NCBI GenBank assembly: GCA_963693365.1
Contig: CAVNZM010000003.1
Coordinates: forward strand, 14,863,143 to 14,927,142
Source of the DNA: Amoebidium appalachense
Taxonomy: Eukaryota; Protista; Ichthyosporea
Direction: 5' to 3'
DNA: 64,000 bases
Shown here: positions 1 through 64,000 of the stretch, one piece after another
How positions within the stretch are numbered: the stretch's first letter is position 1
Layout: every line of letters begins with the position of its first letter
Notes under the pieces: model-generated
Told to the model about the DNA's origin: nothing
Database searches by the model: none
The model's input: the letters and a program-made list of their open reading frames with translations, nothing else
Program-made: the position numbers and the translations under genes

Positions 1-290
1 CCCCCCCCCCCCCCCCCCCCCCCCCCCGGCTCCCCTTTCCCTCCTGAGGATGTGATTTGCATTGCAAACTGTGATGTGTTGTCCGTCATGAATGTGTATC
101 AGTCGTGCCCCGTTATGGGCACTACCCCCCTCCCCTCCCCCCTCCCTCCCCCCCCTTTCCCCTCCCCCCACGGGTCATCATTTCTACATGTGGTGGTGTT
201 ATTGACCACCGGCAAGCATCAAGTAGAATGAAGAGGTTGGCCGGAAGGGTGGTGGTGGTGGTGGTGGTGGGGGGGGGGGGGGGGGGGGGG

Positions 291-329
<39 letters not shown>

Positions 330-442
330 GGGCGGGGAGAAGAGAGAGAGACGGGGTGTGCTTGTGTGAGTGGGTGGTGACTGTGTGTGAATGATTTGTG
401 AGTATGAGGGACACCACGTTAATTCAATGGGAAGGGGTGGGG

Positions 443-479
<37 letters not shown>

Positions 480-492
480 TTTTGTATAGTGA

Positions 493-525
<33 letters not shown>

Positions 526-861
526 TTACCTATGTCATGTTGCATGTCGTGGGCACACAGACATATCGAACAACCACACACAGATACATAGAATACTCAC
601 ACAGACACCACGCCCACAAGATCACAAGCAGACATCCACACGTGCAAAGTTCAGACCCCCCCCCCCCTTTCCCCTGCCGGATGTATTGGCACGGGAGGAG
701 GAATATTGGGGGAAGAAGGATGTGTGAGAGAGGAGAGGGTGCTCGGGCGAAGGGAGGGGAGGTGGGGGTACTTTTGAGCAGGTAATAAACGGAAAGTTTT
801 GGCTTCAAGGCACAAAAAAAAAAAGAAAAAACGAGAGCCACGCAAGCACATGTGCACATAC

Positions 862-911
<50 letters not shown>

Positions 912-953
912 CATGCAAGCGCACCCACCCACCCACCCACCCACCCACCCACC

Positions 954-1034
<81 letters not shown>

Positions 1035-1857
1035 ACATTCATACACATACACACACACTCACACAAATATGCTGGACACTCATACGTGCACACCGACACA
1101 TCCTTATCACCCCCCCCCCCCCCCCCCCCCCCCGGCCCTCTTCTCCTCCCCCCTCCCCCAGCCCTCCGCCCTTCCCCCCCCCCCCCCCCTCCCCTCGCAC
1201 ATGGCCCCATACACATACCCACCCTCTCATTGTTCGCCACCGAACCAGAACATGCAATTATGGGTTGGGTCGTTAAGGTGATCAACGTGAATCGGTTGGA
1301 AGGGAGGAAACGGGAGAGAGGTCGGGGGGGCTGTTTGAAAAGGAAACGTCGTAATGTCATGTACAGAGGTTGAAGAATCAATGGCCTAATATATGTAAGA
1401 TATCCTTTAATATCATGGTTAAGTATTCATGAATATATCACTGAATATGTTGCCCATCAATATCATTATAGTATATTCATTAAATCAGTATATGAAATGT
1501 TCATGGCCTAATGCAACCAAGTAACTATTATTTACGGTGTGCACGTACACATATACGTAGCAAAGATTTGCATGCGCATGGTCAACACACACACACGCAC
1601 ACAATTACACACACACATACACACACACACACACACACACTCTCTCTCTCTCTCTCTCCCTCTCTCCCCCTCTCTCTTCTCTGTCTCACGCGCGTTCGCG
1701 TGCGCGCACACACACACACTCACTCACACACACACACACACACACACATACGTGTGAACACACATTCCCACTCACACACACGGGCACACACACACACATT
1801 CACACACACACACACACACACACACGGGCACACACACAATCCCACTCACACACACGG

Positions 1858-1915
<58 letters not shown>

Positions 1916-1969
1916 GTGTGAACACACAATCCCACTCACACACGGGCACACACACACACACACACACAG

Positions 1970-3030
1970 GCACGTGCAATTACCCAATCACCTGTACCTT
2001 TGCCATCGCCGGCACCACCACCACTCGACAATGAATCACCTGGACTCTTAGGTACCCCCTTCCCCTTCCATCTCCCCACCCCAACCCCCGCCCCGCTCCC
2101 CCCCCCCAACCACACTCTGTTCCCCGAAATGGCAAACTTCCTCGATGATCCTCCCTCCTCTCCTACACTCCCGCTGCTCCCCACTCTTTTGCCCTCCTAC
2201 TCACCCCATCCTCCCACCCCCTCCCCTTCCCCCCCTTCCCTCCCGCTTCCTCCCTCCCACTGAGAGCCCGCCCCCCCCCTCCCCCCCCCCTTCCCCCCCC
2301 CCCCCCCCCCCCTCCCACCCCCTTTCCCCCTTCTTCCCTACTACTCAATCCCCCCTTCCCCCCCTTCTCCCCTCCTACTCATTCCCCCCCTTCTCCTCTC
2401 CCTCTCCCCCTCCCCCTGGCCCCCAAATATCCCAACACCACTGGTATAGCAGTTCGTGCGTGCGTGCCTGCGTGCGGTGTGGTGTGTGTGGTGTGTTGTG
2501 TGTAGTGTGTAACACTAAACAGATGCACAGATTGCCCATGCATGTGAACACACTTGCATACTTCCACACAACCGGTACACACACACATGCATGCACACAC
2601 ACACACACACACACACACCTGTGTATGTATGCCCAACCAGACACCCGCGCTGACATCCACTTCGATCTCCCCCCCCCCCCCCCCCCCCACACACACATCC
2701 TGCCCACCCCCCCACCCCGCCTCCACACACACACACACACACACATACCTACCATCCCACCCCCGCCTCCACACACACACACACACACACATACCTACCA
2801 TCCCAACCCCCCCTCCACCCACACAGAGATCCTCCAAGAAACGCCCCAAGACACTCACGATCCCCCTGCACCACACGAGTCCCCCGACACCCCCAACATT
2901 TCCGACCTCGAAGCAGAAAGTTCGTCGCAAATCAAAGAGTTTTCTCGTGAATTCAAAGAGGTTGAACTGACTCCACCGGAACCGCCGGAACCAGCCACGT
3001 CTGATGATCCCCCAATACCTTCAGAAAATG
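1970..3030 (+). CDS. Putative internal exons (1970-2051, 2827-3030) of a Pro/Glu-rich low-complexity host protein
   Basis: Both segments are non-repetitive, are preceded by (CA)n-CAG acceptors and are followed by GT. Phases are compatible (G|AG gives Glu), reading [66 protein letters not shown].... No family recognised; start and stop not located. Confidence 0.35.
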
Positions 3031-3065
3031 GTTTCTACCCCCCTCCCCCCCCCCACCCTCCCCCC

Positions 3066-3099
<34 letters not shown>

Positions 3100-3203
3100 A
3101 CATGATCGACTGACTTTTTTAACACTCTCTGTTCAACCATGGAGCACGCAACACACTCTCCACCCGTTCAATTTGCATTTATTAAACGGTACTATGTTGC
3201 ACC

Positions 3204-4478
3204 TTACAGAAAGCTGACAACACTGAATCTAGACAAGCGGTCATAGTCACGGGTGTCCGGCACCCGCTCTCTCCTCCAGCCTGTGTCATACAAGCTCCAC
3301 ACCAACCCAACCCCCCCGGGGGAATCTAGCCCAGTGGTCTCCCACCGGGCCTGCCCCGATACACCCACACACACACTGCCGTCACGGCCGCCAATAGGGG
3401 ATGGGGGAGTTTGTGGGGGCAAGGGGGATGTTGATAGACACGGTGGAGGTAGTATTGGGAACATCCCGGGGTATGCGATGAATGAGAGGGGCGGCGGTGC
3501 AGGGGCAAGTTTGCGCGGGCCGGTCCGCGGCGGTGGTGGTGGCGGCGGCGGAAGCTTTGCACACTCGTCTACGAACAATTTTACACACCCTTCTAATATG
3601 TTCGCTGCATGTTGCCGCACATACGTGTGACACACGGCACACACGAGCACGGCGGCCGGCTGTGCAAAGATGCGCGCACAGTGGCAGCACAGGCAGGCAT
3701 GGAAGCGGAGGGGGAGGGCGGCGGCGGAGCAGGCCTGGGCGACACAGGGGGATGCGGGGCGCCGTCGGTTGCTGCATACTGGGCAGTATTCCAGGGCGGG
3801 GATGTACCAGTCGGAAAGGAGGCGGCGCAGGCGCCCGGCGACCATGTCTTCAAGGAACTCCTCTGCTTTGCGGTAGTGTACACAGGCACAGGCGGGGTCA
3901 GCACAGTCGGGCACTGGGGCCGGAAAGCTGACGTGCCACAGCGCACATGTGGGGGAATGAGGGGCTATCAAGTGCGCGGGATGGAGGGGGGAGGGGAGGT
4001 CGGAGAGACACGTGCAGGAGACTGACATGCCGGCCAGCAAAGGATAGACGGCGTTCCAGGCACGCAGCCGCTGGGCGTTGACAAAGCGGTTGGTGCGGCG
4101 GACAATGCGGAAGACACAGTGGTGGTCGTCGGGGCACGAGCTACAGCAGCCGGGGAGGCCCGGGGGAGCAGGCGAATGTGCTTCCACAGTGTTGAAACAC
4201 GCAACACAGAGACGGGAAAAGTGTGTTGTCGGAAGAGTCAGGCAGTGGTCACAGCTACAGACAAAACGGGCAAAGCCCGAGGCGTTCATCTTGCGCATGC
4301 GGGCATTGGGGATGCCGCAGGTACCGCACGCTTTCGAGGGTGCATCACTGTCACGCAGCCCCATACAACGCGTGCAGTCACATTCGTCAACAGGCAGGGG
4401 ACATGGGAGGGACCGTTTTGGTTTCTTGGTTTTCATCCTGGCCTCATCTGGAGAAGAAAATGAGCGTACGAAGGCCAC
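3204..4478 (-). CDS. Intronless Cys-rich protein (~410-424 aa) with two copies of a CxxC...CxCxHC...CxxC putative Zn-binding module
   Basis: 1.27-kb open frame in non-microsatellite, GC-rich DNA. Modules are ACGTCG...VCSCDHC...LCVACF and YCPVCS...ACLCCHC...VCAVCH. First ATG at ~4436 (MKTKKPKR). Confidence 0.55.
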   Translation of the reverse strand: MAFVRSFSSPDEARMKTKKPKRSLPCPLPVDECDCTRCMGLRDSDAPSKACGTCGIPNARMRKMNASGFARFVCSCDHCLTLPTTHFSRLCVACFNTVEAHSPAPPGLPGCCSSCPDDHHCVFRIVRRTNRFVNAQRLRAWNAVYPLLAGMSVSCTCLSDLPSPLHPAHLIAPHSPTCALWHVSFPAPVPDCADPACACVHYRKAEEFLEDMVAGRLRRLLSDWYIPALEYCPVCSNRRRPASPCVAQACSAAALPLRFHACLCCHCARIFAQPAAVLVCAVCHTYVRQHAANILEGCVKLFVDECAKLPPPPPPPPRTGPRKLAPAPPPLSFIAYPGMFPILPPPCLSTSPLPPQTPPSPIGGRDGSVCVGVSGQARWETTGLDSPGGVGLVWSLYDTGWRRERVPDTRDYDRLSRFSVVSFL

Positions 4479-4770
4479 GGTTATGAAGTTGCACGATCGG
4501 CGGTTCCTTCGGAGAAAAACAAATACCGGGATAAAAAAAAAGGCCGTGTATAAACAGCCATATAACTTACAAAACTACTATACAAGGCTACGAGTGTCAG
4601 CTACCATGGCTAATAGATAGTAAGACCTTCAAGTGCCTTGCCTCTCACAAAGCATTCGACTCTTAGTAGGATCCTTTTTTTTAGCAAAATAGGCACGCTC
4701 GGGAGGTGAACTGTTTCCCCTTTGTATTTAGAGATAATCAACATGTCCAATGTATCGGTGGTATGTAAAA

Positions 4771-6594
<1,824 letters not shown>

Positions 6595-6839
6595 AGAGTG
6601 AATTCCCTTGAACCCACTACACAATGACTGGGGCATAAGCCTTCGGCATGCAGACTGCGAGCCGGGTGGGGGGCCAGGCATGGATGCATAACAAGGGGGA
6701 GCAAGGGGGTGTTGTTTGTTTGGGTAAATTTTCGGTGAACTTGAATCATCTTCTATATGCTTGATGTGTAAGGGTTTAACGGGGGTTTCTGTGTATGGTG
6801 GTATGTTATTTTTTATCCCCCTCCCCCGAAGAACAGACC

Positions 6840-6887
<48 letters not shown>

Positions 6888-7114
6888 GGAACCCCCCGTG
6901 GATTGACTCCCCGTACAATCCCCCCTCTAAAAGGCTTGGGACCTACTATCAGGTTGGTGCTCAACATAATATCAACCGTCTTCCAAAGTTGATGCCACTG
7001 CAATCCATCATCAAACAGATGGAGCTGGTGAGCGTGCATGTAAAAGGTCTGGGGGCGGTGAGGGTGGCGGCAGCCGCCACCACCAAGCCTTAGGGCCTAC
7101 CACTCGCGGCGGCC

Positions 7115-7851
7115 ATGGACGTGCTCAAACCCGCCGGCGGCGTGCATGCGCTCTCGCAGATCCGCAGGCAGACCCGGCCTCCAACGAGTTCATGAAGGCC
7201 CTGGTCACGGAGCACCCCGTGGCGCTGACCGACGCCGCGGGCGCGGCCTTCATGTGTACTTACGCCGGCCGTAACGTGGACGAGGCCGCGCTCCGGCAGC
7301 TGCTGGTGGCACTGGGCATGGGCCGGGCCACAGCCGCGCGCATGGCCCTGTGCACCAAGTCACGCGCGGCCCAGCCCACGCTGCCCGTGCCGCTGACCGG
7401 CGGGTTCGCTTGCCCGGAGGCCAGCGCGGTGGTGAGGCTGACACAGGACGGCTACGCGCTCATGTGGGACGTGGCGCACTGCAGCTGGCTGGTGGAGGGC
7501 GACGCATGGGCGGGGCGGTTGGACGACGGCCTGGACGAGCTCTGTTTCGCGGCCTATGATCGCCTGCTGGTGGCTCGCCCCGACCTGGCCCGCTCTGTGC
7601 GGTACACGCCGTGCCGGGCGGGCGACTGGGCCCGGTCCGTGCCCACCGTGCACGTCGCCAGGCTGGCCCAGGCCCTCGCCCGTGACGACGGGGCGGGCAG
7701 GTTACCTTGGGAGGCCCGCACGTCGCTGTTTGTGCGCAGGTTGGCCCCGGAGTGGGAGCGGCGGTGGCGGGGTGGCCCGACCGCCACCCTTGACGCCGGC
7801 ATGGACGAGGGTCCCCGATCGTGGCCGCCGCGGCAACGTTCAACAAGTTAA
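7115..7851 (+). pseudogene. Hypothetical virus-like protein (~245 aa) with one frameshift near 7180
   Basis: ATG 7115 (MDVLKPAGGVHALSQIRRQ) shifts into the 7192-7851 frame (NEFMKALVTEHPVALTDAAG…). Strong GC3 bias, no introns. Confidence 0.5.
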
Positions 7852-8700
7852 CGCCCGCCGGAGCCCCCCGCGCCATTCGCTCTCGCTCTGGCCCCCCCGC
7901 CTCCTCCCCCCCTGACACCCACGCCTACCCCCCTCGTCCCCTCGTGGCCGCTGCCCCCCCCCCCAGGCCCCGCCGTTGGCCATTGCCCCTCCCCGGGCCC
8001 CGCCGTTGGCCGCTGCCCCTCCCCAGGCTCCCACCAGCCTGAGGCCGGTCTCGGAACCGCCCGTGCCCGTTGCGGTTGAGGTGGAGGTTGCTCCAAGGGC
8101 TGCGGTTAGCAAAACGCAGCCCATGGAGCCGTCCACCCGTCCTCCGCCACACGTTCCCCTGGATACGTTGACCTCGGCAGGGATGGCATCGCCACAAACG
8201 GCCGCCAGAACTCCCCGGGGGTCCAATGTACGCACGCCCTGGACACGGAAGAGACATCCGACAAAGACAGCGAGCTGGGAACGCTTACCGGCAGAAACGG
8301 CTGGCACAATGCCAACGAGCCGGGAACAATGACAGCGAGCGGCTGGCACACTGGCGGCGAGCCTAGAACGATTACCGGCGGGGGCGGCTGGCAGACACCC
8401 AGAGCACGGCCGCGTGAATGGCCCCGCTGGTTGTACCCAGCACCTTTGCTCAAGTCGCTTCGAAGGCTGTACCGGCACGGCGGCCGTCCGGACAACCCGG
8501 ACAACTTGAACCCGGACAACCCCAGCGGCCGTCACGATAATAGGCTCGCGCACCACGGCCATTCCATTGGCCACAACCGGGCAGAGAGTGGGCAGCATTT
8601 AGGTGGCATGGCAGAGGACGGCCTGCATGCGGCGGTAGCGGACCTTACCAGGAGGCTGCAGAGCCTGGAGGCTCGCGTGGCGTACCTTGAACGGAAGTAA
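7821..8700 (+). pseudogene. Frameshifted Pro-rich hypothetical protein with 3x E-x-x-T-x-T-x(2-3)-G-W-[HQ] repeats and a C-terminal coiled coil
   Basis: The 8329-8700 frame is open further upstream (ELGTLTGRNGWH / EPGTMTASGWH / EPRTITGGGGWQ) and ends LHAAVADLTRRLQSLEARVAYLERK*. Upstream Pro-rich pieces lie in other frames. Confidence 0.4.
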
Positions 8701-8745
8701 ACACACAGATACTGTTGCCCGGTCAGGCCTTAACCGGAGTAATCA

Positions 8746-9578
8746 TTAAAGCGGGCTCCGCGAGTATGGGGGCTCCAATACGGGAGCGGGCGAGTAGACG
8801 GGAGCAGACGCCAGCGTAGGGGCGGGCGAGTAGACGGGCGCGGGCGCCAGCGTAGGGGCGGGCGAGTAAACGGGCGTGGGCGCAAGCGTAGGGGCGGGCG
8901 AGTAGACGGGAGCGGGCGCCAGCGTGGGGGCGGGCGAGTAGACGGGAGCGGGCGCCAGTGTAGGGGCGGGCGAGTAGACGGGCGCGGGCGCCAGCGTAGG
9001 GGCGGGCAAGTAGACGGGAGCGGGCGCCAGCGTAGGGGCGGGAGAGTAGACGGGAGCGGGCGCCAGTGTAGGGGCGGGCGAGTAGACGGGAGCGGGCGCC
9101 ACGGCAGGGGCCGGCGAGTAGATGGGAGCGGGCGCCACGGCAGGAGCGGGTGAGTAGACGGGAGCGGGCGCCACGGCAGGAGCGGGTGAGTAGATGGGAG
9201 CGGGCGCCACGGCAGGGGCCGGCGAGTAGATGGTAGCGGGCGCCACGGCAGGAGCGGGTGAGTAGACGGGCTAGGGCGCCACGCAGGGGCGGGTGAGTAG
9301 ACGGGCGCGGGCGCCACAGTAGGAGCTGGCGCTGGAGCTGGAGCTGGAGCTGGCGCTGGCGCTGGCGCTGGCGCCGGAGCCGGCGTTGGAGCTGGCGCGG
9401 GTGGCTTGGGCTTTGGCGGATTCAGTGGGCGCGCGGCGTACACGTCGTAGTTCAATCCAGAGCCGGACTTTGACCGTATCCCCATCCGCCCATGTCACCG
9501 TGGCGACGTTGCCGCCTAGCGGAGGCCTGGCGTGGCCGTAGCGCCTAATGTTGGAACTGTCCAAGACCGTGGCGATGA
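8746..9578 (-). pseudogene. 3' half of the transposon-split virus-like gene: end of a DM9-like region plus a Pro-rich extensin-like tail
   Basis: IATVLDSSNIRRYGHARPPLGGNVATVTWADGDTVK, frameshift, SGSGLNYDVYAARPLNPPKPKPPAPAP, frameshift, then (APAPVYSPAPTL/AV)n. Joins in frame to 18019 once the element and one TSD copy are removed. Confidence 0.65.
8770..9320 (-). repeat. Coding 36-bp tandem repeat (~15 copies) encoding APAPVYSPAPTL/AV
   Basis: Plus-strand unit GGCGGGCGAGTAGACGGGAGCGGGCGCCAGCGTAGG with variants. Confidence 0.9.
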
Positions 9579-10319
9579 CATCAGCAAACTTCATCCGGCA
9601 TCCGAAACCCATCTTATATATCATTTTGATATATGGCATACCAAACCCCACCCTAAATACGTCAAAAAGAGCCTGACAAGATATCATAGAATTCCCGGAT
9701 AGAACCCATCAGATCCCTATCAATGATATCTTTGATAGGGTTCGGATTGGTTATGGTATGGCGCATATCCGAAACCCATCCTTTGCTGATATCCTTACGA
9801 TATCCTTACGATATCATAGAAAACCACGATGGTTTTGGTTTTTGACCGAAAATCTCAAAATTTCCTCATAGCATTATGATATCCATATGCTATCCTAGTG
9901 ATATGTATGTTAGCAAGGTCATAATAGCTCTTTTGGATATGTTTCACATACGTTTAGGATATTGGTGCCCCAAACGATGTCTGTTAGATGTCTTTGTTAT
10001 AGCCTACAGATATCCCTCATTATAGAATATCTTAATCCCATCCAATACGCATTACATGACGATATCTACCTGATGTCGTGGGACAATACAAATTGATATC
10101 CACGTGATATCTGATGGATAACATGTATGCTTATAAATTGAATATAATACAGATGTTGTTTTGATATCGTCTGGACATCGTTGTGATGTACCTACAACCA
10201 TTTTTTTGATATCGTTATGCGCCCATGGGGGTAATCCAGAAGATACCCTTGTACACAACCAGTAGGCATGTTGAAGACATCCAGGACCTTTTGATATCCT
10301 TTCGGATATCCCTTTGTCC

Positions 10320-11043
10320 ACAGGCCCAAGATATGATATCTAATTCATATCATTGTACAGGTCGTAAGGATATGTACCAAATATATCTAAATAAAGACTT
10401 GTGATATATGTGATTGGTATGTGTAAGATGCCCCTATGTACATCAATGTGATATGCTGTAACTTATCATTTGAATATCCCGCTCTGTCTAAAACGGCAGC
10501 ATTGTGGGTATCCTTTTGATATTCTTTTTGATATCCCTTTTATATTCAATATGTTATCTGTTTTTGGTCCTACATCTCAAACATATCACAACTGCCTCTT
10601 TGCAGGCCCAAGCTACGATATCTAATTCATATCTTTGTACACGTCGTAAGGATATGTACCTGATATATCTAAATAAAGACTAGTGAGTTGTGTGATTGAT
10701 ATCGGTAAGATGTCGCTATGTACATCAATGTGATATGCTGTAACCTATCATTTGAATATCCTAATCTGTCCAGAGCAGTAGTCCACGAGGTATCATCTAC
10801 ATATCTTTTAGAGGCCCTTAGATTATCATTGCGATATCCGCATAGGGATATATTTATATATCGAATTCATAAGTATATGATACATAAGCTTGCCATCCCA
10901 GTGATATCTAAGCGGCAGTATTGTGGATATTAGAAAGATATCAGAAGAACATCCGTGCAGTAGAAGGTCAGTGTCTTTTGTAAGTACATCAATGTGATAT
11001 CTAAACGGCAGCATTGTGGATATTAGAAAGATATCAGAAGAAC
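10320..11043 (+). repeat. Subterminal direct duplications inside the transposon
   Basis: A ~160-bp block CAGGCCCAAG…TATCATTTGAATATCC occurs at ~10321 and ~10603. A ~50-bp block GTGATATCTAA…GATATCAGAAGAACA occurs at ~10901 and ~10994. Confidence 0.8.
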
Positions 11044-12169
11044 AATCGAAAAATCCTTTAGATGTCTATTAGATGTCCGATGAGAATGGTTGCGATATAC
11101 GCGCAAAGAAAATTTTTGTGATCAAGCCAGCTGAGCAATCGTTGGGAAACCCGCCAATTACTCACACGGGGCATTGCGGGGCTCATTGCGGCCATCTGAA
11201 TGTGATGGTGGCATGGCCATTTATATAGGGCCAGGAAATCACTTTTCCGTTCGATTGTGGGACGAAAATCACAAAATGGCAAACCCGATTTTGATTGGTT
11301 GTTATTCTTCAAAACGGCATAATCAGGGTCACCCAACTGTGATCAGCCAATCACGTTTCATGTTTAATTGAGATTATCGCATACATCTAATGAAGATATG
11401 TTTCTGCCATCTTTACGACATCGCAACGACCTGATCTTCTATGGTCTGATCTTGTACATATCCCACAGGGGTCATAAACATCTCATAATGATATTTGTTA
11501 GATAAACACGCAACCACAACGGCCGCAAATAAAACTAAATTACCCCATTTGGCAAGTGCCATGTGGCAGAGTGTAAATTGCGAACGTCCGAAACACTAAA
11601 CACTAGGCAAAATAGAGCAATCTAGTAACTACATAGTACCAATTTCGAGCATCGAAGCAGGAAAATGGTTATTTATTGCAATTTTATATTTTGTGTGTTC
11701 CGAGGATGTTACCACCTTTGAAGGTTTATTAGCGCCTGAAAACAATACCTTACTGCATTAGGGCGGGTGCACATCACAGGCACGTGCACATTCTCCGGAC
11801 ACCAGATGATATATCGCAAGATATCCGTACGATATCTAATGTATGTATTGTTGATATCATTCTATTCTCATGCATCGTAGTTATAATGAACGTTACCATT
11901 TTATGACTATTTATGATATAAAACGCTAGTTACGCTTGTGCTTTCTATAACCGGTAACGCACGTTAACATTATGCCTCCGCGCGCGTGAACTACAAAGTA
12001 TGTGAAAACTGCAACGTAGTGATACACACTCTTCTTCTGAACCTATGTCGTCAATCATGACACACACACACACACACACACACAGCGAGACACGCACGCT
12101 GCCACACACACACACACAAACACACACACACAGAGAGAGATACACACACACAGACAGACACGTTGCCCT

Positions 12170-12200
<31 letters not shown>

Positions 12201-12234
12201 GCCACACACACACACACACACACAGGCACGTTGC

Positions 12235-12319
<85 letters not shown>

Positions 12320-12354
12320 ACACACACGTTACCATGCGCACCTACCCCCCCCCC

Positions 12355-12385
<31 letters not shown>

Positions 12386-12454
12386 ACACACGTACATACA
12401 CACACCCAAACACATGCCCGTGTGCACGTACATCGGTAGACACGAACGCGCGAG

Positions 12455-12486
<32 letters not shown>

Positions 12487-12598
12487 GTGTTCACATAAAG
12501 ACAGGGTACACCACGGTTGCCTCGATATTCCTCTGTTCTTTATCTACACATTCTCGGCTCACTCTCCCGTTCATAAAATATCTCCTCCCTTGTAGCAC

Positions 12599-14336
12599 CT
12601 TGTAGCATAGTATATGTACATATGTTACCTAGACATTATTGGTTTTTCAATAACTACCCACAGAACAGCCTCTAGCACGAGAAATTTACCACAACGTTTA
12701 TGGGGGGGATGGTAAATGTGCCCCTGGAGTACGAGGGTCACACGAAAAAAACACAACCTTGTAGCTCGAATAGAACCCCCCTTGTAGCATAGTATAAGTA
12801 CATGTGTTACCTAGACATTATTCGTTTTTTCAATAACTACCCACAGAACAGCTTCTAGCACGAGAGCTTTACCACAAAGTTTATGGGGGGGATGGTGAAT
12901 GTGCCCCTGGAGTACGAGGGTCACACGAAAAAAACACAACGTTGTAGCTCGTATAGAACCCCCCTTGTAGCATAGTATATGTACATAGTATGTTACCTAG
13001 ACATTATTGGTTTTTTCAATAACTACCCACAGAACAGCTTCTAGCACGAGACATTTACCACAAAGTTTATGGGGGAGATGGTGAATGTGCCCCTGGAGTA
13101 CGAGGGTCACACGAAAAAAACACAATGTTGTAGCTCGAATAGACCCCCCTTGTAGCATAGTATATGTCCATGTGTTACCTAGACATTATTGGTTGTTTCA
13201 ATAACTACCCACAGAACAGCTTCTAGCACGAGACATTTACCACAACGTGTATGGGGGGGATGTTGAATGTGCCCCTGGAGTACGAGGGTCACACGAAAAA
13301 AACACAACGTTGTAGCTCGTATAGAACCCCCTTTGTAGCATAGTATATGTACATCATACGGTATGTTACCTAGACATTATTGGTTTTTTCAATAACTACC
13401 CACAGAACAGCTTCTAGCACGAGACATTTACCACAACGTGTATGGGGGGGATGTTGAATGTGCCCCTGGAGTACGAGGGTCACACGAAAAAAGCACAACG
13501 TTGTAGCTCGTATAGAACCCCCCTTGTAGCATAGTATATGTACATAGTATGTTACCTAGACATTATTGGTTTTTTCAATAACTACCCACAGAACAGCTTC
13601 TAGCACGAGAGCTTTACCACAACGTTTATGGGGGGGATGGTGAATGTGCCCCTGGAGTACGAGGGTCACACGAAAAAAACACAACGTTGTAGCTCGTATA
13701 GAACCCCCCTTGTAGCATAGTATATGTACATAGTATGTTACCTAGACATTATTGGTTTTTTCAATAACTACCCACAGAACAGCTTCTAGCACGAGACATT
13801 TACCACAAAGTTTATGGGGGAGATGGTGAATGTGCCCCTGGAGTACGAGGGTCACACGAAAAAAACACAACGTTGTAGCTCGTATAGAACCCCCCTTGTA
13901 GCATAGTATATGTACATATATATGTTACCTAGACATTATTGGTTTTTCAATAACTACCCACAGAACAGCCTCTAGGACGAGAGATTTACCACAACGTTTA
14001 TGGGGTGGATGGTGAATGTGCCCCTGGAGTACGAGGGTCACACGAAAAAAACACAACATTGTAGCTCGAATAGAACCCCCCTTGTAGCATAGCATATGTA
14101 CATGTGTTACCTAGACATTATTCGTTTTTTCAATAACTACCCACAGAACAGCTTCTAGCACGAGAACTTTACCACAAAGTTTATGGGGGGGATGGTGAAT
14201 GTGCCCCTGGAGTACGAGGGTCACACGAAAAAAACACAACGTTGTAGCTCGTATAGAACCCCCTTTGTAGCATAGTATATGTACATCATACGGTATGTTA
14301 CCTAGACATTATTGGTTTTTTCAATAACTACCCACA
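12599..14336. repeat. Tandem array of a ~182-191-bp unit (9 full copies plus 1 partial)
   Basis: Unit starts (C/T)TTGTAGCATAG at ~12599, 12781, 12964, 13149, 13332, 13523, 13709, 13895, 14081 and 14264. Copies differ only by scattered SNPs and short indels. No unique spacers. Confidence 0.95.
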
Positions 14337-15019
14337 TGCGGCATGTGTTACTTTCACGTTATTGGTTTCCTAGCACGGGATATTCAGCACACAGTTGGGG
14401 ATGTGGGGGCAGTGTACACCTCAATATTGGTAAGGTGGTGGGTGGGTTGGGGGGGGGGGGGGGGGGGGGGGGAGGGGGGGGTTCCACACAACCGAAACTG
14501 TCGGTGTTACAAGTGGTTCGGTCTTAAGAAGTTAGAACGGTGATTTTTTAATTAATAGCGGGAAACAATATTATCCCCATTGCATATGGGGGGAACGAGG
14601 AGGGGGGGAGGGGGGGGGGGGGGGGGGGGGGTTCACAACGAATTCTATCGACTGTGCATAATTAATGTATATTGCACATGTAGCCTGAAAGATTAAAGTG
14701 AATGTGTGTATGTATATGTGCGAGTATATTTGTGTATGCAATACATGTACAATGTTTTCGTCTTTGTAGGTGGGTGGGTGGGGTGGGTGGGGGGGGGGGG
14801 GGGGGGGGGGGTGCGCGGGGGGAAGAGGGAGGGGGGAGGGGGCATCATGATCAGGGATAACAGGGTGTGTGCGTGTGTGCGCTTGTGTGTGCATGTGCTG
14901 TGTGTGTTGTGTAGGTGTGCGCCTGTGTGTGTGTGCGTGCCTGTGTGTGCGCGCCTGTGTGTGTGTGTGTGTGTGTGTGTGCAGTGTGCATGTGTGAGTG
15001 TGTGTGCGTGCGCGCGTGC

Positions 15020-15050
<31 letters not shown>

Positions 15051-15399
15051 TGTGTGATTTCAAAGAAGTCGAAAGCGCCAGTGACACCCATGTTGAAAAA
15101 AAGACAAGCAAGCACGCTAAGAAGGACAGCAAGAAGTAACAGAAACCCTTTCATGCCGAAAAAATGGTCAAGAACAAAGAAGTGGAGGACACGTAACTAT
15201 AGTCTGATAGTTGTGACTAAGGGCACTAAGGGTAGCGCTAAGGGCACCAAGCTGATGCACGCGCGCGCGCGAGCCGAAATCTATTTTTATCTTTTTCCTA
15301 ATCAGGCGCGGCGAATAGTGATTGGCTAAATCCCAATCCGGTTTGCAATTTTTTTCTCCATTTAAGCCTGTACGCACGTTGTTTTCTCCATTTCTCTTC

Positions 15400-15520
15400 C
15401 CCCTTCCCGCAGGTCCGCAGGTCCTTTCCCGCAGGTCGCCTGGTCGCAGGTCCCTTCCCGCAGGTCGCCTGGTCGCAGTTCCCTTCCCGCAGCGCCTGGT
15501 CACAGATCCCCTCCGCAGAT
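15400..15520 (+). repeat. Short tandem repeats of CCCTTCCCGCAGGTCGCCTGGTCGCAGG
   Basis: 3-4 imperfect copies of ~29 bp. Confidence 0.7.
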
Positions 15521-15910
15521 CGCGCAGCCACCGTGCTGATTGTTTTGGACCATGCTGCATGCTGCAGCTTCTTCTTGAAGGTTAGTTTTGTGTTGCCTGC
15601 TTTTGTGCATATGGCGTTTGTCTGTCTGGTCTGTGTCTGTGTCTGTGTGTGTGTGTGTGTATGTGTGTGTGCGTGCGTGCGTGTGCGTGTGTCTGCTGGC
15701 TGCAGATGCACGTTGCCTTTCACGTTCATGAACCAGCGACTGTGGGCACTACTTTTGCTGTTAGCACTATAGCTATCATCCCCTCCACCGATCGTTCAAG
15801 CTATTTTCTGCTTCTCTAGACTTCATAAGTTCTGGTCCGGGTTTCCGTCCTTACTATGTTTAAGGTTGGTTCTGTCGACTCTTTTTTTGCCACTCTCAGT
15901 CAGCCCCCTC

Positions 15911-15949
<39 letters not shown>

Positions 15950-16061
15950 CCCCACTTCTCGCAAGTAGGATGAGCTAATTCTTAGCTCGAGTTCCTTTAC
16001 AGGTTTTGGCAAGGTTGCCCCATGAAGTCATCAGCAGCTATAAGGCTACGTTATCATCTAG

Positions 16062-16304
16062 AGGTGGGTACCGGCTCTTTGTCCTATGGCTGCTGTTGTT
16101 TCCGTTTTTCGTTTCATAGGTGGGTACCGGCTCTTTGTCCTGTTAAGGTAAATAAAGTATGGAGGCAAGACCCTGTGGGTCTGGTTCTTTGTCCTATGGC
16201 TGCTGTTGTTTCCGTGTTTCGTTTCTGTGTTGCTCTTATAGCACATGAATGATCATGTGCATGTTTAGCACCCATAGGTGGGTACCGGCTCTTTGTCCTG
16301 TTAA
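16062..16304 (+). repeat. Interspersed 24-bp repeat AGGTGGGTACCGGCTCTTTGTCCT (3 exact copies plus 1 partial)
   Basis: Copies at 16062, 16118 and 16276, partial at ~16183. They are followed alternately by ATGGCTGCTGTTGTTTCCG or GTTAA. Confidence 0.8.
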
Positions 16305-16543
16305 TTACTCTGCCGGCATTTGGTATGGTATGGTTTGGTGTAAGAGTGCCCCCCTTATATTGTCATGTTGGGCGTCCTTTTTTTTTTTTTTGGGCCTCAT
16401 ACCCATACACACACACCTTGTTACTCTTCTGTCAAGGGATTAGCATGTGTTTAGTTTAATGATGTTGGGAGCTTCTTAGAAACCCGCATAATAGTTTGCT
16501 TGTTTTGAGTTTTGTTTATGTTCGTTGCTGCTCTTTTATACTC

Positions 16544-16577
<34 letters not shown>

Positions 16578-18018
16578 AAAAGAGTGACTTTTCTTTTTTT
16601 TTTCTTTTTTTCTTTTTTTTTGTGTGTGTGTGTGCGAAGAGAAAAAGTAACAGAGCTTTTTATTATTTTTATTATTATTATTATTATTTTGTGTGTGTCT
16701 GTGTATTTATTTTGTGTGTTTTCGTAGTTCGAATAAATTGTGTGAAGACATGTCCCGAGGACATGTCTTTAAAAATATTTGTCTTAGAAAATATTTGAAG
16801 TGACAGACACGCCCCAGTGGGACATAACCCTACGTAAAAGATAATAGATGAGTTATAGTTGACACGTTCCAGTGGGACGTGTCTGCAGAAAATGGATCTG
16901 TAATCAGCGGCTCGACGACATATGACCACGTGACAGGCAGGTTCGAAAGGGGTGAGGGGCGGGGGGGGGCCGGTGGGGGGGGGGGGGGGGGGGGGGGGGG
17001 GGCAAAACGACATCAAACAGTGATCGGAAACGACGTCTGGATGATATCAACTTTGAAAATGGCTCAATCATATATATCAAGACATAACATAATGATATGA
17101 AAAGGATAATATAACTATATTGCGAAAATCATTCTTAATAAATCTTAATTATACCTTAAATTTATCGTTTTGATATATGTGCTGTATGTCAAAAAGATGT
17201 GACAGAGTTATGTTAACGATATGCTACTAATATCATAAGGAATGGTTAGCTGATAAACTACTATATGTTTTAACGATATGTAACAGATACTAGAAAGATG
17301 TCGTGTAGAGGACATACAGCCAGAACTTCTCATATCTTTAAAGGCTCCTAAAACTATCAAAACGATATTATTACGAAATTTCTTTTGACCCATCCTAGTT
17401 ATCTTTATGTTATGAGGCTTATATCGTTATGACATTTAACGTATGATCTTTAGATAATGTTTTCGGCATCCTATACCTATCCGTTGTATATGAAAAGGAC
17501 ATCTGTAATAGTATCTTATAGATGTATTACCATATACGAAACCTCCTATAATGACCTCGAAATGATATCATATAGATATATATGTATCTTATGATCGATT
17601 ATCATATATATCGTAAGGATATGTGATAGCTACCATAAGGATATGGGGAAGGGCTCCTAATCCGCTATTAGAGATATCTTTATTATGTCTAAAACGCTTC
17701 TGAACATCAGACTAAAAAGATTTTATGATATCAAATAGACTATCATAATGGTATCATACGGATATAACGAGGTTGTTGAATACATGGAACACAGGATAGA
17801 ACAACGATGGGTTCAGGGTGCTCCGTATGAGCCCATTATGAGATCATTTTGATATCTAGCAAAAGATACCAAAATGATATCCAGAAAACCCGTGATAGCA
17901 AAACGATGCTGTTATGTTATCTAAAAGACAAGAGGGGGATAAAGAGTGGCAAAAAGATGGGTTTATGGGTTTATGATATCTTTAATGGGTTTCGGATGCC
18001 GGATGAAGTTTGCTGATG

Positions 18019-19276
18019 GATGTAGTGGCCGTGAAAAATCTTGCCGTACGCGGGTTCCGCGCGGTCACGGGATCGATCATGGCGAACTCGTACTCGCCCT
18101 CCATCACCACAAAGGCCACATCGTCGGCCGCGCACACAGCCGGCGTAGTGCTGCCGTACGGGGCGGCGTACGTGGCCTTGCCAGTGGCTTCGTCGTACAC
18201 GCCCGGGTACCAGCGGCCCCCGCCGGCCCGGCACAGCACGGCATACGGCGCCAGTACGCTGTACCTCTGAGCCCCTGCGGGAGGGGCGCTGGCATAGACC
18301 GCCCTCCAGCCCCGTCCCCGGGGCGGCGGCGGCCTGTCCCTGACCAGGGGCGGTGCCCCCGGCGTGGTGGGAGTAAAGTCAAACAGCGTCTTTCTGTAGC
18401 CCACGTCCACGGGCGCCGAACCATGGTTGAAAACCTGGTCAGGCGTCATGTTGGACGCGGCACTGGCCACCCCAAAGCCTTCGACCGACAGAACCCCTGG
18501 CTTATCTGACAGCAACAGCGGGCGGCTGAAGCTGAACTTGGTAGTGGGGGCATCCGGAGCACTGGACACACTCCACTGGCGGACCTTGCCGTCCACGGCC
18601 GCGCTGACCGTGCCGTCGGCGTCAAAGGACAAGGCTACCAAGGCTTGTGGGGCACCCCATCTACAAGCGGGTAGTCGGTCATGGCAACACCCTCCGGTGG
18701 GAACGGCCCAACCGAATCGGCGCGCGAAACCAGCGCCTCGTCTGAGATAAACCCATGCGGCGTAAAGTACAGCAGGCGAGGGATGCCTGTGGCGTCAAGG
18801 TACACGGAGAAGCCGTCCAACGGTGAGGGGTCCTCGCCCGACAGCGGCACCATGTTGCCCATCAAGAATTGCCCTGTGGCGGCCCGCGTGGGCTCGGCAC
18901 GGAACTCGGCGGTCACGGTCAGGGGCAGCGTTTCGGACAGCACAGGCCCAGTCAGGGTGTCGGCTGACGTCTCGCTCGGGACCAACGGCGGGATATCCGG
19001 GGCCGGAGCTGGGCCAGGCGCCGGCACTGGAACCGTCGCTGGAACCGGCGGCCAAGCGGGCGCTGGAACCGGCGGCCAAACGGGCGCCGGGACCGGCGTT
19101 GCCAAGTGGGACCTCAGGCGCAGGTGCCACGCCGGGGCATTGTTGGACATTGTGTTCATAGAAGCTAGTTCTAGTGCACGTTGTTCCTTCTGTAAGTCAG
19201 AAATGATTGCATCTTGTGAGGCCAACCTCTGCTCCAGTAGTTGGACTAGTTGCTGCAACTGTAAGTTGTCAGACAT
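18019..19276 (-). pseudogene. 5' half of the transposon-split virus-like gene: coiled coil, Pro-rich linker, LamG/ConA-like domain, DM9-like region
   Basis: MSDNLQLQQLVQLLEQRLASQD… (coiled coil). LVDGVPH[fs]LVALSFDADGTVSAAVDGK resembles LamG 'DGxWHHVALTFDxxGTVxLYVDG'. VLCRAGGGRWYPGVYDEATGKATYAAPYG resembles a DM9 repeat. Frameshifts near 18645 and ~18060. Confidence 0.6.
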
Positions 19277-19880
19277 AGTGTCGTGTATGATGGGTAACTA
19301 GTCTATGTGTTTTGTGCACTGAAAACGACAGTAGAAAAGTGTAAATCAAACGTTCTGCTTCCCCTGTTTGTGACATGGGAGGCACTGCTTTATATAGTCG
19401 TTAGGCCACCTCATGGTGGCCTCGTGTGCACCCTGGTGGTGGGCCATGTACAGCATGGCCGAAAAGAGAGCACAATGAAAACAAGTCGTTAAAGATATAA
19501 AAGTTAACTGTGCACGTTGAGTGGCTAGTTAACTTGCACTAAAGCACACAAATAAACGTGTTTAACACACCAATTGCAGTTAAACGTAAATCTTACTTCA
19601 CACAACTAAAAATATTCTGAGAATATCCGGGAATAAAGCACACTAGTACCACTCTAAGAATAGAATCCTGTGGCAAATATAGACATGACATCATCTGAAC
19701 CGGGAATATTAATTAATGAGCACAATTAGCACGTTGCTAGTGAAGCTCGTCATTGGTACAGTTTTGGCTCAAACATATAACTACCATATATGAATATGAC
19801 CGTAAACAAAAGCTCTATGCACTCGAGTGAGTGTTGAAACAATTATTCAATTGCTCAGAAACTTTCTCTAACAGACATTG

Positions 19881-20168
19881 CTAGCCGGGAGTACCAGTGT
19901 ACTCCAACAGGCATGGCGTGGTCGACGGCGGTGTTCCTGGTGGCGCGGCGGGCGCTGGGCCTGGGCCGGCCTGAGGGCGCTGACGCTTCCATATGGCCGC
20001 GGACACCGCCGCAATCAGCACAATCACGCCCACCACAACGGCTACAATCACAGCCGGGTTCTTGGCCAGTTTGGCAACCGGCTCGCGACTGCCACCGGAC
20101 GTCACGGTGCTCATGGACCAGGGCGACGTCGTGCTACCCGACGATGACCACGGGGACGTATACGACAT
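19881..20168 (-). CDS. Small single-pass membrane protein (95 aa), virus-like
   Basis: Hydrophobic helix PAVIVAVVVGVIVLIAAVSAAIW followed by KRQR and a Pro-rich tail. GC-rich and intronless. Confidence 0.6.
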   Translation of the reverse strand: MSYTSPWSSSGSTTSPWSMSTVTSGGSREPVAKLAKNPAVIVAVVVGVIVLIAAVSAAIWKRQRPQAGPGPAPAAPPGTPPSTTPCLLEYTGTPG

Positions 20169-20227
20169 GACCGCTCTTTACCTGAGCTTCCGCAAAAAAA
20201 AAAAACACAGTGCAGGAACATTGAAAT

Positions 20228-21135
20228 CTAGGCCTTGGGAATTGGGAGTGTCTGTGCGGTCAAATCCCTCATGAGCTCTTCGAGCTCGCGCTCCCGGTAC
20301 TCGGTGCGCGCGGCCTGCGCCTGTCCGGGGAACACCCAGCGGTACATGTCCACCACGCACACGTCCAGGAGCGTCACAAATGGCCCCACGGCCTCCTTGG
20401 CATACCGTCCGGCCTCCTCCTCCGTAGCAAACACCCCAAGCGGTACTACCAGCGGGTGTCCCTGCCCGGGTTGCGCCACGGCCACCACGGCGTATGCCTG
20501 CTGGTCCACCGGGGCCGCCGCCTCCATCACATCGCCGGCGTGCTCCGATTCATTGTCCATGTTTGGACACGTCTGGCCCGGGTTCTCGCCGTTCACGCCG
20601 CCATTCAACCGCGCCAACCCGTCCACGCGCGCGGCGTCCTCAGGCTGCGCGGCTGCCGCAGCGGCTTGGCCGTTGCCTTTGCCTTTGGCGGCTTCGGCCG
20701 TCTCCGCCTTGGCAGCTTCGACCTTTGCCCCAAACGCCTCCCGTGCCTCCCGCAGCCCCGCCGCGTAATCCGCCAGGCACACCCTCAAGGCGGCGGCTTG
20801 GTTCTCCACAAGTCCCGGGGTCAACACATCCCGGTGGGGTGCAGCAGCAGGTCATGCACCGAGGGGGCTTGGGCGGCCACGTGCCGCATGGCGGCGGCGC
20901 GGTCCGTGAAGGCGCCCAGGATCCGGAACGCCGCCAGGCCGCTCCGTGGGCGCCGTGCCGTACCGGCCACGTTCATCAGCACACACGCCTGCGAGGGTGG
21001 CAACAGGGTGGCACAGGCCCGGATCTCCTCCTCGAGGGCCTGGACTGGTGTCACGGCGGCGGCCGGGGCGGTCAACGTTGACGGGGCGGACATTGCGGAT
21101 CGGCTGGTCACGGACATTGCGGACATTGTTGACAT
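20228..21135 (-). pseudogene. DUF5832-like NCLDV protein with two internal repeats, frameshifted at ~20825
   Basis: Repeat 1: QACVLMNVAGTARRPRSGLAAFRILGAFTDRAAAMRHV. Repeat 2: QAYAVVAVAQPGQGHPLVVPLGVFATEEEAGRYAK…DVCVVDMYRWVFP…TEYRERELEELM. Both match my recollection of the giant-virus family pattern Q.(F/Y)A....G(I/V)F.T.EEA..(H/Y)A...D..V..M..W....EY....L..LM. A TTTTATAATT A/T-rich box lies at the start. Confidence 0.6.
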
Positions 21136-21223
21136 GGCTGGCCATAATTATAAAAGGCAGGTGGGCGCCGCTCCTTTTCTCACTGCGATGGACCCCCGGC
21201 CGACGCGGCATTGGCGTTGACTT

Positions 21224-21363
21224 AACATCTCGGTGCGGCAGCAGCCCGGTTGACCGAAGCACAAAAACAATCTTGTCACCATCCCAAACATCAGTGGTGA
21301 CTGAACATCTTGGTGCGGCGGCAGCCCGGTTGACCGAAGCACGAAAAACAATCTTGTCACCAT
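21224..21363 (+). repeat. ~60-bp direct duplication (80-bp period) in the divergent intergenic region
   Basis: AACATCT(C/T)GGTGCGGC(A/G)GCAGCCCGGTTGACCGAAGCAC…AAAAACAATCTTGTCACCAT at 21224 and 21304. Confidence 0.85.
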
Positions 21364-21548
21364 TCAAATGGTAAGGACAACTTAAGGTACTCAGGATTGG
21401 GAGGACCGGGTAACCGGTCAGGGGATGTTTATCATCCCTAAACTCAACACACTGCGACACGGCTACAACTGAGGGGGACCGGGCCGCCGGTACATCCACC
21501 GGCGCAGGCACTGCCGGCACTGCCGGCACTGCCGCTCCGCGTGGCCCC

Positions 21549-21929
21549 ATGCTTCCCTGGTCATCCCGCGTGGCCAGGCTGGTGGCCGCCACCCTGGTGG
21601 AGATGGCCCAGGACCGCGGCGCCGTGGAGGTGTCCCCCGGGGACCACGTGGGCTGGGCCCAGGCCGTGGACGCCTACGGGGCCCCGTTCATCCAGGCTCG
21701 CGGGCCCGGCGACCCGCCAAGCTGGCGTATGGGGGTCTACCTGGTCACGCGCGTGGACACGGCCGCCGCCCGCGCCGCGGTCGCCCGCGCCAACGACTCC
21801 CCCGGCCTCAACGTGCTGCTGGTCGGAGCCCACCCACACACGTCGTTTGCCGCCAAGGAGCTGCAGGCCACGCCCGCCGTGGAGCGGCTGTCGTTGGCAT
21901 CTCTAAGACTTTTTGAACCTTTTTTATAA
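21549..21929 (+). pseudogene. RPB5: RNA polymerase subunit RPB5-like, N-terminal (jaw) domain only; C-terminal assembly domain absent
   Basis: RVARLVAATLVEMAQDRG resembles RPB5 RLWRIRKTIMQLCHDRG. VLLVGAHPHTSFAAKELQATPAVERLSLASL resembles ALIVVQQGMTPSAKQSL…ILEQFLQQEL. Intronless and very GC-rich. The sequence switches to AT-rich/microsatellite DNA exactly where the C-terminal domain should begin. Confidence 0.55.
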
Positions 21930-21976
21930 ATTTTCTTTTTTCATTTCTCGCGCGTGCGCGCGGGGGGCCGGAGGGG

Positions 21977-22020
<44 letters not shown>

Positions 22021-22211
22021 GGTGGACAACGTTAATCTAAATGCATGCATGTGGGCATGCGTGCGTCACGGTGTGTGCGTGTGTATTTGTGTGTGTATGT
22101 GTGTGTATGTGTGTGTGTAAGTTTGTGCGCACAGACGCGCGCATGTGTGTGCCGGAGTGTGACACTCAGGCTGTACGCGTGTGTGCGTCTTTTATTTTAT
22201 TTTTTTTTTAT

Positions 22212-22242
<31 letters not shown>

Positions 22243-22815
22243 GGCCGGGGGTGATCTGGTCCGAGTCAGATCCGGCCAATGCCGTGGTGCACGGGCAATG
22301 GTCAATTTATGATTCGAATTTTTTTCTCTTACTGTGCCCTGGTATGCCATTTGGCAGAGGGGAAAAAATGGATAGTTCAGGATTTTTGTTGACAAGTTGG
22401 GCAGCTGTTAATGTTAGCCACCAAGCTGAATATTCAAAAACTGGATGCCATGATTTGATTCCATACCGTGCTCATGTCTTTTAGTATGCACTTACTCACG
22501 GTATTTGCAAAGTCGGTAAAGTCTGCCTCCTTCCTCCTACCCTGATTAGCTGAATCCAAACGAGAAAAAAACTTTGAATCATATTCGTGAGATTGTGCTA
22601 TAATTAAGACAGGATGCAGTCACAAGTCACTGGAAGCATTTAAAAAGTTTTAAACATTTAAGGCGTTAACCAACTTAAAATTTTAATGTGCAGTTGTCCG
22701 ACGTTGTGGCATCCCAACAACCACCCAACCTGCACACGTTGGACAGGTCTCTTGCATACACATCCCCCTCCCCCTCCCCACCTCCCCCCCCCCCCCCCCC
22801 CCCCTTTTTTTTTTT

Positions 22816-22846
<31 letters not shown>

Positions 22847-23554
22847 TTTGGTTTCTGCATTTTTGTGACGTTTCGTATTTTGTCTTTAAACGTCTTTTAC
22901 TGGTGATTAAAGGACCCACATTTGTTCTGCCCGACTCCCTCACAGAGATGATCTCCGTATACATGTGCAGCACGGCGCATATCATAAATGTTTAATCATG
23001 ATCTGTGTTACACGTGCACCCCTGTCCAGTTAGTTGATTATTTTCGTAAGACTTTTGCAAATTTGTGCAATTCCTAGGCCAGCACCAACGGAGACTGTGG
23101 GAACAATGGTCACCTTCTAAGGTACTGCTTATCTTTTCGATCAGGGCACTGGCAGTGTCCCACAATCATATACGCGGAAATACAGTTCACATATGGAACA
23201 CCAGATTCCTCTTTTCTCTTTTGCGGCCTATGCCCATTTGCTCAACCCACACTCAGAGCATTGGAAGATCGGGATCATAAGGTTTTGCCTGATTGTCTTC
23301 ACAATGGCCGCCTGACTTTATTGCAGAATGGTCCGATTGTGACAGAAAATAAGTTTAAAAATGTGCATCTCGGCGGCTACGGCGTCACACTGCCACTATT
23401 GAACATGCATGCCGCGATATGAGTACATGCACGCGCACCTGCTAATGAATGTGAATACAAGTACAGGAGTCACTCACTTCTTATCTAACTCGTAAATTTG
23501 GTTTAGGGCTTAAAATCTTAAGGTTTCTCGGCCGTAGGGTTCTTGATCTTTACT

Positions 23555-23596
<42 letters not shown>

Positions 23597-24245
23597 CTCC
23601 CCAAATTCCCACCCCCTCCACCTCTCCCTCCCTTCCCCTCCCCCCAACACACACACACATAGTCGCAGGGGTAGCTTTACCGAATATCCAACGAGATATT
23701 CCCAAAACGCAAATCCTACCGAAATGTATGGAAGTTCCATGATCAGGCCTGCATGATATTAGGGACATTGCTCATATTAGATATGATAGACCCCCCCCCC
23801 CCCCCTCCCCCTCCCCTCTCCCATACCGTGACTTTAAACGGATATTATTCAGTTGGGTGCCCCCCTCTCCCCCCTCTCCCCCCCGGCCCCCAAAAAGCAC
23901 AGAAAAGTTCAAATATGTATAATGGTATTAACACACCCAAGCACCACACACAGCCTCCCCCCCCCCCCCCCCTCTCTCCTCCCCCCCCCCCCCCCCCCCC
24001 CCCCTTCTCCTTCCCCAATCCTCCTTCTCCCCCTCCCCCCCTCCCCCCCCCCCCCCCAATCCAACACGCGCGCACGCACACTCGCGCGCGCACACACACA
24101 CATGTCACACACACACGCGCGCGCACACACACGCACACGCACACGCACACGCACACACACACGTACACGCACGCACACGCACACACACACGCACACGCAC
24201 ACGCACACGCACACGCACACGCACACGCACACGCACACGCACACG

Positions 24246-24298
<53 letters not shown>

Positions 24299-24599
24299 AC
24301 ACCGGGGAAAGCTCGAACGAGTGTGCTGCATATCTTGATTTTTATTTATACTACTTATAGTTCAATGTGAATTTATATAGATTGCTCTTTCTCTCCCCGG
24401 CAGCCCCCCGGGCGACAACTTGGTAGTACAGGTATAAGTATATGTAAGATTAGTTCGAATGAATCTTACTGCCTTGAAATGAATATCGGAATTTTATGTT
24501 TTTCATGTGGGTGACGCCTACCCTACCCTACGTTCCTCCCACCCTCCGGGCCCCTCCCCCCCCCCCCCCCCCCCTCTTTCCCCCCCCCTTCCCCCCCCC

Positions 24600-24630
<31 letters not shown>

Positions 24631-24689
24631 AGACACCCAGTGACAAACACGCACACGCACACACTCGCGCACGCACATGTACACACGCA

Positions 24690-24872
<183 letters not shown>

Positions 24873-25356
24873 TAACACACAGACAACCCACTCCATCCTT
24901 GCGTACGCTCACACACAAATACACGCACCAGCCACGAGATTCACCATGATATACCTGGCCAGACACCCACTCCCGCCTTGAAATACACAACTTGCTTCCG
25001 CGCATGTTACAGTAGGAGTTAAAGGGAGGGGTGAGGGAGAAAAACACAAACAAACAAACAAACAAACAAACAAACAAACAAAAAAAGAGTGCGATATCAA
25101 AATCCTCGGACTTAATCACACCCATCGGCCTCGAGATTCGTTTTGCAGAGGTATTCTACTACCGGGATATAGGTGTATTGACGAGTATTCCACTGTCGGG
25201 ACAATTATTCTGGGACTAATCCTGTTAGTGAGCTTATGTCGCTTATAACTTTTCGGAAACACTACCGTAACGGACGGGTGGAACAACTTGCCAGCTAGCA
25301 GCAATGAAGCACACATAATTCGAATTCAATTTTTATTTTTTTTATTTTTTTTTCTT

Positions 25357-25387
<31 letters not shown>

Positions 25388-25837
25388 AGGGGGGGGGGGG
25401 GGGGGAGGGGGGAGGGATTCGATAATTTGTGTACATGCTCAACAAATTAATTACCGTCCCCCTGGCAGTAATATTGATGTAATTGAGTACAAATAAAAGT
25501 TATGAGAAAAGAAAGCACGTAGCATCATGACATAAGTGATGGAAAAGCACCCCTGCAACTTGAAGCCTGCAGTAGACTTGAGCTCGTCAACTTTGACCTG
25601 GATACTGTGGGCCGTGAAAAAGTTTCAATTTCTCGGGGCTGGTCGCCCACAGGAATCTAAAAAGGTTCAGCACAGACATGCACCCCAGGCCGATGCCCCG
25701 GCTCCCGGTGAAAAATATCTTTTTTTTTTTTTTTTTTATCCGTCAGGTAGGGCTCTAGCAGCTGCAGCTTGCACAGACGTCTGAAAATGTATACCTGACG
25801 TAGGAGTGACTGAGAAACGCAAATAAGGGGCCGAATT

Positions 25838-25887
<50 letters not shown>

Positions 25888-26146
25888 TCCCCCCGGCCCC
25901 CCCGGCCCCCCCCCCCCCCCCCCCCCCCGGGCCCCCCCCCCCAAAAAAAAAAAAATTAAGAGTGAACCGTCAAGTGGGGCTCTGCAACTGGCACAGACTA
26001 ATAATATGTAGGATTAAGTAAGTAAGGGGCTGAATACCAATAAAATCCATACTTTTACACATAATTCATACCAAAAAACAACAACCAAAAAAAAAAAAAA
26101 AAAAACCCTCTGTGCCCGGCCAACCGCCTGGTGGGCGGGTTGCACC

Positions 26147-26197
26147 AGCCTGATTCGCGTTCGAATCAGGCGGACGCGAATCAGGCTTACCCGCTAG
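26147..26197 (+). other. 14-bp perfect hairpin followed by CTAG (Helitron-3'-end-like)
   Basis: AGCCTGATTCGCGT (26147-60) pairs with ACGCGAATCAGGCT (26174-87). CTAG at 26194-97. Confidence 0.45.
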
Positions 26198-26373
26198 AAG
26201 CAACGACACCAAAATAGCGCTCCGACCGTAATGAACTTGCGTCATTGAACATTAATTTTCTGCGCTCTAGTAGTACCAGTGTCAACCTTTTTCTTTCTTT
26301 TTGCCCTTCCTTCCTTCCTTCCTTCCTTTCTTTCTTTTTCTTATTAGTTCACAACATCTTTCCGCTGCCTAAG

Positions 26374-26411
<38 letters not shown>

Positions 26412-26527
26412 TCTCACTTTATCTCCGTCGGTAGTTCACCATCTCCCTTGCATAAGCCCCCTCCGAGAGCACCAATCCATACGGCAGCTCCACTCTCTTT
26501 CTTAGTGTTTGGCGTGTGTAAGAGAAC

Positions 26528-26911
26528 ATGGAGGACCAAATAACCCTCGAGCCCTTGGGGCACACGTCCAACTTTGCACGACTCTATGAGGATGGAAAAC
26601 TGTGCGACTTGATTCTCAGAGCTGTTGGCAGGGAGGGCAACACGCAAGACTTCAAGTCCACCGGGTTATTATTGTAAGGAACCTCCCTCTCCCTTAACCT
26701 GCCTCCCTCCCCGACTCTCCCCATAATTCCCTTCCCCTTCCCTCCCTACCCCCTTCCCTCCCTCCCTCCGTCCCTTCCTCCCTACCTCCCTCCGGATCCC
26801 TTCCTAACTCCACCCGTCCCTTCCTCCTTCCCTCCCTCTTCTCTTTCCATTCCCCCCTCCACCCCTTTCCCCATTCCCTGTCTCTCTCTCCTCTCTCTCT
26901 CTCTCTCTCGC

Positions 26912-26970
<59 letters not shown>

Positions 26971-27064
26971 CTCTCTCTCTCGCTCGCTCGCTCTCTCTCT
27001 CCCTCCCTTCCTCCCTCCCTCCCTGCCTCCCTGCCTCCCTCCCTCCCTCCCCGCCTCCGTTCCT

Positions 27065-27111
<47 letters not shown>

Positions 27112-28541
27112 ACACTCTCTCTCCCTCCCTCCCTACCTCCCTCCCCCCCGCCCCCCTCTCTCTTCCTCTCGTCCCCTCCCCCCCCCCCCCCAACTCCCTC
27201 TCGCTCTCTCGTCACCCCTCCCCCTCCCCCCCCCCCTCCCCCTCTCCCTCCCCAGCCCCTCCGCCACTCGCCCAAAAAAAATAAAACCTTTCCTTTCGAT
27301 GTCTTCTCCGCCTCCTCTCTTCTCCGCCTCCTGCGTCTCCCCACAAACATACCAGCACCACCACGAATTGTTGGTTTTAGGTCGTTTTTTCTCCTTTAAT
27401 GGCACCCTCCCCAGTTTGTCACCTGCGAGCTGATATCGAAGATGACAGAGAGCAAGAAGAGTGTTTATCCCTCTTCCCCAAACACACACACACACACACA
27501 CACACCCACACCCACATACAGACACACACTGGTTCCTTCCTTCCTCTCTCTCTCTCCCTCTCCCCCCCCCCCCCCCCCCCCCCCTCTCTCTCCCCCTTCC
27601 CTCCCTCCCCCCCCCCCCCCCCCCCCCCGTCCCTCCCCTCTCTCTCCGTCAGATTCTCTCTCGCACCCTCCCTCCCTCCGCCTTTGCGTATGAGGAGGGC
27701 CATGGCTCTGCCTATTTCGCACTAAATTAAATTTAACTAGTGCTTATTTTATAATCTGCGACCTGACTAATCTTAACCCGGGCACTCTGCTCTCTACCCG
27801 CCACTTGTTCCTTCTTTCCCCCCAGCATCCCCCCCCCCCCCCACCCCCCCCCCCCCCCCTCCCTCCCGGTCCCCCCTTCGTGCCCTCCCCTCCCCTCCCC
27901 CCCCCTCGCCCCTTCCTCTCCCCCCCTCCCCCCCCCCCCCCCCATCGCCCAGATCCCTTCTTCCTCTTTTCCATCTCTTTCCTCTCCTCTCGGCTTTCTC
28001 TTTCCTCCTTTTCGCTTGCCTTTCACCTCTGAGGTCCTCTTCCCTGTCCCCCCTGCCCCCCCGCCCTTCCCTCCCCCCCCCTCCCCCCCCCCCCCCACAC
28101 CTCCCCACTCTGCCCCTGAGCACAGAAAATGCTTATGATGCATACTCTTTTTGTGTGCTCTAGTGCTTCTGAATTGTTTTGTCCGTCGTGACTCCAACAC
28201 AATCTAACCAACCCTCCCTCCCCCCTCTCCCCCCCACCCCACCCTTCTCCAGGCCGGAGCCAGCACATACTGGGAGAATCTTCTAGCGTCCGAGTGGCCC
28301 GTGGAGGCCGGCGGGGCTGTGGTGTGTGTGCAGACAGACCCCCGGGGGCTGGCCGTGCTTGTGCGGCACAGCTACGGCCTGGCCGTGGCCATGTCCCTGG
28401 AGACGGCCCTGATTGCCCTCAATGCCGCTGACATGGTGCGTGCTATTTGGTTACGTTGTTTAATGGTGTGCGTGTGCGCGCGCGCGCGTGTGTGTGTGTG
28501 TGTGTGTGTGCGTGCGTGTACGCGCGTGCGTGCGTGTACGC

Positions 28542-28576
<35 letters not shown>

Positions 28577-28690
28577 TGGGAGGGAGAGGGAGGGAGAGGG
28601 AGTGAGGGGAGAGAGAGATAAAGAGAGAGAGAGAGGGAGCGTTTATTTGTAATATTGTGGGTATGTGTATGTGTTGCGCGCACGCGCTCG

Positions 28691-28779
<89 letters not shown>

Positions 28780-30220
28780 CATGTGTGCGTGGGTTCGTGC
28801 GTGCGTGCGTCCGTGTGCGCGTGTGTGCTTGCGTGCGTCTGTAAGTATTTGTGTGTGTGTAGTATGTTCGTGTGGGAGGGTGCCACCATCTTAGCTCTGT
28901 TGGTCGCTGACAGGGGTAATTTGTTCTCACACTTTCTACACTGCTTGTAATGCACACCGTTTCTCTCTCCCGGTGTGTCTGTTGTGCATTCACATGCATG
29001 CATGTACCTGCACTTATATGGAATAAATCGATTGTGGTTTGATGTATGTTGGTATGCCGAGAGGCCCTGTACATGTGTGTGTGTGTTTTTTTTTTTTTTT
29101 TTTTTTTTTTTTTGGGGGGGGGGGGGGGGGGAGGCATATAGATTCTGTTGTGCTGGCATTCGGCTAAATGATTCTATCCCACAGTTTCTGATGGAAATCC
29201 TCAAACTGGTTTTGCGCAAAAAGATCATCCAGTCCAACCCATCTTTCGAAGCCAACGAGATTCTCTTTCTGCGAATTGCAATCAACCACGCCCAGCAACA
29301 AACGGAAACTTCAAACACACCGGAGAACCCTCCAGAAAAACTGCATAGGCCGGAGTCTGTGTCAGACAACAGCAGCTACGATCCGTTGCTTATTTGCGAT
29401 GAGGTGCTACCGAACTATTTTTGGACCAAAACGGTCGAAAAAGCCCATGTTCTCATCTCGAACGGCATCCACCTCCCATTGCTTCCCCTCACGTTTGTTC
29501 GCTTCTTTCTTGCAGACAGTTTTGTGAACGCACAGGAGATTGATTTGTTTCGGTGGGCAGCGAAGTGGGCCAAAGCCGCAAACACTCCGTTTGGGAAAGT
29601 AGCCGAAAGCATTTGGTACCCTTTAACGACGTCAGAGGAACACTACGAGGTTGAAAAGTCGGATTTGGTCGACCCGAAATTGCTTCTTTGCGCCCATCGT
29701 GTCAGAGAGGGAGGACGGCTGGGGGGAGACAACGAAATGTTCCATGCCCCCCCCCTATGGTTCACACCCCGCATGTGCCACGCTTTCAGATTCAAGGTGC
29801 CCGCTGATTTTTTCGAAAACCGCCAGAACTTGTGGGACCAGACAGGATATATTAAGATCGGCGGCAACATGTGGGAAATTGAAATAATCAAGTCATTTGT
29901 TGGAGATAATTTTCGCTGTAAATTCGGTTTGAGTTTGCTACCTTATCGTAAGATGTGCCCACATCACATTGAACACTGTATGCAGATGGGATCGACTTTG
30001 GCGTGTTTGTTTCAGGACAAAACAGCGAGTGTTCATTAGCAACACAAAACTGGACCAGTGGCATACACGTTACTGGGAAACACATTCAGGTTTGAAGGGG
30101 ATGAAATTTGAGAAGGAATGCAGTGCGGAGGAAATGCGTGCCTGGATGGATGATAGGGGGACCATAACCTTCAGCTTTGGTATAGTTGTGCGGATGCTGA
30201 ACTGCGAACGGATTAAGTAG
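26528..30220 (+). pseudogene. BTB-BACK-MATH-like protein, paralog 1 (two frameshifts)
   Basis: Exons 26528-26673, 28253-28435 and 29185-30220 with GT-AG junctions. Relative to paralog 2 there is a 1-nt loss in DFN-VHRVI (exon 1) and a 2-nt loss at DKT-ERV (~30023). BACK motif EIDLFRWAAKW…IWYPL. Confidence 0.75.
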
Positions 30221-30686
30221 GTTGCTGTGCTGCTTTCAGTATGAGTAGGTAGGATAAGGCAAAATGTAGTTAGCCTACTTAAAGCCCTAATAGTAGGTAT
30301 GTGTTGCTTAGTCTAGCTTAGTTTAAACAGATAAAGGTGTTTATTCGAACATTTTATGCACGTGTATCTATATCAGTAGAAACTTTTGTATTTGTATATA
30401 TAGCAGTGTGAGTTAGCCTGTATGTACATCGACATTCGCCAATCCAGGGGTGGAAAAACGTTGTCATGTGTAGGAAAGCACAACTTTCAATGTGAATTAG
30501 ATTCGCATAATAATGAAAAACATAGATTCTGAATAGCCCGGCCAAGATGATTATTAAAGAGTTTCGGGAATTCTGCATACCTTCTTCCTAAACTCCCCTT
30601 CCACTCCTCCCCCCCTTCCCCCCCTCCCCCCCGCCCCCCGTGTGCGCTTCCCTCCTCCCCTTCCGCTGCACACGCACGCACGCACG

Positions 30687-30781
<95 letters not shown>

Positions 30782-30798
30782 CACACACACACACACAT

Positions 30799-30841
<43 letters not shown>

Positions 30842-30944
30842 TGCACCTACGCACGTAGGCACACGTGCAAACAAACTTACATACACGTATCACACACAAT
30901 AATGTCATACACACACACACGGCCCGCTTGCACGATACACACAT

Positions 30945-30986
<42 letters not shown>

Positions 30987-31600
30987 GCACACACGCACGC
31001 ACAACATAAACACATACAGAGGGATAGAGAGACAGAGCATGTGCCAATAAACAAGCACACACGTGCACAGCCACACACAAACAAACAAAAACATGCGCAC
31101 AAGCGCGCGCAACACACACACACCCGAGGAACCTCGGACCGAGAACAGGGGGAATGAGGGGGGGGATGGGTTGGGAGTCGTGGGGCTGCGCAGGCAAAAA
31201 AGCAATTCGACGGGCAACTAGTACTGTACATGTGGCAAATCACCTGTGTGGAGGAAAATTTCGATGATAGCGAGATGTGTGGGCGGCTGTATATACTATA
31301 GGCAGGTGAATTCTGAAGCTTTGTGTGCAATGCTTGTGTGTATGCGGTGCACGTCGGGTGTTGGATGGCCTGAGAGATAACATTAAAAGCAATATTAATA
31401 CAACGGTTCCAAAACAACTATGCGGCACCAAGGACGAGGTCCAAAGGGGCATCCCTGTCTAGAATGCATGAGAAAACTATCGCACCAAAATAGCGCCCAT
31501 AATGATTGTGCTACCTGGCGTGGATGTGTGTGCAGTGCACGTGTGTGTGTGTGTGTGTGTGTGTATGACGTGTGTGTGTGTGTCACAGTGTGTGACGTGT

Positions 31601-31662
<62 letters not shown>

Positions 31663-31721
31663 ATGTGTGTGTGTGACGTGTATGTGTGTGTCACAGTGTG
31701 TGACGTGTGCACGTACCACGG

Positions 31722-31754
<33 letters not shown>

Positions 31755-31825
31755 ATGGGCACCACGGTGTGTGATGTGTTTGTAGATGTTCGTCATGTGT
31801 ATTAATGTGTATTTTTGCAAGGATT

Positions 31826-31869
<44 letters not shown>

Positions 31870-32094
31870 CATGTGTGTACATGAGTGTGTGTGTATATAC
31901 GGTGTGTGTTTGTAGACATTGTTTGCGTGTGAACGTAAATATGTATGTGTTTGTTTTTGTGTGTAGATGTGTCTGTGTGTACATGTTGGGTGAGCACAGT
32001 GCTTGAAACCAAAGAACGAACACAGGCCAACACATATGGCATGGCAGTAGAGTGCCATGCCGTGCATGGCCAACAGCACGTACTCAACCCCCCG

Positions 32095-32125
<31 letters not shown>

Positions 32126-32212
32126 ACCACCACCACCACCACCACACACACACCGAAAAGGTCACATTGCCTCTTTTTGTTGTTAACGTTTTCTTTTTTC
32201 TTTTTTTTTTTT

Positions 32213-32254
<42 letters not shown>

Positions 32255-32399
32255 GGCAAAGACAACGGCCCGGGAGCCCATTGTAGTCCTCAAGCTAAGA
32301 TCTTAAGGTATCACAATGTCATAACTATTCATTTCCCTCGTACTAAAGGCATGATCTAGAACATATGTATACGTCAGTCGGTGAAAGGCAAGCTCATAT

Positions 32400-32610
32400 G
32401 CATGCTTCCACAAGTGGTCAAACGGCATAATCAACAGCATCTAAGAGGCTACAGAGCTCAAGCTGCCAAATATGGTAGTAAAGGCATTAACAAACATCTG
32501 ATAGGCTAGCTTATGTTACCATATATGGAAAAAGGGCACAACTAACAGCATCTACAGATAGGCCAGCGTTAATAACCAAAGACGGTAGTACGGGCACGAT
32601 CAACAGCGGT
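32400..32610 (+). repeat. Degenerate ~58-bp tandem repeat (about 4 copies)
   Basis: Recurring GGTAGTAAAGGCA…AACAGCATCT…ATAGGC-like units downstream of paralog 2. Confidence 0.5.
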
Positions 32611-32847
32611 GTAACCGATTTCACAAAGCAACAACAATGGCAGCAGCTGGGAATTTAAAGATTATTATCACGCCCCGCCACTGTACAAAAAATGTACATG
32701 TAAAATAAATTCGACATTGAAGTTTGGCATAAGCCCCCATGCAGCACAACCGAGGCCTTGTCGGGCGAAACGGAGATAGAATGCTCATAATTAACCACGG
32801 GCCAACATAGTATAATCGGACAGAGCTAACAAGAAAGCAAGCTGGGT

Positions 32848-34285
32848 TCACTGTGCTTGATTACGCTCATCTAAAAAAAGAAGCCTTGATGATGGTTGTA
32901 TATATCTTAAGTTGCATTCCGTAACCCGAGCAACCATGCCCACACTCAAGGTTATGTTACCACTACCATCAACCCAATCTTGCAGCTCCTCAGTGCCGAA
33001 CCGGTGTTTGCAAGACATGCCTGCCTTGGGTGTAGAAGGACCCCAGAACCGAGTTGCCCAAGTCTTATCTTCCAATTTGCTAATATACACCCGCTCGGTT
33101 TTGTCCGGTGACAGGTACCCGACAGTCACAACCAACCGCACACTGTGTTCTTTGTGATGGACGCAAGCAGAAGCTCCCGGAACCAGACTCAAAGCAAAAC
33201 GGAAGCACAGTTTTCCGTCATTCAACACCTTGTCAAGATGTAATTTCCATTTCAGGGTGCACATCTCAAATACATCTGACTGGAACTTTTCTTCTCTGCC
33301 ATTTTCAAAGACGTCATCGGGCAACTCAAGGCTCACCGTTTTGCACATGCGGGGAGTCATCCACTGAGAGGGGCCATGGTACATGCCTTCCTGCCGCAGC
33401 CCCACCTCTCTGACACGATGGACACAGAGAAGCATTTTCGGGTCGACCAAATCCGACTCTTCAACTTCGTAGAGTTCCTCTAACGTCATTAATGGGTACC
33501 GAATGCTTTCAGCAATGTCCCCAAACGGAGTGTTTGTGGCTTTGGCCCATTTTGCCGCGCACCGAAACAAATCAATCTCCTGTGCGTTCACAAAACTGTC
33601 TGCGAGAAAGAAGCGAATAAATGCGAGGGGAAGAAGTGGGAGGTGGCTGTCGTTCAAGATGAGAACATGCGCCCTTTCGACCGTTTTGTTCCAAAAATAG
33701 TTTGGTAGCACATCATCACATATCAGCAACGGATCGTACATACTGTTGCCTGCCGGGGTTTCCACCCTCTGACGTTTTTCTGGCGGGTTCTCCGGTGCGT
33801 ATGAAACTTCCCTTTGGTGCTGGGCGTGGTTGATTGCAATTCGCAGAAAGAGAATCTCGTTGGCTTCGAAGGATGGGTTGGACCGGATGATTTTTAGGCG
33901 TAGACGCAGTTTGAGGCTTTCCATCAAAAACTGGGGAACCCAAATGCTTAGATATCACCCTTCATATGTCCCCCTCCCCCCCCTCCCCCCCCCCCCCCCC
34001 CCCCCCCCCCCCAGCACACATGCATACATCCAACCAACCCTATCCTCCCTCCCCAGCACACAGGTACCACACACTGCACCCTACCATCCCCCACCTCTCC
34101 GACTCCACAGAACATACACACGCTTCCAACAACCACCGTTTTCACTTCTATGTACACACACGAACATAACATGTGTCCTTTATCACATACAAGGAAACTG
34201 GGCTCCCCTGTGAAACTTGCTCCTGACAAGCACCGACAGACTGAACTCGTTTGTAATAATAGAACCTCCCGGGCGCAAATGCCAC

Positions 34286-34346
<61 letters not shown>

Positions 34347-34388
34347 GCGCGCACACGCACATGCACATGCACATGCACACGCACACGC

Positions 34389-34442
<54 letters not shown>

Positions 34443-35074
34443 ACCATTAAACAACGTAACCAAATAGCACGCACCATGTCAGCGACATTGAGGGCAATCA
34501 GGGCCGTCTCCAGGGACATGGCCACGGCCAGGCCGTAGCTGTGCCGCACAAGCACGGCCAGCCCCCGGAGGTCTGTCTGCACACACACCACCGCCCTGCC
34601 GGCCTCCACGGGCCACTCCGACGCTAGAAGATTCTCCCAGTATGTGCTGGCTCCGGCCTGCAAAGGGGGGAAGGGGGGAGGGGGAGGGGGGGGGGGGGGG
34701 AAGGGGGAAGGGTACGAGGACGAATAGGGTGAAACTGAGAAAGAAGGTAAGGGAAGTGAGAGAGGGAGATGCTCTCAAAGAGAGAGGAAAAGGGAGAGGG
34801 AGGGAGTGAAGGACGCAGGCAAGAAAGCAGGAACAAATGTGCGTGGGGAGCCGAGTGTGTGTGTGTGTGTGTGTGTGAAGGAGGGGGGGGAGGGGGGGGG
34901 GGGGGGAGGGAGGGTAAAACAAGCAGAGCACTGTGATTGTCAACACAGGGGAGGGAGGGAGGGGGAGGAGGGGGGAGATGGAACGAACACGGGGTGCCCA
35001 ACTGCCATCCCATGTTTTCAGCGTTTTTGGAAACTTATTTGCCAACTGCCATTTCTCGGTATTTGCGAACATCC

Positions 35075-35109
<35 letters not shown>

Positions 35110-35243
35110 CCCCCCCCCCCCCCCCCCTCTCTCTCTCCCCCCCCCCCTCCTTATCTCTCCATCTCTCCCTAGCTCTCTCTCCCCCCCCTATCTCCCCCCC
35201 CCCCCCTCCCCCCCCCCCCTCTGTCTCTACCCCCTTCTTTCTT

Positions 35244-35278
<35 letters not shown>

Positions 35279-35930
35279 CTCTGGAGCTCGTTCCCCTCCC
35301 TCCCCCCCTCCCCCCCCCCCCCCCCCTCTCCCCCCCCCCCTCCCCCCCCTCTCTCTCTAACTCTGCCCCTTTTTCTCTTCTTCTCGCTCTCACCCTCCCT
35401 CTCTCTCTCTTTTTTGAAGTGGGGGCGGGGGGAGGGGGTACGGGGGGAAGGGAGAGAGAAGAGGTAAAAGATGGAGGTGTTCGGGGAAGGGGGTGAAGGA
35501 GAGGAACAGCGATAGAGAAACAGGGAGAGGCGGAGAGGGTAAGAGAGAGAGTAGTGAGGGAGGGAGGGAGGGAGACGGAAAGAGATAGAGGGGGGGGGGG
35601 GGGGGGGGAAGGGGATGAGGTTAAGGAGTGAGGTGTTAGGGGGCCGGGGAAGGAAAGAGGAAGGAGAGAAATGGGCGGAGGAGAAGAGGGAGAGAAAGCA
35701 GAAGGTTGGAGGGATGAAGAAAGAGGAAGATAGGAGAACTGAGAGAAAATGGAGAGGGAAGGGGGAGGGAGAGGGAGTGAGAGAGGGAAAGGGAAAGGGA
35801 GTGGGAGTGGGAGGGTGGGAGTGTGAATGTGACTAAACGAGAGAAGGGGGGAAGCGAGAAAAAGAGAAAAAGGGGAACAATGGGAGAGAGAGAGAGGGGG
35901 GGGGGGGGGGGGGGGGGGGGAGCGAGCTCC

Positions 35931-36009
<79 letters not shown>

Positions 36010-36034
36010 CCAGAGGAAGCAAGAAAGAAGGGGT

Positions 36035-36119
<85 letters not shown>

Positions 36120-36470
36120 CACACACACACACAGACACAGACACACACGCACACAGAGAGAGAGAGAGATAGCGAGAGCGACAGAGAGAGAGAGGAAGAG
36201 GAAGAGGAAAGAGGGAGACACAGAGAGAGAGGGAGGGAGGGAGGAAGAGAGAGAGAGAGCGAGCCAGCGAGCGAGCAAGCGAGCATGAGAAAAGCGGGAA
36301 CAGGGAGAATGAGGGTTCGTTACCAAGATAACCCGGTGGACGTTGAAGTCTTGTGTTATGCCCTCCCTCCCGACTGCTCTGAGTGTCAAGTCGCACAGTT
36401 TTCCCGCCTCATAGAGCTGGGCAAAGTTGGACGGGTGCCCAAAGGGCTCAAGCGTTATTTGGTCCTCCAT
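32848..36470 (-). CDS. BTB-BACK-MATH/TRAF-like protein, paralog 2 (intact, 470 aa); probable Cullin-3 substrate adaptor
   Basis: Exons 36470-36324 (147 nt), 34657-34475 (183 nt) and 33930-32848 (1083 nt), all phase 0 with GT-AG. BTB: [12 protein letters not shown]…[15 protein letters not shown]…ADMFLMESL. BACK: [11 protein letters not shown]…[15 protein letters not shown]-like: [15 protein letters not shown]…FWG…[17 protein letters not shown]. Confidence 0.85.
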
Positions 36471-36792
36471 TGTCCGTACGTGCTTTACGCTGATTAATTG
36501 ATGCTCACAGATGAAGCTGATGCGGGGTTCATAAAGCTAAAGCTATGTGGAGATTAAACGAAAAAAAAAGTTAAGTGTCTATTATAAGAGAAGACGTTGC
36601 AACGAAGGGCCGCGGCAGGCATCATTTTGTACGCTCGCGGCTCGCTGAAGAGCCGCCATAGTCTAAAGCATGTACACTGTGTGCACATCAGATTATTAGT
36701 TTTGTAGCAATCCTCATTTAGATCGATTTGAGAATGACGTATTATTGTGACAGACTAACATGACTACGCAACCGCGTCCCGTGTTTGATACA

Positions 36793-37372
36793 CACGTTTT
36801 TTTCTTTCACACGTTTTTTTTCTTTCACACGTTTTTTTCTTTCTCACACGTTTTTTTCTTTCACACGTTTTTTTTTTCTTTCACACGTTTTTTTCTTTCA
36901 CACGTTTCTTTCACACGTTTTTTTCTTTCACACTTCACACGTTTTTTTCTTTCACACGTTTTTTTCTTTCTCACACGTTTTTTTCTTTCACACGTTTTTT
37001 TCTTTCACACGTTTTTTTTTTCTTTCACACGTTTTTTTCTTTCACACGTTTCTTTCACACGTTTTTTTCTTTCACACTTCACACGTTTTTTTCTTTCACA
37101 CGTTTTTTTCTTTCTCACACGTTTTTTTCTTTCACACGTTTTTTTCTTTCACACGTTTTTTTTCTTCTTTCACACGTTTTTTTCTTTCACACGTTTCTTT
37201 CACACGTTTTTTTCTTTCACACGTTTTTTTCTTTCACACACGTTTTTTTCTTTCACACACGTTTTTTTCTTTCACACGTTGTTTTTTTTTCTTTTTTTTC
37301 TTTCTTTACTTTCTCTACTTAGGCATCGGCCTTTACTTAGGCATCCACCTCTACTTAGGCCCCTTGAGGGGC
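36793..37372 (+). repeat. 5' tandem array (T5-9CTTTCACACG)n of ~30 copies, followed by 3x 18-bp TACTTAGGC units
   Basis: ~16-bp unit with higher-order repetition over 36793-37280. CTACTTAGGCATCGGCCT-type units at ~37315-37372, just before the ORF1 ATG. Confidence 0.9.
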
Positions 37373-37387
37373 AGCTAGAACCCACCC

Positions 37388-38459
37388 ATGGCGTCTCAGG
37401 ATGCATCCTTGTCCCCGGACCCTCCTGGGACACCGCCTGGGAGCCGCAAACGTGATACACGGGAAGGAGAATCCCCAGATAAGAGGCTAACTAAACTGAG
37501 CCGAGCGGAACAGGTTCCCTTTCCCGAGGTTAAAGCGCCACCGGCCGTGCTGCCAGCAAGTAGTTTTATTACGAAAGAAAAACTGCACTTGATACCCGAG
37601 AAGGCTAGGAAATCCGTGCTCAAACTTATGGCGCATCATGAGCAGCTCCGCACCCAAGTCTCCGACTTAACAACCCAAGTAGCTGAGTATAAAGCCAAAC
37701 AGGACCACACAGACCTCCTTGTTCAGCAAATGGAGACGCGCTTACGGCAGCTGGAAGCTGACCGGGCAACCCCCACCGGCCCTGCCCACGCGGGCCCGGC
37801 CCCTGCAGCACAGGCAACCCCCGATGGGTTACCCACCCCCCCGGGGTCTCCCAAGTTCATACCCACAACGAATCCTAAGGTGTACCGCACTACGGTGGAC
37901 GCCAAGACCGTGTACGTGTCCGAGAGAGTCAAAACGTATGCCGAGTCGGTGGCCCAGACCCACGGGGCTACCCAGGCTTTGGCAGCCCTTGCCGCAGCGT
38001 CAGCACTGCACCCAACCCGCCGCCCTCGGGTGGCGTCTGACCCTGCCCCTCAGGGTACCGACGAGTCCGAGTTGACCACTGCAGCCTTCACCATGGTGCC
38101 GGCCAACATCAGCACCATGCGTGACCGTCTTGCGTGCCGGCTACCGTGATACCCTCATAAACATCATCCAACGTGCTACCGACGCCACCTTTCTCGCAGA
38201 CTTCGATCCTACGGCTCCCTACAACACCACACTTAACCGTGTTGATGCAGAGGCCGCTGCCCGGGCCTCTTGGCAACGCCGGGTGCTTGCAAGAATGGCC
38301 AACGCCCACGCATGGGCTGTCAAGGCAGCCACACTTTACCCGGCACACGACAGCCGGGCCAAAACAGCAGCTGAGGTGCGTGCCTACTGGGAGGCTCAGC
38401 ACGTGCAGGTCTTCAGCAAGCCCTACGACCCCACCGCCGCACCAGCCAACTCCCAGTAA
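37388..38459 (+). CDS. Retrotransposon ORF1 (coiled-coil protein), split by a frameshift near 38130-38149
   Basis: Overlapping frames 37388-38149 and 38121-38459. Coiled coil LKLMAHHEQLRTQVSDLTTQVAEYKAKQ…LRQLEADR. The stop lies 2 nt before the ORF2 ATG. No CCHC knuckle seen. Confidence 0.7.
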
Positions 38460-38461
38460 GC

Positions 38462-41400
38462 ATGCTCTCCTTTCTTTTCTGGAATGCTCGTAGTCTAAAT
38501 AAGAGTAAAGCACAGTTTCTTCTTTCGTTACCCCAACAGGAGTTCCCGTTTATTGTTGTCGCAGAAACGTGGTGGCGAGACCACGCCACACTCCGTCGGT
38601 CTGGACGGCTCGTCGGCGAGTCTACTCAGCCTGTGGGCCACAAGCCTCACTCCGGCATAGTGTTCATCGCCGCCTACCACTTTGTTAACCACTGTTCAGT
38701 TATAGCACGTACAATACACACACTCACCATCTCAGTTTGTGGCCATATATGCACTTTTGTTTATTTTCCACCTAGCCTTCCACTTCTAGCACTTAAACAC
38801 GAACTTAACACCATCGCCCCACATAACCCCACACTAGTGTTAGGAGACTTTAATAGCCCGCTAACTACCACCCCACACCCCCTACACGGCCACCCACAGG
38901 CCCTACTTAAACCCAACCACCCACGCACGCCAACCTTTCACACTTTTGTTACAGCCTTACGCCTTACTCTTCCATCTGTAGTACAAGAACACCGCACGGA
39001 CTGGGGGGCAGCCTCTGGTCCTTGCACCTTACACATACACCACAACCTACACCCCCCACCGTCAGACCACCTACCTATAGTCTTTCGCACTACACTTAGC
39101 CTTTCTACGCCGTCACCACAACACACTTACAGACTTAACGTACGCGAACTTAAAAGCCAGCGCGGCCAAGCAGACACTCGCTTCTTTTTCGAGACGGTGC
39201 AACCGAGTCTGTTATCGCTTGTGCGTGATGGACGCCAAACCCCACTACGCACCGACCAGACCTTCATCGATAGCGTCTGGTCTACAGTACGAGAAACCTT
39301 GTGGGACATAGGTGAATATGCCTGTTTAGGTGCCCAAGTTTACCCACAAGCACGAACTACACACACTCGCGGCCCTCGAGCGGAGGCTGCCTTACGTAAG
39401 CCTCTACTGTATCACATGCTATTGGGTAATATTCGGAAGATTGATCGCGGCGATCATTCGATTCGAATAACGGCCGACCCGTCATCCGACCCGGAATCTG
39501 CAACCGATTCCTTTTACGGCACCCTGTTTAAACGTAACCCGACATGTATGGCCACGGATCTGGGGCAGGCGCCCCCTCCTGTTTTTGTTCCACCCTCCGA
39601 CACACCACCACCACCACACACGGCGTGGCCAGCGGGGCCGGCTGAGTTTGGGGCGGAATTGGGGGAACTTTTTACCCCAGATGCGGTATGGCAGTTAGTC
39701 TCCCGTTACCCGTCCCGCAAAGCGTGCGGGCCGGACGGCATCCCTATGGCACTACTTAAGGTACTCATCCCACCCCGACCCGAGAAAGACGAAAAGCGTG
39801 GCCCGCCGCCACCACTTACATGTATTCTTAGCGAGTTGTTTAGCTGGTATTCTGATGTCGGTAAAGTGCCCTCGGAGTGGCTAGCCACCTTAGTGTTTCC
39901 CATCAAGAAAACGGTTGCACAGGGTCCCATCCACGAATTTCGCCCTATCACCCTTACGTCCGTTTTTCGCCGATTATTCGAAAGTGGCCTTTTACAGGCC
40001 TTTTCCCGTAACCCCACCCTTAAGCAGGCTTCCCAGCTGAGCCCTCTTCAGGCGGCGTTTCGGCATCGACACTCATGTTACGCACAAATCCTCACTCTAC
40101 ATAATGCAACTCAAAGTGATACCGAGCACCTCGTATTTATCGATTTTAAGAACGCGTACGACACGGTCGACCTCCCTCGCCTGTGGGCCAAGTTGGCCAC
40201 TCGCGGTGTCCCATTCCAAATGGGTCGGCTACTGGAAGCTATGTTTACGTTTACACGCGGACGAGCGGTGGTTAATGGGCGGCTATCCCCAGGGTTCACC
40301 CGCACGCGCGGGGTACTTCAAGGGTCCCTGCTAAGTCCTCTTCTTTTCAACCTGTATATTGATGATTTAGCCGACACTCTTTCTGCGGCACAAATTGACG
40401 GGGGGTTGCCATCCCAGGCTCCCCCCGCCCTCTTTTTTGCCGACGATATTGTGCTTATGTCATCCGATCCTCTCGAACTACGGCAATACATTCGTGTGGT
40501 TGAACATTGGTGCCAGCGCAACGATATGCAGATTGATGTCAAAAAGTGTGCCCTTTTATCAAAATCGATACCGGCATGGGACGACGTTTGTATTTTCGGC
40601 AGTCCCCTCCCTCGTCCAATCGAATACAAGTATTTGGGGAATCCGGTGGATGAATGGGGCATATGTTTCAAACGGATGATCGACCGTCGGGTGGAGAGTG
40701 CAGGCAGGTGTCTTCGGTTATTTCGGGATGTGTATCTTGCTACTCTTTCTCATACTGTCCCCCTATACAATCGTCTTAGTATATTTCGCACATATATTCG
40801 CCCTTTGTCGGAATACGGGTTGCCCTTACTAGCTATGGCACCCCCTGATACTGTTACTAATGTCCTCAAATCATTAGATGATTTCCATTACACAACTTGT
40901 ATGTTTCTCACTGGTCTTTCCACACCTATCCCTAGACGCCTTTTTGATTCTCTCTACGCACTCACACCACCATCACAACGCGTACACGAATTAGCCCTTA
41001 AATTTCACGAGCACATCACCCGCCTGTCCGCTTGTGCCCCGGACCACCCGCTCTTCCGGCTACACGCATCCCCGCCGGATTCGCCCCTCTACCTCTTCCC
41101 TTCCCCATCGTCTGTGCCCATTGCCGAGCGCTATGTGGAATGGCTGGCGACCCCCCCGGAGGTACGGCTAGATCATAGTGTGAATATGAATAGTTTCAAG
41201 TCTATGGCTGATAGATATCTTTTTACTCTACGTGTTGAGTCCCTTCCGGTGTTAGGACCGCAAAAACACCAACTACTAGTAGCCTATATGGCGGATACGG
41301 TTAAAGAGTCTCGTTCATACATATGCATAGATTCGTTTATTCGTAATGTGGTGTGGTGTAAAAACGCAAAGATGATTATGGCTTGGCGGTGTAATCGGTT

Positions 41401-41530
41401 TCTGGTGTCTCCTGCTCGTATGTGTAATATGTGTGGGGGGCGGTTTACTCGCGGCTGCATATCTATCAATGCTGGAAAACGCAGTAGGCCGTCGAATGTG
41501 GCTGGGCCTCCGGCAATGTCCACGCAATAA
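38462..41530 (+). CDS. Retrotransposon ORF2: apurinic-like endonuclease plus reverse transcriptase (1022 aa)
   Basis: APE motifs WNARSL, AETW, LGDFNS, SDHLPI. RT motifs FRPITL, IDFKNAYD, QGSLLSPLLFNLYIDDL, FADD, YKYLG. C-terminal CNMC…C. Confidence 0.95.
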   Translation: MLSFLFWNARSLNKSKAQFLLSLPQQEFPFIVVAETWWRDHATLRRSGRLVGESTQPVGHKPHSGIVFIAAYHFVNHCSVIARTIHTLTISVCGHICTFVYFPPSLPLLALKHELNTIAPHNPTLVLGDFNSPLTTTPHPLHGHPQALLKPNHPRTPTFHTFVTALRLTLPSVVQEHRTDWGAASGPCTLHIHHNLHPPPSDHLPIVFRTTLSLSTPSPQHTYRLNVRELKSQRGQADTRFFFETVQPSLLSLVRDGRQTPLRTDQTFIDSVWSTVRETLWDIGEYACLGAQVYPQARTTHTRGPRAEAALRKPLLYHMLLGNIRKIDRGDHSIRITADPSSDPESATDSFYGTLFKRNPTCMATDLGQAPPPVFVPPSDTPPPPHTAWPAGPAEFGAELGELFTPDAVWQLVSRYPSRKACGPDGIPMALLKVLIPPRPEKDEKRGPPPPLTCILSELFSWYSDVGKVPSEWLATLVFPIKKTVAQGPIHEFRPITLTSVFRRLFESGLLQAFSRNPTLKQASQLSPLQAAFRHRHSCYAQILTLHNATQSDTEHLVFIDFKNAYDTVDLPRLWAKLATRGVPFQMGRLLEAMFTFTRGRAVVNGRLSPGFTRTRGVLQGSLLSPLLFNLYIDDLADTLSAAQIDGGLPSQAPPALFFADDIVLMSSDPLELRQYIRVVEHWCQRNDMQIDVKKCALLSKSIPAWDDVCIFGSPLPRPIEYKYLGNPVDEWGICFKRMIDRRVESAGRCLRLFRDVYLATLSHTVPLYNRLSIFRTYIRPLSEYGLPLLAMAPPDTVTNVLKSLDDFHYTTCMFLTGLSTPIPRRLFDSLYALTPPSQRVHELALKFHEHITRLSACAPDHPLFRLHASPPDSPLYLFPSPSSVPIAERYVEWLATPPEVRLDHSVNMNSFKSMADRYLFTLRVESLPVLGPQKHQLLVAYMADTVKESRSYICIDSFIRNVVWCKNAKMIMAWRCNRFLVSPARMCNMCGGRFTRGCISINAGKRSRPSNVAGPPAMSTQ

Positions 41531-42137
41531 AAAGTGTGTAAACCCCCCTTTGATACAAGGCACGGCCCTCTGAAAAAAATACAAGGCCTCCTGTTTACTT
41601 AAAGAAGGACTTGGTTTGATATCACGACCATGTCTTTACACATGCTCATTCTTGTCATTTCCTGGAAAGAGGAGAAGGTATAGACCTTTCACTATTTAGG
41701 TGCGTGTGGTTAGCATTACAGAGTTAGCGTGGTCTATTTGCAACGTTCTGGAAGCACACCTTTGTAACACGCGCGCATTTTGGTGAACACTGATAGCTAC
41801 AGCATCTTGTTGGACATCGAACAACTCGCTAACACTGGGGAAGTGCCCTAGGTGGTGTTCTTGATCTTCCCTTTGTGTATATATAAAAATAACACAACAT
41901 ATCACAACATCTCTAAGAATCATCGTACTATCATCTTTATATTGCATGGCTCTTTTTCGACTCGTGGCCGTGAACGGAGCACACGACACTGTTTAACAAA
42001 CATCGAGGTACGAAAGAATACGTTCACGCCTTTGATGGGCAACTCCGTTTGGGGGCTGAGGACGCTCACTTTTTTACCGGCAATTATACTTCACACGAGT
42101 CTAAGATGTTGACCCTAAGCGGAGATACCCCGACATC

Positions 42138-46993
<4,856 letters not shown>

Positions 46994-47820
46994 ATATTGC
47001 AGGAAAACGAAATTACGGTGGAAACTTAGATGAAATGGTCCAGAATATATGGGATGTACGGTGAATTCAAAAGGGATGTGGCCCCATCTAGCGAATCAGC
47101 GGAAAAACCCAATAAGGTATCAAACATGGTGGTGTTTGGGGTTTATTCGGAGTGTGGGGCTTCGAGCAGGAGTATTTGTGTGTGAGTGTTGTGATCGTAA
47201 AGATGTAAAGATGTGCTGTTGGTTTGCGTGTGCATTTATGGATGTTTTATAGTTTGCCCATTGGCTCAATCTTGGTAGACAGTGTGAACCTTCGTGGTCA
47301 TATATTTATACTTTGTAGTTAAGAAACTTATCAGATATATAGACGGTGTAAACCATATAGGGCGTGAAATATGCCCTCTCAGACTAGATATACTGAAACG
47401 GTGATAAGAGGGATATATAGGCCTTTTGTAAATATCATGATCCACTGTAAGATATGCTCTGGATATCCTATGATGAGAAAACAAACATATCTAGTGCCGC
47501 GATAAGTGTGTTACGCGAAAAGATGTGCTCCAAATGTACTGCTATTATTGTAATAACCGTAAATATATATGATACATACTAGTATGCTTGATGATATGCA
47601 CTGTTCCTACAGTATTGTGAAGCAGATATGATATCGTGTTAGATTTTCACTGAACATATGGTGAGTGTAATAATAAGGCTCTGAAAACAGTAATTCTGAA
47701 AAATTGTGGTGGATATATTGCTAAGGTGATATATGCATACTGATTGAAATATTAAAAGTTAATCAGATCCCGCACGGTATCCCAGAGATTTAGAGATGTG
47801 GACATGGCCCTGCAGCCATC

Positions 47821-47851
<31 letters not shown>

Positions 47852-47941
47852 TACGCGCCCCCTCCAACCACCACCACCACCACTTGGTTCATTACGGTGA
47901 CCACCACCACCACCACCACCACAGTCCCCTCCAGATCCCCA

Positions 47942-47978
<37 letters not shown>

Positions 47979-48753
47979 ACCCTCCCATATATGAAGTTAT
48001 GAAACAACTCGATAACAATAAAACCACTTATCATGACGTGCCTGTGACCAACGAAAGTGCTACGTGCGCACCGAGACGCAAAGGCATGCCCACGCACGTA
48101 CGGAGACATGCACACCATCTGCAGCTATCAGGGGGAGGATGGGGGGGGGGGGGGGGGGGGGGGGGCTAGTAACAGGCATATTGCGGTGTGCATCGATTAC
48201 TGGGAACTATGCATTTAATGTTTGAATGCGCTTGAGCAAGACATCGAGGTTTAACAGTGACTGAGTCATATGTTATAAACTCATTAGTCACTCTGGTTGT
48301 ACATGTGACCCCCTTTGGTCGACGCTTATGTGTGCCCAAAAATTTTCCTGCCTGGATGTGTATGTCCGTGTATCTATGTGCCTGTGTGGCACGTGTCATG
48401 TGTGTGCGCATTTCAAACACGTCTTTCTCCCAGCGCCGGTCTTTCTGCACGCGCCGGTTTTTCTCCTTTTGCGGTAGCTTTAGGGCGGCCACATAAAATA
48501 TGCTGCAAATGGCTTCCCCACAGCCGCTGCTCCTATCAAAGCCTGTTAGGCAGTAGTAAGTCGGAGCAATGAGACTTGGGCCACCCAAAGAAAGCATTGT
48601 TCGTGTTCCAGAATAATGGAACACACTTTACAGTGATTCGGATTACATGTGGGCACATCTTAACGTCGATATAGCAGTGGGCCTGGGGTTTTTTCTTTTT
48701 TCCCTGTAGCTTTAATTTTTTTTTAAGGAGGGGGGAGGGGTTGGAGGGTGTGT

Positions 48754-48828
<75 letters not shown>

Positions 48829-49240
48829 TGGTCGTTTTGGTCGAACACTTCCTTCTGGATGCGCCACATGGGAGTTGCGTAACCATGGTGCAATTTCTTG
48901 CTGTCGAACCATAAAATTTGGATGGTCTGTTTGCACAGCCCTGAAATTCATGGAGCAAGAGGAAATAAAGGCGGATGTTCATCTTGCTCGACATGGCAAT
49001 TACTTGCAATCTTCCGTTCAGCAGCACCGGTATGTATTTTCCTGTGCATACATAATGTAGGAGCTTAAGAGTCTGGCGCAAACGTAACACTTTTTCCTTG
49101 TGCTTTCTTTGCTTATTCTTCTTCTTCGAATTCTTCTTCTTCTTTCGTTCCAGTGTGTGTGTGTGTGTGTGTATGTGTTTGTGTGTGTGCGTGTGTGTCT
49201 CTTAGACTATTTGTGTGCATGTGCATGTGTGCGCGCGCGT

Positions 49241-49288
<48 letters not shown>

Positions 49289-50258
49289 GTGTGTGTTCTT
49301 TACGGAGGTATTATTTAAAATGCGCCAAAGCCTCATTGTAGGGCAGGTAGAACCCTGCATGAAACTTGGCTGTGGGGGGTGAGTTATAAGGGATGGGTGG
49401 ATGGGTGAGCGTGGGTGATAGTTTGTGCCACTGGCTGGGGGGGGGGGGGGGGGGACCATGTGAAGGGCTTTGGTCTATAGTGTTCGACAACATCAGTTAT
49501 CTTGATTGCAGTACCACTCTTCAAATGGAAACGTCGTATCACAACAGCGAGTCTTTTGTTTCCTTTATGGACAATGTGTTGGCGGTGATGTAGGGTATGT
49601 GTGTATGAGAGGGTGGAGGGGAGGGTGGATTGCAAGGGCAGGGAGAGGGCGGTCGTGGGGGGTGGGAGTGGTTGTTGTTGTTTTGGGGGGGGGGGGGGGG
49701 GGGGAATCAGTGAGACACAACTTAGTACTACTTCTGCAGCAGGTAAATACAGGCTGAAAACGATTGGGGCTCGCCAAGGCGGGAGGTTGGTATGCATGTG
49801 AGAGGTACTGTAACACAGGTATATATCTGCAACTTTGTGTTGATGTCAACGTGGACCAGGTGGCGATGGTGGTGACGGTTAGGGTGTTTTTTCTTTGCTG
49901 GGTTTTTCCTATTTTTTTTTTAAAAGGGGCAGGGGGGGGGGGGGGGGGTGGCCGGGGGAGGAATTAGCCGTCTTGACCAGTAAATTTAAATTTAAACTTC
50001 AACAGACGGGCTGACCAAAATGGATATCTCTGATGCGAAACTCTCAAAGGACCGGCTGTATGTACAGTCACCAGTAGAGCTTTGTCAATGAGCATGTTGA
50101 AGCGGGAATCGAAACCAGCATGCATCGTGTTCGAAATTACAAACACCTTGCATAAAAAAGGAAATCAATATGCACATTTAGGAGGAAGAGAACTTCACGG
50201 TAGTAACTTCCTTCCTAAGGTTTCTTTCTAAACTTTCTTTCCTTTTTTTCTTTTTTTT

Positions 50259-50318
<60 letters not shown>

Positions 50319-51264
50319 GGCCATGGGGAGGGGGGTGGGTGGGAGGGGGGGGGGGGGGGGTAGGAGGGGGAGGTGGTGGTGGTTGGGGGGGGGGGGGGGG
50401 GGGAGGCACACTAACACGTGTTGACGGGCTGCGGCTGAAGAAAAAGGGTTTTTTTTGGCAAAGTGAAGGAGGGGGAAGTCTACAAGAGCACCAGTACCGT
50501 CATGATATGCGCCTTTATTTTCAGGACCTCCGAGCTGCAACATGGCAACCGTTACATGCTAAGGCTCCGACCTTCCCTAACATATACTTACATGACCGCA
50601 ATACCTTTCAACTTGCTATCGATGAAACTTTGCTAATCCTTTATATAGGGGCCTTTTACTCAAGAAACCTTTTGCCCGTATGCTAATGGCTAGTGCACAC
50701 GTAAATACAAATGAACACTTGACACTCCAGTCACAACGTACCCTGATCATGTTTTAAGTAAAACAGGCCTGAGGGTTCACTCGCAACCGGTAATAAACGG
50801 GAGTGTTATAAACACTTAGGTCACTTGCTCTGATTTCAGTTTAATGAAACAGGCCTGATGGGTCTTCAGCAACCGGTAATAAAGCCTTTAAGTCGGGCAA
50901 CCCCTGCCTGTAATATGTCAAGAGTCAAGGTGTGTGTGTACCACTGAAAAGGATTGCTTGTGCAATGGATGTGCGGGCGGCCTTTGGTGCCCTATCAGGA
51001 CTTTCATGATGCTATAGGTTTTTGAGCATCACCCGAGGTGGTGAGTGCGTGGCCGCCAAAGAGACCAATCCCGTTTGCACCAAACGTGTATTAGCAGGGT
51101 TGGAATTGTGATTGTGGGATTGAATAGTACCGAAGAACAGCGAAAAGTCTGTGCACAAGGCTCGATTATAGAAAGGGTGACACTCAGAACCTTTTGCTGC
51201 ATATAACCTCGAAATGGATGCAGGGAACGTGGCCCAAAGGGCCTTAAGTCTGGAAGCAAATGAG

Positions 51265-51388
<124 letters not shown>

Positions 51389-52534
51389 GGTGGGGCTGGG
51401 AGTCATTCACACACCGTTCATGCCTAATAGACTAGAGCAGGTAGAACTGCAGCAATCTGCACTGGGCTGTGGAGGAGTTGGGGGGGGGGGGGGGGGGGGG
51501 GGGGGGAGGGGGGGAGGGCTAGGTTGGGGGGTGGGGGGGGGGTTGCGGGGGTTTTTTTTTTTTTGGGGGGGGGGGGGGGGGAGGGGGGAGGGGGGGGAAG
51601 GGGGGAGGGCGGGAGGGGGATGTATGCATGAGGGGGTTCCGGGTTAGGAGATACGACACATTAAAATTCAAAATACTACGCCACAAAAAATACAAAACCC
51701 ATAAAGCAAATCATAGTAAACAGGTGAGAGACGCCCCCGGGGGGGGGGGGGGGGGGGGGGGGGGGAAGCTTACGTCGAGGCTCTCTTTATCAAAAGGAGC
51801 TCGTTCTGTCTATGGCAAGTGTTCGATGTCATGATATATATATATCTGTTCTTAGCCTTTTCTGGCTCCCAATCTCAATAAAACTCATTATGAAACATCC
51901 AAAAATTCTTTTAAACATTTCCGAATCGTGACGGTCAAGTTTACCCACCCATGTCTGAGTGGTCCTTTAGATCATGTATTGTTACATGTACAGTTACAAA
52001 CGAGTAGTGCCATAATATACCATGTTGTTTGAAGTGCTTATATCATAATTTTCGCAACACGCATGCATAAAGTCATACATCTGTTTATCTGATATCCCTC
52101 CCCGTTTGATCGTTCCGGATCCCTCGCTAACGGGTAACTAGGTTACCAGCTACATCGATACAGTTTGTGCCCTTTTACACTTCCTCACGTTCAACAAAGC
52201 GCAGCTGTAGCATCTACATATCAGTCTTGCCCTGTTAACAATTTTGCGCAACACGATGTCACTGAATACCTTCTCTTTATCTCTTGCAAGCACGACACAC
52301 AATTTGTATAGAAATTAGAAAAGTCAAAGAGTTTAGGTGTAGCGGTGGCATATACATACACCAGCCTTGTTATATTCACACTTACATACAACACGCAAAT
52401 TGAGCTAATTATATATCCACCTGTCTCCTTTTCATTCCCGATTATATCACTGATGATCCTTACCGTAGTACTACTACTAGTTTTAGATATAAAATATTTT
52501 TAGTAAAACAGCTAACATTTGATTTAAAGACCAT

Positions 52535-53001
52535 TTAAAGTGCGGCAGTTGCATGTGCCTGCGGTGCCACATTAACATTCATATGCAGAACATTCAGCGG
52601 GTCATATTTGGCCTTAATCTCCGCCAGCCTCTGCCCATGCGACCCGAAATACATTTCGAGCCGGGCCGTCTGACCCGTGGACTCTGGTGCCCGGCCCAGA
52701 AACTCCATGTCGTCGCATGCAGGCAGTATGCCGTATGTCTCCTTGCTGAAGGCTTCCATAGTCGTGCACACAGTGCGTGCCCACGTGACGATAGACTCCC
52801 TGTGCGTGTGGGCCAGCATTTTAAGTTTTATGATCACTTTTGATTTATTAAACAATTTGGTTTATATTGTAGGCAAAGTGACTGTTATTGGAAATTGACA
52901 CATTATAGAATCCCCTGTCCCCTAAACTGAGTAACTACATTGCAGGTTATTTGTTTGCAGGCTCTCCTGTCTTTAGGGTCCCCCCCCCCCCCCCCCCCCT
53001 C

Positions 53002-53038
<37 letters not shown>

Positions 53039-53745
53039 CCTCCCCCTCCCCTTCCCTCCTTCCCCTTTCCCCCCCTCCCTCCCCCAAACACCCCTCGGAG
53101 TACCCAATAAGTTAGGGGGATGAAAAAACGTAATCGGGTACGCCGTTGCCCGCGAAAATACCATTGGACATATTGTGCAATATTCTCCCAGGTAACTTTC
53201 GTCGAATTCAGGTTGTTTCGTTCGCCTTTCTCTTCTACACACCCAACCCGTCCAACCCCATAACCCCGTTTACCTTACTCTCTCCGTATTCCACCCTGGT
53301 TCCTGCCATAATAAGGATAGCATAAAAACGCCGCAAAAAAAAAAAACAATGGCTCCGGAGTCATGCAATAACCAAGTTTTCTAGATAGATTTATATCATT
53401 GTAGTGCAGAGAGAATACCCTTTTCACTCACCTTTCTTTCTCCGTGCCGCTGGGAAACTTTGCCGACACAATCAACCAATAGCGCGCCTGCCTGTGTCCT
53501 ACAGCCCCCCACGTGCCACACGCCGCCTTTCCCCCTAGAGCCATAAGTACCAGTGCACAGTGCCGTGAAGGGATCTGATTGGTGAGTTGCACCAGAGCAT
53601 CCATCGCTTCATTGGTCAATTCGGGGAGGAGGAGGCCTCTGACGTAGTAGTGGGAAGGAGCTACATTCTTACCGTCTGGACCTGTGGGTGTGTGTGTGGG
53701 GGGGGGGGGGGGGGGGGGGGGGGGGAGAGGGGGGGGGGGAGGGGG

Positions 53746-53793
<48 letters not shown>

Positions 53794-54844
53794 ATGTGTG
53801 TAAGATATGGGTTGTCAGCGGATGTGTGGGTGGTGGCTAATGCTAGGTAATGTCAGCCTTTCAGCATATTTTTCCTCCCCACCCCCCCCCCCTCCCCCCC
53901 CCTCCCATTTTTGTCATACAATTTCTCTACTTCCTCGTTGTTTGTGGGGAAATGGGGAGGCAAAAAGGAGGAAGGAGAAGCGGCGGCGGGGGGGTGGGGG
54001 GGGGGGGGGTGGGGGGATTATTCAGCCACATGTGGTTTGTTTCATGAAAACACGCCTACGCACGGCCATGGCAGTTGTAACAGCACTCTTGGACACACAC
54101 ACAAGGGGGAAAACACGCAAACAGCCACAGACATGCAGTTGCAGACCGAGCAAACACGGACTGCACACATCCGGGCACAGATGCATGCACATGCAAAAGA
54201 TCCACCCACCGGCTCAAACACAGGCAGACACAGAGACACACAGTGATATACATACATGCGCGCCTAAACTCATGCACACGCACACACAGACACACACACA
54301 CAGTCACACGAACACAACCACGAATACCCACGTGCATATGCACGCAAAGGCAAGCTCTCAGACACACACACACACGCACACACACACACACACGCACACA
54401 CACACACACACACTCACACATACGCACGCACCTTGGATAACTCTCTGCACGTGGGTGTAGTAATCCACCACGCAGTTCGTTGTGTCCCGCACCGGCCACC
54501 CGTTTCCTTTCCCTCTCACATTTTTCTCAAAATACTTTTCCCCTTCATCATGTTTTCCCATCCAGAAACACACCTCTATGACAGGGGTGTTGGTCAAAAT
54601 GAGATTTGCCGCAAATTCGTCGGGAGCTGCAGAAATTCTCTCGTGGAATCTGGAAATTATGTTTTTCCGACTTGAAAAAGGGCCACAACCTAAAGGGAGG
54701 TGGATTCTCTCGCCACCCAAAACTTTCCCCTTTTCGGCGAGTGGGTGTAGGCGGAAGGTGAATTTTGTGACGATGCCAAAGTTACCACCGCCACCACTCA
54801 GCCCCCAGAGAAGATCACTGTGTGTGTGTGTGTGTGTGTGTCAC

Positions 54845-54929
<85 letters not shown>

Positions 54930-56064
54930 TGTTTGTGTGTGTATGTGTGTGTGTGAGTGCGGGCGTTGTGCGAGTGTGCGTGTGTGTGCGTTTGTGTTGA
55001 GGGAAGTCTGGATGCGTGTGTGTGAAGAGGTATGTGCATGTGTTGACGGTAGGGTGGATGGGTTGATAAGTTGGTGGGTTGGTGAGTGCGTGTTTATTTG
55101 TGTCATGCACACCGCACCCAAGTGTCTCCGTCATGTATGTGATGCAGCACATGCATGCTTGTGGGCTTGTGTCATGTGTGAACCTACAAGCATGCTTGTG
55201 TCATGTGTGAACCTATGTGCAAATGTCTGTATATTTATGGGTGCAGGTAGGACGGACGGTAGGCTCCACTACTAAAGCATTTTAATGAGATCAAGAAGGA
55301 AAGCACGAGGATCGTGCGTGTGTGATTGAGTGTGGATGAGTTGGGCTTCCGGAAGGGAGGGGAGGGAGGAGGGGGAGGGGGGGGGGGGGGGGGGGGGGGG
55401 GGATGATATGATAAGTTGTATTGAAGTGAAGATGCATGAGAGGTTTTTCGGTGTCTGGTAGTGTGAATGACTGTTGTGCGCTGTCCCTTTACCTCTGTAC
55501 GTCTGCACAAGCACGTTCGAGTCTGCATGATTCTCCTTTGAAAGAATGTGAAATCTATTCCAGCACATTGGTTTAATCGCTTCTTCCAGTGTAATCTTCC
55601 CATCTAAAATATATCTATAACACGCTTACACTGTTCCCCTGTATTTCTTATATTCATATTGTGTCTAACAAACCATCTACCCTTAGTACTAGTCTACATT
55701 GTGCGTGCCCAGGTACCTGTAGCTGTTTTTCCGTGTTGCAATGTGTGCGTGTGTGTGTAATCTTCCCGTCTACTAGTATATCTACAAACACTGAGTCTCT
55801 TACACCATTCCCCTCTAGTAATTTATTCATATTGTGCCAAACAACCCAATCATACTTGAAAACTAGTCTACATTGCGTACACTCACCTGTAGCTGTTTGT
55901 GTGTGTTGCAATGACCACCTCCCCACTGGGCAAGGCCACCTCTGCAGCCAACAGACTATCTACCGTCATCCCCAAAGTCCGCTCAAGCCATCCATGTCCT
56001 CCCTGAAGGGTTAATCCTGTACATATATGCATTGTGTGAGTGCATGGGCCAGGTTGAGTGAGTG

Positions 56065-56111
<47 letters not shown>

Positions 56112-57412
56112 CGTGGGGGGGGAGGGGGAGGGGGGGGAGGGGGGGAAGAAGAGCGGGGAGGTTTGGCGAAAGGGGGGGGGGGGGGGGGAGGGGGAGGGGT
56201 TTTTTTTTAAGGTGTCTGCAAGTACGGTGTGTGCATGTGGAGGAGCTGGAAGGAGGAGGGGGAGGGGGGGGGGGGGGGGGGGGGATGCCCGTTGTTCCGA
56301 TTTGTGCGGGGTCCCTGGCCAAAACAAATGCCTCGAAAATTTGTCTAGTCATAGAAAACAGTAGCCAATGTTAAAAAAGACGTGGGAGATCCAATGATAT
56401 GCCTCAGTTTCTGGCTCATCTTTAAGAATCCCCCGAAAAACGAATACTATGTAAAAGGAGAGAGGGTAGTTAAGAAATGGCTTGCCGACATAGTAGTCAC
56501 GTGCAAGCCCGCCGGACTTCTGATGAAAAATGCACTATGCATGCGATAGAAAGACAGAAAGAACGTAGATAAGGTTGTTGATTGAGCAAGGAACCCGGGG
56601 GAGGGGGAAGGGGGGGGGGGGGGGGGGGGATGGGGGCTCCGGAAGCCCGGGGGGGGGGGGGGGGGGGGGGGTTATAAAGGCAATGATGCCTGACGAGATC
56701 TCTGATGTTGGACATGAATGTTCAAAGAAAACCACTAAGCACAGATTAAAAGCCAAGATCGCTATGTCAAAACTGTCAAAACGGCGGGGGAATAAACACC
56801 TTCTTATTTCTGTTACAGGTAAAAAGGGGGAGGAAAAGAGAGAGATGGAGATCAGTAGACACACATACCACCAACACCGGTGCTCTGATCGTGGCCCACT
56901 GGCACAGCCATCCCATGGGGAGCACATGCCGCATCCACATCACCCAACTTGCAACCACCACCCACGTGCACAATAGGCCCACCATCATACTCAGCACTCT
57001 CGAGAATAATATCCACTCCTGTAATGCGATGGAGCGAAATGGTGATGGAATCGTTGACCATGTGCACGTGACTATGCCTGCCCCCAGCCACGCACACATC
57101 TGCGCCCAGAAAGTTTTCCGCAAGGAACTTCAAAGTAGTAGCGACCTGTGTAGCGTCTTCTGGAACTATAATAACGCTGGGAGAGCCTGTAATGTCGTAG
57201 TTCCAGGTTCCTGCCAAGCGTGCCCTTTCGTATTCTTCATCTCCTGGGAAGAGAACGGTGTGGGAGGGAATGGCTGATTTCAACGCCGAAACGACATCTG
57301 CGCATGTGGATGTGGGCGATTTCAGATCGGAAAGAGGTTTAGGTGTGTGCTTGGGAGTCTTGTTGATTTCTTTGGTGGCCGTGCCAGTTATATAGGACGC
57401 TGCGTTCCCCAT
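52535..57412 (-). CDS. FAD-dependent oxidoreductase, berberine-bridge-enzyme / 6-hydroxy-D-nicotine oxidase-like (524 aa, 5 exons)
   Basis: Exons 57412-56869, 56016-55887, 54817-54432, 53681-53432 and 52799-52535 total 1575 nt, with GT-AG junctions and matching phases. Motifs GGRHS (FAD-linking His), GVGGLTLQGGHG, DLLWGLSGGGGNFGIVTKF and the BBE tail YFGSHGQRLAEIKAKYDPLNVL. N-terminus MGNAAS. Confidence 0.92.
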
Positions 57413-59334
57413 GTTTGTTTGAAGGTGTTTGTGAAAATTCGTTTGTTATGTTGTGGGTAACAACTTGTGGTTGGGAATGTTTATACCTGCAGTGGTCTAT
57501 AAATTGGCCAATCATACAAGTCGGCAATGCCATTGCATGATTTTGATTTTCGATGATTAGATCGGCATACCACGTATTGACCGCAATACATATAGCCTAC
57601 ACAGGCCGCAGCGTGACCGTCGAAAGCTGCAATGATCTTCACTTGTTCCGTGTTTGTTAGAAGAGGCACAAAATGCTACAAACAAAACGCTTGTAATACA
57701 TATTTGGTCACCAAAGGATACAGCTACTAGTACTACCTGTGCGCACGCCCTGCACGTGCACATACATGGCCCGGTGCGTCCGCGCATGCGTGCGCATCAC
57801 TGATCCGATGATTGGGTACGCGTGCGCCGGCACGTGCACTGCCGCCCCGCAAATTGGACTTGAACCCGGGAGTGGAAGTAGTACATACGAAGCAAAAATA
57901 TATTATATACAGTTGCATTTGGTTCAAATATTAGTATGCTATGATATTCATTTTTTGTATGGATATATGTAGAAGAGGTATGTACTTTCAACTCACAAGC
58001 CTTCGCGTGAGCGGCCTCAGCGGCAGTCGCGGATCTATCGGCTAAAAATAGAACAGACCGCTGACTAATCGGAGCTCATATATAAATTTAGCTTTGTTTG
58101 GCAACATTAACATGTGACGTAAGCAACTAGCGTCTCTGAGCGCAGACTCTCCTAGTCTCGAGCTCTGAGCGATAGGTTCAGCTGCCGCTTCTGGCCGGCG
58201 CATGCGCGCCTCCGGACAACTTGGTCAATGGTAACGCGCACAGAATATACATGGGAACAAGTGTACCGTAGGCTAGACGGCACGTGTTCGAATTCAGGCC
58301 AAGGCCTCCTATATACTAACATAGGACTCCGAGGCCTTGGTTCAGGCACACACACCTCTAGGCCTTTGAGCTGAGGGGGGGGCGGGGCAGCAACTCTCAC
58401 TGGGGGTGGGGGGACAGTCGTCAGGGCCCGGCCCCCGACTCGCCGCATCCGGAGGGGGCCGGGGAGGGGGCTGCACCGAGAGTAAGAGTATCTGATGTAA
58501 GACTATCGGTACGCTCTATATATATTGGAGGGTTTTCATTAATTAATATTGGGGAGCCACTTTTATGAAATCCATCATGTTCGATTTAGTTTGCATATGT
58601 CTTGAAGGTGGAGGCCCGGGAACATGGTGGGAGGGTGGGGAGACGGGGAGGGGAGGGGGGGCCGGGGGGGGGAGGAATTAAAGAGAGGGGGGGGCAGGGG
58701 GAGGGGGGGGGGGGGGGGGGGGGGGGGGATAAGGGGGAATTATAAGCGATTGCCTTCGGTACCCCTTTGAGTTGTTCAGCCGGCCCTCTCACAAAGCTGG
58801 TCGCTCGAGTCCGTCCTCCCCGCCTCCCACCCCCTCCCCCCACCCTGGGCCCTCCCGAGCTCCCCCCCCCCTGCTCTTCACCCCCTCCCCCCCCCCCCTC
58901 CCCCCCCCCCCCGGGGCCACCACCACCACCACCACCAACAGCACCACCAACTGTTTAATACACCACCACCACCACCACCACCACGGTGATCACCACAAAC
59001 CATACACCACCACCATAATCCACCAGTGCACCATCAAACCATGCATACGCCGGCGGAGCTTTGAAATTCCGGCTAGTCTCGTGGCGATGGATAGCCATGG
59101 ATAATCAACACAGGTCAGCTGCAGGTGTATGTATGATATGGGGTTTACGCTGTTTACTCGAGGCAAAGAGAACCAGTCTCAGGTAGGGGGGGGGGGGGTT
59201 TGCTCGGAATATCCCCTCAGCGGTATATCATGATCACGTACATAGATGTCGGGTGGTGACTATATATCAGGGTTTACTTTCTCTACGAGACACCATAAAG
59301 ACTACAAGGAGAAATCAATTAGTTGGGGTTCCCC

Positions 59335-59335
<1 letters not shown>

Positions 59336-59384
<49 letters not shown>

Positions 59385-61343
59385 GGGCTCCCCTCGGGAC
59401 ACTCGGTATCAGCTGGTTGTGTGTGTGTGTGTGTGTGTGTGTTTGTGTGTGTGTGTGCGCGTGCGCTATAATTTTGTAGTGATGTGTTTCTCAAGCCAAT
59501 CAATACATCTAATAAACAGGTCGTAGTTACGCGTGTTTAGTATAAAATCAAGGATGTTGTAATTTACAGGTAGGCTATCTTTCTGGGTGTCTGTTGTGAA
59601 TGTGACGTGTGTGTGTTGCGGTATTATGTGGTCTATCAAACTACATTTGGCGATACATGACCGGTTAAACTGGTGTGTGTGTGTGTTGTTTGGGCATGCA
59701 AATGATGCCACCTTATACTTATTAGATCTCCACTGTATAGCACGTGTACAGTAAAAGCGTGGTAATTGATCAATAATACCATCAGCTAGAGAAAGACCAG
59801 TTCTACAGGAAGGTAATATGTATTTAGGTGTTATACACTTGCGAGTGCCATATTTGGCAATATGGTTGAGGCGGTCAGTATATATAAAACGAGACATAAG
59901 GCTTAGTTTTTCAAGGTGTATGCTTTCATCGGGTCTAGTGTCGTGTGGTATCTTTTTCCATTTGTTATATTGCGTGATTATCTTGTGATTGTGTACATGT
60001 TTAATAAGTAAGTGGCAGTCCAAAGTCACACACACACTATTGCGGGGTTTATTTGTATTTGTGCCCAGGGGAGAAGGGGAGAGAGAGGGGAGGAAAGAGG
60101 GGAGAGGTGAGGAGGGGACAGGTCGGATAGAGAAGAGAGGGTGGGAGGGCAAATACTTCTTTAAGCGGCTTATGTGCTTATTGAATTTCAGCGCGAGATA
60201 GGATACTCTAGCAGCTATTGGGACCAGACCATATATCGAGAGCGTTACAGGCCCAGGTTTACAACAGTTGTTAGATAGAAAGGAGGCAACTTCTGCTTCA
60301 AGGAAATTTGCCAAGGGTTTAAGCGCTCTAGTTCTCTCTTTCTTGATCCAAGCGGCGAGAAGGGGTAAACCATATTCACATGCCGGGAAGACAAAAGTGC
60401 GAATAAATGTAAGTCTAATAGAAGGATGGAGGGGTGTGTCTTTAAAAATATTAGCCGAGAAGAAAGCTAACCGCTTACGAGCCAACTCTACCCTCTTTTC
60501 GACCATATGGGGAAACATAACACCAACAGAATCAACCGGAACACCAAGATATTTGTATTCTGGAACTATAGGTACAGGTTTAGATGATAATGTAAATGTG
60601 TGTAAATTGTTAGCTATATCAGGTACAAGAACACCACATTTGTCTATGTTAAGGATCATAAGGTTTGCCTTGCACCACTCTGACACTACATCGAACAATC
60701 TTTGCAGGCGTCTAGGGGTACGGGCAAGGAGGGACAGATCATCAGCATAGAGAAGTGCAGGCGGAAAGTTATTAATAGGGTCATCGTTTTCGGCGTAAAT
60801 CTTGACAGCCAAATCATCTATAAATAGGTTAAACAAAAAGGGGCTAAGCAATGAACCCTGCAAGAGACCTCTAGTACGAGCAAAACCATATGAAAGATGC
60901 CCATTAACCACAGCTCTACCATAGGTTTGAGACAAGAGTGCTTCTAACAGAACACCAATGCAGTGTGGTACACCCCGTGCAGCAAGCTTTTCCCATAGGA
61001 GACCAGGGGAGACAGAATCGTAAGCAGTTTTCCAATCAATAAAGCGAACATATTGTGCACCAACTTGCATAGAATCGTGCAGTGCCATTATTTGAACATA
61101 ACATGAATTGTTTTTACGAAAAGCGGATTGGCATGGGTGTATGTGAAGAATAGATTGAAACCTAGGGTGATGTGCAAATAACCTAAGTAAGCAAGCTTCA
61201 AAGAATCTACGAACAACCTGGGTTAGTGTAATGGGGCGAAAGGATGATATGGGGCCCTCAGAGTCCTTCTTAACTATGGGGATCACTAAGGTATCTAACC
61301 AAGATGACGGGACATGTCCACATTTAACACACTCTGAAATACC
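59336..61343 (-). mobile_element. 5'-truncated non-LTR retrotransposon with a 45-nt poly(A) tail and a 7-bp TSD (TTCCCCG)
   Basis: Poly-T at 59336-59380 on the plus strand. TTCCCCG at 59329-59335 and at 61344-61350. The ORF begins mid-RT. Confidence 0.9.
59466..61340 (-). CDS. Reverse transcriptase plus C-terminal domain (5'-truncated ORF2, >600 aa open)
   Basis: FRPITL, IDWKTAYD, QGSLLSPFLFNLFIDDL, YADD, YKYLG and EYGLPLL. Colinear with the ORF2 at 38462. Confidence 0.92.
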   Translation of the reverse strand: MSECVKCGHVPSSWLDTLVIPIVKKDSEGPISSFRPITLTQVVRRFFEACLLRLFAHHPRFQSILHIHPCQSAFRKNNSCYVQIMALHDSMQVGAQYVRFIDWKTAYDSVSPGLLWEKLAARGVPHCIGVLLEALLSQTYGRAVVNGHLSYGFARTRGLLQGSLLSPFLFNLFIDDLAVKIYAENDDPINNFPPALLYADDLSLLARTPRRLQRLFDVVSEWCKANLMILNIDKCGVLVPDIANNLHTFTLSSKPVPIVPEYKYLGVPVDSVGVMFPHMVEKRVELARKRLAFFSANIFKDTPLHPSIRLTFIRTFVFPACEYGLPLLAAWIKKERTRALKPLANFLEAEVASFLSNNCCKPGPVTLSIYGLVPIAARVSYLALKFNKHISRLKKYLPSHPLFSIRPVPSSPLPSFLPSLSPSPLGTNTNKPRNSVCVTLDCHLLIKHVHNHKIITQYNKWKKIPHDTRPDESIHLEKLSLMSRFIYTDRLNHIAKYGTRKCITPKYILPSCRTGLSLADGIIDQLPRFYCTRAIQWRSNKYKVASFACPNNTHTHQFNRSCIAKCSLIDHIIPQHTHVTFTTDTQKDSLPVNYNILDFILNTRNYDLFIRCIDWLEKHITTKL

Positions 61344-62135
61344 TTCCCCGCCCCCTGGACCAAGTTCTCCCCCCAGGGCCCGGAGGGCCTCCCCGCTTCC
61401 CCCCTCCCTGGCCGGTGTCTATTATTCAGTTAAACGGAGCTGTGACCTGGCCTGGCGGTCTCCCCACGGGCCCCTGGGGTCTCTCAGCAGTGATTTGCCA
61501 TTCATTTGACCTCGCGGCCTCAGTACCACTATTTCATGTAATAATTCTTTCGAATTCGACACCGCAAACATGCCTATTTACCAGGTCCTGCCTCCCTCCC
61601 CCCCCCCCCCCCCCCCCACACACACACCCTTTCTCGCTTCTCTCTCTCTCTCTCTCTCTCTCTCTCCCCCCCCCCCCCCCCCCCCCCAGGGCCTCCCCCC
61701 TCTCTTTAGTAAAGTAATCTCGCCGTCGCAACGTGCAGCCTAAATTTCCTGCACGATCTCCATCAACCCCAATCACCGTAATCATATAATTGCACAAGCA
61801 AGAAAGATTAACACTGAAGCAAACCTACTGGCACCGGTACCATCACTAGATACTAACACCACCGGGATATTCACTTCAGCAAGAACACAGGCAGACACAG
61901 ACCTCTCACAAACACACATGCGCACGCGTGCGCGCGCGTGCGCGCGCACACACTCAAACACGTGGGCGCGCACACACACACACACGCACACATGTGTGCA
62001 AGGACGCACTTCGCAACCTCACAGGTGCTCCAACTGACTCAAACACAGACGCACACACACACACACCACACCATCACACACGTAGTACATACATAGACAC
62101 ACAAAAACATGTCACACACACACACACACACACAT

Positions 62136-62170
<35 letters not shown>

Positions 62171-62972
62171 AGGTACACACACACCTGCTCAAATGCAGAT
62201 GTAGATACACTTCATAGCCACACCGGCGTGACTCGAATGTCAAACAAACAGAATCAAAAATGCATATGAAGTTGCCAGTAGTGAAAAACAGACTTGGCAC
62301 ACATGCCCTCGCAAATGTGTGCATGCAGCTGCCTGCACGGAAACACAGTCACACACATGCCAAATACACTGCACGTGCACACACACAGCCAATCACACAT
62401 ACCTAAGGGCACCCAGTCTCTCACTGAGTATTCTCAAGCAGGCAGACACCACGCCTTCCAAACAAACAAACAAACAAACAAACAAACAAACAATCAAACA
62501 AACAAACAAACACACATTCAAGGCTTTGCGCCGTTTTCTCCCTCATCCTCAGTGCCCCCCCAATCCCCGCTCCCCTCCCCTCCCCCCCTCCCCCCCTCCC
62601 CCCTCCTCTATCTGCACTCCTCCCCCTCCCCCTCCCCCCCTCCCCCCCTCCCACTCTTTGCGCATGCACGGTGCAGAAGTTCAATAATTATGCAAAGGAA
62701 ACATGTACAACACACTGCAAATCTAAATCACTGTGACACACAACATATCGCAAGGACACGTGCACACAGGTGCCACTGCACAGGCCGATACCAGGTGCAC
62801 TCACTGCAATGCATCACGATACGCACAACTGGAATGAAAACAGCGTAGCATGCCGGGACATATGTGCACTCTCACACAACGTCAGAACACACACCACTCT
62901 TCCACACGCGCACACACACACACAAACACACACACACAAACACACACTCTTGCACGCGCCCACACGCGCGCG

Positions 62973-63035
<63 letters not shown>

Positions 63036-63049
63036 ACCCACCCACCCAC

Positions 63050-63162
<113 letters not shown>

Positions 63163-63957
63163 TGGCACACACAGCACACACTTTCACACGAACACAGGTG
63201 ATCACAATAAAGTTGCGCTCATAAATGGGGATTTTAATTCTGAAAAAAAACACCGATCAGAACGGATATGAGAAGTTGGTGGTTTAGGGCAAGCGAGGGA
63301 AAAATTCTGGAAAATTGTTTGTGTGTGTGTGTGTGTCTTTATATTTTGGGGGGAGGGGGTGGGGGGGGGGGGATCCGCTCACCCTTCTAGTCTTTTTTTG
63401 GGGGGGGAGGGGGGGGAGGGGGGGGGAAGGAGGGGACCGGGGGGGGGAAGAGGGGGGAAGAGGAGGCAAGGGGAGAGGGGGAGAAGAGGGGGGGGGGGGG
63501 GGGGGGCATGGCCAACCTCCCCCGCCTATTCAAATAAAAGAATGCCTTACGGTGACACCTCATCAACTCCATGATATTGACGTTATGTAACCGTGTTAGA
63601 AGTACACAGGAAGATCGGATTCCTGGTGGTCAAAAAAGCCATCAAGGCCACGTCGATCGGGTTGTCCGTATGGGGAAACTGTTAAAAGCCTTTTTTGCAA
63701 TTTGCAAAGGGAGCCCCTACACAAACGAGTACCTTCATTAAACTACTTTGGAGCGGCTGCGGCTTGGAGGTTTATCCGGTTGTCCATGTTCACATGCACT
63801 TTGCCAAGAGTGTCTTACGAATTCGACCTCCGTACGTTAAACTTTTCTAATTGCACTGCGTGACAGATTTGTGGGCACACATACATTGAACTTTAAGGAC
63901 GGCAAAAGCATACGAAGTCTGTGTGCAAGGGGCAAGTGGATCAAGAGTGATGTTTCG

Positions 63958-63994
<37 letters not shown>

Positions 63995-64000
63995 TGTGTG

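What the first reader, a model, noticed from the sequence alone, without database searches (positions are those of the whole stretch)
7040..21929. Decayed endogenous giant-virus fragment embedded in a eukaryotic chromosome
Seen: ~6.5 kb (after removing the transposon) of GC-rich, gene-dense, intronless DNA, sharply unlike the flanking host DNA, with at least six small frameshifts. The 3-kb LINE ORF2, the oxidase and BTB paralog 2 are clean, which argues for real decay over assembly error. Established: NCLDVs encode RNA polymerase subunits including RPB5, and giant endogenous viral elements are known in several protists and algae. Inference: this is a remnant of an RNA-polymerase-encoding, high-GC NCLDV, possibly of an undescribed lineage.
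Basis: partly seen in the sequence, partly recalled or inferred. Interest (0 to 1): 0.82.

Follow-up and report, generated by a model that had tools for sequence, protein, structure and literature searches.

The report
Decaying giant-virus relic in eukaryote chromosome
About 5.7 kb of GC-rich DNA, broken by frameshifts and split by two transposon-like inserts, carries a gene whose relatives of known context lie in giant-virus genomes and is likely a dead scrap of such a virus lodged in a eukaryotic chromosome, a kind of relic already described in several protists.

Summary
Mostly confirmed. Net of inserts, ~5.7 kb (6902/7040-21900) is GC 0.68, GC3 0.73-0.92 and nearly microsatellite-free, against host GC 0.52-0.55, GC3 0.39-0.60. 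The best viral evidence is a frameshifted two-domain DUF5832-like gene (21135-20228): relatives sit in giant-virus contigs beside a major capsid protein, RPB2 and capping enzyme. The RPB5 call is only likely: N-terminal domain alone, weak fold and profile support, C-terminal domain missing at the right edge. Three other genes have no relatives. Short-read contigs of two studies reproduce five of the breaks, but differ by 4 letters in 7735-8780, so three breaks there are unreliable. Neither outer junction is bridged; one contig bridges a junction with a high-copy host transposon. A converted-base run suggests dense CpG methylation over the RPB5-like gene. No capsid, polymerase or packaging gene is in the window. 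Lineage could not be placed and the host was not identified. Verdict: new member of a known kind (eroded giant endogenous viral element); interest 0.35.

The parts
6902..7093 (+). Left stub: unique DNA with a short open frame, continuous with gene A; viral or host origin unresolved, so the left boundary lies between ~6886 and ~7100
   Evidence: Same contig and depth as gene A in X1 and X2; GC3 0.65; no significant family hit
7115..8700 (+). Gene(s) A-B-C: a ~215-codon globular part (7163-7810), a Pro-rich part and a C-terminal part ending in a coiled-coil-like stretch; several frame switches; no known relative (weak D5_N/DUF927 lead only)
   Evidence: GC3 0.90 in the main frame; frame caller; no homologs; atlas lead 0.89-0.90 with low feature overlap; model pLDDT 42, no fold match
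8746..9578 (-). Gene D, 3' part: ends in ~15 copies of a 36-bp repeat reading PVYSPAPAVAPA
9579..18018 (.). 8440-bp non-autonomous terminal-inverted-repeat element (CATC...GATG ends, 46-bp TIR, 2-bp target duplication GA, GATAT-rich subterminal arms, 186-bp x 9.4 array inside), inserted in gene D; no transposase found
   Evidence: right arm about 50-200 times the depth of the unique DNA in X1/X2 and a copy with another flank
18021..19140 (-). Gene D, middle part (Pro-rich linker, then a likely beta-rich extracellular region), frame switches near 19000-19100 and 18650
   Evidence: identical, gap-free contigs in X1, X2 and X9; no relatives
19141..19909 (.).
   Evidence: about 1000-fold depth and many different flanks at both ends
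19910..20168 (-). Gene D, 5' part: Ser/Thr-rich start, one predicted transmembrane helix, Pro-rich linker
   Evidence: sequence; only non-specific hits to membrane-anchor models
20228..21135 (-). Gene E: two-domain DUF5832-like nucleocytovirus protein, split by a frameshift near 20830-20850
   Evidence: Pfam DUF5832 E 5.5e-5, 23.8 bits, under the 26.7 cut-off; 13 relatives; relatives' profile hits the upstream frame at 44 bits, E 1e-12; relatives in giant-virus contigs; reads identical across the break
21209..21424 (.). 216-bp intergenic element between the divergent genes E and F, with an internal 66-bp direct repeat; present in a few further copies elsewhere, some in tandem
   Evidence: depth 4-5 times its neighbours, loose ends, a joint that goes back 216
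21549..21929 (+). Gene F: likely RPB5 N-terminal (jaw) domain, cut off at ~21900 where codon usage turns AT-rich; the RPB5 C-terminal domain is absent
   Evidence: GC3 0.92; fold searches; alignment and shuffles; codons at the end

Best explanation
This is likely a dead, roughly 5.7-kb remnant (four or five genes) of a high-GC nucleocytovirus genome, likely integrated in a eukaryotic chromosome, with frameshifts and two transposon-like inserts inside it. Shown: foreign composition, a DUF5832-like gene with giant-virus relatives, a homology-proven frameshift, two inserts with target-site duplications inside one gene, and the same sequence in runs of different studies. Inferred: the DNA was captured by illegitimate end-joining during a failed infection, or is what deletion left of a larger insertion (gene F is cut at the right edge; no integrase, terminal repeat or target duplication marks the outer ends); the host silenced it by CpG methylation; it then decayed without selection. 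It would make no virus: no capsid, DNA polymerase or packaging gene lies in the window. It is probably young, since CpG is not depleted and no in-frame stop was needed in the called frames.
For: Composition and GC3 contrast. Gene E: DUF5832 hit; 9 of 13 relatives carry DUF5832 at E<=0.01, 5 over the cut-off; 4 loci from the viral collection, 2 labelled giant-virus MAGs, one with a Capsid_NCLDV gene next door, another with RPB2 and a capping enzyme; none among 373 candidate stretches from prokaryote genomes. Gene F model matches RPB5 chains repeatedly. Inserts are high-copy repeats with target duplications; the frames called independently on the two sides of the LTR-like insert are in register; one X9 contig bridges the TIR junction with 34 letters on the element side. 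Identical contigs in X1 and X2, runs of two studies. A contig of converted-base run X11 over gene F has 14 changed letters, equal to its 14 non-CpG G, with 20 CpG G left. No hallmark gene in the window.
Against: Only one gene has a significant viral link, at 27-39% identity and E>=1e-5; its Pfam score is under the cut-off. RPB5 support is weak: no Pfam, PDB-sequence or hhalign hit, profile E 8.9, best fold matches are PD-(D/E)XK nucleases at Z 6.5 or less. Genes A-C and D have no relatives. Neither outer junction is bridged, both end at long C or G runs; the other contigs reach only 27-30 letters into the inserts, under the tool's 31-letter rule. The methylation reading is biased by the 85% likeness filter, and near 18030-18090 four non-GCG CpG sites were converted. 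No assembly was held, so sister fragments could not be sought.
Confidence: 0.82

Rival explanations
1. The block is part of another integrated mobile DNA (polinton/adintovirus-like element, Plavaka-type giant repeat, mirusvirus) that carries genes taken from nucleocytoviruses.
For: Such intron-poor, methylated giant repeats exist beside GEVEs in one holozoan protist (PMC11244446 section 7); only one gene is firmly linked to nucleocytoviruses; gene A has a weak D5_N/DUF927 lead of a kind also found in smaller elements.
Against: No integrase, recombinase, protein-primed polymerase or capsid hit in 132 screened frames; all 4 contextualised relatives of gene E are in large-virus contigs; an RPB5-like gene would not be expected in polintons (recalled).
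Confidence: 0.08
2. The genes are cellular: lineage-specific host genes or a bacterial transfer, with gene F a derived host RPB5 copy or a dead nuclease.
For: Three of five genes are orphans; gene F's fold is shared by restriction-type nucleases and cellular RPB5; most gene E relatives have no known context.
Against: No prokaryote-genome relative of gene E; no NCBIfam or PHROG hit; host genes in the window have GC3 0.5-0.6 and the oxidase is split into exons; a recent host RPB5 copy should hit Pfam RPB5 models, which it does not.
Confidence: 0.05
3. A co-sequenced free virus or contaminant was joined into the host contig by the assembler at homopolymer runs.
For: Both outer ends meet long C/G runs and no short-read contig crosses them; depth of the blocks is somewhat above the one host flank measured (X1 109-191 against 45; X2 32-41 against 26).
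Against: The genes are frameshifted in reads of two studies and carry host high-copy repeats with target duplications, which a replicating virus would not; one contig bridges the TIR junction.
Confidence: 0.05

Closest known systems
Giant endogenous viral elements (GEVEs) of Amoebidium appalachense (PMC11244446; abstract, sections 6, 7, 10 and passages read)
   Same: Intron-poor gene-dense viral DNA in a TE-rich chromosome, of varied length, never with a full core-gene set, with secondary TE insertions and CpG hypermethylation outside CGC/GCG contexts; the few converted-base sites seen here follow the same pattern (all CpG kept over gene F; outside it 2 of 2 GCG-context sites kept and 5 other CpG converted).
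   Different: Those were defined by VLTF3, A32, D5 or MCP and placed near Mamonoviridae; this piece has none of them and could not be placed. Whether the host is related was not established.
Eroded GEVEs of Euglena gracilis (PMC12455990; start of abstract and four passages read)
   Same: Genomic erosion with transposon invasion, judged unable to reactivate.
   Different: Those are large, keep full-length marker genes and fall in Asfuvirales; this is a 5.7-kb frameshifted scrap.
DUF5832 (PF19150)-like two-domain proteins of uncultured giant viruses (L001-L004, P0001-P0013)
   Same: Two copies of the 'G.F...eeA' domain, W.FP and 'eYR..eL..lM' motifs in the same order.
   Different: 27-39% identity only; broken by a frameshift; neighbours differ (Nudix hydrolase upstream in L001/L002, none here).
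RPB5 of nucleocytoviruses (ASFV chain 8q3b_E; giant-virus bin G001 RPB5; clandestinovirus, which encodes RPB1, RPB2 and a divergent RPB5, PMC8383183 passages)
   Same: Predicted helix-helix-strand-strand-helix-strand order, 'EM..DRG' motif in the first helix, colinear alignment over the N-domain.
   Different: No C-terminal Rpb5_C domain; sequence scores are not significant on their own.

Membership tests
Giant endogenous viral element (Nucleocytoviricota) | Genes whose closest relatives are nucleocytovirus genes | tested here: met
   Gene E relatives in giant-virus contigs with MCP, RPB2, capping enzyme; met for 1 gene, weakly for a second, 3 orphans
Giant endogenous viral element (Nucleocytoviricota) | Core marker genes (MCP, PolB, A32, VLTF3, D5, RPB1/2) in the element | tested here: not met
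   No Pfam hit among 132 of 966 frames screened for length and complexity; no tblastn hit with MCP, RPB2, capping enzyme, partial ATPase. It is therefore filed as a remnant, not a classifiable GEVE
Giant endogenous viral element (Nucleocytoviricota) | Intron-poor, gene-dense DNA of composition unlike the host | tested here: met
Giant endogenous viral element (Nucleocytoviricota) | Physical continuity with host chromosome at both ends | tested here: inconclusive
   Outer junctions not bridged; one contig bridges the internal junction with a high-copy host element
Giant endogenous viral element (Nucleocytoviricota) | Silenced: methylated, not transcribed | tested here: inconclusive
   One converted-base contig over gene F keeps all 20 CpG, with filter bias; expression not testable with contigs
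Giant endogenous viral element (Nucleocytoviricota) | Phylogenetic placement inside a nucleocytovirus order | tested here: inconclusive
   Tree of 16 gene E rows: 2 of 13 inner branches supported, window row in no supported group
DUF5832 (PF19150) | Score over the Pfam gathering cut-off | tested here: not met
   23.8 against 26.7 bits for the C-terminal piece alone; hence 'DUF5832-like'
DUF5832 (PF19150) | Two-domain layout shared with family members | tested here: met
   Upstream frame 44 bits, E 1e-12 against a profile of 15 relatives found without it; next frame 8.7 bits
RPB5 (RNA polymerase subunit 5) | N-terminal jaw domain with restriction-endonuclease-like fold | tested here: inconclusive
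   Model pLDDT 50; RPB5 chains at Z 4.8-5.5 and Foldseek E>=0.12; profile 3.5 bits, 1 of 2000 shuffles as high
RPB5 (RNA polymerase subunit 5) | C-terminal Rpb5_C domain (H...P.H ... DP..RY.G) | tested here: not met
   ORF stops at 21929; full-length profile finds nothing in 966 frames
Solo LTR | TG...CA ends, 4-6-bp target duplication, high copy, no internal repeat | tested here: met
   the parent retroelement was not seen
CACTA/CMC-like TIR transposon | Short TIR, 2-3-bp target duplication, repeated subterminal motifs, transposase | tested here: inconclusive
   TIR, 2-bp duplication and motif-rich arms present; no transposase; the superfamily label is recalled, not tested

The most novel reading that the evidence does not exclude
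The block samples an uncultured, very high-GC, RNA-polymerase-encoding nucleocytovirus lineage with no close relative among 1.8 billion protein representatives, and the 216-bp element between genes E and F is a viral intergenic repeat that tags further scattered pieces of the same virus in this host, from which its markers and lineage could be read.
Probability: 0.3. Interest if true: 0.55.

Novelty: new member of a known kind. Interest (0 to 1): 0.35.

Why it matters
It is one more record of giant-virus DNA entering a eukaryotic germ line, and a compact example of the late stage of that process: marker genes gone, remaining genes frameshifted, host repeats nested inside, probably methylated. 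Such scraps escape marker-based scans, so they show how much viral ancestry is under-counted, and they record a virus-host pair. It suggests no new mechanism.

Tried and rejected
No whole genome was held, so sister fragments and markers elsewhere could not be sought. Word-index protein searches found nothing for gene E's C part and gene A; single-protein scans of viral contigs found nothing for E, F, A and D pieces. The one metagenome hit for gene D (L022) is a wrong-strand match over a bacterial regulator-like gene and was rejected. P0010 among the 13 relatives is a coiled-coil artefact. Atlas look-ups gave low or lead-only scores. Gene A's model was too poor to use. hhalign and local BLOSUM alignment of gene F with viral RPB5 gave nothing. 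PHROGs, NCBIfam and Rfam gave nothing specific. None of 10 window proteins is in the 15-billion collection by exact match. The idea that many frameshifts without stop codons is anomalous was rejected: 0.4-2.2 stops expected, chance of none 0.12-0.68. My first reading that the 4-letter read discrepancy pins one break to the C11 run was withdrawn: the rows were not shown. The PF19150 control search rang nowhere, so it shows nothing. No RNA holder was listed; the RNA-like run X20 gave no cover of genes A-C, which is no evidence. The sigma-70 scan is irrelevant here. Paper searches: DUF5832 in 0 papers; the two MAG names in 0 papers and not in the supplements of PMC13289167; giant virus plus solo LTR in 0 papers; RPB5/DUF5832 not in the 2 supplement files held for PMC11244446, whose coordinate tables I could not see and which may bear on whether this locus is already catalogued. 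Three look-ups of earlier findings returned nothing.
Full report
Observation. The window is eukaryotic: intron-split genes, LINEs, 11-14% simple repeats and 63 long C/G runs. Between 6902 and 21900 lie three blocks that differ sharply from it: 5788 bp in all, GC 0.68, CpG o/e 0.96, 0.4% simple repeats, GC3 0.73-0.92 against 0.39-0.60 in host genes and LINE ORFs. They are separated by two inserts. The first (9579-18018) has 46-bp terminal inverted repeats, a 2-bp target duplication, GATAT-rich arms (28-49 per kb against 2) and no transposase.

Genes. Codon-position analysis gives: A-B-C on the plus strand (7115-8700); a long minus-strand gene D (20168 to 8746) with an N-terminal transmembrane helix, Pro-rich linkers and a terminal 36-bp repeat, interrupted by both inserts; gene E (21135-20228, minus); and gene F (21549 to ~21900, plus), divergent from E. 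That D is one gene is inferred: the frames called separately on the two sides of the LTR-like insert are in register, while at the TIR element this holds only if a further break near 18070, which the caller did not find, is assumed.

Are the breaks real? The frame caller found 7 stable switches and 2 weaker regions, and none in the two host controls. Of 21 public runs listed, 8 hold half or more of the sampled words. Contigs of X1 and X2, from two studies (one may be the window's own source), match 17989/18042-19169, 19883-21238 and 21339-21942 without a substitution and with one gap, in an intergenic poly-A; X2 and X9 match the 7160 region without a gap. So five breaks are in the DNA. Only the break in gene E is proven by homology.

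Gene E is the firm viral link. Its C-terminal piece scores 23.8 bits on DUF5832 (cut-off 26.7). An exhaustive search of 1.84 billion representatives gave 13 hits at E<=0.001, none at 1e-10, 27-39% identical; 9 of 13 carry DUF5832 at E<=0.01 and one is a coiled-coil artefact. They are unnamed. Two sub-alignments retrieved 4 loci from the viral collection: two giant-virus MAG contigs, one with a Capsid_NCLDV gene 450 bp downstream, and two with RPB2, an mRNA capping enzyme and a partial ATPase nearby ('A32-like' for the last is my reading). One of the sub-alignments found no relative in prokaryote genomes (0 of 373 candidates). A profile of 15 relatives, all found through the C-terminal piece, hits the separate upstream frame at 44 bits (E 1e-12; next of 966 frames 8.7 bits), proving the two-domain gene and its frameshift. 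The tree does not place the window's row (2 of 13 branches supported).

Gene F is likely an RPB5 N-terminal domain. Against: no Pfam, PDB-sequence or hhalign hit; a profile of 16 viral RPB5 N-domains gives E 8.9. For: a single-sequence model (pLDDT 50) has the restriction-endonuclease-like fold, and RPB5 chains recur among weak matches in all three libraries (5 of the top 50 viral rows named subunit 5; ASFV chain Z 5.5 and plant chain Z 5.3 behind nucleases at Z up to 6.5; Pol V, human and yeast chains E in the PDB Foldseek list, 15-21% identity; none significant). The EM..DRG motif sits in the first helix, global alignments to three viral RPB5 beat all but 15-35 of 2000 shuffles, and 1 of 2000 shuffles reached the profile score. 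The C-terminal domain is missing, and codons turn AT-rich at ~21900, so the gene is probably cut by the right edge. I put RPB5 at about 70%. Genes A-C and D have no detectable relatives.

Integration and silencing. No contig crosses the poly-C at 6841-6885 or the poly-G at 21962-22019 into host DNA. Run X11 shows C>T/G>A changes typical of a converted-base library (inferred). Its contig over 21736-21856 has 14 changed letters, the number of non-CpG G there, while 20 CpG G appear kept; outside gene F, 2 GCG-context CpG were not listed as converted and 5 other CpG were. This fits methylation of gene F, but the likeness filter hides unmethylated copies and the sample is small.

Mechanism. Most likely a piece of a high-GC nucleocytovirus genome was joined into the chromosome without an integrase, or was trimmed from a larger insertion, then silenced and left to decay (all inferred). 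No capsid, polymerase or packaging gene is in the window, so it would be inert. Undepleted CpG and the absence of stops in the called frames, which is within expectation, suggest a young relic.

Comparison. Eroded, TE-invaded, methylated GEVEs lacking full marker sets are described in Amoebidium (PMC11244446; abstract, sections 6, 7, 10, passages) and Euglena (PMC12455990; passages), and methylation of viral-origin genes in other protists (PMC12344493; abstract). Clandestinovirus and furtivovirus encode RNA polymerase subunits (PMC8383183, PMC13289167; passages), so an RPB5 would not by itself point to a new lineage. The host was not identified by any search; if it is a species whose insertions are already catalogued, this locus may be known. 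Verdict: new member of a known kind, confidence 0.82, interest 0.35; the bolder reading (an unsampled lineage traceable through the 216-bp repeat) has probability 0.3.

Noticed in passing
window 3204-4574 (-): Intronless 456-codon Cys-rich open frame, GC 0.62, GC3 0.67, no family hit in Pfam, PHROGs or NCBIfam; 2.3 kb left of the viral block, origin unknown.
   Followed up: partly
window 6140-6800: Multi-copy host repeat (about 10-40 times the unique depth, many variants and other flanks) directly left of the poly-C run at 6841-6885.
   Followed up: partly
window 21209-21424: Intergenic element with further copies elsewhere, some tandem, one next to other GC-rich DNA in run X9; may mark sister viral fragments.
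   Followed up: partly
window 19141-19276 (-): The solo-LTR-like insert holds a short coiled-coil-like open frame that runs on into gene D, giving a chimeric 213-codon ORF (19276-18635).
   Followed up: no
window 12598-14336: 186-bp unit repeated 9.4 times (93% alike) inside the TIR element; 24 substitution variants to 5 gap intervals among 9 units.
   Followed up: partly
window 28951-30039 (+), 32848-33954 (-), 45518-46993 (+): Three BACK-like/BTB paralog exons; the first two form an inverted duplication (553 bp at 85%, plus a 393-bp upstream exon pair 28212-28604/34306-34698).
   Followed up: no
window 37379-41530 (+) and 59466-61418 (-): An apparently intact LINE (ORF1 256 aa, ORF2 1051 aa with endonuclease and RT) and a second RT-bearing LINE piece.
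   Followed up: partly
window 52535-57445 (-): Intron-containing FAD-binding/BBE oxidase gene, similar to EncM-type flavin oxidases.
   Followed up: partly
whole window: 63 runs of 20 or more C or G in 64 kb and 11-14% simple repeats, so homopolymers at both ends of the viral block are not special.
   Followed up: yes
L001:9109-10777, L002:8502-12829: In two giant-virus MAG contigs a similar ~310-aa ORF (NUDIX hit in L001) lies directly upstream of the DUF5832-like gene; in L002 the major capsid gene follows it.
   Followed up: no
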